Source: Candidatus Zhuqueibacterota bacterium
Lineage (GTDB): Bacteria > Zhuqueibacterota > Zhuqueibacteria > Thermofontimicrobiales > Thiofontviventaceae
NCBI GenBank assembly: GCA_014729735.1
Contig: WJJN01000117.1
Span: forward strand, 1-37,151
Reading direction: 5' to 3'
DNA: 37,151 nucleotides
This document shows, in pieces, positions 1-37,151 of the stretch. How positions within the stretch are numbered: the first letter of the stretch is position 1; the number at the start of each line of letters is the position of its first letter. The notes below the pieces were generated by a model. That model ran no database searches, was not told where the DNA came from, and saw only the letters and a program-made list of their open reading frames with translations. Both the position numbers and the translations under genes were made by a program.

Positions 1-7
1 ACTGGAA

Positions 8-286
8 ATGGGAAGTGCCACATTCGGAGGAATTGTCGGCTACTCTGCCGGATTCGCCATAAAAAAGATATTTAAGCTCGCACTTTTTGTGTGCGGTCTG
101 CTTTTCGTATTATCACAGGTGCTGGCACATTACGAAATTCTTGTGATAAATTGGCTTAAAATTCAGGAACTCCTGAACAGTTATCACATTACTGATTCAA
201 ATAAAATGCTGACCATTCTTACGACTCACCTGCCTGTTACCGGAGGATTTACTACCGGATTTATCCTTGGTTTCAAAAAGGGATAG
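8..286 (+). CDS. FUN14-family small membrane protein (start may lie upstream of the window)
   Basis: FGGIVGYSAGFAIKKIFKLALFVCGLLFVLSQ fits the FUN14 (PF04930) Gly-rich/TM pattern as I remember it. The frame is open back to base 2, so the ATG at 8 may be internal. Confidence 0.55.
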   Translation: MGSATFGGIVGYSAGFAIKKIFKLALFVCGLLFVLSQVLAHYEILVINWLKIQELLNSYHITDSNKMLTILTTHLPVTGGFTTGFILGFKKG

Positions 287-581
287 AAAAATATTCATTA
301 AATTCGACAATGCGGTTGATATTTTTAATTATATCAGAATTTTACAGAAATGGAGTTGGTAGAAGGATGATATTTTTCTATTGACTTTTTCTTTTCAATG
401 TTTTACTTTACCAGTTAATGATTTTTTGTTATAATTATCAAAATCTATAAATGCCGGACGATATACCCTCCTGTTAGTAAATATATCGACTGCGAAAGAA
501 CCGAATAGCCAATATCGAAGTATTTAATCGAAATGATATCATTAAAATTCCAGATCACAATCATGAAAAATTCGAGATTAC

Positions 582-1127
582 ATGCAATATATTAATGCTG
601 AACACATTAAAAAAATAAAAAAAGGAGATGTTCGTTCTTTCGAATTGCTTTTCAACAGTTATGCAGAATCACTTCTTAAATTTGCTGTTCGATATGTTCA
701 TGATCTAAATATCGCGGAAGATATCATACAGAATGTCTTTATGACAGTGTGGAAATATCGTTCTGAACTACAGGAACAAAAAAATATTAAATCATATCTT
801 TTTACAATAACAAAAAATCAATGTTTGAAATATATCCGCCACAACAAAGTTGAACAAGAATACGCTGCAAGAGAGCTCTCAACGGAATCCGAGAGCACCA
901 CTCCTCTGGACATTGTACAGGAAAAGGAGACGCGTCATTCGATTAATAATGCGATTCAGGAATTACCGGAAAAATGCCGGATTATCTTTTGTATGAACCG
1001 TTTTGACAGGCTTACTTATGCTGAAATTGCGGAAATTCAGGGGATATCCATAAAAACTGTTGAAACTCAAATGATGCGTGCATTGAAATATTTACGAAAA
1101 AAATTATCCCATCTAAACAAGAAGTAA
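582..1127 (+). CDS. ECF-type RNA polymerase sigma-70 factor (FecI-like)
   Basis: 181 aa. Region 2 is AEDIIQNVFMTVWKY and the region 4 HTH is LTYAEIAEIQGISIKTVETQMMRALKYLRKKL. It is followed by FecR and a TonB transducer, the classic layout. Confidence 0.9.
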   Translation: MQYINAEHIKKIKKGDVRSFELLFNSYAESLLKFAVRYVHDLNIAEDIIQNVFMTVWKYRSELQEQKNIKSYLFTITKNQCLKYIRHNKVEQEYAARELSTESESTTPLDIVQEKETRHSINNAIQELPEKCRIIFCMNRFDRLTYAEIAEIQGISIKTVETQMMRALKYLRKKLSHLNKK

Positions 1128-1230
1128 TCTCTAAATAACCCGCTTCAAGATATCATTCCAATATTTTAAAAAAAATTAATTTTTTTGTCAGGGTATATCC
1201 AATCTCAGGGGTATAACAGGTAACATATCC

Positions 1231-1246
1231 ACAAATTATAATTTGT
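1231..1246. promoter_or_regulatory. perfect 16-bp palindrome ACAAATTATAATTTGT, 3 nt before the fecR-like start
   Basis: Read directly: the sequence equals its own reverse complement. It lies in the unusually long 122-bp sigma/anti-sigma spacer. It is AT-rich, so chance is not excluded. Confidence 0.25.
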
Positions 1247-1249
1247 AAT

Positions 1250-2338
1250 ATGGAGATTATTATGCATAATAATGAAAAATGGAAAATCATTACCCGATTT
1301 CTTTCAAATGAATGCACTGACGAAGAAAGAAAGCAGGTATCGGAATGGATGGCGAAGGATCCGGAGCTTCGAAAAACAATTGCTGATCTGAAACAGGTGT
1401 GGAATATAAAGGAAACTCCGATACCTGCTGATAGTTTGGACCGAGTGTGGCATTCCATTCGAAACCAAATTGAATTTGATCCGGTTGATACGCCTCGCAA
1501 AGAACAGCCTGACTATTCTAAAATTATCCATTGGAGCAAACGGTATTACGGCTATGTGACCAAAGTATACAAATACGCTGCCGTTTTTCTACTTATTATT
1601 CTTTCTTCTTATTTTCTCTCTCATGGATTTACAAAATTTCCGTGGGACAGTTCACCATTTACTGCAAAGCAGGAGCAATATAAAACACTTACGGTTGAAA
1701 ATGGTCAACGAATAAAAATTACATTAAGTGACGGAACGCGAATATCTCTCGACTCCGGTAGTGAATTAAAATATCCACCAACATTCGGAGAGAGTCGTAA
1801 AGTGTATTTAAGCGGAGAGGCATTTTTCGATGTCGTCCACGACCCGGATCGCCCCTTTCAGGTAATTGCCAACCACGCAAGGATTCAGGTATTAGGTACA
1901 AAATTTAATATCCGGGCGTGGCAGGAGAATCCTACCGTTTCCGTTGTTGTTGCTGACGGAAAAGTTTCATTACGACAAAAAGACGTGGAAGACAAAAAAA
2001 CCGTTATCATTCGAAGGGGTAACAAAAGTGAACTACCGCGCGGAAAAGAACCGAGCATGCCTGTTACGGTGGAGGTAGATCAGTATCTTGGTTGGATGAA
2101 AAATGAAATCCGTTTTAAAAATGCCAGTGTAAACGAAGTCTTAGCACAATTGCAACGTTGGTACGATTTTAAATATCAAGTCCATGATTCGCTGGTGCTT
2201 AATCAACGCGTTTCTGTTCATATAAAAAAGACCAATGTTGATGATGTGTTGCAATTGATATCGATTATTACCAATACGGACATAAAGAAACACGGGGAAA
2301 AAATAAGTATTCGACAAAAAATATCTAACAATTCATAG
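1250..2338 (+). CDS. FecR-family anti-sigma factor / transmembrane sensor
   Basis: 362 aa. It has an N-terminal anti-sigma segment and one TM helix (YAAVFLLIILSSYFLS). The FecR core is GEAFFDVVHDPDRPFQVIANHARIQVLGTKFNIRAW and the C-terminal DUF4974-like tail is VNEVLAQLQRWYDFKY. Confidence 0.9.
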   Translation: MEIIMHNNEKWKIITRFLSNECTDEERKQVSEWMAKDPELRKTIADLKQVWNIKETPIPADSLDRVWHSIRNQIEFDPVDTPRKEQPDYSKIIHWSKRYYGYVTKVYKYAAVFLLIILSSYFLSHGFTKFPWDSSPFTAKQEQYKTLTVENGQRIKITLSDGTRISLDSGSELKYPPTFGESRKVYLSGEAFFDVVHDPDRPFQVIANHARIQVLGTKFNIRAWQENPTVSVVVADGKVSLRQKDVEDKKTVIIRRGNKSELPRGKEPSMPVTVEVDQYLGWMKNEIRFKNASVNEVLAQLQRWYDFKYQVHDSLVLNQRVSVHIKKTNVDDVLQLISIITNTDIKKHGEKISIRQKISNNS

Positions 2339-2348
2339 GAGTTAAATT

Positions 2349-5300
2349 ATGAGATTGTTACTGGTTGTCACTTTAATCGTTCTCCTGTTTAGCGTTGCCT
2401 TTGCAGGTGAAAAATTTGCATTTCTGGATTTAAATCAATATGGGGGTAAAAAAGTACCAACAACGCTTCTCAATCGAATATCCGTGAATTTTAACAACAT
2501 CCCTCTCGAATCTGCATTATCATCGATTTCTGAAAAAAGCATGGTAAAATTAAATTACAGCCGAGATTTAATCCCGATAAACAAACGAGTTACCATTCAA
2601 ATGGATGAAGTCCATGCGATGGAAGCTTTGTTAGCGGTTCTCAATAATACCGGGACAACGCTCAAAATCACGCAAGCAGGTCAATTGGCAGTTGTACCGC
2701 AAAGTGCAGTCAATCAGAGAAAAGCATCTGGTTCCGGTCGCGGAAAAATAAGCGGTTCAGTGGAAGATGGGAAAACCGGAGATGTCCTTCCAGGGGCAAA
2801 TGTATTTATCGAAGGGACGAGTCTTGGCGCCGCGACGAATCTTGAAGGCTATTTCTACATTCCGAATTTATTACCCGGAACGTATACAGTGACAGCGAAA
2901 TACATCGGATATGCCAGTCAGTCGAAAACAGTTCAGATTATGCCCGGCGAAAATGTAAAACTGAATTTCGAGCTGGAATATGTGGTGGTCGAAGGAGATG
3001 AAGTCACAGTGACGGCACAGGCAGAGGGACAGATGGCAGCGATTAATCAACAGATTTCCTCTGCAAGAATTATGAATGTTGTGGCGTCGGATAGAATCCA
3101 GGAAATTCCGGATGCGAATGCCGCAGAATCGGTCGGACGATTGCCGGGTGTTTCGATCCAACGAAGCGGCGGCGAAGCTGACGGAATTGTTATCCGGGGA
3201 ATGGCAGACGGATTTAATACTGTATCCATTGATGGCGTCAAAATGCCGAGTACGAGCGAATCTCGCGGGGTTGGACTTGCATTCATTTCGCCGAATATGT
3301 TAGATGGAATTGAACTCACCAAGGCGTTGACTCCGGATATGGAAGGGGATGCCACTGGGGGAGCAGTCAATTTTATTTTAAAGGATGCTCCGGTCGGCTT
3401 ACAGGTTCAATTAGCACTAAAAGGCGGTTACAGCGGGCTGAATAGTGAATTTGGTATGCCGAAAGGAGATTTGAGTGTCAGTAACCGATTTTTTAATAAT
3501 AGGTTAGGAGTCTTTGCACAACTATCTGCGCACCAGGATGATCGGAGTACGGACTATTTTGATGCGAACTACAGACATGCAACAGGTTACATCGAAGATC
3601 AACCAGGTGAGGCAAAAATTAGTTCATTTGCTTTACGGAATATCGATCGGATTCGGAATCGATACGGTTTCACTCTTGTGTTCGATTACCGGCTTCCGGG
3701 CGGGAAAATTTCAATAAAGAATTTCGCCAGTCAACTCGATGAAATTCGCACAATTCGTGAAAGCAGGGCTGATCCGCAAAGCAGCCTTGGGGGAGTCGAT
3801 TTTTTACATCAGCGCGTTGAAAGTAAAAGGCGAAATATATCAAACTCATTAAGCGGAATGCATTCTCTATTCGGTGGACAGTTCGACTGGACACTTGCGC
3901 ATTCGTTAACTGAGAGTGAAACTCCGACAAGCTGGGGAATTGAATTTGAAAGCAATTATTCAGCATATACCGGGACTTTAGATGACTTAATGCTGCCACC
4001 GGATCAGATCGCTGACATGTTCGATTATGATCTGTCAAGAGTTCGTTGGAATAGTGATTGGGTAAATTATAACGCAGACGAAGCTCGCGAAATTTCTTCT
4101 GAAATCAATTACGAAATCCCCTTTAATATCTCAAAAAGTTTATCAGGCAAATTCAAAGTAGGTGCAAAATTTCGTCAGCATAATCGGGAGAGTGACAGTG
4201 AACACTGGCTATCTGATGTTCAGGGAGCCGGTGGATATGATGAACAAGGACGGCTGTTACGAGATGAAGTTTTTGGAGACCGGGATTTAGATCTTGTGAA
4301 TGATGTATATCCAGCGCTTTCAAATTTCCTGGATGAATCGGTTGAAGCCTCTGATCTTCTTGAGAAGCATGGATTTTTAATGCTTTCAAATCATAATGAC
4401 ATGAAAAAAATCGCCGATTTTTATAGTGTTTCCAAAGATAGTGAATTACCCGCTTACATGAAAGAATATCTCCCTCATGATACAAATGATTATGAAAATG
4501 TGTCGCGGTATGGTGCAGGATATTTGATGACTCAATTGAATATCGGGAAAAAATTGACATTTATTCCGGGCGTGCGTTTCGAGCACGTTGATCACGAATT
4601 TGATACATACTATATTAATTATCGTAGCCACATGCATCGTTATAAACGGGAACAAGGCTATAAAAAAGAGCTTGGTTCCAAACAATCCAATGCTAAATGG
4701 TTGCCCATGTTTCACCTTCGATATCGCTTGACCGGATGGAGTGATATTCGATTCGCAGCAACAAAAACATTGCGCAGACCGAATTATCTGGATTATTCAC
4801 CGCAACTATATCTGAATAATCAGGGAAGTTCAATCAGCCGGGGCAATCCAGAATTGAAAGTTCAGACCAGTCAGAATTATGATCTACATGCTTCGTTTTA
4901 TAGCAACATGGTCGGGCTTTTCACGGTAGGTGGTTTCTATAAAGAAATCGATGATTTGATTTACAGAGTCAGTTCTACCGTACATTGGGGAGATAGTATA
5001 CCCAATTTACCATCAGAAGAATTTTTAGGATACAATCCGGATCGGGATTTTATTGGATGGAGCTTGAGTGAACCAATCAATAATAAACCCACAGCTTATG
5101 TCCGCGGGATTGAATTCGAATGGCAAACTAGATTTTGGTATCTACCCAGTCCGTTCAATGGTCTTGTTCTGAATACTAATATCGCTTTTATTGATTCCGA
5201 AACAAAATATCCCAGATATGTCGCCACTGGTGGTACGCCTCCCTTTTATCGGGATAAAGTAGATTCACTTATATATCGCAGCAATCAACTGATCGGACAG

Positions 5301-5615
5301 GCTGATGTTGTGGGTAATGTTTCACTTGGTTATGATATTGGTGGCTTTTCTGCCAGATTGTCATTTTACTATCAGGGAAATACACTTGCCAGAGCTGATC
5401 GGGTTTTCACAATCCAGGATAATTATCGGGATAATATCAAAAGATGGGATCTTAAAATAAGACAAAAGGTAACTCCGGATCTTGAGCTATTTTTTGATCT
5501 TAATAATATCACCGATCATCCTGATGTTACCAAATACAATATCGTTGATTACCTGAGAAGCCAGGAAAACTACGGCTGGCAAGGTCATTTGGGAATTCGG
5601 TACACTTTTCAATAA
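2349..5615 (+). CDS. TonB-dependent receptor/transducer with N-terminal STN signalling and CarboxypepD_reg domains
   Basis: 1088 aa with a signal peptide. The STN domain is IPLESALSSISEKSMVKLNY...QLAVVP. The CarboxypepD_reg domain is GKISGSVEDGKTGDVLPGANVFIEG...YTVTAKYIGY. The plug is NAAESVGRLPGVSIQRSGGEADGIVIRGM, followed by a long barrel ending GIRYTFQ. GGAG sits 7 nt before the ATG, which is 10 nt after the fecR stop. Confidence 0.92.
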   Translation: MRLLLVVTLIVLLFSVAFAGEKFAFLDLNQYGGKKVPTTLLNRISVNFNNIPLESALSSISEKSMVKLNYSRDLIPINKRVTIQMDEVHAMEALLAVLNNTGTTLKITQAGQLAVVPQSAVNQRKASGSGRGKISGSVEDGKTGDVLPGANVFIEGTSLGAATNLEGYFYIPNLLPGTYTVTAKYIGYASQSKTVQIMPGENVKLNFELEYVVVEGDEVTVTAQAEGQMAAINQQISSARIMNVVASDRIQEIPDANAAESVGRLPGVSIQRSGGEADGIVIRGMADGFNTVSIDGVKMPSTSESRGVGLAFISPNMLDGIELTKALTPDMEGDATGGAVNFILKDAPVGLQVQLALKGGYSGLNSEFGMPKGDLSVSNRFFNNRLGVFAQLSAHQDDRSTDYFDANYRHATGYIEDQPGEAKISSFALRNIDRIRNRYGFTLVFDYRLPGGKISIKNFASQLDEIRTIRESRADPQSSLGGVDFLHQRVESKRRNISNSLSGMHSLFGGQFDWTLAHSLTESETPTSWGIEFESNYSAYTGTLDDLMLPPDQIADMFDYDLSRVRWNSDWVNYNADEAREISSEINYEIPFNISKSLSGKFKVGAKFRQHNRESDSEHWLSDVQGAGGYDEQGRLLRDEVFGDRDLDLVNDVYPALSNFLDESVEASDLLEKHGFLMLSNHNDMKKIADFYSVSKDSELPAYMKEYLPHDTNDYENVSRYGAGYLMTQLNIGKKLTFIPGVRFEHVDHEFDTYYINYRSHMHRYKREQGYKKELGSKQSNAKWLPMFHLRYRLTGWSDIRFAATKTLRRPNYLDYSPQLYLNNQGSSISRGNPELKVQTSQNYDLHASFYSNMVGLFTVGGFYKEIDDLIYRVSSTVHWGDSIPNLPSEEFLGYNPDRDFIGWSLSEPINNKPTAYVRGIEFEWQTRFWYLPSPFNGLVLNTNIAFIDSETKYPRYVATGGTPPFYRDKVDSLIYRSNQLIGQADVVGNVSLGYDIGGFSARLSFYYQGNTLARADRVFTIQDNYRDNIKRWDLKIRQKVTPDLELFFDLNNITDHPDVTKYNIVDYLRSQENYGWQGHLGIRYTFQ

Positions 5616-5845
5616 AGCATTGATATTTGCGCAGGCAAGGAGGTGGTAATGAGTAGGAGCAGTGACATGGCATTGAATACAATGTACAGAAAACTTAAGA
5701 AAGTGAATTCGAAAGGAGGTGTTAAAAAAAACAGGTTTCAATTAATCTATAAGTAATTTGCTATGGAGTAATATGGAGTTACGAATAAGTTAAAGATGTT
5801 GATAATGATTAATTCACAATAACTCAGAATTTGAGGAGGAATGTT

Positions 5846-7540
5846 ATGAAGTTAACAAAATTAGGGCTTTTTATTACAATTTGTTTAATAGCATCGATTG
5901 CTTTTGCTCAGGCTCCTGATACTGTTGTCGTTGATCCGGGAGTCGGTACATTGAACGAAGCGGTCGCTAATTCTGACAATCAGGGTAAAGTTTTTAAACT
6001 AAAGGGAGGTGAATTAGGGGTTTATATACTGAACGCCGATATCAACAATATTGGCTGGCATTTACAGGTCGTCGGTGAAAAGGGCGATATACCGCCAAGA
6101 ATCGTCAGGGATACGGAAAATGACAGGGATCATTTTTTCGCAGCAGAAGGTGACCTGACGTTAAAGAACCTGTTTTTAATTTATCGGGCAATCAATGGTG
6201 CTCCAATGAGAGGAGAAGTGATCTCGATTTATGAAGATTCTGTTGATGTCACCATTGAAAAAGTGATTAAATCAGAGGGCTACGGAACGTTTGTCAGAAT
6301 CCGGGAAGCCGCGATGGTAAACCTTCTTGTCAAAGATTGTATGTTATTCAATTCATTTCACCCCACTAATCACCAAAGCGGTGGCTGGTTTGTCTGGATC
6401 AGAGGCGACCATACCGGTTCCTATAAGGTTGTGAATAACACTGTTTTCAATGTCAATGGTCCGCTGTTTTTAAATCATTGGAAACGCTTTGATCTGGTTG
6501 AAAACGTGGTTGTTGAACACAACACTATTTGTCTGAACATGCGTCATATTTTTGCACCGATGTTTGCTATTAAAAATTACGTGATTAAGAATAATCTGTT
6601 TGTGGATCCTTTTGCACGTGGTTATGTCGGTCCCGGAGATTACAAAGGTGTTGAATACGCAGGTGATTTTGTTGATAATTTTGATAAAGAACGCCCCGGT
6701 AACGAGTACGACGGACTGTTTGCCATAGACACTCTGGCAGCAGAATGGGGAGTCGCTGAAGAAGATCGCTATATTGAAATTAGCAACAACGTTGTTTATT
6801 TTACCCAAAAAATTAAAGACTGGCATGATGCAGTCGGAGCAATTACAATGCCCTGGTTCAATAAAACATCTCAGGAAATGTTTGACGCGTATGATAATTT
6901 TCTTTTCAAGAACAACGTTGAGGGCGTCGATCCGGTTTTAGCGAACCCATTATCCGGTGAATTTTATGATCTATTCATCGAGTATGAAGATAGATTCCGC
7001 ATGGGAGAAACAATGCCCGACCGTAGCTGGGATCCGGATGGTGATGCAGATCCGTTTACGTGGCCCTGGCCCCTACCACTTGATCTGTCTTTTCAATACA
7101 ATACAGAAGCCCAACAGGGTTGGGATCTCGCCGGCGATGACGGCTATCCGGTCGGCGATCTGAACTGGTTTCCGTCAATGAAGAGCGATTGGGAGGCAGG
7201 TTCACAAGGTCCATTGACACCAATTTCCACAGATGTCGCCTCGCAACCCACTGAAACACCAAAAGAATATCAATTAAGCCAGAATTACCCCAATCCGTTT
7301 AATCCGACGACAACCATCAAATACGGCATAAAGAATACCGATCATGTTAAACTGACTGTTTTCAATATGCTGGGTCAAAAAATCAAAACACTGGTCAATG
7401 AAAATGTAAAAGCTGGTAGCCATCAGGTGACGTGGAATGGTACCAATGAATTAGGTCAGAAAGTCAGCAACGGAATTTATTTCTACCGACTGGAATCTGG
7501 CAAATTCAGCCAGACAATGAAAATGTTATTGCTGAAATAG
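5846..7540 (+). CDS. secreted protein of unknown function (beta-helix-like body) with T9SS C-terminal sorting domain
   Basis: The track start 5831 is TTG. The ATG at 5846 follows GGAGGA by 5 nt and gives a clean signal peptide (MKLTKLGLFITICLIASIAFA/QAPD). The body has repetitive N-x-V/I strand motifs reminiscent of DUF4957/DUF5123 PUL surface proteins (memory only). The last ~90 aa are a T9SS CTD. Confidence 0.8.
   Translation: MKLTKLGLFITICLIASIAFAQAPDTVVVDPGVGTLNEAVANSDNQGKVFKLKGGELGVYILNADINNIGWHLQVVGEKGDIPPRIVRDTENDRDHFFAAEGDLTLKNLFLIYRAINGAPMRGEVISIYEDSVDVTIEKVIKSEGYGTFVRIREAAMVNLLVKDCMLFNSFHPTNHQSGGWFVWIRGDHTGSYKVVNNTVFNVNGPLFLNHWKRFDLVENVVVEHNTICLNMRHIFAPMFAIKNYVIKNNLFVDPFARGYVGPGDYKGVEYAGDFVDNFDKERPGNEYDGLFAIDTLAAEWGVAEEDRYIEISNNVVYFTQKIKDWHDAVGAITMPWFNKTSQEMFDAYDNFLFKNNVEGVDPVLANPLSGEFYDLFIEYEDRFRMGETMPDRSWDPDGDADPFTWPWPLPLDLSFQYNTEAQQGWDLAGDDGYPVGDLNWFPSMKSDWEAGSQGPLTPISTDVASQPTETPKEYQLSQNYPNPFNPTTTIKYGIKNTDHVKLTVFNMLGQKIKTLVNENVKAGSHQVTWNGTNELGQKVSNGIYFYRLESGKFSQTMKMLLLK
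7265..7537 (+). other. T9SS type-A C-terminal sorting domain (TIGR04183-like), copy 1
   Basis: EYQLSQNYPNPFNPTTTIKYGIKNTDHVKLTVFNMLGQKIKTLVNE...VSNGIYFYRLESGKFSQTMKMLLLK. Confidence 0.85.
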
Positions 7541-7551
7541 CAGAGCGATAG

Positions 7552-7588
7552 ACAGGTGCAGGTATTCGATTATCTGCACCTGTTTTTT
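7552..7588 (+). terminator. Rho-independent terminator
   Basis: Perfect 10-bp stem: ACAGGTGCAG (7552-7561) pairs with CTGCACCTGT (7574-7583). The loop is 12 nt and the stem is followed by TTTTT. It starts 12 nt after the stop at 7540. Confidence 0.75.
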
Positions 7589-7629
7589 ATATCTATTCGT
7601 GAGGTGATATTAATTTTAGATGAAAGTTC

Positions 7630-9165
7630 ATGCCAATGAATCGTCGTAAATTTTTGGGCACACTAGCAGCGGGCACGGGTGGATTGCTTCTCACAAAATG
7701 TAAGGAACCGGAGTTCGCACGGCGTCGCGATTTGTTTAATAACAAAAGTGCTGACAAAATTGTCCCCGGAAACAAAAATCATATTTATCCTGAGTCGACT
7801 GTTGGGATTGTTCAATCCGAAAAAAATCATGTAGAAGATTTAAATTACGAAGATATTCGTAAAATGGTACATCAGGCTATAGAATACGCCGGCGGATTTG
7901 AAAATCTGATTCATAACAACGATATTGTGGTTTTAAAGCCCAATATCATGTGTCTCTGGATAAATTCCACCGGTCAAAAACTAATACCGGATGCAAACGG
8001 CGTAACAGCGGATTGGCGTGTGACACGGGCGGTTGTGGAGCTCGTCCGTAAATATAACCCGGATGGGAAGGTTTTTATCATTGAAAGCTCTGCTTTTCAA
8101 TGCACAGAACTTGCAATGATGGAACTTAAATACATGCCGGATTATATCCCCGGCGTCGATGCCTTTCTCTGTCTGGAGAATTGCAGCGGTAATTATGAAG
8201 AATGGGATTCCTCAAAACTGAGTAGAGTAACTTTGCCAAATGGCGTTGGATTGTACCCGGATTCGATGAAACCCAACCTTTCACCGGAATTTTATTTGAA
8301 CAGACTATACTACGAAGCCGATGTTGTAATCAGCTTGCCGGTACTCAAAAATCACACGCATACAGGCATTACAGGTGCGCTAAAGAATGTGTCCGTGGGT
8401 GCAAGTCCGCCGAATATTTACGGCAAATTGATGGAGCCATCGGTAACAAGCGCCACGCAAAAAATTGTGTCCCAATTCGGCAGGCGGCTGGAATTGAACC
8501 GGTGGTATAAAATCAATCACGATCCGATTTATCTGGATACGTGGATTCACGACTATTTTCTGTGCCGACCGGTGGATTTCGTCGTCACCGATGGTTTGAA
8601 CGGATTGCAGAACGGACCCGATATATCGAAATTAGTGAAACAAAAAAGCCTGGCTGAAAACCTGATGAACATGCGAACGATTTTAGCCGGCAGAGATGCG
8701 CTGGCTGTGGACACTGTTCATGCGCTCTTGATTGGAATGGATCCGGCGAAAATCGAGCATCTTGTGTTGCTGTCGAATAAGGGGATCGGTTGTACTGATC
8801 CTGCACGAATTAAAATTCAGGGTAAAATGGTTCATCAATTGAAAAAATCCTTTGAAATGAATTATGAACGTTCATCGCAAAAAATGTATTCAAAATTCAA
8901 TTCACCGGAATTCAAGGTAAAATCAGCATTTTATTCGGATGATAAATTAAATATTGAACTTGGCGCGAATCCGAGAGAGATTTCCAAAATTGAAATTGCT
9001 GTGAACGGTCAATTGCTGGAGACTGCTGTCGTCGGGGGATACGACACTATTTCGCTGGATATCGGTCCGCTTCATTCAGAACAGAATCAACTGGATATTT
9101 ACGCGTATGATTGCTACTTGAATTGCGCGCATAAGTCCCAAAAAATCAAGCGCAGTATTGCCTGA
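7630..9165 (+). CDS. Tat-leader DUF362 domain protein with C-terminal beta-sandwich extension
   Basis: Twin-arginine leader MPMNRRKFLGTLAAGTGGLLLTKC. DUF362 core motifs are VVLKPN, ADVVISLPVLKNHTHTGITGALKN, VTDGLNGLQNGP and ILAGRDALAVDTVHALLIGMDP. A ~100-aa C-terminal Ig-like tail follows. Confidence 0.82.
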   Translation: MPMNRRKFLGTLAAGTGGLLLTKCKEPEFARRRDLFNNKSADKIVPGNKNHIYPESTVGIVQSEKNHVEDLNYEDIRKMVHQAIEYAGGFENLIHNNDIVVLKPNIMCLWINSTGQKLIPDANGVTADWRVTRAVVELVRKYNPDGKVFIIESSAFQCTELAMMELKYMPDYIPGVDAFLCLENCSGNYEEWDSSKLSRVTLPNGVGLYPDSMKPNLSPEFYLNRLYYEADVVISLPVLKNHTHTGITGALKNVSVGASPPNIYGKLMEPSVTSATQKIVSQFGRRLELNRWYKINHDPIYLDTWIHDYFLCRPVDFVVTDGLNGLQNGPDISKLVKQKSLAENLMNMRTILAGRDALAVDTVHALLIGMDPAKIEHLVLLSNKGIGCTDPARIKIQGKMVHQLKKSFEMNYERSSQKMYSKFNSPEFKVKSAFYSDDKLNIELGANPREISKIEIAVNGQLLETAVVGGYDTISLDIGPLHSEQNQLDIYAYDCYLNCAHKSQKIKRSIA

Positions 9166-9213
9166 TCAACAATACATCGCTTTTAAAATCCTCTTATTCG
9201 TGAAGGAATAAAT

Positions 9214-10866
9214 ATGAAAAGACGTACTTTTATAAAACATGCTGCCACGATTGGCGCCGCGGCAGTCATAAATCCCGTTGATATTTTTGGTGAAATATTT
9301 CGGGGAAATTCCGGTTATTTCAGGATTCACCCATTCATTGAAAATAACCCGGATGCTGTCTTTATCATGAAAACAGACGTTCAACAAAAATCCGACTCAA
9401 CCGCTATCAAACAAATCGGTCTTGAATTCGGGCGCACAGTTTTTCTGGGATCGGATGCTGCGGAAAATAGAGTCCCTCTTACTCATAATATTGTTATTAA
9501 ACCGAATTTGACGCGGCGTTACAGAGAAAATCCGCAATATACGATTGAAGGGACCATGGGAATCGTCACAGACTCGAGTTTCATCGAAGGCATAATCGAA
9601 AGCATGAAGGAATTGGGACTGGCAGGTAATCAATTTTATTTACGGGAAGTAAATTGTGATGACATCGAATGGGAGCACGGCGGTTTTTGGGACGTGTGCG
9701 AGCGAACCGGTGCAGACCTGCAGAATTTCGATATCAATATCGAGGATATGGATCCTGAAAACGTTCACTGGGTTGATGTTCCGGATGGTATCTATTTCAA
9801 TAGACTCCCTTATGTCGCACCTGTGAATACACCTGATAGCTGGCTACTCAATATTGCGAAATTTAAAGCGCACGGCATGGGATTAACTTTATGCGCAAAA
9901 AACCTGCAGGGCACGATTGTCAAGGAGTATCAGGGGCACTGCCGTTCACTCAGCTCTTATGTGAGAAAGCAGGGCATTTCCAAAGACAATATTCGCCCGA
10001 CTGCCGAAAGCGACGTGCAAAATAATTATGAACGTCACAAATCAGACATCCCGCGCTGGGATAAGCCGAACGGACCGTTAAGCGGACAACGAATGGAAAC
10101 ATGGGCTACTCGTTGCCTGGATAATAACTCTGTCACAAAACCCGGATTGCATATCATCGAGGGAATTTATGGCAGGAATGGTAATTTTATCAACGGACCT
10201 CACGCTTCGGACGGCAGTATTGATCTGAACAACAAAAATAATCTTGCAAAAGATTTCTTGTCAAATATTCTCATCTTTGGCAAAAATCCGTTTTATGTAG
10301 ATATTGTCGGTCATTGGCTCGGTGGGCACGAGCCAGGGAATATCGGACTTTTTCATGTGGCGATGGAACGGGGCTTTATCGATTATCTGAATCCAATGGA
10401 TATTCCGGTATATGAATGGAAATCCGATGGCTCGGCAATCAAGACACCTCTGACCAATTTTGAAAAAACGCCATTGGTGACATATTATCTACAAAGAAAT
10501 TATGACGGACAGGATGAATCTTACTGGCATTTAATGGATGAGCCTTTTGACTATAGCAAATTTTCAAAGGTCAATGTCGCACAGAAAAATGCAGAAAAAC
10601 CGGGCACATTCATACTCGCTCAAAATTATCCGAATCCGTTTAACAATAGTACGTCCATACAATACTCGATTCCGAAAAACGGACACGTTCGTATCGATGT
10701 CATTAATTCATCCGGGCAGGTTGTGGATCAGTTGGTGAATCGATTTCATGCGGGAGGAAATTACATGGTCAACTGGAACACGGCACACGTCGCATCGGGA
10801 ACGTATTTTTATCGTTTTTCTTATGATGGATTTCACGAAGTCAAAAAAATGGTGTTGCTGAGATAG
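9214..10866 (+). CDS. DUF362 domain protein with Tat leader and T9SS C-terminal sorting domain
   Basis: Leader MKRRTFIKHAATIGAAAV. DUF362 motifs are IVIKPNLT, IAKFKAHGMGLTLCAKNLQG, IIEGIYGRNGNF and LIFGKNPFYVDIVGHWLGGHEP. It ends in a T9SS CTD. Confidence 0.78.
   Translation: MKRRTFIKHAATIGAAAVINPVDIFGEIFRGNSGYFRIHPFIENNPDAVFIMKTDVQQKSDSTAIKQIGLEFGRTVFLGSDAAENRVPLTHNIVIKPNLTRRYRENPQYTIEGTMGIVTDSSFIEGIIESMKELGLAGNQFYLREVNCDDIEWEHGGFWDVCERTGADLQNFDINIEDMDPENVHWVDVPDGIYFNRLPYVAPVNTPDSWLLNIAKFKAHGMGLTLCAKNLQGTIVKEYQGHCRSLSSYVRKQGISKDNIRPTAESDVQNNYERHKSDIPRWDKPNGPLSGQRMETWATRCLDNNSVTKPGLHIIEGIYGRNGNFINGPHASDGSIDLNNKNNLAKDFLSNILIFGKNPFYVDIVGHWLGGHEPGNIGLFHVAMERGFIDYLNPMDIPVYEWKSDGSAIKTPLTNFEKTPLVTYYLQRNYDGQDESYWHLMDEPFDYSKFSKVNVAQKNAEKPGTFILAQNYPNPFNNSTSIQYSIPKNGHVRIDVINSSGQVVDQLVNRFHAGGNYMVNWNTAHVASGTYFYRFSYDGFHEVKKMVLLR
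10609..10863 (+). other. T9SS type-A C-terminal sorting domain, copy 2
   Basis: FILAQNYPNPFNNSTSIQYSIPKNGHVRIDVINSSGQVVDQLV...ASGTYFYRFSYDGFHEVKKMVLLR. Confidence 0.85.
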
Positions 10867-11006
10867 AACTAACGTGATAAGATAAAAATCAGGACAGAAG
10901 GATTTTGTAAATCTAATTGTTCGTAAATAATGCTTTTAATGTCACCGATGTTTTCATTTATAAAAAAAAACAGCATTTTTCACCCTCAACTGAGAAATAG
11001 AAACAG

Positions 11007-12539
11007 ATGCAAAAAAAACTTCAATATCTAATTGTTTTACATTTATTTTTTGTCTCTATTATGAATGCTCAGCACACTGGCGAGGCTTTCTTTGAAAATT
11101 TATCTGATCTGCCTTATCTTTATCAGGATATCCGGGCAATTTATCTCACCAGTTATGATCGCAGCGGTGGAAATGATGATGGTTTTCACGGTACGTATTC
11201 CGAAATTTACAGAGACGAAAATGGCGAGCATGTCATTTTTGATGAAGAGGGCTCAGGCTGCGTTTACGGCGTATACTTTACTCATCCGGCGAATTTCACT
11301 CTCGGTAGACTGAAATTTTATTTTCACAATGAAAAAGCATTGCGTATCGATGTGGACGCAGACAGCTTTTTCGCCCGCAGATACGCACCATTTATTTATC
11401 CATTGGTTTATGACCGATATATATCATCCGGTGGATTCTCGTCTGTTGTGCCGATTTCATTTTCACAAGGATTGAAGATCACTACGGAACGAAAACCCGG
11501 ATTTTATGGCATTTACTATCATTTGATAAAGGGACGGAAAATTACATCTTATCAGAAAAAGAGCGATTTCAAAAACTTGATTGATTTGTTCCAAAAGTGC
11601 GGCGCAGATCCTAAACAAAATGCAGAGGTCGATTCTGTGTACGAAACAGTGGTAGATCTAGAGGGTGCAAACGTTGGTGAAATACGGCATGTATTTTCAT
11701 ATCAGGCAGAGGGCGTGGTGCAATTCATTCGCCTGAATCCGCTGTTTACACCGGACGCATTCGCGCTGAATCATACCAATTTAAAAATTACTTTTGATGA
11801 TGACACATCAACCACATTTTCCGTACCCATCGGCTCGTTTTTCGGTTCCGGTCTGGGCGAAACCGAGGTCAGGAGCCTGTTCGTCGGCATGTCGCCGTCG
11901 GGATCATATTATTGTTATTTCCCGATGCCTTTTCAAAACAGCCTGAAAATCGAACTGGAAAACATGAAATACAATGCAAGCGATTATCCAAAAACAATTG
12001 AGCAGTATTATTTTGAGATCGGTATCTCCACGAAATTTCTCAAAAATAGAACTGACGCCGAAATTGGGTATTTCGGTGCCAGCTACAGCCATGCCTATCC
12101 GGCGACAGGCGGTGATGACTATCGGCTGTTCGATTACACTGGTCGCGGAGCCGTATTAGGTCATGTGGTTACGATCGAGCCGGTGCATGATGATGTAAAA
12201 AAATGGTGGGAAGGCGATTTGCGAATGTGGATTGATGGTGAGACGGAGCCATCATTTCATGGCACAGGACATGAGGAAGATTTGTCCCAGGGTGGCTGGT
12301 CCAGCTTTTGGCTGATGAATCCGTTTACGCTGCCGCTTTTTGGGGAGCCAAAAACCACAGGACATCGGATGATTGACGGGCAGACAAACGCCAGCACCAC
12401 AACGTACCGTTTTTATCCGGGCACGATTCCGTTCTCAACATCAATGAAAATCAGTATCGAACATGGCACGAAAAATAACCGGGCAGCGAATTATTCGTCG
12501 GTGGTTTATTATTACTATGATCCGGTGCAGACAAAGTAG
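11007..12539 (+). CDS. DUF2961 / glycoside hydrolase family 172 protein, secreted
   Basis: Signal peptide MQKKLQYLIVLHLFFVSIMNA. Family-typical motifs are SYDRSGGNDDG near the N-terminus and WWEGDLRMWIDGETEPSFHGTGHEED near the C-terminus. Confidence 0.82.
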   Translation: MQKKLQYLIVLHLFFVSIMNAQHTGEAFFENLSDLPYLYQDIRAIYLTSYDRSGGNDDGFHGTYSEIYRDENGEHVIFDEEGSGCVYGVYFTHPANFTLGRLKFYFHNEKALRIDVDADSFFARRYAPFIYPLVYDRYISSGGFSSVVPISFSQGLKITTERKPGFYGIYYHLIKGRKITSYQKKSDFKNLIDLFQKCGADPKQNAEVDSVYETVVDLEGANVGEIRHVFSYQAEGVVQFIRLNPLFTPDAFALNHTNLKITFDDDTSTTFSVPIGSFFGSGLGETEVRSLFVGMSPSGSYYCYFPMPFQNSLKIELENMKYNASDYPKTIEQYYFEIGISTKFLKNRTDAEIGYFGASYSHAYPATGGDDYRLFDYTGRGAVLGHVVTIEPVHDDVKKWWEGDLRMWIDGETEPSFHGTGHEEDLSQGGWSSFWLMNPFTLPLFGEPKTTGHRMIDGQTNASTTTYRFYPGTIPFSTSMKISIEHGTKNNRAANYSSVVYYYYDPVQTK

Positions 12540-12659
12540 ACCCGGGGTTGGTCTACTCGGATATAAAGACCGACGATCCGGAGTGAATCGCCTTTATGCG
12601 ATTCATTTCCACCCTGGCGAGATAAAAGATTGGAGTCTAACTGTCAGTATTCAAAAAAT

Positions 12660-12674
12660 GAAAATTCAAACCAA
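12660..12674 (+). promoter_or_regulatory. leader motif GAAAAT-N2-AAACCAA, 11 nt upstream of the GH20 start
   Basis: Read directly. The same bipartite pattern is at 17329-17344 and 32829-32845. Confidence 0.3.
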
Positions 12675-12685
12675 GATTTAAAAAC

Positions 12686-14839
12686 ATGATAAAAGCAGTA
12701 AAGCTTTTTTTACTATCAATAATCTTTTTGTCTACATATAGCGCTTCGGCAAAAGCCGATTTCTTCGAATCATTTAAAATAATTCCATCGCCGCAAAGGA
12801 TTGAGTTCTTTAAGGGAGATAGTCTAAAATTCAATGAATTGACAGGCATCTATTTAGAAAATATCGATCAGCGTCCGGTGATGGGATCCATTCTTTCGGG
12901 ATTACCACAAACAGAGCAGGCGCAGCGACAGCATATTCTGATATTACAGCGAACAGAGCAGAATGTACCGGAATCTTCTGAGGGCTATATTTTGCAGATA
13001 CGAGACAGCAATATCACCATTTCAGCGCGTAGCGAAGCCGGACTATTTTACGGCTGCCAGACGCTGGAACAGCTTTTGGAAGATGCACGGGATCAGCACA
13101 TTGCAATTCCAGCCTGCAAAATCATCGATTATCCGGTAATGAACTACCGGGCGATTCATATCGATGTGAAGCATCATCTGGACCGGATGCGCTATTATTA
13201 TGATATTGTTGATCGGGCAGCGCGCTACAAAATCAATGCGATTATTTTTGAATTCGAGGATAAGCTTGGCTATCGCCGGCGACCGCTGATTGCTGCGCCT
13301 CATGGGATCAGTATCGAGGAGATGGCGGCACTTACACGATATGCCCGTGAACGTCGCATCGAAATTTCACCGCTGGTTCAGGGATTGGGTCATGCGACGT
13401 TTATTTTGAAACATGGCAAATACAGGCACCTCAGAGATAATCCCACCAGTCCGTGGACCTTCTGTCCGATGAATGAAGAGACGTACGAGCTGCAATTCGA
13501 TCTTTATCGCGACGCCATCGAAGCCACGCCCGGTTCCCGGTTTTTGCATATCGGAGGCGATGAAGTTGAGTTGGGTCACAGTTCACTATCCCGGGAATTT
13601 CTAAAAACACACGATGAAGCTGATTTATATTTGCACTGGTTGAAAACGATCACCGATTTTGTGAAACGTCAGGGGCGAACGCCGATTTTATGGGATGACA
13701 TGCCATTCAAATTCGCCGGGCTCTGGCAGTCTGTGGAACATGGCAGGGATGAAACCGAGGAAGAAGCAGCAACGGTCTGGAATAACAATTTATCAACATT
13801 GAATCAAATGGTGCAGCGGTTTCCGCAGGATGCGATTTTTGTCAGATGGCATTACGGGACAGCGCATACTGCACGCTATCCCGGAATGCTTCGGGTGCTG
13901 GACTGGTACCGCAGTATGGGATTGCAGGCATGGATCGCAACAGCAGCGCAGACCAGTAATGAATTGTTTCCGCATAAAGATCATGCCATTGCCACTAAAA
14001 AGTTCATCGATGTGGCGACAGAATACGGGATACCCGGCAATATTTGTACAGCCTGGGATGATGCATCTCCTCATTTTGAAACGTATTGGTTCGGATTCAT
14101 TGCTGCGGCAGAATATAGCTGGCAACCTGACGGGAGAACGCTGCCTGAATTTGAAGACGCCTACCAACAGCGGGAATTTGGTCCGTTCGCTGAAAATGTG
14201 CTCCGGGTTTATAAAAATATGTGTGATGCAGCAAAATTCTGGTCCCGGGCATTTTACAAATCCTCGTTTCGCCGTAAAAATCAAAATGTTCTGTATCACG
14301 ATTTCAGCACACCAACTGCATTAAGTTTTGAACAATACAAACAACGATTCATTGATGTGCCCGATTTATCACAGCCCGGCTCCTGGAAACAATCATATCA
14401 TGATCGGCTTGAAGGTGCCAGAGAAATTCTGAAGAAGTGTCGACAAAATCACGAATGGATTCGACATCTTAAGAACAAATCAATCCGAAACCGCTATCAC
14501 TGGCAGATTTGCGACGCGATCAATGATTTTTCTGCAACACCTGCACAGTTGTTATTAGCGCTCCAAAAAATGGACACTGCAAATACCGAACAGCGCAAAG
14601 CCGGAGTACAACCAGTGATGAATGCATTCGAGCAATTTGATGCAGCCTGGGAAAATTTGAAAATGATTTTCGGGAAAACGCGTTTTCTAACATACCCGCA
14701 AAATTACGTTCAGGATCGTTATTCGCATTTTGCCAGTCAGGCAGAAGATATTTCATTCATGATTCAAACCGAGAAGTTATTCCACCCGCTGGTGCGGGAG
14801 TGGTTGCGTGAGAATGGATATCTATCGGGTGATTTCTAA
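12686..14839 (+). CDS. GH20 beta-N-acetylhexosaminidase, secreted
   Basis: Signal peptide MIKAVKLFLLSIIFLSTYSASA. GLFYGCQTLEQLL and YRAIHIDVKHH mark the start of the catalytic TIM barrel. The catalytic H-x-G-G-D-E motif is FLHIGGDEV. Confidence 0.88.
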   Translation: MIKAVKLFLLSIIFLSTYSASAKADFFESFKIIPSPQRIEFFKGDSLKFNELTGIYLENIDQRPVMGSILSGLPQTEQAQRQHILILQRTEQNVPESSEGYILQIRDSNITISARSEAGLFYGCQTLEQLLEDARDQHIAIPACKIIDYPVMNYRAIHIDVKHHLDRMRYYYDIVDRAARYKINAIIFEFEDKLGYRRRPLIAAPHGISIEEMAALTRYARERRIEISPLVQGLGHATFILKHGKYRHLRDNPTSPWTFCPMNEETYELQFDLYRDAIEATPGSRFLHIGGDEVELGHSSLSREFLKTHDEADLYLHWLKTITDFVKRQGRTPILWDDMPFKFAGLWQSVEHGRDETEEEAATVWNNNLSTLNQMVQRFPQDAIFVRWHYGTAHTARYPGMLRVLDWYRSMGLQAWIATAAQTSNELFPHKDHAIATKKFIDVATEYGIPGNICTAWDDASPHFETYWFGFIAAAEYSWQPDGRTLPEFEDAYQQREFGPFAENVLRVYKNMCDAAKFWSRAFYKSSFRRKNQNVLYHDFSTPTALSFEQYKQRFIDVPDLSQPGSWKQSYHDRLEGAREILKKCRQNHEWIRHLKNKSIRNRYHWQICDAINDFSATPAQLLLALQKMDTANTEQRKAGVQPVMNAFEQFDAAWENLKMIFGKTRFLTYPQNYVQDRYSHFASQAEDISFMIQTEKLFHPLVREWLRENGYLSGDF

Positions 14840-14909
14840 ATTTCGGATATTGCATGATTTTATTCATTGAGAATTATCTTTCTAAACCGGTGTAAATGAG
14901 GAGACTATT

Positions 14910-17210
14910 ATGAGACCGATATTTCAAAATTTTATGTTGTTTCTTGCAGTAAGCGTATTGTTGAACTGTTCACAAAAAACAGATCTCGTACCGCTAAATT
15001 GGATTCATTTATCCAGCCAACATGCCGCGCTTCAAAAGCCGTCGACATCGACGCAGCAAACCGCCTCGCTTATTCTTGATATTGATAAAGACGGATTGAA
15101 TGATTTTGTAATTTGCGGCAGAAAAGCACAGCCATCCGTGTGCTGGTATCAACGCATCGCCACCGGATGGAAAAAATATGTCATCGATGCTGAGATTCTT
15201 CCCATCGAAGCAGGTGGCACATTTACGGATGTCGACGGAGACGGGGATCAGGATATTATCATGGGAGGAGACACGTCTACTAATGAATTGTGGTGGTGGG
15301 AAAATCCGTACCCGGAATTCGATCCCGCGGTGACATGGATACGGCGGCAGATAAAGAACTCAGGTGACAGGCAATCGCACGATCAGTTATGTGGTGATTT
15401 TGACGGTGATGGCAGGGATGAGTTAGTGTTCTGGAATCAGCGGGGAAAGAAATTGTATTTCTCTGAAATCCCTGAAAACCCCGGAACTGATGCGCCCTGG
15501 GATATCGAAGTCATGTGGTCATGGAATGTTGATTTCAAGTATGAGGGACTGGCAAAGGGCGATATTGATGGTGACGGTATCGATGACGTCGTTGGTGGCG
15601 GACGCTGGTTTAAAAGAAGCGATGAAAATTGGGAAGTGCATGTCGTTGATGCGGATTATGGCAGCTCCCGCTCTGCGGTTGCGGATTTGGTTCGGGGCGA
15701 CAGACCGGAAATCGTTTTAGCCTCCGGTGATATGGTGGGACCATTAAATGTGTACCAGTGGGACGGAAGTAAATGGTTGAAAACGACGCTCGTTGATTCG
15801 GTAGATCACGGGCACAGTCTGGATGTTGTGGACATGAATGGTGACGGATATTGTGATATTTTTTGTGCTGAAATGCGGTTGAGCGGGCGAAATCCTGACT
15901 CGCGCATGTACATTTTTCTGGGCGATGGAAACGGAAATTTCGTTCAGACCGAAGTCGCACAGGGATATGGCAACCACGAATCCCGTGTGGCTGATCTGGA
16001 TGGGGACGGTGATGTCGATATTTTGGGAAAACCATACAATTGGAATTCTCCGCGGGTGGATATCTGGCTGAATGAACCGCTTGCCAAAGATCTGGAATTA
16101 ACACAATGGGAACGTCTTGTGATCGACACAAAGAAACCGTACAAAAGTGTTTTTATTTACCCCGGTGATCTGGATAATGACGGATTGATTGATATTGCTT
16201 CCGGCAGTTGGTGGTATAAAAATCCCGGAACCACCAGTGGCACCTGGGAGAGAAAAATGATTGGCGAACCTTTGTACAATCTGGGCTTAATTTACGATTT
16301 TGATGGTGATGGCGATTTGGATGTATTCGGAACTCAGGAACGGGAAAAAGATAATACCGCACTGTTTGCCTGGGCGCAAAATAATGGCGATGGCACTTTT
16401 AAGCTTTATGAAAATATTGAACCGGGTAAAGGAGATTTTCTGCAAGGAACAGATGTGGTGACACTGATCCGTAAGCAGGATGAATTGAAAAATTCGCCTC
16501 CCTGGTATAGTGATTTAAAAATCGTACTTTCCTGGCATAAGGGCGGGATGGGCGTGCAGGCTGTTACTGTACCGGCAGAACCGACATTGGAAACATGGGC
16601 ATGGGGAGTTATCAGCGAGGTGTCGCAGGATGAGCAGCTCACCGTGGCGGATATCGACGGCGATCGGTTGCAGGATATTCATCTGGGAACCAGGTGGCTG
16701 AAATGTGAAGATCGCAACGGCGATCAATGGTCGCTGCACACCATCAATGAAATTGAACAATTGCCGGATCGAAATCGGATTGCGGATATGGACAAGGACG
16801 GTCGGCTGGATGTGGTGATCGGCTTTGAGACCGCGGATATTCACGGGAAATTAGCGTGGTATGAGCAAGGTGAAGTTCCCACTGATTTATGGACAGAACA
16901 TGTTATCGATAGTCTGCCGGGACGCGCGATGAGCCTTGATGTGGCTGATATGGACCTCGACGGAGATATGGATATTGTGGTAGGTGAACATTTTTCTGAT
17001 CTGAAAAAACCTGAGGAAGCAGACCTGTTTGTTTACGAAAATCTGAATGGCGACGCGCTGTCCTGGCAGAAACATCTCATTTACACCGGAGACGAGCACC
17101 ACGATGGTACCCAGATATGCGACATCGACGCTGATGGCGATTTGGATATCATTTCCATCGGCTGGAAACACCCGCGGGTGGTTTTGTATGAAAATAAGTC
17201 CATTGATTAG
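14910..17210 (+). CDS. FG-GAP/VCBS repeat (beta-propeller) lipoprotein
   Basis: Lipobox-like LLNCS. More than 10 Ca-binding-type repeats are present (DVDGDGDQDII, DFDGDGRDELV, DIDGDGIDDVV, DMNGDGYCDIF, DLDGDGDVDIL, DFDGDGDLDVF, DMDLDGDMDIV, DIDADGDLDII). GAGGAG sits 6 nt before the ATG. Confidence 0.85.
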   Translation: MRPIFQNFMLFLAVSVLLNCSQKTDLVPLNWIHLSSQHAALQKPSTSTQQTASLILDIDKDGLNDFVICGRKAQPSVCWYQRIATGWKKYVIDAEILPIEAGGTFTDVDGDGDQDIIMGGDTSTNELWWWENPYPEFDPAVTWIRRQIKNSGDRQSHDQLCGDFDGDGRDELVFWNQRGKKLYFSEIPENPGTDAPWDIEVMWSWNVDFKYEGLAKGDIDGDGIDDVVGGGRWFKRSDENWEVHVVDADYGSSRSAVADLVRGDRPEIVLASGDMVGPLNVYQWDGSKWLKTTLVDSVDHGHSLDVVDMNGDGYCDIFCAEMRLSGRNPDSRMYIFLGDGNGNFVQTEVAQGYGNHESRVADLDGDGDVDILGKPYNWNSPRVDIWLNEPLAKDLELTQWERLVIDTKKPYKSVFIYPGDLDNDGLIDIASGSWWYKNPGTTSGTWERKMIGEPLYNLGLIYDFDGDGDLDVFGTQEREKDNTALFAWAQNNGDGTFKLYENIEPGKGDFLQGTDVVTLIRKQDELKNSPPWYSDLKIVLSWHKGGMGVQAVTVPAEPTLETWAWGVISEVSQDEQLTVADIDGDRLQDIHLGTRWLKCEDRNGDQWSLHTINEIEQLPDRNRIADMDKDGRLDVVIGFETADIHGKLAWYEQGEVPTDLWTEHVIDSLPGRAMSLDVADMDLDGDMDIVVGEHFSDLKKPEEADLFVYENLNGDALSWQKHLIYTGDEHHDGTQICDIDADGDLDIISIGWKHPRVVLYENKSID

Positions 17211-17318
17211 AAATATTAAAGAGAAAATGACATTCTCTTGAGTTTTGGCGGTTCATGGAAAGGCTTTTTATGCAATGCTACTGAAAGCCATAAAGGGATT
17301 TCACTCCGATCACGTTCG

Positions 17319-17344
17319 AATTTAAATCGAAAATGTTAAACCAA
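17319..17344 (+). promoter_or_regulatory. conserved leader motif AATTTAAATCGAAAAT-N3-AAACCAA upstream of sulfatase
   Basis: The 16-nt block is identical to 32819-32834 and the AAACCAA block is shared. It ends 17 nt before the ATG at 17362. TTCGAATTTAAAT (17316-17328) recurs at 30662-30674. Confidence 0.4.
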
Positions 17345-17361
17345 TTGAGGGAATTTAAATA

Positions 17362-18795
17362 ATGTCACTAAAACAAACCAGAAGAGAATTCATTCGAAAT
17401 ATCAGTCACATTTCTGTTGGGACTTTGGCTGCTGGTACGACGATAAGTCTACTATCTTCATGTGGTAATAAAGCTAAAAAACGCAAACCAAATATCATTT
17501 ACATCCTTGCGGATGACCTGGGATATGGTGATCTGGGTTGCTACGGACAAGAACGGATTCAAACCCCGAATATCGACCGGCTCGCAGCAGAGGGGATTCG
17601 GTTTACACAACATTATGCCGGCAGCACAGTGTGTGCGCCCTCTCGCTGTTCTCTAATGACCGGACTGCATACGGGTCATGCCGCAATTCGTGGGAATTCA
17701 AGGGTTGATCCAATGGGACAGAAGCCACTTCCGGCAGAAGAAACTACTGTGGCAGATGTGCTTAAAAAAGCCGGTTACGCAACTGCTCTCATTGGCAAAT
17801 GGGGACTTGGCGGACCGGATACGGAAGGGGAACCGGGGAAACATGGTTTTGATTACTTTTTCGGCTACCTGTGCCAGCGCCATGCACATAACTATTACCC
17901 GGAATTCCTGTTCCGAAATACGGAACGCGTTCCTCTATCCAATGTTGTTGATAATGATCGTACAGACGGCGCCGGCGAAGCAACAGTCAAAAAAGAATAT
18001 GCTCACGATCTGATTATGGACGACGCATTATCATACATCGAAAAAAATCAGAAAAATCCGTTCTTCCTCTATTTATCGCCCACTATACCACATGCGAATA
18101 ATGAAGCCGGTGATCATGGTATGGAAGTCCCCACTGATGCGCCGTATTCAGAAAAGGACTGGCGCCAGCAGGAGAAAAATTTCGCCGCAATGGTCACCCG
18201 ACTGGATGAAGGCGTCGGCAAAATCATGAAAAAATTAAAACAACTGGGACTGGATCATGATACTATCGTTCTCTTTACAAGTGATAACGGACCGCATCGC
18301 GAGGGCGGGCATGACCCGGACTTCTTTGACAGCAACGGAAAATTAAGAGGAATAAAACGGGATTTATACGAAGGCGGCATTCGCGTGCCACTAATTGCTC
18401 GCTGGAAAGGAGTTATCGAGCCAGATCAGGTGAGCGATCACGTGTCAGCGTTCTGGGATTTTCTACCAACGGCTGCCGAAATTGCAGGAACAAGTTTTCC
18501 CAATAATATCGATGGAATTTCATTTTTACCGACATTACTCAATAAGTCCCAAAAAAAGCACGACCATTTTTACTGGGAATTTCATGAAGGAGAAAGTTCT
18601 CACCAGGCTGTGCGCAGCGCTAAGTGGAAGGGCGTGCGTTTCAGTCCAAAAGGAAAATTGGAATTATATGATTTATCTGCGGATGTTGAAGAGAAAAATA
18701 ATGTTGCGGATCAACATCCGGAGATCGTTCAGAAATTGGAGAAGACATTGGCAGAAGCCCACACCGAAAGTGAACTGTGGAAACTGAAACAATGA
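17362..18795 (+). CDS. S1-family (formylglycine-dependent, Cys-type) sulfatase with Tat leader and lipobox
   Basis: Motifs: PNIIYILADDLGYGDLGCYG, the FGly motif CAPSRCSLMTG (Cys codon 17632-17634), GKWGLGG and SDNGPH. The leader is KQTRREFIRN...LLSSCG. Confidence 0.93.
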   Translation: MSLKQTRREFIRNISHISVGTLAAGTTISLLSSCGNKAKKRKPNIIYILADDLGYGDLGCYGQERIQTPNIDRLAAEGIRFTQHYAGSTVCAPSRCSLMTGLHTGHAAIRGNSRVDPMGQKPLPAEETTVADVLKKAGYATALIGKWGLGGPDTEGEPGKHGFDYFFGYLCQRHAHNYYPEFLFRNTERVPLSNVVDNDRTDGAGEATVKKEYAHDLIMDDALSYIEKNQKNPFFLYLSPTIPHANNEAGDHGMEVPTDAPYSEKDWRQQEKNFAAMVTRLDEGVGKIMKKLKQLGLDHDTIVLFTSDNGPHREGGHDPDFFDSNGKLRGIKRDLYEGGIRVPLIARWKGVIEPDQVSDHVSAFWDFLPTAAEIAGTSFPNNIDGISFLPTLLNKSQKKHDHFYWEFHEGESSHQAVRSAKWKGVRFSPKGKLELYDLSADVEEKNNVADQHPEIVQKLEKTLAEAHTESELWKLKQ

Positions 18796-21161
18796 AAAAG
18801 AAATTCGTTTTTAGAATCTTTATCTCGATGCTGATCATTCTGTTCGTCAATGCCTGTGATCGTGCACCTGATAGTTCGCTATTTGTCGAAACCAAAAATA
18901 GCATTCATTTTCGGACTGTAAGCAGTTCACTGGTGATCGATAAAAATCCCTGGAAATTGACTGTATTCGATAAAAGCGGTAAAATGCAGACCAGCGAAGT
19001 AGCGCCGCCGGCTTTTAAAATAAATGATAAATGGATTACAGTTGGGAATGTGGGGTATATCGAACAGAAAAATGATCGGATGGCGGAATTGAAACTGCAA
19101 CTACGCAATGGCGCAGATGCTTCCGCAACTGTCGAAAAAATGAATAATCATGTATTTAAAATTAAAATAAAAACTGAAGCGCCGGTGACGGATATTCGGG
19201 GATCATTTTCGCTGGCAAATGAGGAAGAGGTTTATGGATTCGGCGAGATGTGGAACGGTCGGGTCGCGCAACGGGGACAGAAAATCAGGATTTGGGATCA
19301 AACCGGAACGCCGGATGAATGCGCGTACATGCCGTATTACGTAACGACAAATAATTATGCATTCTTCCTGAACTATGGCGGGCTGGTTAACTTTGACGTG
19401 GGAGCGAGTCAGTCTGACCAAATTGTCTATGAAGCGCCGACATCGAGGTTTGATGTGACGATTTTCTCCGGCGAAAGTATTGCCGGCACGGTAAATCATT
19501 TTGTTCAGCACGTCGGCAAACCGTTGATGCCTCCCCGATGGGCGTTCAAACCGTGGTACTGGTTGATGGGATCTGCCTGGGATGCAAATGATATGCAGCA
19601 GAGCGGACATGCGCATGTCATCGCAGCACAGAAATATCAGGAGATGGACATTCCGGTTTCCGTCACCTGGTTCGAGCCCAAATGGCAGACCGCCCGCAAT
19701 TCATTCATCACCCCCAAATCCTTTAGCTCCGATGTGAGCGCAGTGATCGATACGTTGCACAAAATGGGAATAAAAGTCCTGGGCTGGACTGCTCCGTACA
19801 CGACTTCTGCCGCTCCGAATTGGAACGCTGCCATTGAAAATGGATTTCTCGTCAAAAAACCGGACGGCGAGCTGGTCGATCCGAAAGTGACGACTTCCGG
19901 CGAAGTGGTCGCCGGTGGATATCATTACATCGATTTTACCAATCCTGCTGCCCGAAGCTGGTGGCAGAGCGAAATCGCCAAAGGGCTGGATGTCGGACTG
20001 GATGGCTATAAAATGGATTCAGGACAGTATCTGCCGGAAGATGCCATTTTACACAACGGCGAATTGGGAAAGGATTATCATAATTCGTACGGTTTGTACT
20101 ATAAAATGACATTTTATGAAATTCTATCCGAACGATTGGACAATGATTTTATGATGCTGCCCCGCGCTGCCTGGGTTGGCTCTCAGAAATATACGAATTT
20201 CAAATGGCCCGGAGATTTATCTGCCAGTTTTGCTGAAAACGGATTGCCATCGTCGGTCTATTCGAGCCTGTCTCTGACGTTCTGTGGGATGCCGTTTCTT
20301 TCTACGGATATTGGTGGCTTTGAAAATCGTCCGCCCACGGAGCATGTTTGGATTCGCTGGGCACAGTTCGGTACGTTTCTGCCGGGGATGCAAACACTGG
20401 CAATGCCGTACTGGTACTCAGATGAAGCGATTCAGCATTACCGTTATCTTTCCTGGCTGCACACGGAGCTGGTTCCATTCTGGATGAGTCTTGCGCATGA
20501 AGCGCATGAGACCGGCGCCCCACTTGTGCGTCCGCTGGTATGGACGTTTCAGGATGATAAAAAAAGCTGGCATATCAAAGATCAGTTCACAGTCGGTGAT
20601 GCGTTTTTGGTCGCACCCGTAATCACTCCCGAACACCGCCGACAAGTCTACCTGCCACCGGGTAACTGGTACAATTTCAGCGATGATGCTAAAAAATGGC
20701 AGGGATCGGCTGAATTGAGCTGGGAGGGCGATTTATGGCAATTCCCGGTATACATTCGGGAAGGCGCCATCCTTCCACTGGAGGTGCGGCGGGATATTAC
20801 CGGATTTGGCTGGCGTGAATCAAAAAATTATATCACCATCGCTATCTGGCCGGATAGGAATAATGCCTCAACCTTTGTTTTGCATGATCAGGAAAAACCG
20901 GTCAATTTTACCATGACTCAATCAAACGACGATTGGAAAATTAGCTGGTCGCCATCTGAAAAGGATTATCTGTTCCGAATTCACGGTGAATATGTGAATC
21001 CACAGCAGTTAGTTTACAATGACAATGAATTAAAAGAGTTCGATGAATTAATGACGTTTCGTAAGAGCCATGAAGATGGCTGGTATTTTGACACGAATCA
21101 AAATAAACTCTGGATTAGAAAAACCGCGACGAATAAATCGACGACACTTTGGGTAAAATGA
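18792..21161 (+). CDS. GH31 glycoside hydrolase (alpha-glycosidase), lipoprotein
   Basis: The preferred start, ATG 18792, overlaps the sulfatase stop as ATGA and gives MKKKFVFRIFISMLIILFVNAC. GH31 motifs are GLDGYKMDSGQY (nucleophile region, compare YicI KTDFGE) and KWPGDLSASF...GMPFLSTDIGGF. Confidence 0.86.
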   Translation: MKKKFVFRIFISMLIILFVNACDRAPDSSLFVETKNSIHFRTVSSSLVIDKNPWKLTVFDKSGKMQTSEVAPPAFKINDKWITVGNVGYIEQKNDRMAELKLQLRNGADASATVEKMNNHVFKIKIKTEAPVTDIRGSFSLANEEEVYGFGEMWNGRVAQRGQKIRIWDQTGTPDECAYMPYYVTTNNYAFFLNYGGLVNFDVGASQSDQIVYEAPTSRFDVTIFSGESIAGTVNHFVQHVGKPLMPPRWAFKPWYWLMGSAWDANDMQQSGHAHVIAAQKYQEMDIPVSVTWFEPKWQTARNSFITPKSFSSDVSAVIDTLHKMGIKVLGWTAPYTTSAAPNWNAAIENGFLVKKPDGELVDPKVTTSGEVVAGGYHYIDFTNPAARSWWQSEIAKGLDVGLDGYKMDSGQYLPEDAILHNGELGKDYHNSYGLYYKMTFYEILSERLDNDFMMLPRAAWVGSQKYTNFKWPGDLSASFAENGLPSSVYSSLSLTFCGMPFLSTDIGGFENRPPTEHVWIRWAQFGTFLPGMQTLAMPYWYSDEAIQHYRYLSWLHTELVPFWMSLAHEAHETGAPLVRPLVWTFQDDKKSWHIKDQFTVGDAFLVAPVITPEHRRQVYLPPGNWYNFSDDAKKWQGSAELSWEGDLWQFPVYIREGAILPLEVRRDITGFGWRESKNYITIAIWPDRNNASTFVLHDQEKPVNFTMTQSNDDWKISWSPSEKDYLFRIHGEYVNPQQLVYNDNELKEFDELMTFRKSHEDGWYFDTNQNKLWIRKTATNKSTTLWVK

Positions 21162-21174
21162 AAGATTCAATTCA

Positions 21175-23217
21175 ATGAAAAAAACAGATATATTGTATAT
21201 TTTAATCATCACCGGATTTATCATTTCAGCATTTAAAAATAGTTCGGCAGAGGATTATGAGAGAATAAAGGCGAAATGGCTAAAACAGGGAATTGTGGAT
21301 GCCGGAGGAAGTCACGAACCGTACATGTTTCGGATTCGCCGTGGTGGCTTCAATCTGCGCACTGACGAATGGGAACACTATCTGGCAGAGCACTCGGAAG
21401 AGAATGTCAAACGGCTGTCCGATTTAGGTGTGAATGTCTATCATACCCATTTTTACAAGGGATTCGGTATGGCGGCTGAAATGGAAGAAATGGAGCGCAC
21501 AAAGGAACTGGCGGAGATTGTACACAAATACGGCATGAAGATCGACACGTATCTCCAGTGGGGTTCCATTATGTATGAAACGTTCTTTGATGAAATTCCA
21601 GCCGCAAGAAACTGGATCGAGGTGGACCAGTTCGGAGACCCCATTTTGCGCTATTCGAACCGGCAGTTTTTCCGATATGCGCCCTGCATCAATAATGAAA
21701 ATTATAAAGCGTATTTGAAAAAAGTCATTCGCTATGCTGTGGAAGAGGTGAAGACCGATTTTATTCATTTTGATAATTTTGGCGGACTTAAAGAGCCAAA
21801 ATCCTGTCATTGTCCGGTATGTACGCAAAAGTTTCGCGAATACCTTAAAGAGAAGTATGATGAGGAAGGTCTCAAACAACGATTCGGTTTTTCGAATCTG
21901 AATAATATACTGCCACCCCAAGCCGATCGATGGGCTCACAACTGGGATTATTCCGCCATCGTGGATCCGGTGATTCAGGAATGGATTGAATTTCGATGCA
22001 TCAGTTTGAGTAATGCGCTCCGGGAAATGGCACAATATATCAAAAGCCTGAATCCGGAAACTGTAGTCGAAGTCAATTTTAATCCGGGACTTTCAGGATG
22101 GAATCTTGCCCTGCGCGGGAAATCGCCGAAATACATTCTCCCCAACACCGAGGTTGTTTGGACTGAAGAACGGAATACTGCCGAAATGACCGAAGATGGT
22201 AGATTGGTCTCTGAAATTCGTTCCTATAAAATGGCGCGCATGTTTGACAATATCGCATTTACCTGGGTCGGTAAAAGTGAGCTTTCACTGGCATGCGGGC
22301 TGGCGTTTAATCAAACAATGGGATATATCGGAGAGCTATCTTTCCCGCCGATGGTGTTGCGCTATCTCGATTTCTACAAGCAAAACAGGCACCATTTCAC
22401 AGTAACAACCGATGTTGCCGATGTTGCGATCTTGCGATCTTTTGCAACGATGACGTACAATTTTTTCGCCGGCGTAGTGTCGACAACTCTCTTTGAACAA
22501 ACACTGCTGCAAGCCAAAATTCCGTTTGATATTATTTTTGATCAGCATTTAAATGACCTGTCACAATATAAAGTGCTCGTACTGGCGAATCAAACCTGTC
22601 TGTCTGATGAGCAACTCGGTGTCGTTCGACAATTTGTGGAAAATGGTGGTGGATTAGTTTTTACGGAAAATACATCACTTTACAACGAACGGGTGTGGAC
22701 TCGACCGCAGTTGGGATTGGCAGATTTATTTGACTCTGAAACAGCGCCAACGCCTGATTCAGAGGAAAAGGAAATCAGGGAATCGGTCAGTAAGGGACGA
22801 GCAGTGTATATTCCGATCGTACAACCCGCGAAACCGCTGCCCCGGGACCGGGATTCATTCACCAGTAAGCACTGGTATTTACCGGTAAATTGGCGACAAT
22901 TAGCCGATGCAGTTCGATGGGCGGGAAATGAAGATTTTTCAGTTGTGGTGGAAGGTCCGACTTCGCTGCTCATGAATTTAGTCGAGCAAAAAAAAACCGG
23001 CAATCTGATACTGCATCTGCTGAATTTCAATGCAAATAAACCGGAAAAAGATATCCCGGTTCAAATTACAAAAAATCAGAACAAGCGGATAAGCCGAATC
23101 AGTTATAAATCCCCGGATGAAAAAGAAGAGCAGAAAATAATGTTTACGGACGAGGAAGAAAAATTGACTTTTACAGTACCAGGTGTGAGTGTGTATGGTA
23201 TTGTTGTGATTGAATAA
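21175..23217 (+). CDS. GH42-like protein (TIM barrel with Zn-Cys cluster + trimerisation-type domain), secreted; acid/base position not conserved
   Basis: Signal peptide MKKTDILYILIITGFIISAF. APCINNENYKAY...FDNFGGLKEPKSCHCPVCTQKFREYLKEKY parallels the Thermus A4 beta-galactosidase segment YCFSSPVYRE...[30 protein letters not shown] (recalled from memory). YKVLVLANQTCLSDEQLGVVRQFVENGGGLVF matches the GH42 domain B pattern. Confidence 0.6.
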   Translation: MKKTDILYILIITGFIISAFKNSSAEDYERIKAKWLKQGIVDAGGSHEPYMFRIRRGGFNLRTDEWEHYLAEHSEENVKRLSDLGVNVYHTHFYKGFGMAAEMEEMERTKELAEIVHKYGMKIDTYLQWGSIMYETFFDEIPAARNWIEVDQFGDPILRYSNRQFFRYAPCINNENYKAYLKKVIRYAVEEVKTDFIHFDNFGGLKEPKSCHCPVCTQKFREYLKEKYDEEGLKQRFGFSNLNNILPPQADRWAHNWDYSAIVDPVIQEWIEFRCISLSNALREMAQYIKSLNPETVVEVNFNPGLSGWNLALRGKSPKYILPNTEVVWTEERNTAEMTEDGRLVSEIRSYKMARMFDNIAFTWVGKSELSLACGLAFNQTMGYIGELSFPPMVLRYLDFYKQNRHHFTVTTDVADVAILRSFATMTYNFFAGVVSTTLFEQTLLQAKIPFDIIFDQHLNDLSQYKVLVLANQTCLSDEQLGVVRQFVENGGGLVFTENTSLYNERVWTRPQLGLADLFDSETAPTPDSEEKEIRESVSKGRAVYIPIVQPAKPLPRDRDSFTSKHWYLPVNWRQLADAVRWAGNEDFSVVVEGPTSLLMNLVEQKKTGNLILHLLNFNANKPEKDIPVQITKNQNKRISRISYKSPDEKEEQKIMFTDEEEKLTFTVPGVSVYGIVVIE

Positions 23218-23358
23218 CATTCAGAATTACAATCTCTTAAAATCACGAATCCCAAAGCATACAACGATCAGGAAAATTCACTTTTCATCGTCTTTTTTGC
23301 TGTGTTCTGTGACTTCGTGGTAAGATAAATATTTTCAAGTAAAATCGAAGGAATCCAA

Positions 23359-24588
23359 ATGAATCAATTTAAGATAATTTTCATATCGTTATTCATAATT
23401 TTTGTCGCATTAACAACTACAACGTATTCCGGAGAAAAAAATTCCACCCGTGTGCAGGGACTGTTCTATCTGGATGGTGAGCCGATTTCCGTTGTCATCG
23501 AAGACGGGCGCATCTCGCAAATAATCCGGAATAAAAAAGCCACATCGTCTGATGTTTACATCGCACCGGGGCTCATCGATGTCCAGCTGAACGGATACGC
23601 TGGTGTCAGTTTTACACAAGCTGGTTTAACCTTAGAAGAAGTGCGCCAGGCAACCAGAGCATTGTGGAAGGAAGGAGTGACCACGTATTTACCGACAATC
23701 ATCTCTGCCAGTCACCAGCGAATCAAAGAAAATATGGCTGTTCTGTCAGATGCCCATGAAGACGATGAAATCGGTGTATCGATCCCGGGATTCTTTTTGG
23801 AAGGACCTTACATTTCTCCGATTGACGGATTCCGGGGCGCTCACTCCAAAGAATGGGTGCGTCAACCGGACTGGGATGAATTTATGGAATATTATGAAGC
23901 CTCCGGCGGGAACATACTCCAGGTGACACTGGCGCCCGAAATGGAAAATGCGATGGAGTTCATTCGTAAATGCACAGCTCGCGGAATCCTTGTCGGACTG
24001 GGGCATCATAACGGTTCTGCTGAAATTATCAAACAAGCTGTCGATGCCGGCGCCCGAATTTCCACGCATCTGGGAAATGGCTGCGCCAACACGATCCACC
24101 GTCACCATAATCCCCTGTGGGCACAATTGGCTGATGATCGGTTAAACGCGACGATCATCGTCGATGGGCATCATCTGACACAGGACGAAGTGCAGGTATT
24201 TTATAAAGCCAAAGGTCCGGATCGAATTCTATTAGTGTCCGACGTCACCAAACTGGCAGGAATGGCTCCTGGTGAATACAATTGGGATGGAAAGCGCGTG
24301 GTGATGACTCCTGACGGTATGTTGAAATATCCGGAACAGGACGTGCTTGCCGGTGCTTCACTGCCAATTCGCATCGGAGTTGGTAACCTGATGAAATATA
24401 CGCATTGTCCCCTGTCCGAAGCAATACATGCTGCAAGCCGAAGTCAGGCTCGGGTATTTGGCTTTTCTGATCGCGGAGAAATTTTACCCGGAAAACGGGC
24501 TGATCTCATTTTATTTACGATAGAAAATAACACGCTGCACATCATTCAAACCATTGTCGCTGGTGTAACAGTTTTTCAACAGGACTAA
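23359..24588 (+). CDS. nagA: N-acetylglucosamine-6-phosphate deacetylase homologue with N-terminal signal/anchor
   Basis: APGLIDVQLNGYAGVSF (E. coli-type QxN metal site), LEGPYIS, QVTLAPE, GLGHHN, STHLGNG, IIVDGHH and LVSD are collinear with E. coli NagA. The first 25 aa (MNQFKIIFISLFIIFVALTTTTYSG) are hydrophobic. AAGGAA sits 6 nt before the ATG. Confidence 0.88.
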   Translation: MNQFKIIFISLFIIFVALTTTTYSGEKNSTRVQGLFYLDGEPISVVIEDGRISQIIRNKKATSSDVYIAPGLIDVQLNGYAGVSFTQAGLTLEEVRQATRALWKEGVTTYLPTIISASHQRIKENMAVLSDAHEDDEIGVSIPGFFLEGPYISPIDGFRGAHSKEWVRQPDWDEFMEYYEASGGNILQVTLAPEMENAMEFIRKCTARGILVGLGHHNGSAEIIKQAVDAGARISTHLGNGCANTIHRHHNPLWAQLADDRLNATIIVDGHHLTQDEVQVFYKAKGPDRILLVSDVTKLAGMAPGEYNWDGKRVVMTPDGMLKYPEQDVLAGASLPIRIGVGNLMKYTHCPLSEAIHAASRSQARVFGFSDRGEILPGKRADLILFTIENNTLHIIQTIVAGVTVFQQD

Positions 24589-24606
24589 ATAGTGGAGTAA
24601 ATTTTA

Positions 24607-25845
24607 ATGAAAACAAGTATTCATGTGAAGATACTTCGAGCGTTAAGTTCAGTTGGTCCGGGACTATTTTTAATAGGATATAACATCGGTACCGGGAGCG
24701 TGACCACAATGGCAAAATCCGGCGCTGAGTATGGAATGTCACTATTCTGGGCACTGGTGCTATCGTGTATCTTCACCTACTTTTTGATGGTTGCTTACGG
24801 ACAATTCACCTTGATAACCGGACAAACCGCGCTTCATAATTTCAAAACACATTTTCAATATGGTAAGATATTAGCGCTTTATATTATGGCAGCACTGATT
24901 CTTGGAGAAATATTAGCGTTAATGGGAATCATGGGTATCGTTTCAGAGCTGCTCCAGGAAGGTTCCAGGCTTTTATTCGGCGGAAACGGCTTTGATCCTT
25001 TTTGGATTATGCTGATTCTTGTCCTCGGGTTGTACGCATTGCTTTGGTATGGCAGATACCAGATATTTGAAAAAGTGTTAACTGTTTTTGTTATTCTCAT
25101 GGGACTCTGTTTTATCGTGGTTTTTTTCATAGTGAAACCGAGTCTTTCGGTAATCGCTAGTGGTCTGGTTCCACGGGTACCACGCGTTCCCGGCGCTTTC
25201 GGACTGGTTGCCGCCATGGCAGGAACCACATGCTCGGCTGCGGTTTTTATCATGCGCAGTACAGTGGTTGCGGAAAAAGGCTGGAAAATTAATCACCTTA
25301 AAAATGAGAAAAAGGACGCGGCTGTCTCCGCGACCATGATGTTGTTTTTAAGCGGAATTATCATGGCGGTTTCTGCCGGCACATTGCATCTGATGAGTTT
25401 AAAGCTGGAAAATACCATCGAGATGATTCATCTGTTCCAGCCCATTGGCGGAAAAATCGCAGCGTTTATTCTCATTCTGGGAATTACCGGAGCCGGGCTT
25501 TCAACCATATTCCCAATTGTATTAATCGCTCCCTGGCTCATCAGTGATTACACCGGAAAACCGAGAGATATTCATTCTCCGATGTATCGAATCCTTGGAT
25601 TTGTCGGAATTTTGTTCAGCTTCGGGATGCTTGTTTTAAAACAAAAACCACCGGCGTTGATGGTTTTTTCGCAGGCATTTCAGGCATGTATTTTACCAGC
25701 AGTTGCTATACCGGTGTTAATTTTGATGAATCGATCACAGATCATGACGCAACATAAAATAAGCCACAGAATGAATATCGGGCTTATTGCAGTCATTCTG
25801 TTTTCACTACTAACGACTTATTTTGCTTTATCGGAATTATTCTAA
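24607..25845 (+). CDS. NRAMP/SLC11-family membrane transporter homologue lacking the canonical metal-binding motifs
   Basis: 412 aa with ~11 hydrophobic spans. VGPGLFLIGYNIGTGSVTTMAKSGAEYGMSLFWALVLS aligns with the Nramp TM1 signature GPG...DPGN...G..fGY.LLW. GTTCSAAVFIMRS aligns with TM6 GAxxMPHNLyLHS. Confidence 0.72.
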   Translation: MKTSIHVKILRALSSVGPGLFLIGYNIGTGSVTTMAKSGAEYGMSLFWALVLSCIFTYFLMVAYGQFTLITGQTALHNFKTHFQYGKILALYIMAALILGEILALMGIMGIVSELLQEGSRLLFGGNGFDPFWIMLILVLGLYALLWYGRYQIFEKVLTVFVILMGLCFIVVFFIVKPSLSVIASGLVPRVPRVPGAFGLVAAMAGTTCSAAVFIMRSTVVAEKGWKINHLKNEKKDAAVSATMMLFLSGIIMAVSAGTLHLMSLKLENTIEMIHLFQPIGGKIAAFILILGITGAGLSTIFPIVLIAPWLISDYTGKPRDIHSPMYRILGFVGILFSFGMLVLKQKPPALMVFSQAFQACILPAVAIPVLILMNRSQIMTQHKISHRMNIGLIAVILFSLLTTYFALSELF

Positions 25846-25990
25846 ATTTTGCTAAACCTAACTCAGACAAGCTGCAATTAAAAATGTAAAATGAAAAATT
25901 AAAAACTCATAAAATTGACCATATAAATTTTCTGCAAAAAAAAGCACAGAATTTAACCTGTCAGGTACTATTTAATGAAAGGAATTCATA

Positions 25991-26779
25991 ATGAACAATG
26001 TTACTCCAAATCATGCATTTAAAGTCGATCAATTACAGGTAAAAATATACGATTCGAGCATATCGATGGGACAGGCAGCGTCGGATTTTGTTGCCGGTGA
26101 ATTGAATCGCGCAACCCAGAAACGAGGATATGCCAACTTGATTTTCGCCACCGGTGCCTCCCAATTCAAATTTATCGATGCTTTTAAAAAGGATAAAACT
26201 GTAGACTGGGCCCGGATCACCGTATTTCACCTGGATGAATACAAAGGCATGTCAGATCAGCATCCTGCCAGCTTCAGGCGTTATTTAAAAGAGAGAATTC
26301 TGGATGAGGTAAAACCACAGCAAATTTATTTTCTGAATGGCGATGTTGATGATATCGATGCAGAAGTAACCAATTATGAACGATTACTGAAACAACATCC
26401 TGTTGATGTGGCGTGCATCGGCATAGGAGAAAACGGGCATATTGCATTTAACGATCCCCCGGTTGCTGATTTTAATGATCCGAAACTTGTTAAAGTCCTC
26501 GAATTGGATGAAGCCTGTCGCAAACAGCAACTGGGGGAAGGCTGGTTTGATACGATTCACGATGTTCCGACACACGCATTGAGTTTGACGATCCCGGCGA
26601 TTATGCAGTGTCAGGCTGTAAGTACTGCGGTGCCGGACTTACGAAAAGCAGATGCAGTGTATAACACTCTGAATAGTGAAATCAGTACAAGCTGCCCCGC
26701 TACTATATTGCGAACGCATCCGAAGGCAGTATTATTTCTCGATCCTGATTCTGCATCAAAATTGGAAAAAGCAGAATAG
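25991..26779 (+). CDS. nagB: glucosamine-6-phosphate deaminase
   Basis: 262 aa with no signal peptide. FATGASQ, TVFHLDEYKGM, IGIGENGHIAFNDPP and THPKAVLFLD match the E. coli NagB pattern (GLPTGGTP, TFNMDEYVGL, GVGNDGHIAFNEP, LHPKAIMVCD). Confidence 0.88.
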   Translation: MNNVTPNHAFKVDQLQVKIYDSSISMGQAASDFVAGELNRATQKRGYANLIFATGASQFKFIDAFKKDKTVDWARITVFHLDEYKGMSDQHPASFRRYLKERILDEVKPQQIYFLNGDVDDIDAEVTNYERLLKQHPVDVACIGIGENGHIAFNDPPVADFNDPKLVKVLELDEACRKQQLGEGWFDTIHDVPTHALSLTIPAIMQCQAVSTAVPDLRKADAVYNTLNSEISTSCPATILRTHPKAVLFLDPDSASKLEKAE

Positions 26780-26798
26780 TATTATGAAAGGAGTGAAA

Positions 26799-28367
26799 AT
26801 GTTCGATCGAATTCCCAAATACATTCTTGTTTATGTTTTATTGTTATTACCCTTTAAATTGAATGCAATTTATGTGGAATGGCCAGGAGAAGATGAGGAT
26901 GCCACAGCGCTTCTTCAGCAGGCAATTGATTCCGGTGAACCTGAAGTAAGATTGGCAAATCATGGTTCACCATGGATAATTGGTCAAATTGAATTGACTC
27001 GAGATGACCAGCGAATTGTTTTCGAGAGTGGTGTTCGGGTTGAGGGTAAATATGGCGCTTTTCCGGAAACAAACGATAAAATGTTTCGCTGCTATAATCA
27101 TAAAAATATCGAGTTAATCGGCGAGGGAGAAACGCCGGTATTGAAAATGCCTAAAAAGTCATTTTGGGAGGGGCAGCATCGTCATCTGACTGCCTGGCGA
27201 AATGTCGAAAATCTGACAATCAGCAATTTGCATTTGCGAGACAGCGGCGGAGATGGAATTTATCTGGGCAGTTCCTCAAATTTACCATGCAAAAATGTTT
27301 TGATTGAAGATGTGATCTGTAATAATAACCGCAGACAGGGATGCAGCATTATTAGTGTTGACAGTTGTATTATTCGGAATTGCGTTTTCAAGAATACGTA
27401 TGGTGAGTCACCCGAAGCGGGAATCGATTGTGAAATGAATTCAAAAGATGAAAGTATAAATGCGTTGTATATTGAAAACTGCGTTTTCGAAAATAACCAT
27501 CAAAGCGGTTTTCTGATATCATTTGGAAGAGCTTCAAACCGAAATCCAAATCGACACATTCGGATTGAATTAAATAATTGCATCATGAAAGGAAATGGAA
27601 GCGCCGGGATTAATATCTGGAAATGCAAGGGAAATTGCTACAATGAATCAGATTATGTGTTATTCAAAAATTGCCATATTGAAGACAATGGCAGTGCTCC
27701 CGGCTACGGACATCCCGGTTTATTTGTAAAAAATAAAAGCTCACAATCACTGCCTGTGACTTTGGATAGCTGTACTTTTGTCGATAATTTCTCGAATCCG
27801 ATTAAGGTATATGCGGATGTTGATGGTTACGGACCCGACTGTGGAAATCTTCGTTTTGAAGATTGTCACATTTACGATGATAGAGATCGTGAATTTTTAA
27901 GAGTGCGGAATACCACCAACGATGAAGGTAAAATCAGCAAGATTTTCGGCACGATAACAATACATAATGAAAACCCGAAAGCGTGCGACATCCGCTATGA
28001 TTCACCGGCTGACAGTTTTGATTTAACGATTCATTGCAATCCTACAGGTATCGATAGCAAGGAAATAGTCAGAACCCAAAACCATCCTGCGCGGTTTTAT
28101 TTATACCAAAATTATCCGAATCCATTCAATCCATCAACAAAAATAACTTTTGATGTTTACGAAAACGTACAGGTTAAAATTACGATTCATAATGTTCTCG
28201 GTCAAATCGTCAAAACTCTGATTGACGGAGCTTTACATGTTGATCACTATGAGCTTTATTGGGATGCCACAAATGAATCTGGCGGTAAAGTGAAGAATGG
28301 GCTCTATCTTTGTCAACTGCAGACAGAGGATAAGATTTCTTCAATTAAATTGATTGTCTTGAGATAA
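26799..28367 (+). CDS. right-handed parallel beta-helix (PbH1 repeat) protein with T9SS C-terminal sorting domain
   Basis: The track start 26676 overlaps nagB. The ATG at 26799 follows GGAG by 5 nt and gives signal peptide MFDRIPKYILVYVLLLLPFKLNA. PbH1 repeats are LRDSGGDGIYLGSS, NNNRRQGCSIISVDSCIIRNCVF, ENNHQSGFLIS and KGNGSAGINIW. It ends in a CTD. Confidence 0.78.
   Translation: MFDRIPKYILVYVLLLLPFKLNAIYVEWPGEDEDATALLQQAIDSGEPEVRLANHGSPWIIGQIELTRDDQRIVFESGVRVEGKYGAFPETNDKMFRCYNHKNIELIGEGETPVLKMPKKSFWEGQHRHLTAWRNVENLTISNLHLRDSGGDGIYLGSSSNLPCKNVLIEDVICNNNRRQGCSIISVDSCIIRNCVFKNTYGESPEAGIDCEMNSKDESINALYIENCVFENNHQSGFLISFGRASNRNPNRHIRIELNNCIMKGNGSAGINIWKCKGNCYNESDYVLFKNCHIEDNGSAPGYGHPGLFVKNKSSQSLPVTLDSCTFVDNFSNPIKVYADVDGYGPDCGNLRFEDCHIYDDRDREFLRVRNTTNDEGKISKIFGTITIHNENPKACDIRYDSPADSFDLTIHCNPTGIDSKEIVRTQNHPARFYLYQNYPNPFNPSTKITFDVYENVQVKITIHNVLGQIVKTLIDGALHVDHYELYWDATNESGGKVKNGLYLCQLQTEDKISSIKLIVLR
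28092..28364 (+). other. T9SS type-A C-terminal sorting domain, copy 3
   Basis: RFYLYQNYPNPFNPSTKITFDVYENVQVKITIHNVLGQIVKTLIDG...VKNGLYLCQLQTEDKISSIKLIVLR. Confidence 0.85.
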
Positions 28368-28405
28368 GAATAAAATTTTCCTTTTCTGTAAATCAGGAAC
28401 ATGTT

Positions 28406-30637
28406 ATGAGAACTTATAAATATTGCAACCCAATTTTCTGTTTGTTAATATTATTAATCCCCTATTCTATTATAGGTATTGAACCTGGCACCGGTCCCCA
28501 ATCCGGTGATATCTACCGGGAGTATTCGATCTTTCCTTCGGATGAGGGTAGCGGCTATTGGCGCGTGACCAATCCAAATGCGATCTCCTCCGGAGCGAAA
28601 CGATTTCTGCCAAATCCTGTAATGCGGTTTGAGATCAGCGACCTGACGCAGGCAATCAAAGCAGAAGCAGTCATCGATTACTGGGGCGGACACACCGGCA
28701 CTATTGATCGCAAATTTTCTATCAATGATAATAAATGGATTGAACTGCCCTATCCTGCCACGATCCAACAGCGTCCTTATAACTATGCATTTCAAATGAA
28801 CGCAATTGTAGATGTGCCGCTGGAACACTTGCTGAAAGGTCGAAATACGATTACCGGCACCTGTTCGCATGTGGATAGTACCAGTTGGGGGCAATGGGGC
28901 TGGTATCGCATTACATTTCGTGTTTATTATGACGAAAGCAAGCCTCATCCATCGGGACAAATTCTCGCGCCTGTATCGGGAGAAACCATCGGAGATATTC
29001 CAAACATCATTGCGGAAGGGAATAGCAATGCTGGTGTCAGTCATATTAATATCATTGGATTTTACGATGGGTATGATGTGGATGGCAACGGCATTTATGC
29101 AGATTGGCATCGAAATTATAACGGGAGAAGACTGGAAGACCATATTGGCTATGATGGACAGGAGCCATTTGCAATCACATGGGATACGAAATGGATACCG
29201 GATCAGGATAACATTCAAATCCGGGCACATATTGCAGATAATAACGGATATGTTTACGTAACAGAGCCTGTCACCAACCTCTCGTTGCAGCGCAATGACA
29301 GAATTGTGAAAATGTATCACGCGACTGGTGTTCATGAGGATTTTGCAGTCAGGATGGGCGAAAAGGCAGCCTGTCAGACTTCCATCCCGGACAGACTGTT
29401 TAATGCGTCCGAAGCGTCGTTGCATCTTCGCACCTGGAACGGGTATAATCATGGCGAAAGAAACTGGGGATATCTCAACGATTGGCGATTTACACCACCC
29501 GGCGAGAATCACTGCTATGATTACGGGATCAAGTCAATTCCGGTAAGTGTGTTGCAGGAGAAAAGTAATAAGATTCTGTTCACTTCTTCCACTCATGAAC
29601 ACGGAGTGGAAATTCTATGGCCAGGTCCGAGTATTGCTGTCAGCTATTCCCTTGAATTGGCTGCTTATTGGGAGGCTTCCGCGTATTCCGGTGCAGCACC
29701 GATGAAAATTTACTTCAACGGTCAGAAGTCTGTAGTGCCCCGGAATCAGGAAATTACAGACTATTCCTGGAATTTCAGAGACGGTACAATTGCAAACGGC
29801 GATACAGTCAGTCATGTTTTTGAAAATCCCGGCTTATATGCTGTCGAATTAACAATAACCGATAATAACGGTGAGACCGCCACGCATACCGAAGAAATTT
29901 ATATTCACGATGCACAATTCGCCATTGACTGCAAGTCGGTTGCAGCAAGCTATGACAAATCTCCGTATGATAAATGCAAATCCATTGACGGAAATTTTGA
30001 TACATTCTGGATGAGCGTGGGCGACGGTCAATGGATTCAGTATGATTTGCGAGCACTCAAAACGCTGCAAGCCTGTTATCTGGCATTTTCTTCAGGCGAC
30101 AAAACGACGTACCGGTTTAGCATCGAGACATCGGTTGATAGCGTTTCCTGGAATGCGACCAGTAATTCTCCCTTTACCAGCAGCGGATATTCAACAGAAT
30201 ATGAGCTCTTCAACTTTGACGATGTCACAGCACAATGGATTCGGATTGTATTTCACGGCTCATCCTTTACTGCGAATTCCGTATCTGAATTTGCTGCCTA
30301 TGGGAGTGATTCCGTATCAACTGATGTGGAGATTGGTACTATGGATCAAGCTATGCCCGAAGAATTCATCCTACATCAGAATTATCCAAATCCGTTCAAT
30401 CCGGCGACGAAAATCTGCTACAGCATTCCGAAACAGGCGAATATTAAGCTCACCGTGCATAATATTCTGGGACAGCACATCAAAACGCTCGCAGATGATA
30501 ATTTTCCTGCTGGCAAATATACAGTTGAATGGAATGGCACAGATACGTATGGACAGACGGTGGGAAACGGTATATACTTTTACAAAATACAAACAGATGA
30601 ATTTTCCGAGGTACGAAAAATGGTGGTTCTGAGATAG
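28406..30637 (+). CDS. multidomain secreted protein: unknown ~380-aa module + PKD + F5/8 type C (discoidin) + T9SS CTD
   Basis: Signal peptide, then an unknown module (aa ~35-415, nt 28508-29650) paralogous to the 32861 product. The PKD domain is at nt 29663-29905 (YSWNFRDGTIANGDTVSHVFENPGLYAVELTITDNNGE). The discoidin domain is at nt 29918-30301 (IDGNFDTFWMSVGDGQWIQYDL...WIRIVFHG). The CTD follows. Confidence 0.82.
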   Translation: MRTYKYCNPIFCLLILLIPYSIIGIEPGTGPQSGDIYREYSIFPSDEGSGYWRVTNPNAISSGAKRFLPNPVMRFEISDLTQAIKAEAVIDYWGGHTGTIDRKFSINDNKWIELPYPATIQQRPYNYAFQMNAIVDVPLEHLLKGRNTITGTCSHVDSTSWGQWGWYRITFRVYYDESKPHPSGQILAPVSGETIGDIPNIIAEGNSNAGVSHINIIGFYDGYDVDGNGIYADWHRNYNGRRLEDHIGYDGQEPFAITWDTKWIPDQDNIQIRAHIADNNGYVYVTEPVTNLSLQRNDRIVKMYHATGVHEDFAVRMGEKAACQTSIPDRLFNASEASLHLRTWNGYNHGERNWGYLNDWRFTPPGENHCYDYGIKSIPVSVLQEKSNKILFTSSTHEHGVEILWPGPSIAVSYSLELAAYWEASAYSGAAPMKIYFNGQKSVVPRNQEITDYSWNFRDGTIANGDTVSHVFENPGLYAVELTITDNNGETATHTEEIYIHDAQFAIDCKSVAASYDKSPYDKCKSIDGNFDTFWMSVGDGQWIQYDLRALKTLQACYLAFSSGDKTTYRFSIETSVDSVSWNATSNSPFTSSGYSTEYELFNFDDVTAQWIRIVFHGSSFTANSVSEFAAYGSDSVSTDVEIGTMDQAMPEEFILHQNYPNPFNPATKICYSIPKQANIKLTVHNILGQHIKTLADDNFPAGKYTVEWNGTDTYGQTVGNGIYFYKIQTDEFSEVRKMVVLR
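30362..30634 (+). other. T9SS type-A C-terminal sorting domain, copy 4
   Basis: EFILHQNYPNPFNPATKICYSIPKQANIKLTVHNILGQHIKTLADD...VGNGIYFYKIQTDEFSEVRKMVVLR. Confidence 0.85.
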
Positions 30638-30676
30638 ACGCCTGAGACTGCAGGTTAAGTATTCGAATTTAAATGT

Positions 30677-30700
30677 GTGCAATTCATAAAGGAATTGCAC
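30677..30700. other. perfect 9-bp inverted repeat / hairpin (GTGCAATTC-N6-GAATTGCAC) without a U-tract
   Basis: Read directly. It starts 40 nt after the stop at 30637 and ends 57 nt before the next start. It is preceded by TTCGAATTTAAAT (30662-30674). Confidence 0.35.
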
Positions 30701-30757
30701 TCCAGGGCTCCTTAATTGAGGAAACATAAATGTGAGAAATCAGCTAAGGGAATTCTC

Positions 30758-32812
30758 ATGAAATATAACAAAATATCTCTTTATTTGATAATTGTATTAC
30801 ATCTGACAATAGCCAGTGCATTTGCTGCGGACTCATTAAAAGTCCTGCCTGAATCGATGAACGGCATCGCACCAGAAGATATGATGAAACGATATTTATG
30901 GAATGAAGCCAAGCGTCATTTCACGAACTGGGAAGGCGAATATGAACGACTTACAAATCCCGAACAGATGCAACGGCATCAGCAGTGGTTACGCGCGCAA
31001 TTTATTGAAAAAATCGGTGGATTGCCTGAACGAACACCGCTGAATGCACAGGTTGTTGGCGTGATTGAGCGCACTGGATATACTGTCGAAAAAATAATTT
31101 TTGAGAGCCAGGCGAATCACTATGTGACTGCACTGTTTTTTCTGCCGGATAGTGAAAAATGGGCGCGACCCTGTCCGGGAGTGATTGTCCCGTGCGGACA
31201 TTCATCAAATGGAAAGGCTTCTAAAACCTACCAGAGTGTTGCGGCCTTGTTGGCACTTCAGGGGATCGCGGCGCTGGTGTATGATCCCATCGATCAGGGT
31301 GAGCGGGGACAACTGCTAAATGAGGACGGGCATATTCGATTTCCGAAGGTGATTGGTCATACGATGGTGGGGATCAATTCCATTCTGCTGGGCAGAAATA
31401 CGGCTCGGTTTCGCATCCGGGATGGGATGCGCGCCATTGATTATTTGCAGTCGCGTCCGGAAGTGAATCGGGACAAGATCGGTTGTACCGGAAATAGCGG
31501 CGGTGGTACCATGACAGCCTATTTCATGGCGCTGGATGACCGTATCAAAGCGGCTGTGCCCAACTGTTATATCACGAATTTTGAACGCTTGTTGCAGACA
31601 ATCGGTCCCCAGGACGCGGAACAAAATATTTTCGGGCAAATCGCATGGGGCATGGATCATGCCGACTATCTGATGATGCGGGCGCCGGTTCCCATTCTGG
31701 TGAGCGCTGCAACCCGTGATTTTTTTGATATTAGTGGGAGCTGGACATCATTTCGTCATGCGAAACGCTATTATGACCGGTTGGACTTTACCGAACGAAT
31801 TTCAATCAATGAGCATGACGGAAGGCATGGATTCCACAAATCCATGCGCGAGGCTGCTGTGCAATGGCTTGTCCGATGGCTGGCGGGCAGGGATGAGAAA
31901 GTTTCCGAGCCGGAAATTGAATTGCTGACTGATGCCGAGTGTCAATGTACCCCCCGTGGACAGGTGATGTTACTTAATAGCGCCAGATCCGTGTACGATT
32001 TGAACCGGGATTACGAACAGAAATTAGCAGTTCATCGAAAGAACATCTGGAAAAACAGTAGTCATGGCGTGTTGATGAAAAAGGTACGTGAAATCGCTGG
32101 TATTCGGGCAGCAGTGTGTCTACCCTGTCCCGACGAAGAATTTCTGGAAATGATAGACAAGGAAGATTATGAAATCAAAAAGCTGATCATCAAGCCGGAA
32201 ATCGGGATTTATTTGCCGGCACTGCTGTTTTCTCCGTATAATAAATCACAGGAAATTGTTTTATATGTCCATGAAAAGGGAAAATCGGCGGATGCCGGTT
32301 CTGGCGGAGCGATTGAGCAACTTGTAAAAAAAGGTAAGATCGTGCTTGCAGTCGATGTACGAGGCAGCGGCGAAACACAACAGGAGCAGCAATTCGGTTT
32401 TGAAAAAGTCATTGGCGGACAGGGTGCACAGGACGTTTTTACCGCTTACTTACTTGGCAAATCTTATGTGGGAATGCGGGCGGAAGATATTTTAAGTTGC
32501 ACCCTCTGGCTGAAAAAGAATTTTGTCGATAGAACTATCTCATTAATTGCCATCGGAAATGTGGGAATTCCGGCATTACACGTAGCCGCAATTGAGCCAG
32601 AGCTGTTTGATTCGATCCATATTTCAAAATGCCTGATTTCCTGGCAGAACGTGATTGAATTCGGCTGGTCGTACAATCAATTGATAAATAACGTACATGG
32701 TGCACTCACTTATTACGATCTGGATAATCTCATTCGATCACTCGGGAATAAAATAACGGTCGAGCAGCCGGTGGATGCTCAAGGGCAGTTAATAAAAATT
32801 ATTGAAGAATGA
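30758..32812 (+). CDS. secreted tandem alpha/beta-hydrolase-fold protein (esterase/peptidase-like; first domain GNSGG nucleophile elbow)
   Basis: The track start 30716 is TTG. The ATG at 30758 gives signal peptide MKYNKISLYLIIVLHLTIASAFA. Domain 1 reads VIVPCGHSSNG...IGCTGNSGGG (Ser codon 31496-31498). Domain 2 repeats the fold with IAIGNVGIP (Val codon 32561-32563). Confidence 0.75.
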   Translation: MKYNKISLYLIIVLHLTIASAFAADSLKVLPESMNGIAPEDMMKRYLWNEAKRHFTNWEGEYERLTNPEQMQRHQQWLRAQFIEKIGGLPERTPLNAQVVGVIERTGYTVEKIIFESQANHYVTALFFLPDSEKWARPCPGVIVPCGHSSNGKASKTYQSVAALLALQGIAALVYDPIDQGERGQLLNEDGHIRFPKVIGHTMVGINSILLGRNTARFRIRDGMRAIDYLQSRPEVNRDKIGCTGNSGGGTMTAYFMALDDRIKAAVPNCYITNFERLLQTIGPQDAEQNIFGQIAWGMDHADYLMMRAPVPILVSAATRDFFDISGSWTSFRHAKRYYDRLDFTERISINEHDGRHGFHKSMREAAVQWLVRWLAGRDEKVSEPEIELLTDAECQCTPRGQVMLLNSARSVYDLNRDYEQKLAVHRKNIWKNSSHGVLMKKVREIAGIRAAVCLPCPDEEFLEMIDKEDYEIKKLIIKPEIGIYLPALLFSPYNKSQEIVLYVHEKGKSADAGSGGAIEQLVKKGKIVLAVDVRGSGETQQEQQFGFEKVIGGQGAQDVFTAYLLGKSYVGMRAEDILSCTLWLKKNFVDRTISLIAIGNVGIPALHVAAIEPELFDSIHISKCLISWQNVIEFGWSYNQLINNVHGALTYYDLDNLIRSLGNKITVEQPVDAQGQLIKIIEE

Positions 32813-32818
32813 ATCGTA

Positions 32819-32845
32819 AATTTAAATCGAAAATAGATAAACCAA
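32819..32845 (+). promoter_or_regulatory. conserved leader motif AATTTAAATCGAAAAT-N4-AAACCAA upstream of the 32861 gene
   Basis: 16/16 identity with 17319-17334 plus the shared AAACCAA. It ends 15 nt before the ATG at 32861. Confidence 0.4.
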
Positions 32846-32860
32846 ATCAAAAGAGCTGTC

Positions 32861-34123
32861 ATGAAAAGATTAGTCACAATAATAAGTTTTCTTTTACTGA
32901 TCATTAACACCGGGAATTGCCAAACCAGATTTTTCAAAGAATACCCGGCGGATTTCTCCAAAGAAATAAATAATATCACCAACGGACGTCTGCGGGTAAA
33001 TGATACCAATGCGAGCCTGAATCTCGATTACGGAAATCGTGGCGAAGTGCGGTCAAATGGACTGATGTTGATTTCCGTGCCTGAAAATTTGTTTTCTCTG
33101 GAAAAGGCGGAGTTGTACCTTGAATTATGGGGCGGACATCCGGGGACTAAAAACAAGCATTTTTCGCTGAATGGGAAACAGATTTATTCGCTACAGGAAG
33201 TCGGCGCGGCTGCCGGACATTGCGTTTATTCAAATCCTGTTATTCCTGTTAAAATACAACATCTTGTGAACGCCGCAAATGCGTTATTATTCTCATGTGA
33301 AAATCCAAAAGGCTGGGGGCATTATATTATCGAACATGCAACAATCCGATGCTACCTCGCGCCGGATCATCCGGTGCTGACAAAGAACGGTCTCCATCAT
33401 TTTTCAGCAGAAATTAAACTGGCGTCATCGAATTGCATTTTGGGTGATGAGGTTGGCATGCAACTGACATATCCCAAATCTCATGAATCCAGTATTGATT
33501 CAGTGGTCTATTTCGGACGATATCTGGATTTTGATGAAAATGGTGACGGCATTGAAAATGACTGGCATGGATTTTCGATAAATGGCACATTCGAAAACCA
33601 TCTTGGAACCGTAAGCGAACCTCCGTTTCAAATCGTCTGGAATACGAGCATGATTCCGGATCAGGGAAAACCACTGGCAATTAAAGCACTCGTTTGCTTG
33701 AAAAATGGCGTGCGCTATTGGACGCCGGTTCGGGATGGTTTGTATTTGTCAAAGAACAGAAAGCCGGTCACGTTAATACCTTGTACTTCGATGCCGGTTC
33801 CATTCTGGGCTCGAGCTTCCAGAGAGATGAAAGCGACAATGATTTTGCCGGATAATATCGACAAAATCGAACAAGCAATGCTGTTGATTAAAACATGGTA
33901 CACCCAAATTGAGCACAGTGTGTATCATTTTTCAATCAATAATCATGAGTACACAATTATCTCTGAGGGATGTGACAAGAAACCGTTATTATCAAAAATC
34001 GATGTAAATCCGGCTCATCTGAAATCAGGGGACAATGAAATAAGCCTTTTTTGTGACACCAGGCATCATGGGATCGAAGTGCTGCTGCCGGGTCCGTGTT
34101 TGTTGATTCGGTATCATGAATAG
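32861..34123 (+). CDS. exported protein of unknown function, stand-alone copy of the module found at the N-terminus of the 28406 product
   Basis: Signal peptide MKRLVTIISFLLLIINTGNC (possible lipoprotein Cys20). Shared blocks are ELWGGHPGTKNKHFSLNGK, ENDWHGF, PPFQIVWNTSMIPDQ and HHGIEVLLPGPCLLIRY. Confidence 0.72.
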   Translation: MKRLVTIISFLLLIINTGNCQTRFFKEYPADFSKEINNITNGRLRVNDTNASLNLDYGNRGEVRSNGLMLISVPENLFSLEKAELYLELWGGHPGTKNKHFSLNGKQIYSLQEVGAAAGHCVYSNPVIPVKIQHLVNAANALLFSCENPKGWGHYIIEHATIRCYLAPDHPVLTKNGLHHFSAEIKLASSNCILGDEVGMQLTYPKSHESSIDSVVYFGRYLDFDENGDGIENDWHGFSINGTFENHLGTVSEPPFQIVWNTSMIPDQGKPLAIKALVCLKNGVRYWTPVRDGLYLSKNRKPVTLIPCTSMPVPFWARASREMKATMILPDNIDKIEQAMLLIKTWYTQIEHSVYHFSINNHEYTIISEGCDKKPLLSKIDVNPAHLKSGDNEISLFCDTRHHGIEVLLPGPCLLIRYHE

Positions 34124-34165
34124 CACGTTGATGTAAAGTAATCAAGAATATAAGGAACACCTGAC

Positions 34166-36229
34166 ATGAACCAACCTGAAATTACCTGGTCACTCATGCA
34201 CCCGACGCCATTGGATGTGGATTATTTCAATAAGGTGATCAAGGCATCTACGAAATATCATGTCGATAGCTTTGAAATTTGTGGCGAGTGTCATACGACT
34301 TATGGCGGTATAGATGGTTTAATTTTTTTCAAGGATTATCCTGCTGTCCGGCAACATGTCGATTCTACGATTATCAAAAGTAATCAGGAAAAATTGAATT
34401 CGATCATCCGAGCGGCGCATAACATTGGAAGACCGGTTTACCTCTGGCACCGGGAAATCATGCTGCCGGAGGCAATGCCCGAATTCGCACCGGAGCTTTT
34501 TGATGAAAACCTAGAGCTCGATCTATTTGGAAATGCCTTTCGCATTTTTCTTAAAAACAAACTAACTGAATTTTTTGAGTCAATCCCTAACCTTGACGGA
34601 CTGGTGCTTACCTTAACCGAAGCTGATTTCTCGGTAATTCACCACTCGGATTCAGATCGCTATCCGCCGGTGAAGGTGGTTGAATATATCGTGCGTATTT
34701 TTGCCGAATTTTTAAATATTCATAACAAACAGTTCATCTTGCGCTCTTTTGGTTCAATTGACAGGGATTACGAGGATATTTTAGCCGGTGCAGAATTAGC
34801 GGCAAAAGATTTTCACTTTGAAATTGAGACCAAAATTACGGCATTTGATTTCAATCCATTTTTCCCTGTGAATCCGTATTTAAAACATGTTCCCGGAACA
34901 ACATTGTCCGCAGAATGCGATAGTCTGGGCGAATTTATGGGAGCCGGGCAATTGCCTGCAGCCAATGTAGATAACATTGTCACCTATGTCAAAGCCGGAT
35001 ATGAACGCAAGATTGAACGGTTTGCCATCCGAGTGGATCGGGTCGGGAATTCCATAATTAATTCAGCGTATGAAATCAATCTTTTCGCTTATGATCAGGC
35101 GATAAAAAACCCGAAAGTGAACCCGGAGGAAATTTACAGCATCTGGGCGGAACAGCATTGTCCGGATTGCGAGCGGGAGTTGATTAATATATTGAAATTC
35201 GGATTTGAATATGTCACCAAAATGCTGTATATCGACGGACAATTGATTTTTCACACCAACCCGGTGTCACCGATGATCAAATGGTTAAAAGCCGGCGGTA
35301 TTCCGGCGGTTTTTCAGGAAAATGTATCGCTGGAAAATCACCGTCATATTTGGTCCATTTTTGATGAGAAACAATCACCCACTCACGAAAAAATTTTGCG
35401 GGAAAAAGACCAGGCAATCGAACTGGCGCTCGCTGTTCTGAAGAAACTGGATTTCACGAAAAACAAGATGAATCCTGATTTCTATAAAAAGCTCCGTCAA
35501 TTATGGGAAAATGCATTAAAAGTAGGTGTTGCTATTCGTGCGTTATGTGAGTGCTTATGTGCTTACGTCACAGACATGAGACAGCGAAAACCGAATTTCC
35601 CGGAATTAACTCATGCGATTAAGAATGCGCAGATGTCAATTCAACCGATTATTGATCGAAAGCAGAAAATAAAAGCACATGAGAATTCCGAATCTGTTTC
35701 CGATGCCATTGAACATGATATTTTCAAAGTTACATCAATTGAGGTGAACACTGTCTATCTGATACAGATTTTACACTTAATCGAAACGTTAGGAGACGAA
35801 TACATCGCCGAATTCAAAGAAAGTGCGCATTGGACAAAGCGGAAGGATATTGTCGACTACATTGTGTGTGGTGGTATCGCTGATGATTATCGGGTGAGTC
35901 GCTATATGCACGCCAGTCATGGATTTTTGAAAAATAGTCGAGTCTATCGGCAGGTGGGTAATCGCATGTTTCCCAATGGCTATATTGAATGTGCACTAAA
36001 AACGCGTTCAACCGGGAAATATAAACTAATCGTCAGTGGTGATCCGAATGCAAGTGAGGGATTTTCGATACTTATCAATGATCATTCAATCAATGCTGAA
36101 TATTCTGCAGATGGTTTCTGGGAACAAGCTATGGATCTGCCATCTGATGCCCAGCGAGTGACAGTGCGAATATCGAAACGAGGAAAAACTTTTCCACAAA
36201 TCTATTCGATCGCGATCGTTAAAATTTAA
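34166..36229 (+). CDS. hypothetical protein, no signal peptide (possible TIM-barrel-like N-terminal half + C-terminal beta-sandwich)
   Basis: A 687-aa uninterrupted ORF with coding-like composition; AAGGAA sits 9 nt before the ATG. I recognise no family motif. The C-terminal ~110 aa (GKYKLIVSGDPNASEGFSILINDHSINAEY...VTVRISKRG) look like a CBM-type beta-sandwich. Confidence 0.65.
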   Translation: MNQPEITWSLMHPTPLDVDYFNKVIKASTKYHVDSFEICGECHTTYGGIDGLIFFKDYPAVRQHVDSTIIKSNQEKLNSIIRAAHNIGRPVYLWHREIMLPEAMPEFAPELFDENLELDLFGNAFRIFLKNKLTEFFESIPNLDGLVLTLTEADFSVIHHSDSDRYPPVKVVEYIVRIFAEFLNIHNKQFILRSFGSIDRDYEDILAGAELAAKDFHFEIETKITAFDFNPFFPVNPYLKHVPGTTLSAECDSLGEFMGAGQLPAANVDNIVTYVKAGYERKIERFAIRVDRVGNSIINSAYEINLFAYDQAIKNPKVNPEEIYSIWAEQHCPDCERELINILKFGFEYVTKMLYIDGQLIFHTNPVSPMIKWLKAGGIPAVFQENVSLENHRHIWSIFDEKQSPTHEKILREKDQAIELALAVLKKLDFTKNKMNPDFYKKLRQLWENALKVGVAIRALCECLCAYVTDMRQRKPNFPELTHAIKNAQMSIQPIIDRKQKIKAHENSESVSDAIEHDIFKVTSIEVNTVYLIQILHLIETLGDEYIAEFKESAHWTKRKDIVDYIVCGGIADDYRVSRYMHASHGFLKNSRVYRQVGNRMFPNGYIECALKTRSTGKYKLIVSGDPNASEGFSILINDHSINAEYSADGFWEQAMDLPSDAQRVTVRISKRGKTFPQIYSIAIVKI

Positions 36230-36250
36230 CTTCATAAATGGAGTTGAGCA

Positions 36251-37151
36251 ATGCCATTAACCCGACGAGAGTTCATAAAAACCGTGATGGCTGGAAGTGC
36301 TTTATCGCTGTTTCACAGTCATTGTGGCTTAATGAATTCAATAAATAGAAAACCCAATATTGTATTCATTTTAATAGATGATATGGGTTGGAAGGACCTG
36401 GGATGTTTTGGTGCAAAGCTGCAAGAAACACCAAACATCGACAAGCTTTGTGCCGCAGGGGTGCGTTTTCCGCAGGCGTATACATCTACGGCTATTTGTG
36501 CTCCGGCCCGGGCAACGGTTTTAACCGGAAAACATCCGATGAAATTGCGCATGTGGAATCATTATCATTTCATCCCGAAAAGAGAAAAAATTCTGGCACA
36601 ATACCTGAAAGATGCAGGCTATCAGACTTGGCATATCGGGAAATGGCATTTGGGAAATGAGGAAGATCATACTCTCCCCACCGATTTGGGATTTGATGTC
36701 AATTGTGGTGGTGGTATTGCCTGGGCGCCGGGGTCGTATTTTTGGCCGTACGGGTGTAATACGGATGGTACAGGCGGAAATCCGAGAATGAGCGTTCCCG
36801 GACTGGTTCCTGATGGAAAAGACGGTGAATATCTCACCGACCGACTCACGGAGGAAGCACTGAATTTGCTTAACCAGAGAGATCCATCGAAGCCGTTTTT
36901 CCTTAACTTTTGGCATTTTGCGGTTCATAACAGAAAAGAAGGCAAGCCCGCACTTGTCGAAAAATATCGACGTAAAATTAAAGAATTGGGGCTGGAACCA
37001 ACCTACCGGATCGACCCACATACGAACAGCAAGTTGCTCACCAGTGAAACCAATGCAGTTTATGCTGCAATGATTGAGAGCGTTGATGAATCTGTTGGAC
37101 GTTTGGTGGATAAGCTAAAACAGATCGGTGAGTATGAAAATACTTTTTTTG
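36251..37151 (+). CDS. S1-family Cys-type sulfatase with Tat leader, 3'-truncated by window end (not in supplied ORF track)
   Basis: My own translation from ATG 36251 (GGAG 8 nt upstream) is open to the last base. It reads MPLTRREFIKTVMAGSALSL...KPNIVFILIDDMGWKDLGCFG...TSTAICAPARATVLTGKHP (Cys codon 36497-36499)...GKWHLG...PFFLNFWHFAVH...AMIESVDESVGRLVDKL. Confidence 0.88.
   Translation, partial: MPLTRREFIKTVMAGSALSLFHSHCGLMNSINRKPNIVFILIDDMGWKDLGCFGAKLQETPNIDKLCAAGVRFPQAYTSTAICAPARATVLTGKHPMKLRMWNHYHFIPKREKILAQYLKDAGYQTWHIGKWHLGNEEDHTLPTDLGFDVNCGGGIAWAPGSYFWPYGCNTDGTGGNPRMSVPGLVPDGKDGEYLTDRLTEEALNLLNQRDPSKPFFLNFWHFAVHNRKEGKPALVEKYRRKIKELGLEPTYRIDPHTNSKLLTSETNAVYAAMIESVDESVGRLVDKLKQIGEYENTFF

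Follow-up and report, generated by a model that had tools for sequence, protein, structure and literature searches.

In an uncultured KSB1 bacterium, two adjacent genes of a sugar-degrading cluster, ORFs A and B, represent two large exported subfamilies of DUF362 and not its cytoplasmic, ferredoxin-fused type, and DUF362 shares its fold and its Pfam clan with the lactate racemase LarA. DUF362 (PF04015) is an uncharacterised family that is often described as ferredoxin-fused and cytoplasmic. As the original prediction had supposed, no paper establishing its function was found, and neither an activity nor a ligand has been demonstrated for any member. From the observed family membership, export signals and their conservation, fold, active-site loop and link between leader and permease, we infer cofactor loading, catalysis and the kind of substrate: the chances are about even that both proteins are exported LarA-fold enzymes that acquire a metal or cofactor while still in the cytoplasm and carry out a non-hydrolytic step on glycans. 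All positions (Table 1) refer to the window, the whole stretch of 37,151 nucleotides that was analysed.

The two genes are the first after the only clear terminator, as had been predicted: a scan of the whole window finds a sole long-stem, terminator-like site on the + strand. This hairpin closes an upstream gene for type IX secretion system (T9SS) cargo, and thus ORF A opens a new transcription unit. ORF A, ORF B and the downstream genes, which follow at short gaps, are probably co-transcribed. The GH172, GH20 and sulfatase genes expected downstream are all present (DUF2961/GH172, GH20, a sulfatase and GH31), together with a second, partial sulfatase, and the block also contains NagA-like and NagB-like genes. 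At least three other proteins of the window carry a T9SS sorting domain like that of ORF B. Sulfatases mature in the cytoplasm, and both sulfatases of the window have twin-arginine (RR) leaders, which we counted, with the recurrence of CBM9, dockerin and C-terminal sorting domain (CTD) modules described below, in favour of loaded, exported enzymes.

Table 1. Features of ORF A, ORF B and their surroundings, in positions of the window.
Feature	Position	Strand	Basis or detail
Intrinsic-terminator-like hairpin	7550..7585	+	15-bp stem, 6-nt loop, T-run
ORF A, 511 aa, exported DUF362 protein, subfamily A	7630..9165	+	
ORF A twin-arginine leader MPMNRRKFLGTLAAGTGGLLLTKC	7630..7701	+	TIGR01409
ORF A DUF362 catalytic-type core, LarA-like alpha/beta fold, residues ~50-410	7777..8859	+	PF04015, model, fold matches
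ORF A invariant K103-P104-N105, after first core strand	7936..7944	+	Family alignments
ORF A loop K240-N241-H242...K252-N253	8347..8388	+	hhalign to LarA, family alignment
ORF A C-terminal Ig/Fn3-like beta-sandwich, residues 428-508	8911..9153	+	Model, fold search
ORF B, 550 aa, exported DUF362 protein, subfamily B	9214..10866	+	Tat leader, core, T9SS sorting domain
ORF B twin-arginine leader MKRRTFIKHAATIGAAAVINP...	9214..9288	+	TIGR01409; RR kept in relatives
ORF B DUF362 core and conserved C-terminal extension, residues ~33-450	9310..10563	+	Model, A-B profile alignment
ORF B loop K218-x-H220...K229-N230	9865..9903	+	Family alignment, A-B profile alignment
ORF B H242 (>=90%) and invariant C243, after loop	9937..9942	+	Family B alignment
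ORF B type A T9SS C-terminal sorting domain	10627..10863	+	PF18962, TIGR04183
Downstream genes: DUF2961/GH172, GH20, FG-GAP protein, Tat-leader sulfatase, GH31, GH42-like	11007..23217	+	Short gaps

Both proteins match the PF04015 profile well above its cut-off of 24 bits, ORF A at 72.5 bits (E=6.4e-20, residues 100-363) and ORF B at 53.1 bits (E=5.7e-14, residues 93-331), which bears out the assignment of both genes to DUF362. They are not the new family that had been suggested: ORF A is 100% identical to an NCBI entry named 'DUF362 domain-containing protein [candidate division KSB1 bacterium]', ORF B is already in NCBI as 'DUF362 domain-containing protein', and extracellular DUF362 fusions have been known since 2017 (PMC5742341). 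The term paralogues, also part of the original prediction, overstates the kinship. ORF A and ORF B are 21% identical (BLASTP E=6e-4) and, judged from their sequences, are two anciently diverged subfamilies, not recent duplicates. The motifs first picked out by eye (VVLKPN in ORF A and IVIKPN in ORF B, LKNHTHTGITGALKN and FKAHGMGLTLCAKN, and others) are all present and fall on invariant columns in both family alignments. Joining the two alignments by hhalign shows that both subfamilies conserve KPN, TD, E, K-x-H...K-N, [D/E]G, GP and D; that the same charged and polar residues are kept at 21% identity was counted for an enzyme. The loop K218...N230 of ORF B is equivalent in the profile alignment to K240...N253 of ORF A, where K240 and K252 are invariant and H242 is kept in at least 90% of family A; Y264 and H297 are also invariant in that alignment.

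Neither protein contains the Fe-S motif CxxCxxC, as noted from the start, or a Fer4 Pfam match. The expected C-terminal modules are also found. The beta-sandwich of ORF A is modelled confidently, its fold matches being Fn3-like modules of CAZymes, and ORF A has no T9SS sorting domain. In ORF B the sorting domain matches PF18962 (E=1e-8) and TIGR04183 (40.4 bits against a cut-off of 23) and contains an NYPNPFN motif, and the fold matches of this domain are T9SS CTDs and Ig domains. The orthologues of family B form a compact set that evolves slowly and is spread across the FCB group in variable contexts, with at least 582 species genomes. In the whole-library profile search, the T9SS sorting domain swells the counts at E<=1e-10, which are therefore unfit as a family size; the usable count is roughly 30-40 full-length representatives at 50% identity. 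A conserved two-gene module of A and B was rejected, as the tandem is seen solely in this window among 165 loci.

The Tat leaders predicted for both ORFs are recovered by the NCBIfam model TIGR01409 (TAT_signal_seq; cut-off 16.7), which scores the N-terminus of ORF A (MPMNRRKFLG...) at 19.5 bits and that of ORF B (MKRRTFIK...) at 21.1 bits. Against Pfam PF10518, the leaders of ORF A (18.3 bits) and ORF B (18.1 bits) fall slightly under the cut-off of 22.7, and apart from TIGR01409 the NCBIfam search with ORF A gave a weak sub-threshold match to Npun_F2552. Conservation of the RR leader among orthologues holds for family B, in which it is found in 114/120 database homologues and in 78 of the 79 genome copies; members nearly always combine a Tat leader with a T9SS domain. 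It is not general in family A. This family is extracytoplasmic with mixed targeting: the RR is kept in ORF A's own clades, and other clades, with many relatives, have Sec-like signals or signal anchors. The closest Tat orthologues of ORF A (P0002-P0005 and P0008) share a cysteine with it, Cys24, at the end of the h-region, and on this sequence feature ORF A may be a Tat lipoprotein.

In family A, leader type is linked to a partner permease. An ArsP_1 permease gene (PF03773) lies 2-40 bp upstream of 15 of the 24 Sec- or anchor-type genes and of none of the 14 Tat-type genes (Fisher p=1e-4, ignoring phylogeny), and none is found near the Tat-type family B loci (0/79). These permeases carry the Cys motifs CTYGTVP and VCGGG, and one of the linked family A genes (L006) encodes a clearly secreted protein with dockerin and CTD. 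Since Tat leaders and the permease exclude each other in family A, the secreted enzyme seems to need something that the cytoplasm provides; the pattern is consistent with a factor that is either added ahead of Tat export or delivered by a partner exporter. The original prediction held that a Tat leader implies cofactor loading before export, and the mutual exclusion gives this independent support, with the loading itself the part that we infer. Against this, Sec exports many of the relatives in family A, so any cofactor of theirs must be able to load outside the cytoplasm. The permease could instead import the reaction product, with the Tat leaders reflecting fast folding or oligomerisation and not cofactor loading. 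One ArsP_1-DUF362 pair (L089) does lie within a cytoplasmic sugar-catabolic operon (PfkB, aldolase, AP_endonuc_2 and GFO_IDH_MocA), and these PF03773 members may transport in either direction. However, this explanation does not predict the mutual exclusion, the L089 operon already has two MFS transporters, and the characterised PF03773 members are exporters (PMC7176098); we regard product import as quite improbable.

The active site is approached through LarA. The AF2 models of both proteins are confident (pLDDT 89.7 for ORF A and 87.2 for ORF B), and the best PDB fold matches of ORF A are LarA and LarA-like nickel-pincer enzymes (5HUQ, 6C1W, 2YJG and 9Q3J; probability 1.0, E 1e-6 to 1e-4), at low TM-scores of about 0.3. 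These matches agree with Pfam, where DUF362 and LarA are placed in one clan, CL0471 (PMC11770544). In LarA, His174 is the catalytic base, His108 the second catalytic histidine, Lys184 tethers the cofactor, Arg75 binds phosphate and His200 is a nickel ligand (PMC11770544). By hhalign, LKNH242...K252N of ORF A falls on ESH174...RK184S of LarA in a local match (E=4.4e-5, probability 69%), with the same spacing of 10 residues between histidine and lysine. H220 and K229 of ORF B correspond to His174 and Lys184 only via the A-B profile alignment. His108 has no equivalent in hhalign, aligning to a gap beside the conserved E152 of ORF A; Arg75 is not conserved, as the DHTR75P loop is replaced by KPN; and the His200 region is not alignable, with invariant Y264 and H297 in ORF A and H242 at K+13 in ORF B. 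Family B gives nothing against LarA by hhalign, Foldseek with the ORF B model returns Ig and CTD matches only and none for the core, and sequence searches of the PDB with A, B and the A-family profile find no relative, matching only CTD/FlgD-like tails. The low TM-scores, the missing LarA signal in family B and the loss of His108 and Arg75 were counted against loaded enzymes.

A stronger version of this kinship is that ORFs A and B are true nickel-pincer nucleotide (NPN/NPMN) enzymes, a second LarA-fold class with a cofactor made by LarB/C/E on the conserved lysine, which epimerise or isomerise sugars or hydroxy-acids outside the cytoplasm by a hydride shuttle and receive the cofactor via Tat or an ArsP-type exporter. 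The LarA-like fold and shared clan, the His174 and Lys184 equivalents at the same spacing in ORF A, the Tat leaders and the thiophilic Cys-motif permease beside Sec-type relatives all speak for it, as does the conserved His242-Cys243 of ORF B at lysine +13-14, against +16 for His200 in LarA. In addition, hundreds of prokaryotes make NPMN without LarA, and a non-LarA family of NPMN enzymes was found in 2026 (PMC13524815). Conversely, neither ORF has a PF09861/DUF2088 Pfam match at E<=0.01, both lack counterparts of Arg75 and His108 and give no alignment at His200, family B has no profile similarity to LarA, and larB/C/E-type families are absent from the top 25 families of flanking genes (8-10-kb flanks of relatives). 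We therefore consider true nickel-pincer enzymes rather improbable. It is equally doubtful that exported DUF362 proteins form a second LarA-fold class ferrying a nickel-pincer-like organometallic or nucleotide cofactor, made in the cytoplasm, out of the cell, either inside the loaded protein via Tat or through an ArsP-family exporter dedicated to it, with family B as a conserved Tat-to-T9SS route; the chemistry in that case may be a redox-neutral hydride shuttle on glycans (epimerisation, isomerisation or oxidation-assisted cleavage) at the periplasm or cell surface.

Gene neighbourhoods were expected to show an enrichment for CAZymes and sulfatases, and this expectation largely fails. The GH172, GH20 and sulfatase genes of the window have homologues near 1, 1 and 3 of the 79 B-type genome loci, respectively; sulfatase is missing from the 25 commonest neighbour families of these loci, and it is found among A-type neighbours in 2/125. 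ORFs A and B have no specific tie to sulfatases or glycosidases, and a sulfatase or glycosidase accessory role, as originally proposed, was rejected as unsupported because such neighbours are not recurrent. Its narrower form, an accessory activity dedicated to sulfated HexNAc glycans, could draw on the fact that both ORFs lead a block that holds GH172, GH20, two sulfatases, and NagA-like and NagB-like genes, and on a B-type gene in a second amino-sugar-themed cluster of four Bacteroidales MAGs; it is contradicted by the same neighbourhood counts and by the A-B tandem being unique to the window, and is very unlikely.

The immediate neighbours of the 79 B-type loci span 152 Pfam families, and from such heterogeneous neighbourhoods the substrate cannot be deduced. 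The only recurrent partners are CBM9 and Reg_prop (beta-propeller) proteins for family B, with CBM9 proteins at 19 of the 79 loci (adjacent at 12), and the permease for family A, whose relatives recurrently carry CBM9, dockerin and CTD fusions. The window itself encodes no CBM9 or Reg_prop protein. The partners of family B are secreted and non-enzymatic, and they raise the alternative that ORFs A and B are non-catalytic exported binding or scaffold proteins acting with them, whose cleft binds a ligand (a sugar phosphate or metal) for sensing, capture or surface assembly. DUF362 has no known activity, and family B is compact and slowly evolving in variable contexts, unlike typical CAZymes. Against this, two subfamilies at 21% identity share a dense invariant set of Lys, His, Asp and Glu, the counterpart of LarA's catalytic histidine is kept, and conserved use of Tat is typical of cofactor-containing enzymes. 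A purely binding role is thus unlikely.

The preferred explanation, exported enzymes loaded in the cytoplasm, would run as follows. ORFs A and B would fold and acquire a metal or small cofactor before they leave the cytoplasm, and the Tat pathway would then move the folded proteins across the inner membrane. ORF A, with its Ig-like tail, probably stays membrane- or lipid-anchored, whereas ORF B would be handed to the type IX secretion system and come to lie on or outside the cell surface. The predicted active site is the LarA-equivalent cleft, lined by KPN, TD, E, K-x-H...K-N, [D/E]G, GP and D. As the head of a glycan-degrading transcription unit, the pair would most likely carry out a non-hydrolytic step on a glycan or on released sugars, for which isomerisation, epimerisation and a redox-assisted step are candidates. 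DUF362 is a very large family, and its active site, factor supply and secretion route are the handles offered here; the LarA-like loop with its histidine and lysine in particular is a handle for cofactor or metal tests and point mutants. If the cofactor is nickel-pincer-like, glycan processing and the cell exterior would be added to the reach of this chemistry; with a simple metal instead, glycan degraders of the FCB group would still have in these proteins an uncharacterised class of surface enzymes.

Several known systems resemble ORFs A and B in part. Both lie above the PF04015 gathering threshold and have the KPN, K-x-H...K-N, [D/E]G...GP and D motifs, but they differ from ferredoxin-fused DUF362 proteins in having no Fe-S module and in having Tat leaders and extracytoplasmic C-terminal modules. 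With LarA/DUF2088 they share clan CL0471, the best fold match for ORF A and the His174/Lys184 loop in sequence and spacing; LarA is cytoplasmic, whereas ORFs A and B are exported and have extra Ig or CTD domains. Other Tat enzymes are matured or loaded in the cytoplasm, such as anSME-matured sulfatases and NAD-bound glycan enzymes of the Gfo/Idh/MocA type, and cytoplasmic loading is illustrated in Synechocystis by the pair of MncA (Tat, Mn) and CucA (Sec, Cu). The conserved RR leader likens ORFs A and B to these enzymes, as it suggests that they fold, and probably load, before translocation. To our knowledge, delivery through a dedicated ArsP-type permease, as in the Sec-type relatives, has no described precedent. 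T9SS cargo has been reviewed as carrying Sec signal peptides (PMC9251779). ORF B has the bona fide sorting domain of type A cargo (TIGR04183/PF18962), but it and nearly all of its relatives use Tat, and the combination of Tat export with type IX secretion in family B departs from this Sec-dependent description (PMC9251779). In 2017, a study of enrichment metagenomes from beaver and moose gut (PMC5742341) drew attention to extracellular DUF362-CBM9-dockerin fusions. Although ORFs A and B themselves have neither CBM9 nor dockerin, these proteins belong to the same domain family, are extracellular and carbohydrate-linked, and have a counterpart in the CBM9 modules that recur in or near A and B relatives.

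Both genes of the pair, ORF A (511 aa) and ORF B (550 aa), encode exported proteins that belong to an uncharacterised, enzyme-like family. The DUF362 core is present in each (PF04015, 72.5 bits for A and 53.1 bits for B; cut-off 24), as the original prediction held, and both leaders are recognised as twin-arginine (Tat) signals by the NCBIfam TAT_signal_seq model (19.5 and 21.1 bits; cut-off 16.7), the two N-termini falling slightly below Pfam's stricter Tat cut-off. The extra C-terminal modules were likewise borne out, as a confidently modelled Ig/Fn3-like sandwich in A and a type A sorting domain for type IX secretion (T9SS) in B, and the CxxCxxC ferredoxin motif is indeed absent from A and B. 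The leader of A ends in a cysteine (LLLTKC) that is also found in its closest Tat-type orthologues; A may accordingly be a lipoprotein exported through Tat. The description of the genes as tandem paralogues holds for the adjacency of two DUF362 genes but not for their history: at 21% identity, A and B represent two distinct subfamilies (families A and B) rather than a recent tandem duplication. Nor is the tandem a conserved module, as both types occur together in 1 of 165 loci of relatives, this window alone. Each of the two sequences matches, at 100% identity, an NCBI entry named 'DUF362 domain-containing protein' (candidate division KSB1 bacterium, 37,151-bp contig).

All large ORFs of the window lie on the + strand (table). 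Upstream of A and B, a TonB-dependent transducer that has an STN domain is encoded along with the ECF sigma and FecR-type anti-sigma factors, and no SusD-like gene was found in the window; because of this combination, the locus is PUL-like, uses trans-envelope signalling and relies on T9SS-secreted enzymes. In the T9SS cargo protein encoded before ORF A, the 480-residue N-terminal region has no Pfam or NCBIfam match, and a strong terminator separates its gene from ORF A. This hairpin is the sole long-stem terminator-like site on the + strand of the whole window, so A and B head a transcription unit, in agreement with their proposed position as the first genes after the only clear terminator.

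Features of the window, and upstream ArsP_1 permease genes at loci of relatives (L handles; coordinates within each locus)
Feature	Coordinates	Strand	Remarks
ECF sigma factor, FecR-type anti-sigma factor, TonB-dependent transducer	582-5615	+	first in order; upstream of A/B
T9SS cargo protein	5831-7540	+	second in order; N-terminal region of unmatched family
Terminator-like hairpin	7550-7585	+	15-bp stem and T-run; between cargo gene and ORF A
ORF A	7630-9165	+	DUF362
ORF B	9214-10866	+	DUF362
DUF2961/GH172, GH20, FG-GAP protein, sulfatase, GH31, GH42-like protein		+	after ORF B, in this order
Sulfatase 1 (of the row above)	17362-18795	+	twin-arginine-type leader then Cys: MSLKQTRREFIRN...LLSSCG
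NagA-like amidohydrolase, Nramp transporter, NagB-like protein		+	next, in this order
Nramp-family divalent-metal transporter (of the row above)	24607-25845	+	between NagA-like and NagB-like genes
Two further T9SS cargo proteins, esterase, two proteins without family match, second partial sulfatase		+	last
The two ORFs without family match (420 and 687 aa)	32861-34123, 34166-36229	+	enzyme block; no Pfam/NCBIfam match whatever
Sulfatase 2, partial	36251-37150	+	twin-arginine-type leader then Cys: MPLTRREFIKTV...HSHCG
ArsP_1, L005	9054-9980		upstream of Sec/anchor-type DUF362
ArsP_1, L006	9095-9982		upstream of Sec/anchor-type DUF362
ArsP_1, L089	9076-9990		upstream of Sec/anchor-type DUF362
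ArsP_1, L094, L096, L101, others			upstream of Sec/anchor-type DUF362

Since both sulfatases have RR leaders as well as A and B, the locus likely encodes four Tat substrates, which are possibly Tat lipoproteins. The Nramp gene is unusual inside a glycan-utilisation block, and its product could bear on metal supply to the exported enzymes. The sulfatase leaders and the Nramp importer fit a theme of cytoplasmic maturation or metal supply, without proving it.

A sulfatase-accessory activity was among the roles proposed, with enrichment near CAZyme or sulfatase genes as a check. For family B, ORFs were called at 79 genome loci and the neighbours clustered and annotated; only 1, 1 and 3 of these loci have homologues of the GH172, GH20 and sulfatase found in the window. 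Sulfatases account for 2 matches among 125 family A neighbours. These low counts do not support the enrichment or a sulfatase or GH accessory role, even if the neighbourhoods loosely share a carbohydrate theme. The 134 immediate neighbours of B genes match 152 Pfam families, and just two kinds of partner recur: secreted CBM9 proteins, at 19/79 loci (12 directly adjacent), and Reg_prop beta-propeller proteins, at 9/79 loci (8 adjacent). Both frequently have T9SS domains and are sometimes fused to each other. The CBM9 or Reg_prop gene and the adjoining B-type gene are in some cases so close that stop and start codons overlap (gap 0 or -3 bp; L021, L057, L082, L085, L074, L076 and others). Four Bacteroidales MAGs (L027, L039, L040 and L047; at ~3.5-16.7 kb in each) share a conserved cluster of a B-type DUF362 with GFO/IDH/MocA, a PIG-L deacetylase, a Tat-leader protein of unknown family, two DegT aminotransferases, DUF4432, a ceramidase-like protein, CBM9 and an amino-acid permease. 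This cluster has the look of a pathway of the amino-sugar or aminoglycoside type; on thin evidence, it shares an amino-sugar flavour with the window. Individual family A loci include three AP_endonuc_2 genes with a heparinase-like gene, a sulfatase, SusC/D and a sugar-catabolic operon.

Family B comprises 2,321 clusters at 90% identity in the database search and has matches in at least 582 species-representative genomes, from Ignavibacteriota, KSB1, Calditrichota, Latescibacterota, uncultured Bacteroidales and related groups. Full-length identity among members is ~45-55%, and at 50% identity the family collapses to only ~30-40 full-length representatives; family B is thus a compact orthologous group under strong conservation. 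Conservation of the RR leader, a further point to be checked, holds for family B, with 114/120 database homologues (the starts of the other six look truncated) and 78/79 full-length genome copies, whereas targeting in family A is mixed. Most family B members also have a T9SS domain. T9SS substrates have been described in a review as using a Sec signal peptide (PMC9251779), and the pairing of a Tat leader with a T9SS domain, conserved in family B, departs from that description. Some genomes have two or three B-type genes at a single locus (L074, L037, L063), and in the Latescibacterota MAG JAWLHT01 they are spread over at least four contigs.

Family A (323 database matches, in KSB1, Gemmatimonadota, Planctomycetota, Bipolaricaulota and Bacillota) is extracytoplasmic, as shown by fusions with CBM9, with dockerin, with thrombospondin-type repeats and with T9SS domains. 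Its members have Tat leaders (including the clade of the window), plain signal anchors or Sec-like signals, or a conserved N-terminal membrane module of three helices that bears the motif WFLIRVIPKPSRAxYPCQ. The membrane-module clade consists of ~650-aa DUF362-CTD proteins with the longer motif WFLIRVIPKPSRAxYPCQRAAFP (L136, L143-L150, L154, L155, L158, L159), and the module itself has no Pfam match. The ArsP_1 permease (PF03773) is the sole family to stand out among the 125 family A neighbours, with 14 matches. When scored within two genes upstream of the DUF362 gene, ArsP_1 was found for 15/24 Sec/anchor-type members of family A, 0/14 Tat-type members, 0/15 of the membrane-module type and 0/79 members of family B, which is Tat-type. 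The difference between Tat and anchor types in family A gives a Fisher p=1e-4, uncorrected for phylogeny; in a neighbour-joining tree, ArsP-linked genes fall on many deep branches and Tat leaders in at least two clades. The family A ArsP_1 genes are on the same strand as the DUF362 gene and, in the adjacent cases listed, end within ~40 bp of its start or overlap it slightly; with Sec/anchor-type DUF362 genes, the permease gene directly before them forms a conserved pair. One ArsP-linked protein (L006) is certainly secreted because it has a dockerin and a T9SS domain. The permeases retain the family-typical Cys motifs CTYGTVP and VCGGG, and characterised ArsP_1 relatives are organoarsenical exporters (PMC7176098). 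On the simplest reading, a secreted DUF362 domain would need a thiophilic metal or small cofactor of cytoplasmic origin. Alternatively, the permease could import the product of the reaction, but this does not predict the mutual exclusion of Tat leader and ArsP_1. With a factor of cytoplasmic origin, Tat-type proteins would take it up before export and Sec-type proteins would obtain it through the partner permease.

AF2 modelled both structures confidently, A at pLDDT 89.7 and B at 87.2. Among PDB folds, A best matches LarA lactate racemases and nickel-pincer enzymes that resemble LarA (probability 1.0, E 1e-6 to 1e-4), with TM-scores of only ~0.3, perhaps owing to inter-domain geometry. In a profile comparison, LPVLKNH242THTGITGALK252N of A aligns with EGFIESH174FFAGFSGGRK184S of LarA (reference sequence checked against PDB 5HUQ), a loop that contributes one catalytic His and the lysine tethering the nickel-pincer cofactor (PMC11770544). 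In family A, K240 and K252 do not vary and the conservation of H242 is at least 90%; the family B equivalents K218, H220, K229 and N230 are invariant, and the two families align on the motifs KPN, TD, E, K-x-H...K-N, [D/E]G, GP and D. In the comparison of A with LarA, His108 and Arg75 have no counterpart and no residue can be assigned as the equivalent of His200, the nickel ligand, and B gives no direct signal with LarA.

Literature searches found no paper assigning DUF362/PF04015 a function; a 2017 paper drew attention to an extracellular DUF362-CBM9-dockerin architecture (PMC5742341). Nickel-pincer cofactor use beyond LarA, in an aldo-keto-reductase fold, was shown in 2026 in a paper that restates that the cofactor is produced by hundreds of prokaryotes lacking LarA and does not mention DUF362 (PMC13524815). 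DUF362 could itself depend on this cofactor, but several LarA-defining residues are missing, and we consider this improbable. Together, the LarA-like active-site loop, the tight Tat-plus-T9SS family and the Tat-or-permease dichotomy raise the interest of the finding and make DUF362 binding and function directly testable. The likeness of A to LarA in fold agrees with the placement of DUF362 and DUF2088 in one Pfam clan, CL0471 (PMC11770544). Given the conserved loop, but also the missing LarA residues and the lack of a LarA signal for B, A and B resemble LarA in the expected position of the active site, but are not members of the LarA family.

What the first reader, a model, noticed from the sequence alone, without database searches (positions are those of the whole stretch)
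9214..10866. One polypeptide with both a twin-arginine leader and a T9SS C-terminal sorting domain
The N-terminus is MKRRTFIKHAATIGAAAV, close to the S/T-R-R-x-F-L-K consensus followed by an Ala-rich h-region. The C-terminus is FILAQNYPNPFNNSTSIQYSIP...GTYFYRFSYDGFHEVKKMVLLR, a T9SS type-A CTD. T9SS cargo is generally described as crossing the inner membrane by Sec. A Tat-then-T9SS route would mean a pre-folded protein, perhaps cofactor-loaded, is handed to the outer-membrane translocon.
Basis: partly seen in the sequence, partly recalled or inferred. Interest (0 to 1): 0.65.

Follow-up and report, generated by a model that had tools for sequence, protein, structure and literature searches.

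The report
Tat leader on T9SS cargo
A conserved family of secreted bacterial enzymes carries both a twin-arginine (folded-protein) export leader and a type IX secretion tail, which contradicts the textbook statement that all type IX cargo crosses the inner membrane unfolded through Sec.

Summary
ORF 9214-10866 (+) encodes a 550-aa DUF362 protein. Its N-terminus, MKRRTFIK plus an Ala/Gly-rich h-region, Pro21 and IFG|E, is a Tat-type leader. Its C-terminus is a T9SS type-A sorting domain (TIGR04183, 40.4 bits against a cut-off of 23).

This is not chance. In 113 homologues about 50% identical, R3, R4 and F6 are invariant and all match the TatP motif. In 79 related genome loci, 81 of 83 family genes carry the RR leader. 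None of 50 other CTD-bearing genes has a genuine one.

More diverged representatives always keep the leader, while the C-terminal module varies: CTD, none, or a dockerin-like tail.

The best explanation is that the enzyme folds in the cytoplasm, crosses the inner membrane through Tat, and is then taken across the outer membrane by the T9SS through its CTD.

Reviews state that all T9SS effectors use Sec, and the T9GPred pipeline discards Tat-positive candidates. I found no report of Tat-dependent T9SS cargo.

Because the T9SS already moves folded proteins and T2SS has Tat-dependent substrates, the route is plausible rather than shocking.

Still unproven: export dependence, tat and T9SS genes in this genome, and any cofactor. 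The fold is only remotely LarA-like.

The parts
9214..10866 (+). Gene for the 550-aa DUF362-family protein with a Tat-type leader and a T9SS type-A CTD (stop codon included)
   Evidence: ORF listing; Pfam DUF362 5.7e-14 and Por_Secre_tail 1e-8; more than 100 full-length homologues at 50-57% identity
9202..9208 (+). Putative ribosome-binding site GAAGGAA, 5-6 nt upstream of the ATG (inferred)
   Evidence: Read directly from the sequence
9214..9291 (+). Predicted Tat-type signal peptide, residues 1-26: n-region MK, RR motif, h-region, c-region. Predicted signal peptidase I cleavage is IFG26|E27.
   Evidence: Position-specific conservation across 113 members; low-confidence N-terminal helix not packed on the core in the AF2 model
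9217..9237 (+). Twin-arginine motif K2-R3-R4-T5-F6-I7-K8 (consensus S/T-R-R-x-F-L-K)
   Evidence: R3, R4 and F6 are invariant. Position +4 is L/I/V/M in 98% of members, and position +5 is K/Q/R in 96%. TIGR01409 scores 16.0 bits against a cut-off of 16.7.
9241..9270 (+). Weakly hydrophobic Ala/Gly/Thr-rich h-region (A10-I19)
   Evidence: Kyte-Doolittle comparison with Sec leaders in the window; family column composition with Gly at +11 in 78%
9271..9291 (+). c-region N20-G26, with helix-breaking Pro21 and the -3/-1 residues I24 and G26
   Evidence: Pro at +18 in 76% of members; [AVIL]-[FL]-[GSA] at +21 to +23; K/R at +20 in 41%
9304..10578 (+). Catalytic core (residues 31-455), a DUF362 / remote LarA-like fold. 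Invariant residues include K96, N98, D120, E125, K216, K218, H220, K229, N230, C243, H372 and H439.
   Evidence: Pfam PF04015; AF2 core model pLDDT 93.9; the only Foldseek PDB hits with high match probability are the LarA-family racemases 7s91 and 9eia, with weak TM scores of 0.29-0.31; invariant columns
10579..10626 (+). Flexible linker between the core and the CTD (residues 456-471)
   Evidence: pLDDT below 50 at residues 459-464; variable alignment columns
10627..10863 (+). T9SS type-A C-terminal sorting domain (residues 472-550), ending ...GTYFYRFSYDGFHEVKKMVLLR
   Evidence: TIGR04183 scores 40.4 bits against 23 and PF18962 scores 35.8 against 27. P473, N474, P475, G515 and G529 are invariant. 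The domain is a beta-sandwich matching the mirolase, RemA and PorZ CTDs.
7630..9165 (+). Context: adjacent distant DUF362 paralogue (21% identity) with an RR leader followed by Cys24 and no CTD
5831..7540 (+). Context and contrast: a CTD protein with a classical Leu/Ile-rich Sec leader (MKLTKLGLFITICLIASIAFAQA)
26676..28367 (+). Context and contrast: a beta-helix CTD protein with a Sec-type leader
28406..30637 (+). Context and contrast: a PKD/F5_F8 CTD protein with a Sec-type leader
17362..18795 (+). Context: a Cys-type sulfatase with a Tat-like leader (TRREFIR) and a Cys after the h-region. This is a further sign that the organism uses Tat.

Best explanation
The gene encodes a secreted or surface-displayed enzyme of the DUF362 family that carries two sequential sorting signals.

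Step 1 (inferred from sequence): the protein folds in the cytoplasm, possibly acquiring a metal or organic cofactor or oligomerising. Its N-terminal twin-arginine leader (RRTFIK, weakly hydrophobic Ala/Gly h-region, Pro21) is recognised by TatBC. The folded protein is moved across the inner membrane by Tat, and the leader is cut by signal peptidase I around G26|E27.

Step 2 (inferred): in the periplasm, the folded C-terminal type-A CTD is recognised by the type IX secretion machinery (PorV/SprA-type translocon). The still-folded enzyme is moved across the outer membrane. The CTD is then removed by the PorU-type sortase, and the enzyme is released or anchored on the cell surface.

Step 3 (weakly inferred): outside the cell it acts on a glycan substrate. 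The gene sits in a TonB-receptor/glycoside-hydrolase/sulfatase locus. Relatives are often next to CBM9-like CTD proteins, and the sister subfamily is fused to CBM9 or dockerin modules.

The Tat requirement belongs to this enzyme subfamily. The outer-membrane signal is an exchangeable add-on.
For: Both signals are present and pass, or nearly pass, the curated models.

The twin-arginine leader is under strong selection:
- R3, R4 and F6 are invariant in 113 homologues at about 50% identity.
- 113 of 113 match the TatP regex.
- The full Tat architecture is conserved position by position: N/D/T/S at -1, RR, F, L/I/V, K/Q/R, an Ala/Gly h-region, Pro at +18, basic residues in the c-region, and an [AVIL]-[FL]-[GSA] site.
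- All 50%-cluster representatives with an intact N-terminus, down to 38% identity, keep the RR motif. Their C-terminal module varies (CTD, none, dockerin-like tail), and a few also have a Cys after the leader.

The h-region is much less hydrophobic than the Sec leaders of the other secreted proteins in the same window: 2.11 against 2.66-3.24.

The leader is specific to this family. In 79 genome loci plus the window, 81 of 83 family ORFs have the RR leader. The two exceptions lack an intact N-terminus and look truncated or disrupted. None of 50 other CTD-bearing ORFs has a genuine Tat motif.

The window holds three more Tat-like leaders (a DUF362 paralogue and two sulfatases) and three more CTD proteins. 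The organism therefore very probably has both pathways. CTD proteins and T9SS genes co-occur in genomes (PMC11285876).

The CTD model matches solved T9SS CTDs, including RemA-CTD bound to the translocon. 85 of 85 family members match TIGR04183.

The T9SS transports folded cargo, including GFP and mCherry fusions (PMC9251779; PMC11285876). A Tat-delivered folded protein is therefore a compatible substrate. T2SS provides a precedent for Tat-then-outer-membrane secretion (PMC8047123 table; PMC4899797 abstract).
Against: - No dedicated predictor (SignalP 6, TatP, PRED-TAT) could be run.
- The query scores 16.0 bits against the TIGR01409 cut-off of 16.7, and Pfam TAT_signal did not hit it.
- The leader is short, about 26 aa with a 2-residue n-region before the RR pair. 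The query lacks a basic residue in its c-region.
- Many Tat leaders can also engage Sec when fused to a Sec-compatible passenger (PMC7317946).
- The source contig is only 37 kb, so tatA/tatC and T9SS genes were not seen in this organism. None lies by chance in the 1.24 Mb of related loci.
- All members come from uncultured MAGs, so no experiment exists.
- No cofactor is demonstrated. The resemblance to LarA is weak (TM about 0.3) and undetectable by sequence.
- CTD-bearing members of the sister DUF362 subfamily use Sec-type leaders, so the fold does not demand Tat in itself.
Confidence: 0.7

Rival explanations
1. The protein crosses the inner membrane through Sec despite the RR motif. The leader would be a Sec signal that happens to contain paired arginines, or a promiscuous signal, and the protein would be an ordinary Sec-then-T9SS cargo.
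For: [quoted passage not shown]
- The query's TIGR01409 score is just under the cut-off.
- The leader is short, and the query's h-region (2.11) is at the upper end of the family range.
- CTD-bearing proteins of the sister DUF362 subfamily do use Sec-like leaders.
Against: - Sec needs only positive charge, with no difference between Lys and Arg (PMC7317946). Yet RR, the F at +3, the L/I/V at +4 and the K/Q/R at +5 are invariant or nearly invariant across 113 sequences and down to 38% identity.
- Paired arginines are very rare in Sec signals.
- None of 50 other CTD proteins from the same genomes has this motif.
- The h-region is clearly less hydrophobic than the local Sec leaders.
Confidence: 0.13
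2. The protein is exported by Tat but the C-terminal beta-sandwich is not used as a T9SS signal in this organism. The domain could be a structural or binding Ig-like module, or be read by another sorting system in a non-Bacteroidota lineage. The enzyme would then stay in the periplasm.
For: - The family occurs in MAGs labelled KSB1, Latescibacterota, Calditrichota, Gemmatimonadetes and Marinimicrobia. T9SS function in these groups is only suggested, not shown (PMC11285876).
- The CTD region also resembles FlgD-Ig/DUF3244-type sandwiches.
- Some family members lack the CTD altogether.
- No T9SS gene is in the window.
Against: - The domain is at the extreme C-terminus, scores above the TIGR04183 and PF18962 cut-offs, and keeps the type-A hallmarks NPF..., GxY and the K-M-x-L-L-K/R end.
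- 85 of 85 members match TIGR04183.
- Structural matches include CTDs known to be secreted.
- Members also occur in Bacteroidales and Cytophagia MAGs.
- CTD proteins and T9SS genes co-occur in genomes, and the window alone has four CTD proteins.
Confidence: 0.12
3. Artefact: a wrong start codon or a chance motif, with no real leader.
For: Only that short motifs can occur by chance. One regex hit on another window ORF (5831, 'LRRNVM' from an alternative TTG start) is indeed spurious.
Against: - The ATG at 9214 is the first start after the stop and has an SD-like AGGA upstream.
- The motif is invariant and sits at the same position (median residue 4) in 113 homologues.
Confidence: 0.02

Closest known systems
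Canonical T9SS type-A cargo (for example P. gingivalis RgpB, F. johnsoniae ChiA and RemA, T. forsythia mirolase)
   Same: A C-terminal domain of about 80 aa forming a beta-sandwich, matching TIGR04183 and PF18962, at the extreme C-terminus and preceded by a flexible linker. The context is carbohydrate degradation, with other CTD proteins in the locus.
   Different: All described cargo has a Sec signal peptide (PMC10202324; 102 experimental cargoes in T9GPred). This family has an invariant twin-arginine leader with a weakly hydrophobic h-region.
[quoted passage not shown] 2001, plus PMC4899797 and PMC8047123)
   Same: A two-step route: Tat across the inner membrane, then a dedicated outer-membrane machine that accepts folded proteins.
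   Different: The outer-membrane machine is different (T9SS rather than the T2SS secretin and pseudopilus). The secretion signal is a discrete, cleavable C-terminal domain rather than a conformational signal. The lineages are FCB-group bacteria rather than Proteobacteria.
DUF362 (PF04015) / LarA superfamily, Pfam clan CL0471
   Same: The Pfam DUF362 match is above threshold. DUF362 shares a clan with the LarA N-terminal domain (PMC11770544). The only Foldseek PDB hits for the core with high match probability are the LarA-family racemases 7s91 and 9eia.
   Different: The structural similarity is weak (TM 0.29-0.31) and undetectable by sequence or profile against the PDB. No nickel-pincer cofactor site could be verified. 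LarA enzymes are cytoplasmic, whereas this protein is extracytoplasmic.
Sister DUF362 subfamily (window 7630-9165 and relatives), fused to CBM9, dockerin or CTD
   Same: Same Pfam domain. It is extracytoplasmic, associated with carbohydrate-binding modules, and some members carry T9SS CTDs or RR leaders.
   Different: It is only 21% identical. Leaders are heterogeneous: RR in 31 of 120, otherwise Sec-like or membrane anchors. Its CTD-bearing members use Sec-like leaders.

Membership tests
Twin-arginine (Tat) signal peptide | Consecutive arginines in the n-region, embedded in S/T-R-R-x-F-L-K | tested here: met
   K-R-R-T-F-I-K at residues 2-8. RR and F are invariant; position +4 is L/I/V/M; position +5 is K/Q/R in 96% of 113 homologues. 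All 113 match the TatP regex.
Twin-arginine (Tat) signal peptide | h-region of at least 12 uncharged residues, less hydrophobic than Sec leaders, rich in Gly/Ala and poor in Leu | tested here: met
   The best 10-aa Kyte-Doolittle mean is 2.11 for the query and 1.78 +/- 0.31 for the family, against 2.66-3.24 for five Sec leaders in the window. Column composition is Ala/Gly/Thr/Ser.
Twin-arginine (Tat) signal peptide | Helix-destabilising residue about 12-17 residues after the RR pair, and a signal peptidase I site in the c-region | tested here: met
   Pro at +18 from the first Arg (+17 from the second) in 76% of members; this is P21 in the query. [AVIL]-[FL]-[GSA] at +21 to +23; this is I24-F25-G26 in the query. 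The criterion is from PMC7317946. The cleavage site is inferred.
Twin-arginine (Tat) signal peptide | Score above the curated HMM cut-offs (TIGR01409, PF10518) | tested here: inconclusive
   The query scores 16.0 bits against 16.7 for TIGR01409 and has no PF10518 hit. 45 of 85 family members match TIGR01409 at E<=0.01, best 8.3e-6. Several homologues carry a precomputed PF10518 hit.
Twin-arginine (Tat) signal peptide | tatA/tatC present in the genome and export dependent on them | not testable with these tools
   The window is the whole 37-kb contig. No tat gene lies in the window or in 1.24 Mb of related loci (uninformative). Indirect evidence: three other Tat-like leaders in the window.
T9SS type-A CTD cargo | C-terminal domain matching TIGR04183 / PF18962 above the curated cut-off, at the extreme C-terminus | tested here: met
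   40.4 bits against 23, and 35.8 bits against 27, over residues 472-547 of 550. 85 of 85 homologues match.
T9SS type-A CTD cargo | Ig-like beta-sandwich fold of the CTD | tested here: met
   The AF2 model has strands at 479-548 with pLDDT 84-94. Foldseek hits include 8qb1 (mirolase CTD), 8gl6_D (RemA-CTD with the T9SS) and 5m11 (PorZ).
T9SS type-A CTD cargo | [quoted passage not shown] | tested here: not met
   The leader has Tat features rather than Sec features. This is the point of the finding. The feature describes known cargo and is not a mechanistic requirement.
T9SS type-A CTD cargo | T9SS machinery in the same genome and T9SS-dependent secretion | not testable with these tools
   There are no T9SS component genes in the window. 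Indirect evidence: four CTD proteins in 37 kb, and the reported co-occurrence of CTD proteins with T9SS genes (PMC11285876).
DUF362 / LarA-like clan CL0471 | Pfam PF04015 match above the gathering score | tested here: met
   53.1 bits against 24, residues 93-331.
DUF362 / LarA-like clan CL0471 | LarA-type nickel-pincer nucleotide cofactor site (tethering Lys, Ni-binding His, catalytic His pair) | tested here: inconclusive
   There is only remote fold similarity to 7s91 and 9eia (E 1.5e-3 and 3e-2, TM about 0.3). No sequence or profile match to any PDB chain was found. Invariant K216/K218/H220/K229 exist but could not be mapped onto LarA.

The most novel reading that the evidence does not exclude
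Tat-then-T9SS is an obligatory, previously unrecognised secretion route. On this reading, the subfamily is a cofactor- or metal-loaded LarA-like enzyme that must be assembled in the cytoplasm before it is displayed on the cell surface. That would make it the first extracellular member of the LarA/DUF362 clan with a cytoplasmically inserted cofactor. It would also imply that current T9SS cargo predictors systematically discard a whole class of substrates.
Probability: 0.12. Interest if true: 0.8.

Novelty: new variant of a known kind. Interest (0 to 1): 0.55.

Why it matters
[quoted passage not shown] At least one prediction pipeline explicitly rejects candidates with a Tat signal. This family has at least 585 loci in species-representative genomes of Ignavibacteria, KSB1, Calditrichota, Latescibacterota, environmental Bacteroidales and others, and it would be filtered out.

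If the route is confirmed, three things follow:
- The inner-membrane step of T9SS secretion is not restricted to Sec.
- The T9SS can take over proteins that were folded, and possibly cofactor-loaded, in the cytoplasm. That is useful for engineering surface display of cofactor enzymes in Bacteroidota.
- There is a concrete, easily testable substrate, using RR-to-KK and CTD-deletion constructs.

It also flags an uncharacterised, widespread, probably glycan-active enzyme family.

Tried and rejected
- Sequence and profile searches of the PDB with the protein and with the family alignment gave no meaningful hits.
- Foldseek with the full-length model matched only the CTD. A second model of the core alone was needed, and it gave only weak LarA-family hits.
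- I looked for conserved neighbours shared between the window and 79 related loci and found none. The only recurrent neighbours elsewhere are CBM9-like and Reg_prop CTD proteins, in 25 of 79 loci, and these are absent from the window.
- I searched the related loci for tatA/tatC (regex, plus phmmer with E. coli TatC recalled from memory) and for SprA-sized ORFs. Nothing was found, which is uninformative given about 16 kb per genome.
- Five literature searches for Tat-dependent T9SS cargo found no report. The Caldithrix genome paper does not discuss T9SS.
- The idea that the DUF362 fold always needs Tat is rejected. The sister subfamily has many Sec-like or anchor leaders, including on its CTD-bearing members.
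- The idea that RR leaders are simply common on CTD proteins in these genomes is rejected: 0 of 50 have one.
- The single regex hit on window ORF 5831 is a false positive from an alternative TTG start.
Full report
**Observation**

The window contains an ORF at exactly 9214..10866 on the + strand, encoding 550 aa. Its ATG is the first possible start after the preceding stop, and GAAGGAA lies 5-6 nt upstream.

- Pfam finds DUF362 (residues 93-331, 53.1 bits against 24) and Por_Secre_tail (residues 472-547, 35.8 bits against 27).
- NCBIfam finds the T9SS type-A sorting domain TIGR04183 at 40.4 bits against a cut-off of 23.
- The Tat signal model TIGR01409 scores 16.0 bits, just under its 16.7 cut-off.

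Both elements are therefore really there. The CTD is clear-cut. The leader needed further evidence.

**Is the leader a conserved Tat signal or a chance RR?**

A homologue search returned a large family of about 533-aa proteins, 50-57% identical to the query. They come from MAGs labelled KSB1, Ignavibacteria, Calditrichia and others.

- In an alignment of 113 members with a mean column identity of 50%, R3, R4 and F6 are invariant.
- All 113 match the TatP regular expression RR.[FGAVML][LITMVF], with the RR pair at median residue 4.
- Counting from the first Arg, the leader is conserved position by position:
  - N/D/T/S at -1, RR, and F at +3 (100%);
  - L/I/V/M at +4, and K/Q/R at +5 (96%);
  - an Ala/Gly/Thr/Ser h-region with Gly at +11 (78%);
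  - Pro at +18 (76%), and K/R at +20 (41%);
  - [AVIL]-[FL]-[GSA] at +21 to +23.

This is the architecture described for Tat signal peptides: S-R-R-x-F-L-K with F the next most conserved residue, a weakly hydrophobic Gly-rich h-region, a helix breaker 12-17 residues after the RR pair, a basic 'Sec-avoidance' residue, and an AxA-type site (PMC7317946). For the query this predicts cleavage at IFG26|E27.

The h-region is much less hydrophobic than Sec leaders. The best 10-aa Kyte-Doolittle mean is 2.11 for the query and 1.78 +/- 0.31 for the family. Five Sec-type leaders of other exported proteins in the same window score 2.66-3.24. With the curated HMMs, 45 of 85 members match TIGR01409 at E<=0.01 and 85 of 85 match TIGR04183.

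**Is the leader specific to this family?**

A scan of species-representative genomes found at least 585 loci encoding relatives. I kept 79 loci (1.24 Mb). They come from Ignavibacteria, KSB1, Calditrichota, Latescibacterota, Marinimicrobia, Gemmatimonadetes and many environmental Bacteroidales/Cytophagia MAGs.

I called ORFs in these loci and the window. I detected C-terminal CTDs with an HMM built from the family's CTD, and then inspected the leaders.

- 81 of 83 family ORFs carry the RR motif. The two exceptions lack an intact N-terminus and look truncated or disrupted.
- None of 50 non-family CTD ORFs has a genuine Tat motif. These have classical Leu/Ile-rich Sec leaders. The single regex hit is an alternative TTG start in window ORF 5831.
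- The same loci contain 17 other ORFs with strict Tat-like leaders, none with a CTD.

An exhaustive search of 1.84 billion cluster representatives gave only 94 clusters at E<=1e-30. Every representative with an intact N-terminus keeps the RR leader, down to 38% identity. The C-terminal module varies: a T9SS CTD in most, nothing, or a dockerin-like tail. A few members also have a Cys just after the leader. The Tat leader therefore travels with the catalytic core, and the outer-membrane signal is exchangeable.

**Structure**

The full-length AF2 model has pLDDT 88.4. It shows:
- a low-confidence N-terminal helix (residues 3-29) that is not packed on the core;
- a well-defined core (residues about 35-455);
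- a low-confidence linker (residues 459-464);
- a beta-sandwich at residues 479-548.

Foldseek against the PDB matched only the sandwich. The matches include solved T9SS CTDs: mirolase 8qb1, RemA-CTD in the T9SS complex 8gl6_D, and PorZ 5m11.

The core modelled alone has pLDDT 93.9. Its only PDB matches with high Foldseek probability are the LarA-family racemases 7s91 (E 1.5e-3) and 9eia, with low TM scores of 0.29-0.31. This agrees with DUF362 sharing Pfam clan CL0471 with the LarA N-terminal domain (PMC11770544). It is too weak to infer a nickel-pincer cofactor, and sequence and profile searches of the PDB found nothing.

**Context**

All the genes listed below are on the + strand, in the layout of a polysaccharide-utilisation locus:
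- an ECF sigma factor, a FecR anti-sigma factor, and a TonB-dependent receptor;
- a CTD protein, and a distant DUF362 paralogue (RR leader followed by Cys24);
- the gene studied here;
- GH172 (DUF2961), GH20, an FG-GAP protein, and a Cys-type sulfatase with a Tat-like leader plus Cys;
- GH31, a GH42-like protein, a NagA-like amidohydrolase, Nramp, and NagB;
- two further CTD proteins, an esterase, and a second Tat-leader sulfatase cut by the window end.

The contig thus holds four Tat-like leaders and four CTDs. This argues that the organism has both pathways, although neither machinery is encoded in these 37 kb.

The window's neighbours are not conserved around other family members. In 25 of 79 loci the gene lies near CBM9-like or Reg_prop proteins with CTDs. 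DUF362 has been noted fused to CBM9 and dockerin in metagenomes (PMC5742341).

The sister subfamily (the window paralogue, 21% identical) is heterogeneous. Only 31 of 120 have RR leaders. Its CTD-bearing members have Sec-like leaders. The DUF362 fold therefore does not always require Tat, and the invariant RR leader is a property of this subfamily.

**Mechanism**

The best-supported reading has three steps:
1. The enzyme folds in the cytoplasm and is exported by Tat, and signal peptidase I removes the leader.
2. The folded CTD is recognised by the T9SS, and the enzyme crosses the outer membrane and is released or anchored.
3. It probably acts on a glycan at the cell surface.

What is shown: both signals are present, they are conserved, and the leader is specific to the family. 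What is inferred: use of Tat, use of the T9SS, the cleavage sites, and the reason for using Tat.

The route is mechanistically compatible with what is known. The T9SS translocon carries folded proteins and even GFP or mCherry fused to a CTD (PMC9251779; PMC11285876). Tat-then-T2SS secretion is an accepted precedent (PMC8047123; PMC4899797).

**Comparison with the literature**

- Other reviews and tables list T9SS as Sec-only and T2SS as Sec/Tat (PMC8047123; PMC7073777; PMC11285876).
- T9GPred derives its rules from 102 experimentally verified cargoes and requires 'no Tat signal'.
- Five full-text searches found no report of a Tat-dependent T9SS substrate. Absence from this library is not proof of absence.
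- T9SS components are suggested in several non-Bacteroidota FCB phyla, and CTD proteins co-occur with T9SS genes.

**Verdict**

I rate it a new variant of a known kind: T9SS cargo with a Tat first step instead of a Sec one. It is of moderate to good interest.

- In its favour: it contradicts an 'all' statement in the field and is excluded by a current predictor.
- Against: it is mechanistically unsurprising given folded-cargo transport by the T9SS and the T2SS precedent.
- Open points: predictor scores, presence of the tat and T9SS genes in the same genomes, experimental dependence on each pathway, and whether a cytoplasmically inserted cofactor explains the Tat requirement.

Noticed in passing
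window 7630-9165 (+): Adjacent distant DUF362 paralogue (21% identity) with the leader MPMNRRKFLGTLAAGTGGLLLTKC. This is a Tat-like motif followed by Cys24, so it is possibly a Tat-exported lipoprotein. Its subfamily mixes RR leaders (31 of 120), membrane-anchor or Sec leaders, and C-terminal CBM9, dockerin, TSP3 or T9SS CTD modules. The CTD-bearing members there have Sec-like leaders.
   Followed up: partly
window 17362-18795 (+) and 36251-37151 (+, cut by the window end): Two Cys-type sulfatases (CAPSR / CAPAR formylglycine motif). Each has a twin-arginine-like leader (TRREFIR / TRREFIK) followed by a Cys after the h-region (LLSSC / FHSHC). This suggests Tat-exported lipoprotein sulfatases.
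   Followed up: partly
window 582-36229 (+): Almost the whole contig is one co-directional PUL-like locus without a SusD gene. It contains ECF sigma, FecR, a TonB-dependent receptor, GH172 (DUF2961), GH20, GH31, a GH42-like protein, a NagA-like protein, NagB, Nramp, an esterase, sulfatases and four T9SS-CTD proteins. This suggests degradation of an amino-sugar or sulfated glycan.
   Followed up: partly
related loci, for example L074:4947-6935, L009:8375-10270, L067:4996-6042, L041:16575-17852: In 25 of 79 related loci the family gene lies within 10 kb of CBM9-like and/or Reg_prop beta-propeller proteins that also carry T9SS CTDs. This echoes the published DUF362-CBM9 fusions. No such gene is in the window.
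   Followed up: partly
proteins P0201, P0208-P0212, P0217, P0222, P0228, P0235-P0240 (homologues of window 7630-9165): A group of sister-subfamily DUF362 proteins shares a conserved N-terminal 'WFLIRVIPKPSRAxYPCQ' segment (a hydrophobic stretch plus a conserved Cys motif) in place of an RR leader. Its meaning is unknown.
   Followed up: no
proteins P0250, P0260, P0264, P0251, P0256, P0273 (diverged family representatives): Variants of the same catalytic core keep the RR leader but differ in their other sorting features. P0250, P0260 and P0264 have a Cys just after the leader (a possible lipobox); P0250 also keeps a CTD-like C-terminus. P0256, P0260 and P0273 have no CTD. P0251 has a dockerin-like tail.
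   Followed up: partly
window 18777-21161 and 26676-28367 (+): The mechanical ORF starts (GTG) overlap the upstream genes. The real starts are probably the internal ATGs giving MKKKFVFRIF... (GH31, with a possible lipobox FVNAC) and MKGVKMF... (beta-helix CTD protein).
   Followed up: no

Follow-up and report, generated by a model that had tools for sequence, protein, structure and literature searches.

An Nramp-fold transporter without the canonical metal site, encoded between nagA-like and nagB-like genes, is a probable importer of a deacetylated amino sugar

INTRODUCTION

What does an Nramp-fold transporter carry when the canonical metal ligands have been replaced and its gene lies between homologs of nagA and nagB? 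The question is raised by a locus on a contig (WJJN01000117.1, assembly GCA_014729735.1) from a Candidatus Zhuqueibacterota bacterium; the window referred to below is the whole 37,151-nucleotide stretch that was analyzed. The substrate of Nramp relatives without a metal site has been an open question since these proteins began to serve as an "outgroup" in phylogenies, and a 2026 preprint describes all of them but one group as "entirely uncharacterized." An earlier note, made from this DNA sequence alone, had placed the carrier in the permease slot of a nag operon and proposed a non-metal substrate such as GlcNAc, GlcN, or a sulfated derivative, with a different cation as the alternative.

RESULTS

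The transporter keeps the SLC11/Nramp fold

The open reading frame (plus strand, 412 aa) has exactly the coordinates given in the earlier note, and the same is true of the 18-nucleotide distance that separates it from the upstream gene (Table 1). The encoded protein matches the Pfam Nramp family (PF01566) with an E value of 8e-54 and 183.4 bits against a gathering score of 29.8, and the match runs end to end, from residues 32 to 386 of the transporter and from positions 1 to 356 of the 357 in the profile. An AF2 model (pTM 0.80) gave Foldseek TM-scores of 0.82 to 0.87 with DraNramp and 0.83 to 0.85 with EleNRMT, whereas other APC-superfamily transporters reached 0.52 to 0.68; the best 29 matches were all Nramp, NRMT, NRAT, or YcsG entries. 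On model and alignment evidence, the protein thus keeps the SLC11/Nramp fold, as previously read, and is a member of a "G-T-G-S" clade of Nramp-related proteins. The curated MntH model NF001923 (59.7 against a cutoff of 430) and the nramp model TIGR01197 (24.7 against 272.5) both rejected it. The permissive NCBIfam Nramp_1 model NF037982 accepted it (70.9 against 50), and the public name of the protein follows from that passed cutoff.

TABLE 1 Features of the transporter locus, in window coordinates
Feature	Position	Strand	Description	Basis
NagA-like amidohydrolase	23359..24588	+	409 aa; N-terminal Sec-type signal at about residues 1-24 (nt 23359-23430)	TIGR00221, alignments
Spacer	24589..24606	+	18 nt from the nagA-like stop to the transporter ATG; GGAG at 24594-24597	Sequence
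Nramp-fold (SLC11-like) transporter gene	24607..25845	+	412 aa; about 11 TM helices	ORF, Pfam, AF2 model, Foldseek
TM1 motif	24688..24699	+	G28-T29-G30-S31 at the canonical DPGN position; Asp and Asn ligands lost	HMMER, MAFFT
Glu101	24907..24909	+	In TM3	Alignment column, 42/42 clade members
TM6 motif	25222..25242	+	G206-T207-T208-C209-S210-A211-A212 at the G-A-T-V-M-P-H position; Met ligand and His lost	HMMER, MAFFT
NagB-like (Glucosamine_iso family) protein	25991..26779	+	262 aa; without signal peptide	Pfam PF01182, PDB matches

Metal-site and proton-pathway residues are replaced throughout the clade

The register of the transporter was set by HMMER alignments to solved structures (7qia and 8e6n) and by a MAFFT alignment with E. 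coli MntH, DraNramp, and EleNRMT, which were mutually consistent and confirmed the ligand substitutions against these curated SLC11 sequences. In TM1, the loss of the Asp and Asn ligands proposed earlier is borne out, but the register "NIGT/IGTG" was one to two residues off, the true motif being G-T-G-S. The earlier TM6 reading holds as it was made, with Met changed to Ser, Pro to Ala, and His to Ala. In canonical residue numbers the metal-site replacements are D56G, N59S, M230S, and H232A, and in DraNramp numbering the proton pathway has changed at E124I, D131L, and E134I in TM3 and at R352L and R353G in TM9. All five metal-site and all five proton-pathway residues of the canonical SLC11 signature are thereby replaced. 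Thr207 corresponds to the NRMT state, in which Thr stands at the A227 position, and the TM10 glutamine Q378 is kept. We considered rescue of the ligands in a shifted register and ruled it out: there is no Asp anywhere in the TM1 helix, and Met204, near TM6, varies within the clade, being Ile in the relative P0121.

Nor are these changes peculiar to a single protein: they hold without exception across the 42 clade members examined. Each of the four TM1 residues is found in 42 of 42 members, as are T207, T208, S210, A211, and A212 of TM6 (C209 in 41 of 42). Leu105 and Leu330, at the D131 and R352 positions, are likewise invariant (42/42), and all 42 proteins have replaced E124 (by I, V, or M), E134 (by I, V, or L), and R353 (by G, T, or M). 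Glu101 is also present in 42 of 42 members; its column holds Gln (8), Glu (5), or Ile (3) in sister clades, Asn in the G-P-G type and in EleNRMT, and Ala in DraNramp. From this alignment column, Glu101 is a candidate counter-charge for the ammonium group of a substrate or for a coupling ion.

The protein might still carry an inorganic cation with altered selectivity (Mg2+, Ca2+, Mn2+, or a monovalent ion) and so serve the metal-dependent amidohydrolase encoded beside it. Its membership in PF01566 and passage of the Nramp_1 cutoff fit that idea, as do the retained Q378 and NRMT-like Thr, and among solved structures it is nearest in sequence to EleNRMT, a Mg2+ transporter. Enzymes of the NagA type are metalloenzymes, and the NagA-like protein here has its metal ligands conserved; YcsG/MntG, in addition, has been reported to raise cellular Mn (PMC10448178). 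Yet the site retains no acidic or soft ligand, and in NRMT the Asp is still there (EleNRMT reads N-D-A-G-G, in agreement with the earlier note). Neither the window nor the 80 genome-scan loci nor the sister-clade loci yielded a metal-responsive regulator, a riboswitch, or any other gene for metals, and an Rfam scan of the whole window returned no family at the gathering score and no Mn or Mg riboswitch or M-box. The regulator of the operon is LacI-type, and sister clades vary chiefly in TM6 and lie in different carbohydrate operons. We consider cation transport quite unlikely and saw nothing in support of the earlier alternative of a different cation.

The clade is widespread and its sister clades lie in other carbohydrate operons

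Relatives of the transporter are encoded in at least 548 species genomes, and several cultured strains carry the gene, including Mariniphaga anaerophila DSM 26910, Draconibacterium aestuarii, Maribacter algicola, and Pseudozobellia thermophila. In a neighbor-joining tree the G-T-G superclade is set apart from the G-P-G type, and the transporter does fall in a separate clade, a point that had been put forward for checking. The sister clades diverge from the query clade chiefly in TM6, and their genes are found with a PL7 alginate lyase, with a GlcNAc_2-epimerase-family gene, or with BNR and sugar-isomerase genes. Divergence in TM6 together with differing carbohydrate operons is the pattern expected for diversification among organic substrates. 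A haloarchaeal homolog of the G-P-G type overlaps hydantoinase/oxoprolinase genes. The C-terminal half of an 852-residue fusion relative (P0125) matched no Pfam family.

The transporter recurs with a deacetylase-type and an amine-removing enzyme

At the locus itself, the upstream protein is a NagA homolog that passes the TIGR00221 nagA model (245.5 bits against a cutoff of 225.65), and neither its catalytic and metal residues nor the 6-anion binders N219 and R227 vary in any of 60 sequences. The spacer that follows places a GGAG 9 nucleotides upstream of the transporter ATG, and no terminator-like site is present on the plus strand between the two genes; such a spacer is consistent with translational linkage of the nagA-like and transporter genes. 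The downstream protein is NagB-like, although it falls below the NagB equivalog cutoffs; its best PDB matches are GlcN-6-P deaminases (E value, 8e-27). The flanking genes named in the earlier note are thus of the kinds it described, with that qualification for the second. Among NagB-like proteins the equivalents of D72, H143, and K208 do not vary, but three other positions carry substitutions (D141N, E148D, and R172Q). The Arg-to-Gln change at position 172 raised the possibility that the phosphate site had been lost; this was set aside, given an Arg three residues upstream, an uncertain local alignment, and the invariant K208.

Synteny was examined at 82 loci from at least five phyla, with Bacteroidota supplying 57 of them. 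A co-directional amidohydrolase lies within three genes of the transporter at 68 of the 82 loci (60 of the 68 with an export signal) and a NagB-like deaminase or an aminotransferase at 57 (none with an export signal), counts that are not independent events, because the roughly 70 to 80% identity of the transporter across phyla suggests that the operon moved as a unit. The nagA-like gene is directly adjacent at 57 of the 82 loci and the nagB-like gene at 48. The commonest order, with all genes co-directional, is LacI > Gfo > Gfo > nagA-like > transporter > nagB-like. This pattern is found in Bacteroidota, KSB1, Planctomycetota, Fidelibacterota, and a MAG labeled Deferribacteres, and loci from Planctomycetota and Calditrichota mostly do not have the partner genes. 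The synteny with nagA and nagB suggested earlier therefore extends over many genomes in several phyla and is stronger than had been supposed. Where at least 3 kb was available on both sides (57 loci), an amidohydrolase was present at 51 and an amine-removing enzyme at 41; 40 loci had the two together, and 5 had neither. We count these last five, adequately flanked loci against our preferred explanation, along with the partnerless Planctomycetota and Calditrichota loci and the non-independence of the counts.

No other inner-membrane transporter belongs to the conserved core of the operon, and the gene-order listing gave no conserved sugar kinase or PTS component. Median conservation is 71% for the transporter and 51% and 64% for its operon partners. 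In some relatives an Amidohydro_2 protein replaces the NagA-like enzyme, and a class III aminotransferase (Aminotran_3) with a Gfo protein replaces the NagB-like one; these non-orthologous replacements leave the logic of the arrangement in place. Sulfatases (9 of 84 loci, about background) and GH20 enzymes (6 of 84) were not enriched, which leaves the sulfated derivative of the earlier note with no contextual support, even though the NagA-like protein does keep its 6-anion binders.

The upstream and downstream enzymes differ in export signals

Export was called from hydrophobicity and motif patterns at the N terminus. At its start the NagA-like protein has an n-region with positive charge, then a hydrophobic core, then small residues before a Gln, and this segment is included in public gene calls. 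A hydrophobic N-terminal segment of signal-peptide form occurs in 53 of 63 NagA-like orthologs from several phyla, and none of 55 NagB-like proteins carries an export signal. Enzymes that substitute for the NagA-like protein have TAT or lipoprotein signals (TAT motifs in 3 of 3 Amidohydro_2 substitutes), and TAT motifs mark 50 of 57 members of one Gfo family and 32 of 34 of the other. A GH109 identity for the TAT-signal Gfo protein was entertained and rejected as weak (2ixa, E value of 9.5e-8, with BT_2158_fam far below its cutoff); the protein is closer to glycoside 3-dehydrogenase-like proteins (8tdf, E value of 2.7e-30).

With the NagA-like enzyme predicted to be exported and the NagB-like enzyme not, the transporter most likely takes up the deacetylated product rather than GlcNAc. 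This split does not simply fit the nagP/nagE permease slot of a classical cytoplasmic nag pathway, in which the earlier note had placed the gene. Such a pathway would have the transporter import an N-acetylated sugar (GlcNAc, GalNAc, or a 6-substituted form) as an analog of NagP or NagE, with both deacetylation and deamination in the cytoplasm and the NagA-like N terminus a membrane anchor or a start-codon artifact. The order nagA-like, transporter, nagB-like is indeed the classical functional set, and a protein that passes TIGR00221 and keeps the 6-phosphate binders fits cytoplasmic GlcNAc-6-P. Set against this are the signal-peptide form of the NagA-like segment across orthologs and its place in public gene calls, the TAT or lipoprotein signals on the substitutes, and an operon without a conserved kinase or PTS component. 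On balance we regard import of the N-acetylated sugar as unlikely.

DISCUSSION

We propose that the transporter is probably an inner-membrane importer of a de-N-acetylated amino sugar that is made in the periplasm by an exported deacetylase. An exported amidohydrolase, NagA-like here and Amidohydro_2 in some relatives, would remove the acetyl group from an N-acetylated sugar in the periplasm. The transporter, acting as a secondary carrier in which small and hydroxyl residues have taken the place of the metal site and proton pathway, would bring the free-amine product through the inner membrane. In the cytoplasm a further enzyme would then strip the amine; here this would be the NagB-like deaminase/isomerase, acting on the amino sugar either as imported or once phosphorylated, and in some relatives the aminotransferase with an oxidoreductase. 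The non-metal substrate of the earlier note thus stands in its amino-sugar form, and GlcNAc itself gives way to the deacetylated product favored by the export signals. Both the inward direction of transport and the identity of the substrate with the deacetylase product are inferred from this arrangement.

Candidate substrates are glucosamine and hexosamines that are anionic at C6, since both enzymes keep the 6-anion binders of their characterized homologs. Those same binders, taken with the inactivity of mycobacterial NagA on plain GlcNAc (PMC6016474) and the lack of sulfatase enrichment near the transporter gene, count against the preferred explanation. If the substrate were plain GlcN, the step from uptake to a GlcN-6-P-type deaminase would be unexplained, because no kinase is conserved. 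At the transport site, the unwound G-T-G-S segment may bind an organic anionic or polar group, by analogy with the G-S-G of APC amino-acid transporters; in AdiC, a helix-breaking G-S-G motif in TM1 binds the substrate carboxylate (PMC7048771).

More speculatively, these features could belong to an undescribed route. A C6-anionic N-acetylhexosamine (a 6-sulfate, a uronate carboxylate, or a 6-phosphate) would be deacetylated in the periplasm by the exported NagA homolog. The zwitterionic product would be imported by the SLC11-fold carrier, whose APC-like G-T-G-S site would hold the organic anion while Glu101 paired with the ammonium, and the NagB-like enzyme would deaminate it in the cytoplasm. 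The whole G-T-G branch of Nramp proteins would then comprise sugar-acid and amino-sugar transporters, not ion transporters. We offer this fuller scheme tentatively and think it doubtful as a whole. Nothing relevant to periplasmic GlcNAc-6-sulfate deacetylation appeared in the literature searched.

NagA family chemistry releases acetate, and NagB family chemistry releases ammonium. A transporter of one of these small pathway molecules, or an exporter, can therefore be imagined: the amidohydrolase would free acetate in the periplasm, the deaminase would free ammonium in the cytoplasm, and the G-T-G-S segment could in principle hold a small carboxylate. Nothing in the operon would then bring in the sugar skeleton needed by its cytoplasmic enzymes, and the greater conservation of the transporter than of its partners suggests a specificity-defining step. 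We find this reading highly improbable.

For one large group of metal-site-less Nramp relatives, the clade offers a concrete and testable answer, with bracketing predicted compartments, a sugar-type regulator, and cultured carriers. If import of a deacetylated amino sugar is correct, evolution has switched the SLC11 fold between metal-ion and organic-solute transport, and Bacteroidota, Planctomycetota, and KSB1 from marine and sediment settings hold a new family of amino-sugar importers. It would also follow that amino-sugar catabolism can include deacetylation in the periplasm, and that the names "Nramp family divalent metal transporter" and "manganese transport protein," widely misapplied to these proteins, skew inferences of metal homeostasis from metagenomes and need correcting.

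Comparison with known systems

Loss of DPGN and MPH in Pfam Nramp members is already known, having been recognized in the "Slc11 outgroup" or "Nramp-related G-motif" groups (PMC9606685, PMC12873925), which are described as uncharacterized except for YcsG/PxpT. Like our transporter, those proteins fall within PF01566 and have the Nramp fold, with Gly for the TM1 Asp, no MPH, and no TM3/TM9 proton-pathway residues. The query clade differs from the G-P-G-T/V-P-Y type in reading G-T-G-S and T-T-C-S-A-A, and the G-P-G-T type is much closer to canonical Nramps, with a BfraNramp match of 2e-50 against 1.5e-5 for the query. Searches of the literature for nagA, amino sugars, and sialic acid found no amino-sugar context for Nramp-related proteins.

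A precedent within the Pfam family is YcsG/PxpT/PxpG (TCDB 2.A.55) of the pxpABC 5-oxoprolinase operons, likewise PF01566 members, which sit in an operon that breaks down a small nitrogen-containing organic acid. Genetics favors a non-metal substrate there, as a pxpT deletion mutant of C. glutamicum did not grow on 5-oxoproline (PMC13274462). Overexpression of B. subtilis YcsG raised cellular Mn, and the protein was claimed to be a Mn2+ importer (PMC10448178), so the function of YcsG is disputed and the Mn result weighs against our explanation; MntG has been assigned to "G-motif 3" (PMC12873925). The integrative YcsG model 9a52 is a structural neighbor of the transporter at Foldseek rank 22 and 16% identity, a match at the level of the fold only. 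The recurrent partners at the 82 loci are NagA-like, NagB-like, and Gfo genes, and no pxpABC-like cluster was recognized among the partly annotated neighbors.

EleNRMT/NrmT (7qia) is the best solved sequence match (E value, 4e-13) and shares the fold, the Thr at A227, and the absence of a proton pathway, but it keeps the TM1 Asp (D-A-G-G) where the transporter has Gly. M-box riboswitches and MgtE-like small ORFs are known companions of NrmT genes (PMC4072509); no recurrent MgtE-like small ORF was noticed beside the transporter in the gene-order listing, in which most small neighbor clusters are unannotated. Canonical MntH/Nramp/DMT1 proteins have in common with the transporter the overall fold of 11 TM helices and the TM10 Gln, whereas their metal-site and proton-pathway residues are all replaced in it. 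NagP (MFS) and NagE (PTS) are, like the transporter, encoded with nagA- and nagB-type genes, an amino-sugar uptake role being established for them and proposed for it. They have no homology to the transporter and take up GlcNAc for deacetylation in the cytoplasm, whereas here deacetylation is predicted to precede uptake.

Loss of the metal site and of the proton pathway

HMMER alignments to solved structures agreed in register with MAFFT alignments that included E. coli MntH (sequence from the K-12 genome), the canonical Nramp DraNramp, and the Mg2+-transporting EleNRMT. In TM1, where canonical Nramps carry D-P-G-N and EleNRMT D-A-G-G, the query transporter has G28-T29-G30-S31, and in TM6, where canonical Nramps carry G-A-T-V-M-P-H and EleNRMT G-T-T-I-A-P-W, it has G206-T-T-C-S210-A-A. 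The earlier note had read the TM1 motif as NIGT or IGTG, one or two residues out of register, but the loss of both Asp and Asn ligands stands in the alignments. The Met ligand is gone as well, as had been proposed, and the TM6 His is also absent. The observation of a lost metal site is confirmed with the TM1 register corrected, and the statement in the earlier note that NRMT proteins keep the Asp agrees with the EleNRMT motif. Of the DraNramp proton-pathway positions, E124, D131, E134, R352, and R353 are replaced by I, L, I, L, and G, and Q378 alone is retained. The metal-site replacements do not vary among the 42 query-clade members examined.

The 412-residue ORF, located exactly in the earlier note, begins 18 nt after the upstream ORF's stop codon and has GGAG 9 nt 5' of its ATG. 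It matches the whole Pfam Nramp profile, PF01566 (E 8e-54, 183 bits), and scores far short of the curated MntH model (59.7 against a cutoff of 430) and of TIGR01197 (24.7 against 272.5). It does pass the permissive NCBIfam equivalog model Nramp_1 (70.9 against a cutoff of 50 bits) despite lacking all of the metal ligands. Proteins of this type bear divalent-metal-transporter names in public records because they pass that model, and the names "Nramp family divalent metal transporter" and "manganese transport protein" are therefore probably wrong for the query clade. The identical protein in the public record is a hypothetical protein from a candidate division KSB1 bacterium. By sequence (HMMER), the best solved relative is EleNRMT (7qia; E 4e-13), and DraNramp entries come next at about 1e-9. 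An AlphaFold2 model of the query (pTM 0.80) gave TM-scores of 0.82 to 0.87 on DraNramp and EleNRMT and 0.52 to 0.68 on other APC-superfamily carriers.

Placement within PF01566

The query has relatives in more than 120 database clusters at 70 to 79% identity, and relatives are encoded in at least 548 species-representative genomes. Clustering at 50% identity left a few representatives of its family, beyond which identity falls off gradually from 45% to 25%. The Asp position is Gly in all relatives from this clustered set, of which one large group reads G-T-G-[S] with a variable TM6 and another reads G-P-G-T with V-P-Y in TM6. A neighbor-joining tree gave four groupings, namely canonical Nramps, EleNRMT, the G-P-G type, and a G-T-G superclade, and the query clade forms a distinct terminal branch inside the last. 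A G-P-G representative matched a B. fragilis Nramp at 2e-50, versus 1.5e-5 for the query; the G-P-G type is thus much closer to canonical Nramps, and the query clade is among the more divergent branches.

According to Cellier, PF01566 comprises the Slc11 family, NRMT, and an "outgroup" without Mn/H+ features (PMC9606685), and Shin et al. set NrmT beside that outgroup (PMC4072509). A preprint from January 2026 recognizes "Nramp-related" groups that are paraphyletic, "G-motif" groups among them, with characterized members only in the NRMT-like group and in "G-motif 3" (B. subtilis MntG/YcsG) (PMC12873925). Since the literature already recognizes this class, the DPGN/MPH loss is itself not new. 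The query is a functionally unassigned member of the known Nramp-related G-motif class, and no description of the functional context of its clade was found in the papers searched. YcsG has also been claimed to be a Mn2+ importer (PMC10448178). With its metal ligands replaced and no metal-homeostasis gene recognizable at any locus examined, the query is quite unlikely to be an inorganic-cation transporter.

Gene neighborhood

ORFs were called and neighbors clustered by BLASTP in the best 80 genomic loci from the at least 548 genomes, plus the window and three loci from protein look-ups. The nag synteny that the earlier note had reported for the window recurs in several phyla (see the table). 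On a single strand, the usual order is LacI-type regulator, Gfo, Gfo, nagA-like, transporter, nagB-like. A NagA-like gene lies within two genes of the transporter in 51 of 57 Bacteroidota, 6 of 8 KSB1, and 2 of 8 Planctomycetota loci, and in the Fidelibacterota locus (1/1) and that of a MAG labeled Deferribacteres (1/1); the nag-type arrangement is missing from all three Calditrichota loci. The window gave no matches in an Rfam search and has no plus-strand terminator-like site between its nagA-like, transporter, and nagB-like genes.

Features of the window, of neighbor-protein clusters (c), and of compared loci (L) and transporter relatives (P)
Feature	Location	Strand	Observation
Nramp-fold transporter	24607..25845	+	412-aa ORF
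NagA-like (c1)	23359-24588		family directly adjacent to transporter in 57/82 loci
Predicted Sec-type signal peptide of NagA-like ORF	23359-23430		positive start, hydrophobic core, small residues
NagB-like (c3)	25991-26779		family directly adjacent to transporter in 48/82 loci
Gfo/Idh/MocA, about 447 aa (c2)			≤4 genes from transporter in 41/82 loci
Gfo/Idh/MocA, about 326 aa (c4)			≤4 genes from transporter in 33/82 loci
LacI-type regulator (c6)			≤4 genes from transporter in 11/82 loci
Putative glycan-utilization-type locus	582-12539		opens with ECF sigma factor, FecR-type anti-sigma, TonB-dependent receptor (CarboxypepD_reg domain); next T9SS-sorting-domain protein, two DUF362 proteins (one with T9SS sorting domain), DUF2961 protein
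Long ORF, 420 aa	32861-34123		downstream of AXE1-like esterase; no Pfam family at E ≤ 0.001
Long ORF, 687 aa	34166-36229		downstream of AXE1-like esterase; no Pfam family at E ≤ 0.001
Two twin-arginine Gfo/Idh/MocA genes	L004:6057-8390		before nagA-like; equivalents in 44/82 loci, not in window
P0130, sister G-T-G member	L095:255-2632; L096:254-2631		39% identity to query; immediately upstream of PL7 alginate lyase
P0125	L092:1245-3803		45% identity to query; neighbor GlcNAc_2-epimerase-family gene
P0126			39% identity to query; neighbors sugar-isomerase TIM barrels, BNR_4 protein, SGNH esterase
G-P-G-type gene, Haloferax volcanii pHV4	L088:5995-10831		HVO_RS04250-04240

Partners are replaced in some loci. 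In three, the NagA-like gene gives way to one for an Amidohydro_2 protein that bears a twin-arginine signal, and elsewhere a class-III aminotransferase and a signal-less Gfo enzyme occupy the usual NagB-like slot after the transporter; the locus of P0121, a relative 60% identical to the query, encodes, in this order, transporter, aminotransferase, Gfo, Amidohydro_2 (lipoprotein signal), and PGM/PMM. When co-directional genes up to three positions from the transporter were pooled, alternative families included, an amidohydrolase was present in 68 of 82 loci (60 of these with an export signal), an amine-removing enzyme in 57 of 82 (0 with an export signal), and both in 53 of 82. Among the 57 loci flanked by 3 kb or more on each side, the counts were 51, 41, and 40, with neither partner in 5. 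The transporter is about 70 to 80% identical across phyla and exceeds its partners in conservation: relative to the window's proteins, its median identity is 71%, that of the NagA-like proteins 51%, and that of the NagB-like proteins 64%. This points to an operon moved as a unit; the synteny counts are non-independent events. Independent support comes from the non-orthologous replacements, in which the logic is maintained.

Pseudozobellia thermophila DSM 19858 carries a second transporter-family copy (L023, L065, L073); in L073 it follows the first as a tandem copy, and in L023 it lies one gene further along. In a KSB1-type variant (L005, L009, L024, L034), nagA-like and transporter genes are followed not by nagB-like but by genes for a beta-hydroxyacid-dehydrogenase-family protein (NAD_binding_2/NAD_binding_11) and a small membrane protein, a replacement that may point to another fate for the imported compound in the cytoplasm.

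Partner enzymes and substrate

Strongly hydrophobic N-terminal segments occur in 53 of 63 NagA-like and 0 of 55 NagB-like proteins, the small residues that close the NagA-like segment often being followed by Gln-Gln. Twin-arginine motifs occur in 50 of 57 of the larger Gfo/Idh/MocA proteins and 32 of 34 of the smaller. Aligned with E. coli NagA, the NagA-like family retains the metal ligands E131, H195, and H216, the Q59/N61 pair, H143, H251, and the catalytic D273, and also N219, R227, and an unchanging His at 228 (60/60 each). In mycobacterial NagA the 6-phosphate is held by the equivalent Asn, the next backbone NH, and the other subunit's Arg/His pair, and the enzyme takes GlcNAc-6-sulfate (Km about 7-fold higher), not GlcNAc (PMC6016474). 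The family is homologous to the cytoplasmic enzyme GlcNAc-6-P deacetylase and has a predicted signal peptide, yet its residues for binding a 6-anionic group are conserved. Aligned with E. coli NagB, the NagB-like family retains D72, H143, and K208 and carries the changes D141N and E148D; a Gln aligns with R172, and an Arg is found three residues ahead of it in a stretch of uncertain alignment. Its best solved relatives are GlcN-6-P deaminases (E 8e-27), and it scores under every cutoff of the NagB equivalog models. Judged by these retained residues, both enzymes still appear adapted to a hexosamine whose C6 bears an anionic group. Candidate substrates are glucosamine itself or a hexosamine in 6-sulfo, 6-phospho, or uronic form. 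The flanks of 84 loci showed no enrichment for sulfatases (9/84) or GH20 (6/84); the window itself encodes sulfatase, GH20, GH31, and T9SS-sorted proteins.

Where the Gfo/Idh/MocA pair precedes nagA-like, the larger protein resembles glycoside 3-dehydrogenases, and the smaller consists of a NAD-binding domain only, without a close solved relative. The TAT-signal Gfo protein is closest to the glycoside 3-dehydrogenase-like structures 8tdf and 8tdh (about 1e-30) and far under the cutoff of the BT_2158_fam model, and a 3-keto-disaccharide-hydrolase-domain protein is present in eight loci. Together these findings suggest that a glycoside is oxidized in the periplasm before the deacetylase acts.

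Proposed function

The general form of the main hypothesis in the earlier note is supported: the substrate is probably non-metal and of amino-sugar type, the clade is distinct, and the nag synteny is conserved. We hold with moderate confidence that the transporter imports the product of the putatively exported deacetylase. Deacetylation is predicted to come before uptake, which would make a free-amine sugar the most likely cargo; import of the N-acetylated sugar itself, which the same nag-type neighborhood brings to mind, is on that prediction unlikely. The transporter is the sole inner-membrane transporter of the conserved core, placed between an amidohydrolase with an export signal and an amine-removing enzyme that lacks one, and it is very improbable that it moves another small pathway molecule or acts as an exporter.

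As an importer of the deacetylated product, the protein would keep the Nramp scaffold, with the unwound parts of TM1 (G-T-G-S) and TM6 (T-T-C-S-A-A) presenting small and hydroxyl residues. Glu101 in TM3, unchanging in the query clade only, is a candidate partner of the substrate ammonium group or of a coupling ion. Across the G-T-G superclade TM1 is nearly constant and TM6 differs from clade to clade, as would be expected if specificity for different organic substrates were adjusted through TM6.

Comparison with related transporters

Other G-T-G clades are also found in carbohydrate contexts, and the PL7 alginate lyase adjoining P0130 suggests a uronate-type substrate for that clade. P0125 is an 852-residue fusion protein whose N-terminal half is Nramp-like and whose C-terminal half, about 440 residues long, has no Pfam match. 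Some query-clade members adjoin DHDPS/NanA-like lyase and BNR sialidase-like genes. In H. volcanii, the G-P-G-type gene is publicly named "Nramp family divalent metal transporter" and its sequence overlaps the beginning of the hydantoinase/oxoprolinase A/B genes; this locus is a second kind of lactam/amino-acid context for a metal-site-less Nramp relative. The PF01566 member PxpT of Corynebacterium glutamicum is needed for growth on 5-oxoproline (PMC13274462). Given the PxpT precedent, specialists would be only moderately surprised by an amino-sugar importer in this family, and a long-standing open question about metal-site-less Nramp relatives becomes directly testable in cultured strains. 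In AdiC-type APC amino-acid transporters, a helix-breaking G-S-G in TM1 holds the substrate carboxylate through the Ser side chain and Gly amide, and the amino group is bound by TM6 and TM1 carbonyls (PMC7048771). The G-T-G-S in the unwound TM1 part of the query resembles this G-S-G by analogy, and the remodeled site would, on the same analogy, bind a polar organic solute.

Follow-up and report, generated by a model that had tools for sequence, protein, structure and literature searches.

The window analysed here, a stretch of 37,151 nucleotides from contig WJJN01000117.1, carries two genes, A and B, whose products share one module (Table 1). Both open reading frames were found where the initial annotation had placed them, and all four sequence blocks quoted there as common to the two products are present in the translations. 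The product of gene A is named 'T9SS type A sorting domain-containing protein' at NCBI (candidate division KSB1 bacterium). Comparison of the two products by BLASTP (743 aa versus 420 aa) gave a single collinear alignment of A 14–414 with B 4–418 (26% identity, E = 1e-32), which establishes that the two copies are paralogues. With the family HMM the module extends over A 6–415 and B 4–419, and a six-frame search of the window with this HMM revealed no third copy. Across the entire library, a search with the profile returned 889 cluster representatives (clusters at 50% identity) at E ≤ 1e-3, 443 of them at E ≤ 1e-30. That the resemblance of A and B reflects chance or low-complexity similarity rather than a genuine domain family is vanishingly improbable: it is refuted by the pairwise E-value and the profile search, the fold is predicted confidently, and nothing was found in its favour.

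Table 1. Position of the module copies, their domains and neighbouring genes in the window.
Feature	Position	Strand	Remarks
Double FG-GAP (VCBS) propeller protein, 766 aa, MBD3287818.1	14910..17210	+	tandem propellers aa 10–389 and 398–764; lipoprotein-like N-terminus
Sulfatase with SGSH_C domain	17362..18795	+	directly after the FG-GAP gene; context only
ORF A, 743 aa	28406..30637	+	signal peptide, A-type module, PKD, F5/8 type C, T9SS C-terminal domain
A-type module copy (about aa 28–415)	28487..29650	+	BLASTP and family HMM
A, N-terminal jelly roll	28511..28942	+	
A, Ig-like middle domain	28958..29305	+	
A, C-terminal jelly roll	29306..29650	+	
A, PKD domain, aa 430–498	29693..29899	+	PKD_4, E = 4.7e-15
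A, F5/8 type C (discoidin) domain, aa 513–620	29942..30265	+	E = 2.2e-11
A, T9SS type A C-terminal sorting domain, aa 660–741	30383..30628	+	TIGR04183, 38.7 bits, cut-off 23
AXE1/S9-like alpha/beta hydrolase, 698 aa	30716..32812	+	between A and B; context only
ORF B, 420 aa, MBD3287828.1 'hypothetical protein GF337_03415'	32861..34123	+	signal peptide and B-type module, nothing else
B, N-terminal extension and jelly roll, aa 24–170	32930..33370	+	R45, W90-G-G-H93-x-G-T96, N104, N140, W152-G-H154, R163
B, middle Ig-like (Big_7-type) domain, aa 176–302	33386..33766	+	D223-x-D225-x-N-G228-D-G-x-x-x-D-W235-H236 loop, W260, Q268
B, C-terminal jelly roll, aa 303–420, homologous to the N-terminal jelly roll	33767..34120	+	R318, W346, N360, N392, T400, H402-H403-G-x-E406, P410-G-P412

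Copy A, and only copy A, is a T9SS type A cargo, its C-terminal sorting domain scoring above threshold; the PKD and discoidin domains also proposed for this protein were likewise confirmed by Pfam/NCBIfam scores. The suggestion that B may be a lipoprotein fared less well, as T-G-N-C at the cysteine is an atypical lipobox and close relatives have signal-peptidase-I sites such as VNA|G. In a crude pattern test, lipobox-like N-termini were observed in 33 of 246 family members. The signal peptides of Bacteroidota copies end in LSAQ|E, LHAQ|E or AAAQ|P, without a lipobox cysteine. Such signal-peptidase-I type signals, found also in the polysaccharide-utilisation loci (PULs) of Bacteroidota, indicate soluble periplasmic proteins.

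The family occurs in sediment, soil, digester and marine bacteria of at least ten phyla, and those of the copies found that carry a name are annotated only as 'hypothetical', 'Ig-like domain-containing' or 'T9SS sorting domain-containing' protein. Most family proteins are stand-alone (220 of 320). In a further 67 the module opens a longer chain at its N-terminal end and mostly precedes Ig, fn3, LamG, CBM4_9, F5/8C or T9SS C-terminal domains, an arrangement usual for secreted enzymes. That A and B form a meaningful pair received some support, A-type and B-type genes lying side by side in two other loci as well (L042 and L065); the same arrangement is present as a fragment in L026.

The first and last thirds of the module had been noted to resemble each other. 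Profile–profile comparison with hhalign bore this out (B 64–170 versus B 318–420, probability 98%, E = 2e-13, 74 columns), and the middle third showed no significant match to either end of B (E 0.25–0.43). Together with the AlphaFold model and with weak Big_7 matches on the middle domain, also seen in relatives (E = 0.13 for the A module), this agrees with the proposed arrangement, in which an Ig-like insert is flanked by two related beta-sandwiches. The module was modelled with pLDDT 90 and pTM 0.87, the latter value indicating a fixed domain packing; the C-terminal domain alone reached pLDDT 94.6. Beyond the N-terminal signal helix the model is all-beta, with helices at least four residues long only at aa 2–15, 171–175 and 206–211. 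Each jelly roll is CBM-sized (about 105–145 aa). The three domains were never found separately, the module always being inherited whole. These results show that the module is an autonomous, exported and rigid three-domain unit, in which a duplicated CBM-like jelly roll stands on either side of an Ig-like domain.

As anticipated in the initial annotation, this unit could not be placed in a curated family. No score exceeded the curated cut-off in Pfam-A 2025 or NCBIfam 20.0, B gave no Pfam/NCBIfam match even at E ≤ 0.1, and no PDB sequence matched the module. The best curated-family score of any member was to PF14683 (22.9 bits for a cut-off of 27) and fell in the C-terminal jelly roll. When the AlphaFold model was submitted to Foldseek, the matches listed were only to non-catalytic CBM-like domains, namely the carbohydrate-binding domain (CBD) of BcsB as the best, GH86 C-terminal domains, PL4 domain III, CBM36, CBM35 and CBM6. 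Homology to a characterised catalytic domain was not detected by sequence, and the fold matches in GH86, GH156, PL4 and GH78 concerned accessory domains only. The BcsB domain aligned with the C-terminal jelly roll alone with a TMq of 0.70 (rmsd 3.5 Å, about 140 columns); with the whole module it gave E = 3e-8 and a TMq of only 0.23. The GH86 C-terminal domain followed with a TMq of 0.65. The modelled C-terminal domain is a jelly roll of about 120–140 aa, as in modules of the CBM6/35/36 kind, with TMq values of 0.55 for CBM36, 0.42–0.52 for CBM35 and 0.46 for CBM6.

CBM6, CBM35, CBM36 and PL4 domain III (PF14683) share fold class and size with the jelly rolls of the module (TMq 0.42–0.56; 7ay3, 2w46, 2w1w, 2vzr, 2y8k, 1nkg), but the E-values are only 1e-3 to 1e-2, no CBM HMM reached its threshold and there was no CBM_6 or CBM35 match in Pfam. 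Several CBMs of these types bind their ligand through a metal site at the loop end. Unlike them, the module combines three domains in a fixed arrangement that has a single junction site, and its His/His/Glu invariants are not a signature of those CBMs. A rival reading takes the module for a new CBM- or lectin-like family that recognises carbohydrate with the help of a metal but does not catalyse. It would bind one defined sugar epitope at the conserved junction site and would hold the glycan chains or present them to partner catalysts (FG-GAP propellers, X294, AP_endonuc_2, sulfatases and glycoside hydrolases). The carbohydrate-binding or accessory nature of the best fold matches (BcsB CBD, GH86 C-terminal domain, CBM36, CBM35, CBM6), the sub-threshold Pfam match to the 'CBM-like' PL4 domain III and a duplicated-domain architecture typical of tandem CBMs all argue for a binder, as do the fusions of some members to catalytic domains of differing kinds (beta-lactamase family, GSDH plus cytochrome c, Abhydrolase_3).

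The pattern of conservation argues the other way. Among 238 sequences from many phyla and both subfamilies, non-redundant at 70% identity, H93 (B numbering) is conserved in 100%, H403 and E406 in 99%, N104, N140 and N392 in 98–99%, and Q268 and R318 in 97%. The near-invariant polar residues are R45, H93, T96, D225, Q268, R318, T400, H403 and E406, and A keeps all family-invariant residues (R53, H96, T99, N107, N147, D224, Q267, R316, N358, N388, T396, H399, E402, P406–P408). One divergent member has lost H93, H403, R318 and T400 together. Conservation in CBM families is expected to be much laxer, and nine such residues kept across phyla are more than a binding module would be expected to show. 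Mean-field DCA (Neff 269) reproduced the AlphaFold strand pairing in its top intradomain pairs. The top interdomain pairs (94–316, 224–413, 157–347 and 90/91/92–225), together with the pair 316–404, link loops bearing invariant residues: 4 of the 10 top interdomain pairs join such loops, versus a background of 3.8% (p = 4e-4, the loop set having been defined post hoc). Coevolution of these loops across domain boundaries suggests that the three domains meet in a single composite site, the clustering of the invariant residues being based on coevolution and not on model coordinates. One coevolving junction between inseparable domains, instead of two independent sites, again speaks against simple binding. 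The DxDxDG-type loop in the middle domain of B may bind Ca2+. Since E406 is the only strictly invariant carboxylate, a classical Koshland glycosidase is unlikely.

We tentatively favour the reading of the module as a new family of glycan-cleaving enzymes with a metal-assisted composite site, a possibility that we place somewhat short of an even chance. The composite site would hold a metal (through the His/His/Glu set and the DxDxDG-type loop) and would be catalytic; a residue set of His, Arg, Gln, Asn, Tyr and metal would be nearer to a polysaccharide lyase than to a two-carboxylate glycosidase, and the substrate would probably be an acidic or sulfated glycan. Strict conservation, the coevolving junction, the stand-alone or secreted-enzyme layout, periplasmic export and operons that encode glycosidases, or are PUL-like and free of CAZymes, support catalysis. 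Counting against it are the non-catalytic fold neighbours, the CBM-sized jelly rolls, the one invariant carboxylate, the fusion of members to real catalytic domains, as expected of a targeting module, and the adhesin-like look of tandem T9SS paralogue arrays in Glassbacteria. Two-jelly-roll enzymes with an interdomain active site are known (PNGase F, peptidylglycine alpha-hydroxylating monooxygenase), and the binding-module-like all-beta proteins of CBM33/GH61, reclassified as LPMOs, turned out to be enzymes with a His-bound metal. Their likeness to the module is one of analogy, as no motif is shared and none of these enzymes was among the 50 matches listed per Foldseek search.

The gene neighbourhoods show that the module lives in glycan-catabolic loci, consistent with the glycan-related context first noted for the window, and sulfatases are frequent in related loci, although within a locus they lie no closer to the module than expected by chance. 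Most neighbourhoods are catabolic, with SusC/D, TonB receptors, sulfatases, GH116/123/127/140-like/172, sugar kinases and transporters; genes of sugar-acid catabolism (SDR, PfkB, ILVD/EDD, GntP) also recur. Some operons encode glycosidases followed by the module (GH116, GH123, GH140-like), and two PUL-like loci contain no known CAZyme: L075 (SusC-SusD-DUF3823, X294, module, FG, FG, EEP) and L042 (sigma, FecR, TonB transducer, T9SS cargo, PorV-like, A-type, B-type).

The module gene lies directly downstream of SusC-SusD in L063, L065 and L069, and nearly so in L075. This position, absent from the window (which has no SusD) and from most other loci, would suit a glycan binder and recalls the multi-beta-sandwich proteins of the SusE/SusF type. 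Surface glycan-binding proteins carry a lipoprotein signal, which is missing from the module proteins of Bacteroidota; these have signal-peptidase-I signals instead. No SusE/F-type family was among the Pfam matches. The module also recurrently teams with paired FG-GAP propellers and with X294, a second undescribed domain, as neighbouring genes or in one chain: FG-GAP propeller genes lie at most two genes away in 14 of 74 loci, and natural fusions have the orders FG-FG-module, module-X294 and module-X294-FG-FG. Fusion or adjacency to FG-GAP, X294 and AP_endonuc_2-bearing proteins would likewise be in keeping with a binder. On the other side, members are for the most part soluble, exported and stand-alone, often without a nearby partner, none of 7 close FG1 orthologues from metagenomes has the module within 8 kb or less, and the module itself is often decorated with CBMs. 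With these points weighed, the recognition-unit reading is only slightly less likely than the catalytic one.

It is quite improbable that the module serves envelope structure or assembly in a way unrelated to catabolism, be it as an adhesin, as part of a surface layer or, in the manner of BcsB, as a guide for polysaccharide on its way out of the cell. Such a role would account for the two to five tandem T9SS-tagged A-type paralogues found in Glassbacteria inside a glycosyltransferase/flippase/acetyltransferase gene cluster and for the giant multidomain members (2000–3900 aa) whose Ig, cadherin-like and fn3 repeats look like those of adhesins, but it is at odds with the catabolic character of most neighbourhoods. 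Synthesis clusters, moreover, commonly encode a dedicated glycan-cleaving enzyme of their own (AlgL, BcsZ, PslG). The nearest fold is that of a cellulose synthase subunit: BcsB (PDB 6yg8, 9fmt, 7l2z) has two such jelly rolls per chain with another domain between them; it is exported, as the module is, and it handles a glycan chain. In BcsB, part of a synthase, the jelly rolls alternate with flavodoxin-like domains, whereas the module has an Ig-like middle domain and no flavodoxin-like alpha/beta domain, B ending right after the second jelly roll; identity is only 11–14%, no Pfam or PDB sequence match supports membership, and module proteins are soluble or T9SS-anchored and occur mostly in catabolic loci. 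None of the window ORFs that were compared with Pfam gave a GT2/BcsA match.

If the module is indeed a glycan-cleaving enzyme, A, anchored through the T9SS and targeted by its PKD and discoidin domains, would attack the polymer at the cell surface of the KSB1 bacterium, and fragments taken up into the periplasm would be the substrate of B. At positions that may line the site the copies carry different residues (B H154 corresponds to Q163 of A, and B H402 to E398 of A). The FG-GAP double propeller, the sulfatase and the glycoside hydrolases of the locus would then finish degradation. A broader proposal, less likely than not, is that the module founds a metal-dependent glycan-cleaving family whose site is built from three CBM/Ig-like domains and that, with X294 and paired FG-GAP proteins, it forms an unrecognised multi-component glycan-degrading system across Planctomycetota, FCB-group phyla, Acidobacteriota and Verrucomicrobiota. 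Such a system would explain PUL-like operons without a known CAZyme.

Some polysaccharide-utilisation loci with the module contain no recognised carbohydrate-active enzyme, and catalytic activity would make it a new CAZy-type family and, after the LPMOs, the second case of a 'binding-module-like' fold that is an enzyme. If it only binds, it would be a lectin architecture of a new, three-domain kind whose site is unusually fixed. In either case, its linkage to FG-GAP propellers and X294 offers a testable handle on three large protein groups of unknown function, and experiments are feasible in a cultured carrier, Parapedobacter soli KCTC 12984.

In the window, the FG-GAP gene at 14910 represents the partner that is found beside the module, or in one chain with it, in other loci; the earlier reading of the window had missed that the module belongs to a recurrent set with such propellers. 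The FG-FG-module and module-FG fusions resemble in layout integrin alpha, in which a propeller is joined to thigh/calf beta-sandwich legs. Integrin alphaV gave a weak whole-module Foldseek match of a generic kind (4o02_A, E = 7e-5, TMq 0.17), but domain order varies and the homology seen is that of the FG-GAP repeats. A homologue of the AXE1/S9-like hydrolase (34% identity, E = 2e-95) was found in L095, 3.4 kb from a module-FG-GAP fusion gene.

Both open reading frames named in the initial annotation, A and B, were recovered, and their proposed paralogy was borne out: BLASTP aligned A 14-414 collinearly with B 4-418 at 26% identity (E=1e-32), and the cited sequence blocks were located in both translations. 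The shared region, hereafter the module, is followed in A by the PKD, F5/8 type C and T9SS domains that had been described. A six-frame search of the window with the family HMM found exactly A and B and no third copy. A long antisense ORF (28454-29512) overlaps A and is regarded as spurious, because the A frame is backed by hundreds of homologues.

Features of the window in gene order, followed by X294 genes from related loci (L numbers).
Feature	Position	Strand	Length (aa)	Remarks
ECF sigma factor, FecR, TonB-dependent receptor				first in window order
T9SS cargo	5831-7540	+	569	no recognisable functional domain; first ~480 residues match no family
DUF362 protein	7630-9165	+		first of two adjacent paralogues
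DUF362 protein	9214-10866	+		second paralogue, with T9SS C-terminal domain
DUF2961/GH172, then GH20				after the DUF362 pair
Double FG-GAP protein	14910			itself an FG-FG fusion; followed by sulfatase and GH31
Weak GH42-like protein	21175-23217	+	680	GH42 and GH42M at E ~1e-6, below or near cut-offs
Amidohydrolase, Nramp-type transporter, GlcN6P-isomerase-like protein				after the GH42-like gene
Beta-helix T9SS cargo	26676-28367	+		mechanically called GTG start overlaps preceding gene (25991-26779)
ORF A	28406-30637	+	743	module, then PKD (aa 430-498), F5/8 type C (513-620), T9SS type A sorting domain (660-741)
AXE1/S9-like esterase	30716-32812		698	between A and B
ORF B	32861-34123	+	420	signal peptide and module, nothing further; MBD3287828.1 in the cluster table
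Unknown protein	34166-36229	+	687	starts 43 nt after B
X294 (alignment A3)	L075:9080-9964
X294 (alignment A3)	L063:2369-3367
X294 (alignment A3)	L034:6654-7601
X294 (alignment A3)	L032:595-1386
X294 (alignment A3)	L072:7081-7956

The AlphaFold model of B, computed from alignment A1 (B, the A module and 34 homologues; pLDDT 89.9, pTM 0.87), is predicted to be nearly all beta-strand beyond the N-terminal signal helix. It comprises an N-terminal extension and sandwich (aa 24-170), a middle sandwich (176-302) and a C-terminal sandwich (303-420). The resemblance noted earlier between the first and last thirds was substantiated by profile-profile comparison of B aa 64-170 with 318-420 (probability 98%, E=2e-13). 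Neither end was significantly similar to the middle domain; the latter is weakly matched by Big_7 (bacterial Ig) in many family members. It carries in B the loop D223-x-D225-x-N-G228-D-G-x-x-x-D-W-H, which, judging by motif type, may be a DxDxDG-type Ca2+ loop. In agreement with the statement that the module could not be placed in any family, nothing in Pfam or NCBIfam matched the module, whether A, B or the module by itself was scanned. PDB sequence and profile searches with the module were equally negative, and naming sources call the members only "hypothetical", "Ig-like domain-containing" or "T9SS sorting domain-containing".

Among the matches listed, a Foldseek search with the whole model returned only generic multi-sandwich, domain-level similarities (TMq <=0.24), namely to BcsB, GH86 C-terminal domains, reelin, Cry toxins, GH146, transglutaminase and complement MG domains. 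For this reason the C-terminal jelly roll was modelled alone (pLDDT 94.6). The top match of this model was the BcsB carbohydrate-binding domain (TMq 0.70, rmsd 3.5 Å, E=2e-4), and it also resembled GH86 C-terminal domains (TMq 0.65), PL4 domain III (TMq 0.56) and CBM36, CBM35 and CBM6 (TMq 0.42-0.55). Over the same region, one family member scored 22.9 bits with the Pfam entry "CBM-like, PL4 domain III", short of the cut-off of 27. From these two lines, the repeated unit is a distant CBM-like jelly roll. The likeness to CBM-type jelly rolls holds at the domain level and in the putative mode of working, whereas by sequence-membership tests the module falls outside CBM6, CBM35 and CBM36 and every curated family. 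BcsB membership was rejected on the same kind of test. Every structural neighbour among the Foldseek matches listed is a domain with a binding or accessory role, and in some family members the module is joined to a genuine catalytic domain; both points speak for a lectin- or CBM-like unit that depends on metal and does not catalyse, a possibility that we consider nearly as likely as catalysis.

Conservation was counted over 238 sequences, non-redundant at 70% identity, in B numbering. It reached 100% for H93, 99% for H403, E406 and N104, 98% for N140 and N392, 97% for Q268 and R318, 95% for T96 and N360, 93% for D225, 92% for R45, 89% for T400 and 88% for R163; Trp 90, 152, 260 and 346 were conserved at 97-99% and Trp 235 at 88%. 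Several positions recur in both jelly rolls (A83/A339, W90/W346, G92/G348, N104/N360, L135/L387, G138/G390 and N140/N392) and are probably structural. Nine residues (R45, H93, T96, D225, Q268, R318, T400, H403 and E406) are each unique to one domain, and all nine are kept in both A and B; H93, H403, R318 and T400 are jointly lost in one divergent member.

Mean-field DCA (357 sequences, Neff 269) gave top intradomain pairs that match the AlphaFold strand ladders (e.g. 85-101, 84-163, 342-377 and 358-395). The strongest interdomain pairs (224-413, 94-316, 238-344, 157-347 and 90/91/92-225), together with 316-404, link the invariant-bearing loops of all three domains. Pairs between these loops, a set chosen post hoc, made up 4 of the 10 top interdomain pairs, where the background rate is 3.8% (p=4e-4). 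The module has one near-invariant polar constellation, backed by coevolution, and the most economical reading of the couplings is a single conserved site where the three domains would meet. Such a junction site would explain why the domains are always inherited as one unit. At site positions B and A differ at H154/Q and H402/E, which is consistent with the earlier suggestion that the two copies represent two specificities. Overall, the observation made in the initial annotation is confirmed and its interpretation supported in part only. The fold class is already known; the three-domain module with its putative junction site, and its linkage to FG-GAP and X294, have no described counterpart in the resources searched.

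When 1.84 billion cluster representatives were searched by profile, 889 proteins were retrieved at E<=1e-3, of which 443 had E<=1e-30. Genome matches placed carriers in Planctomycetota (Sedimentisphaerales, Phycisphaerae, Pirellulales, Brocadiaceae and Thermoguttaceae), in KSB1, Calditrichia, Latescibacterota and Melioribacteraceae, in Bacteroidota (Cytophagia MAGs, Telluribacter and the cultured Parapedobacter soli KCTC 12984), and in Rhodothermales, Verrucomicrobiota and Acidobacteriota; relatives of A (A-type) added Glassbacteria, Gemmatimonadota and Armatimonadota. The module stands alone (<=520 aa) in 220 of 320 collected family proteins, and in the longer ones it is N-terminal (67), C-terminal (21) or internal (11). 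Most members have signal-peptidase-I type signal peptides, and lipobox-like signals were seen in only 33/246. A SusE-like lipoprotein reading was rejected on account of these signals, in which the module proteins differ from the lipoproteins of the SusE/F binding type. As a protein unit the module is exported, rigid and indivisible, with three domains. The family it defines is real, large and unannotated; its site is sharply delimited, its conserved partners were unexpected, one carrier is in culture, and its function is still putative.

Neighbours were evaluated by within-locus permutation in 74 non-redundant module loci of 20 kb. A ~400-aa FG-GAP propeller was the only gene family specifically tied to the module: 22 of 27 FG-GAP ORFs lay <=2 genes from a module gene versus 8.8 expected, a count reached in 0/2000 permutations. 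Sulfatase, GFO_IDH_MocA and X294 genes were no nearer to the module than random placement in these loci. The proximity was seen in 14/74 loci from at least six phyla, in the orders FG-FG-MOD, MOD-FG-FG, FG-MOD and MOD-FG (MOD, module; FG, FG-GAP propeller), and in Bacteroidota the gene sets directly follow SusC-SusD. Natural fusions of the FG-FG-MOD (P0208, P0242, P0262, P0207 and P0231) and MOD-FG (P0136 and P0217) types confirm the link. About 80% of the module loci have no FG-GAP gene nearby, and a reciprocal metagenome scan found no module within 8 kb of seven close FG-GAP orthologues; among 60 distant FG-GAP loci there were one module-FG fusion and one FG-X294 pair. An obligate complex was therefore rejected, given the 14/74 loci and the reciprocal scan, and the association is facultative. 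A literature search on FG-GAP proteins in polysaccharide-utilisation loci (PULs) found nothing relevant.

The second recurrent yet facultative partner, X294 (~260-330 aa), matched nothing in Pfam, NCBIfam or PDB. It occurs in eight module loci. Fusions join it to the module in 21 of 320 family proteins and to an FG-GAP propeller in L065:60-2294, and in P0260 the order MOD-X294-FG-FG is found within one chain. Its invariants include many D/R/H/E/W/Y residues and a YWxLYEG motif. It is a candidate catalytic domain. FG-GAP is also fused to AP_endonuc_2, a xylose-isomerase-like TIM barrel, immediately beside module genes (L026:13104-15227 and L041:7785-9824) and in L073:1-1704.

The window itself is a one-strand, PUL-like locus, in which neither X294 nor any Rfam RNA family was found. 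The 569-aa T9SS cargo gene occupies the position of the SusD gene of Bacteroidota, after ECF sigma, FecR and TonB receptor genes; in L042 an analogous 749-aa cargo protein is followed by a PorV/PorQ-like gene. DUF362 proteins are usually read as iron-sulfur-cluster-related, and a T9SS-tagged member is an unusual location for that family. The GH42-like protein, which had no NCBIfam match, may be a divergent glycosidase, and translation of the beta-helix protein probably begins at an internal Met near 26780. A homologue of the AXE1/S9-like esterase (34% identity, E=2e-95) and a module-FG-GAP fusion gene lie 3.4 kb apart in L095, an unrelated metagenome contig (L095:632-3076 and L095:7642-9672 (-)), which hints that the placement of the esterase between A and B is not accidental. 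The 687-aa ORF had no Pfam, NCBIfam or PDB sequence match; it was dismissed as a conserved downstream partner, being non-homologous to the gene that follows the module in L003 and having no homologue in the 80 related genome loci.

The module is embedded in glycan-catabolic loci. Its other recurrent neighbours all belong to sugar catabolism: glycoside hydrolases (GH116, GH123, GH127, GH140-like and GH172), sulfatases, GFO_IDH_MocA oxidoreductases, AP_endonuc_2 proteins, PfkB kinases, ILVD/EDD dehydratases, SDRs, and GntP and MFS transporters. In L042 and L065 an A-type gene directly adjoins a B-type gene, and in the window the two types lie close together. In Glassbacteria (L085:8063-17809 and L086:10001-13967), two to five tandem T9SS-tagged A-type paralogues are encoded within a glycosyltransferase/flippase/acetyltransferase cluster that has GH172 and AP_endonuc_2 genes in its vicinity. 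This context and the BcsB resemblance are the only suggestions of a structural or export role, which we regard as improbable.

We tentatively favour catalysis, in which the junction site would be a metal-assisted centre cleaving an acidic or sulfated glycan, with a surface role for A and a periplasmic one for B. Several observations argue for it: conservation that we judge enzyme-grade, the prevalence of stand-alone periplasmic members, the usually N-terminal position of the module, ahead of CBM, Ig or LamG domains, in T9SS cargo such as A, the existence of operons without another enzyme candidate, and the recurrence of sugar-acid catabolism genes and sulfatases. The residues involved (His, His, Glu, Arg, Gln, Asn, Tyr and the Ca-type loop) would favour elimination chemistry over a two-carboxylate glycosidase. 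The probability that the module constitutes a new enzyme family is sizeable, though less than even.

As to substrate, the neighbour sets offer apiose- or furanoside-rich pectins, sulfoquinovose and the 3-keto-glycoside pathway as leads only. GFO oxidoreductases and "sugar phosphate isomerase"-type proteins form the periplasmic 3-keto-glycoside cleavage route described in bioRxiv 10.1101/2024.03.25.586180, which is given here as background only. PUL-like operons without any recognised CAZyme are found in L042 and L075. The P. soli locus has the order SusC/SusD-X294-module-FG-FG-EEP, and its set of proteins includes WP_262246859.1, WP_262246858.1, WP_262246857.1 and the product of the X294 gene at L075:9080-9964. 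A Sedimentisphaerales operon has the order GH116-unknown-GH123-GH140-like-module-unknown. The unknowns that flank the module there (L012:5211-6677, ~488 aa, and L012:11336-12721, ~461 aa) are conserved but have no Pfam match, the ~461-aa protein has a twin-arginine-like signal, and orthologues are present in L010, L013 and L027.
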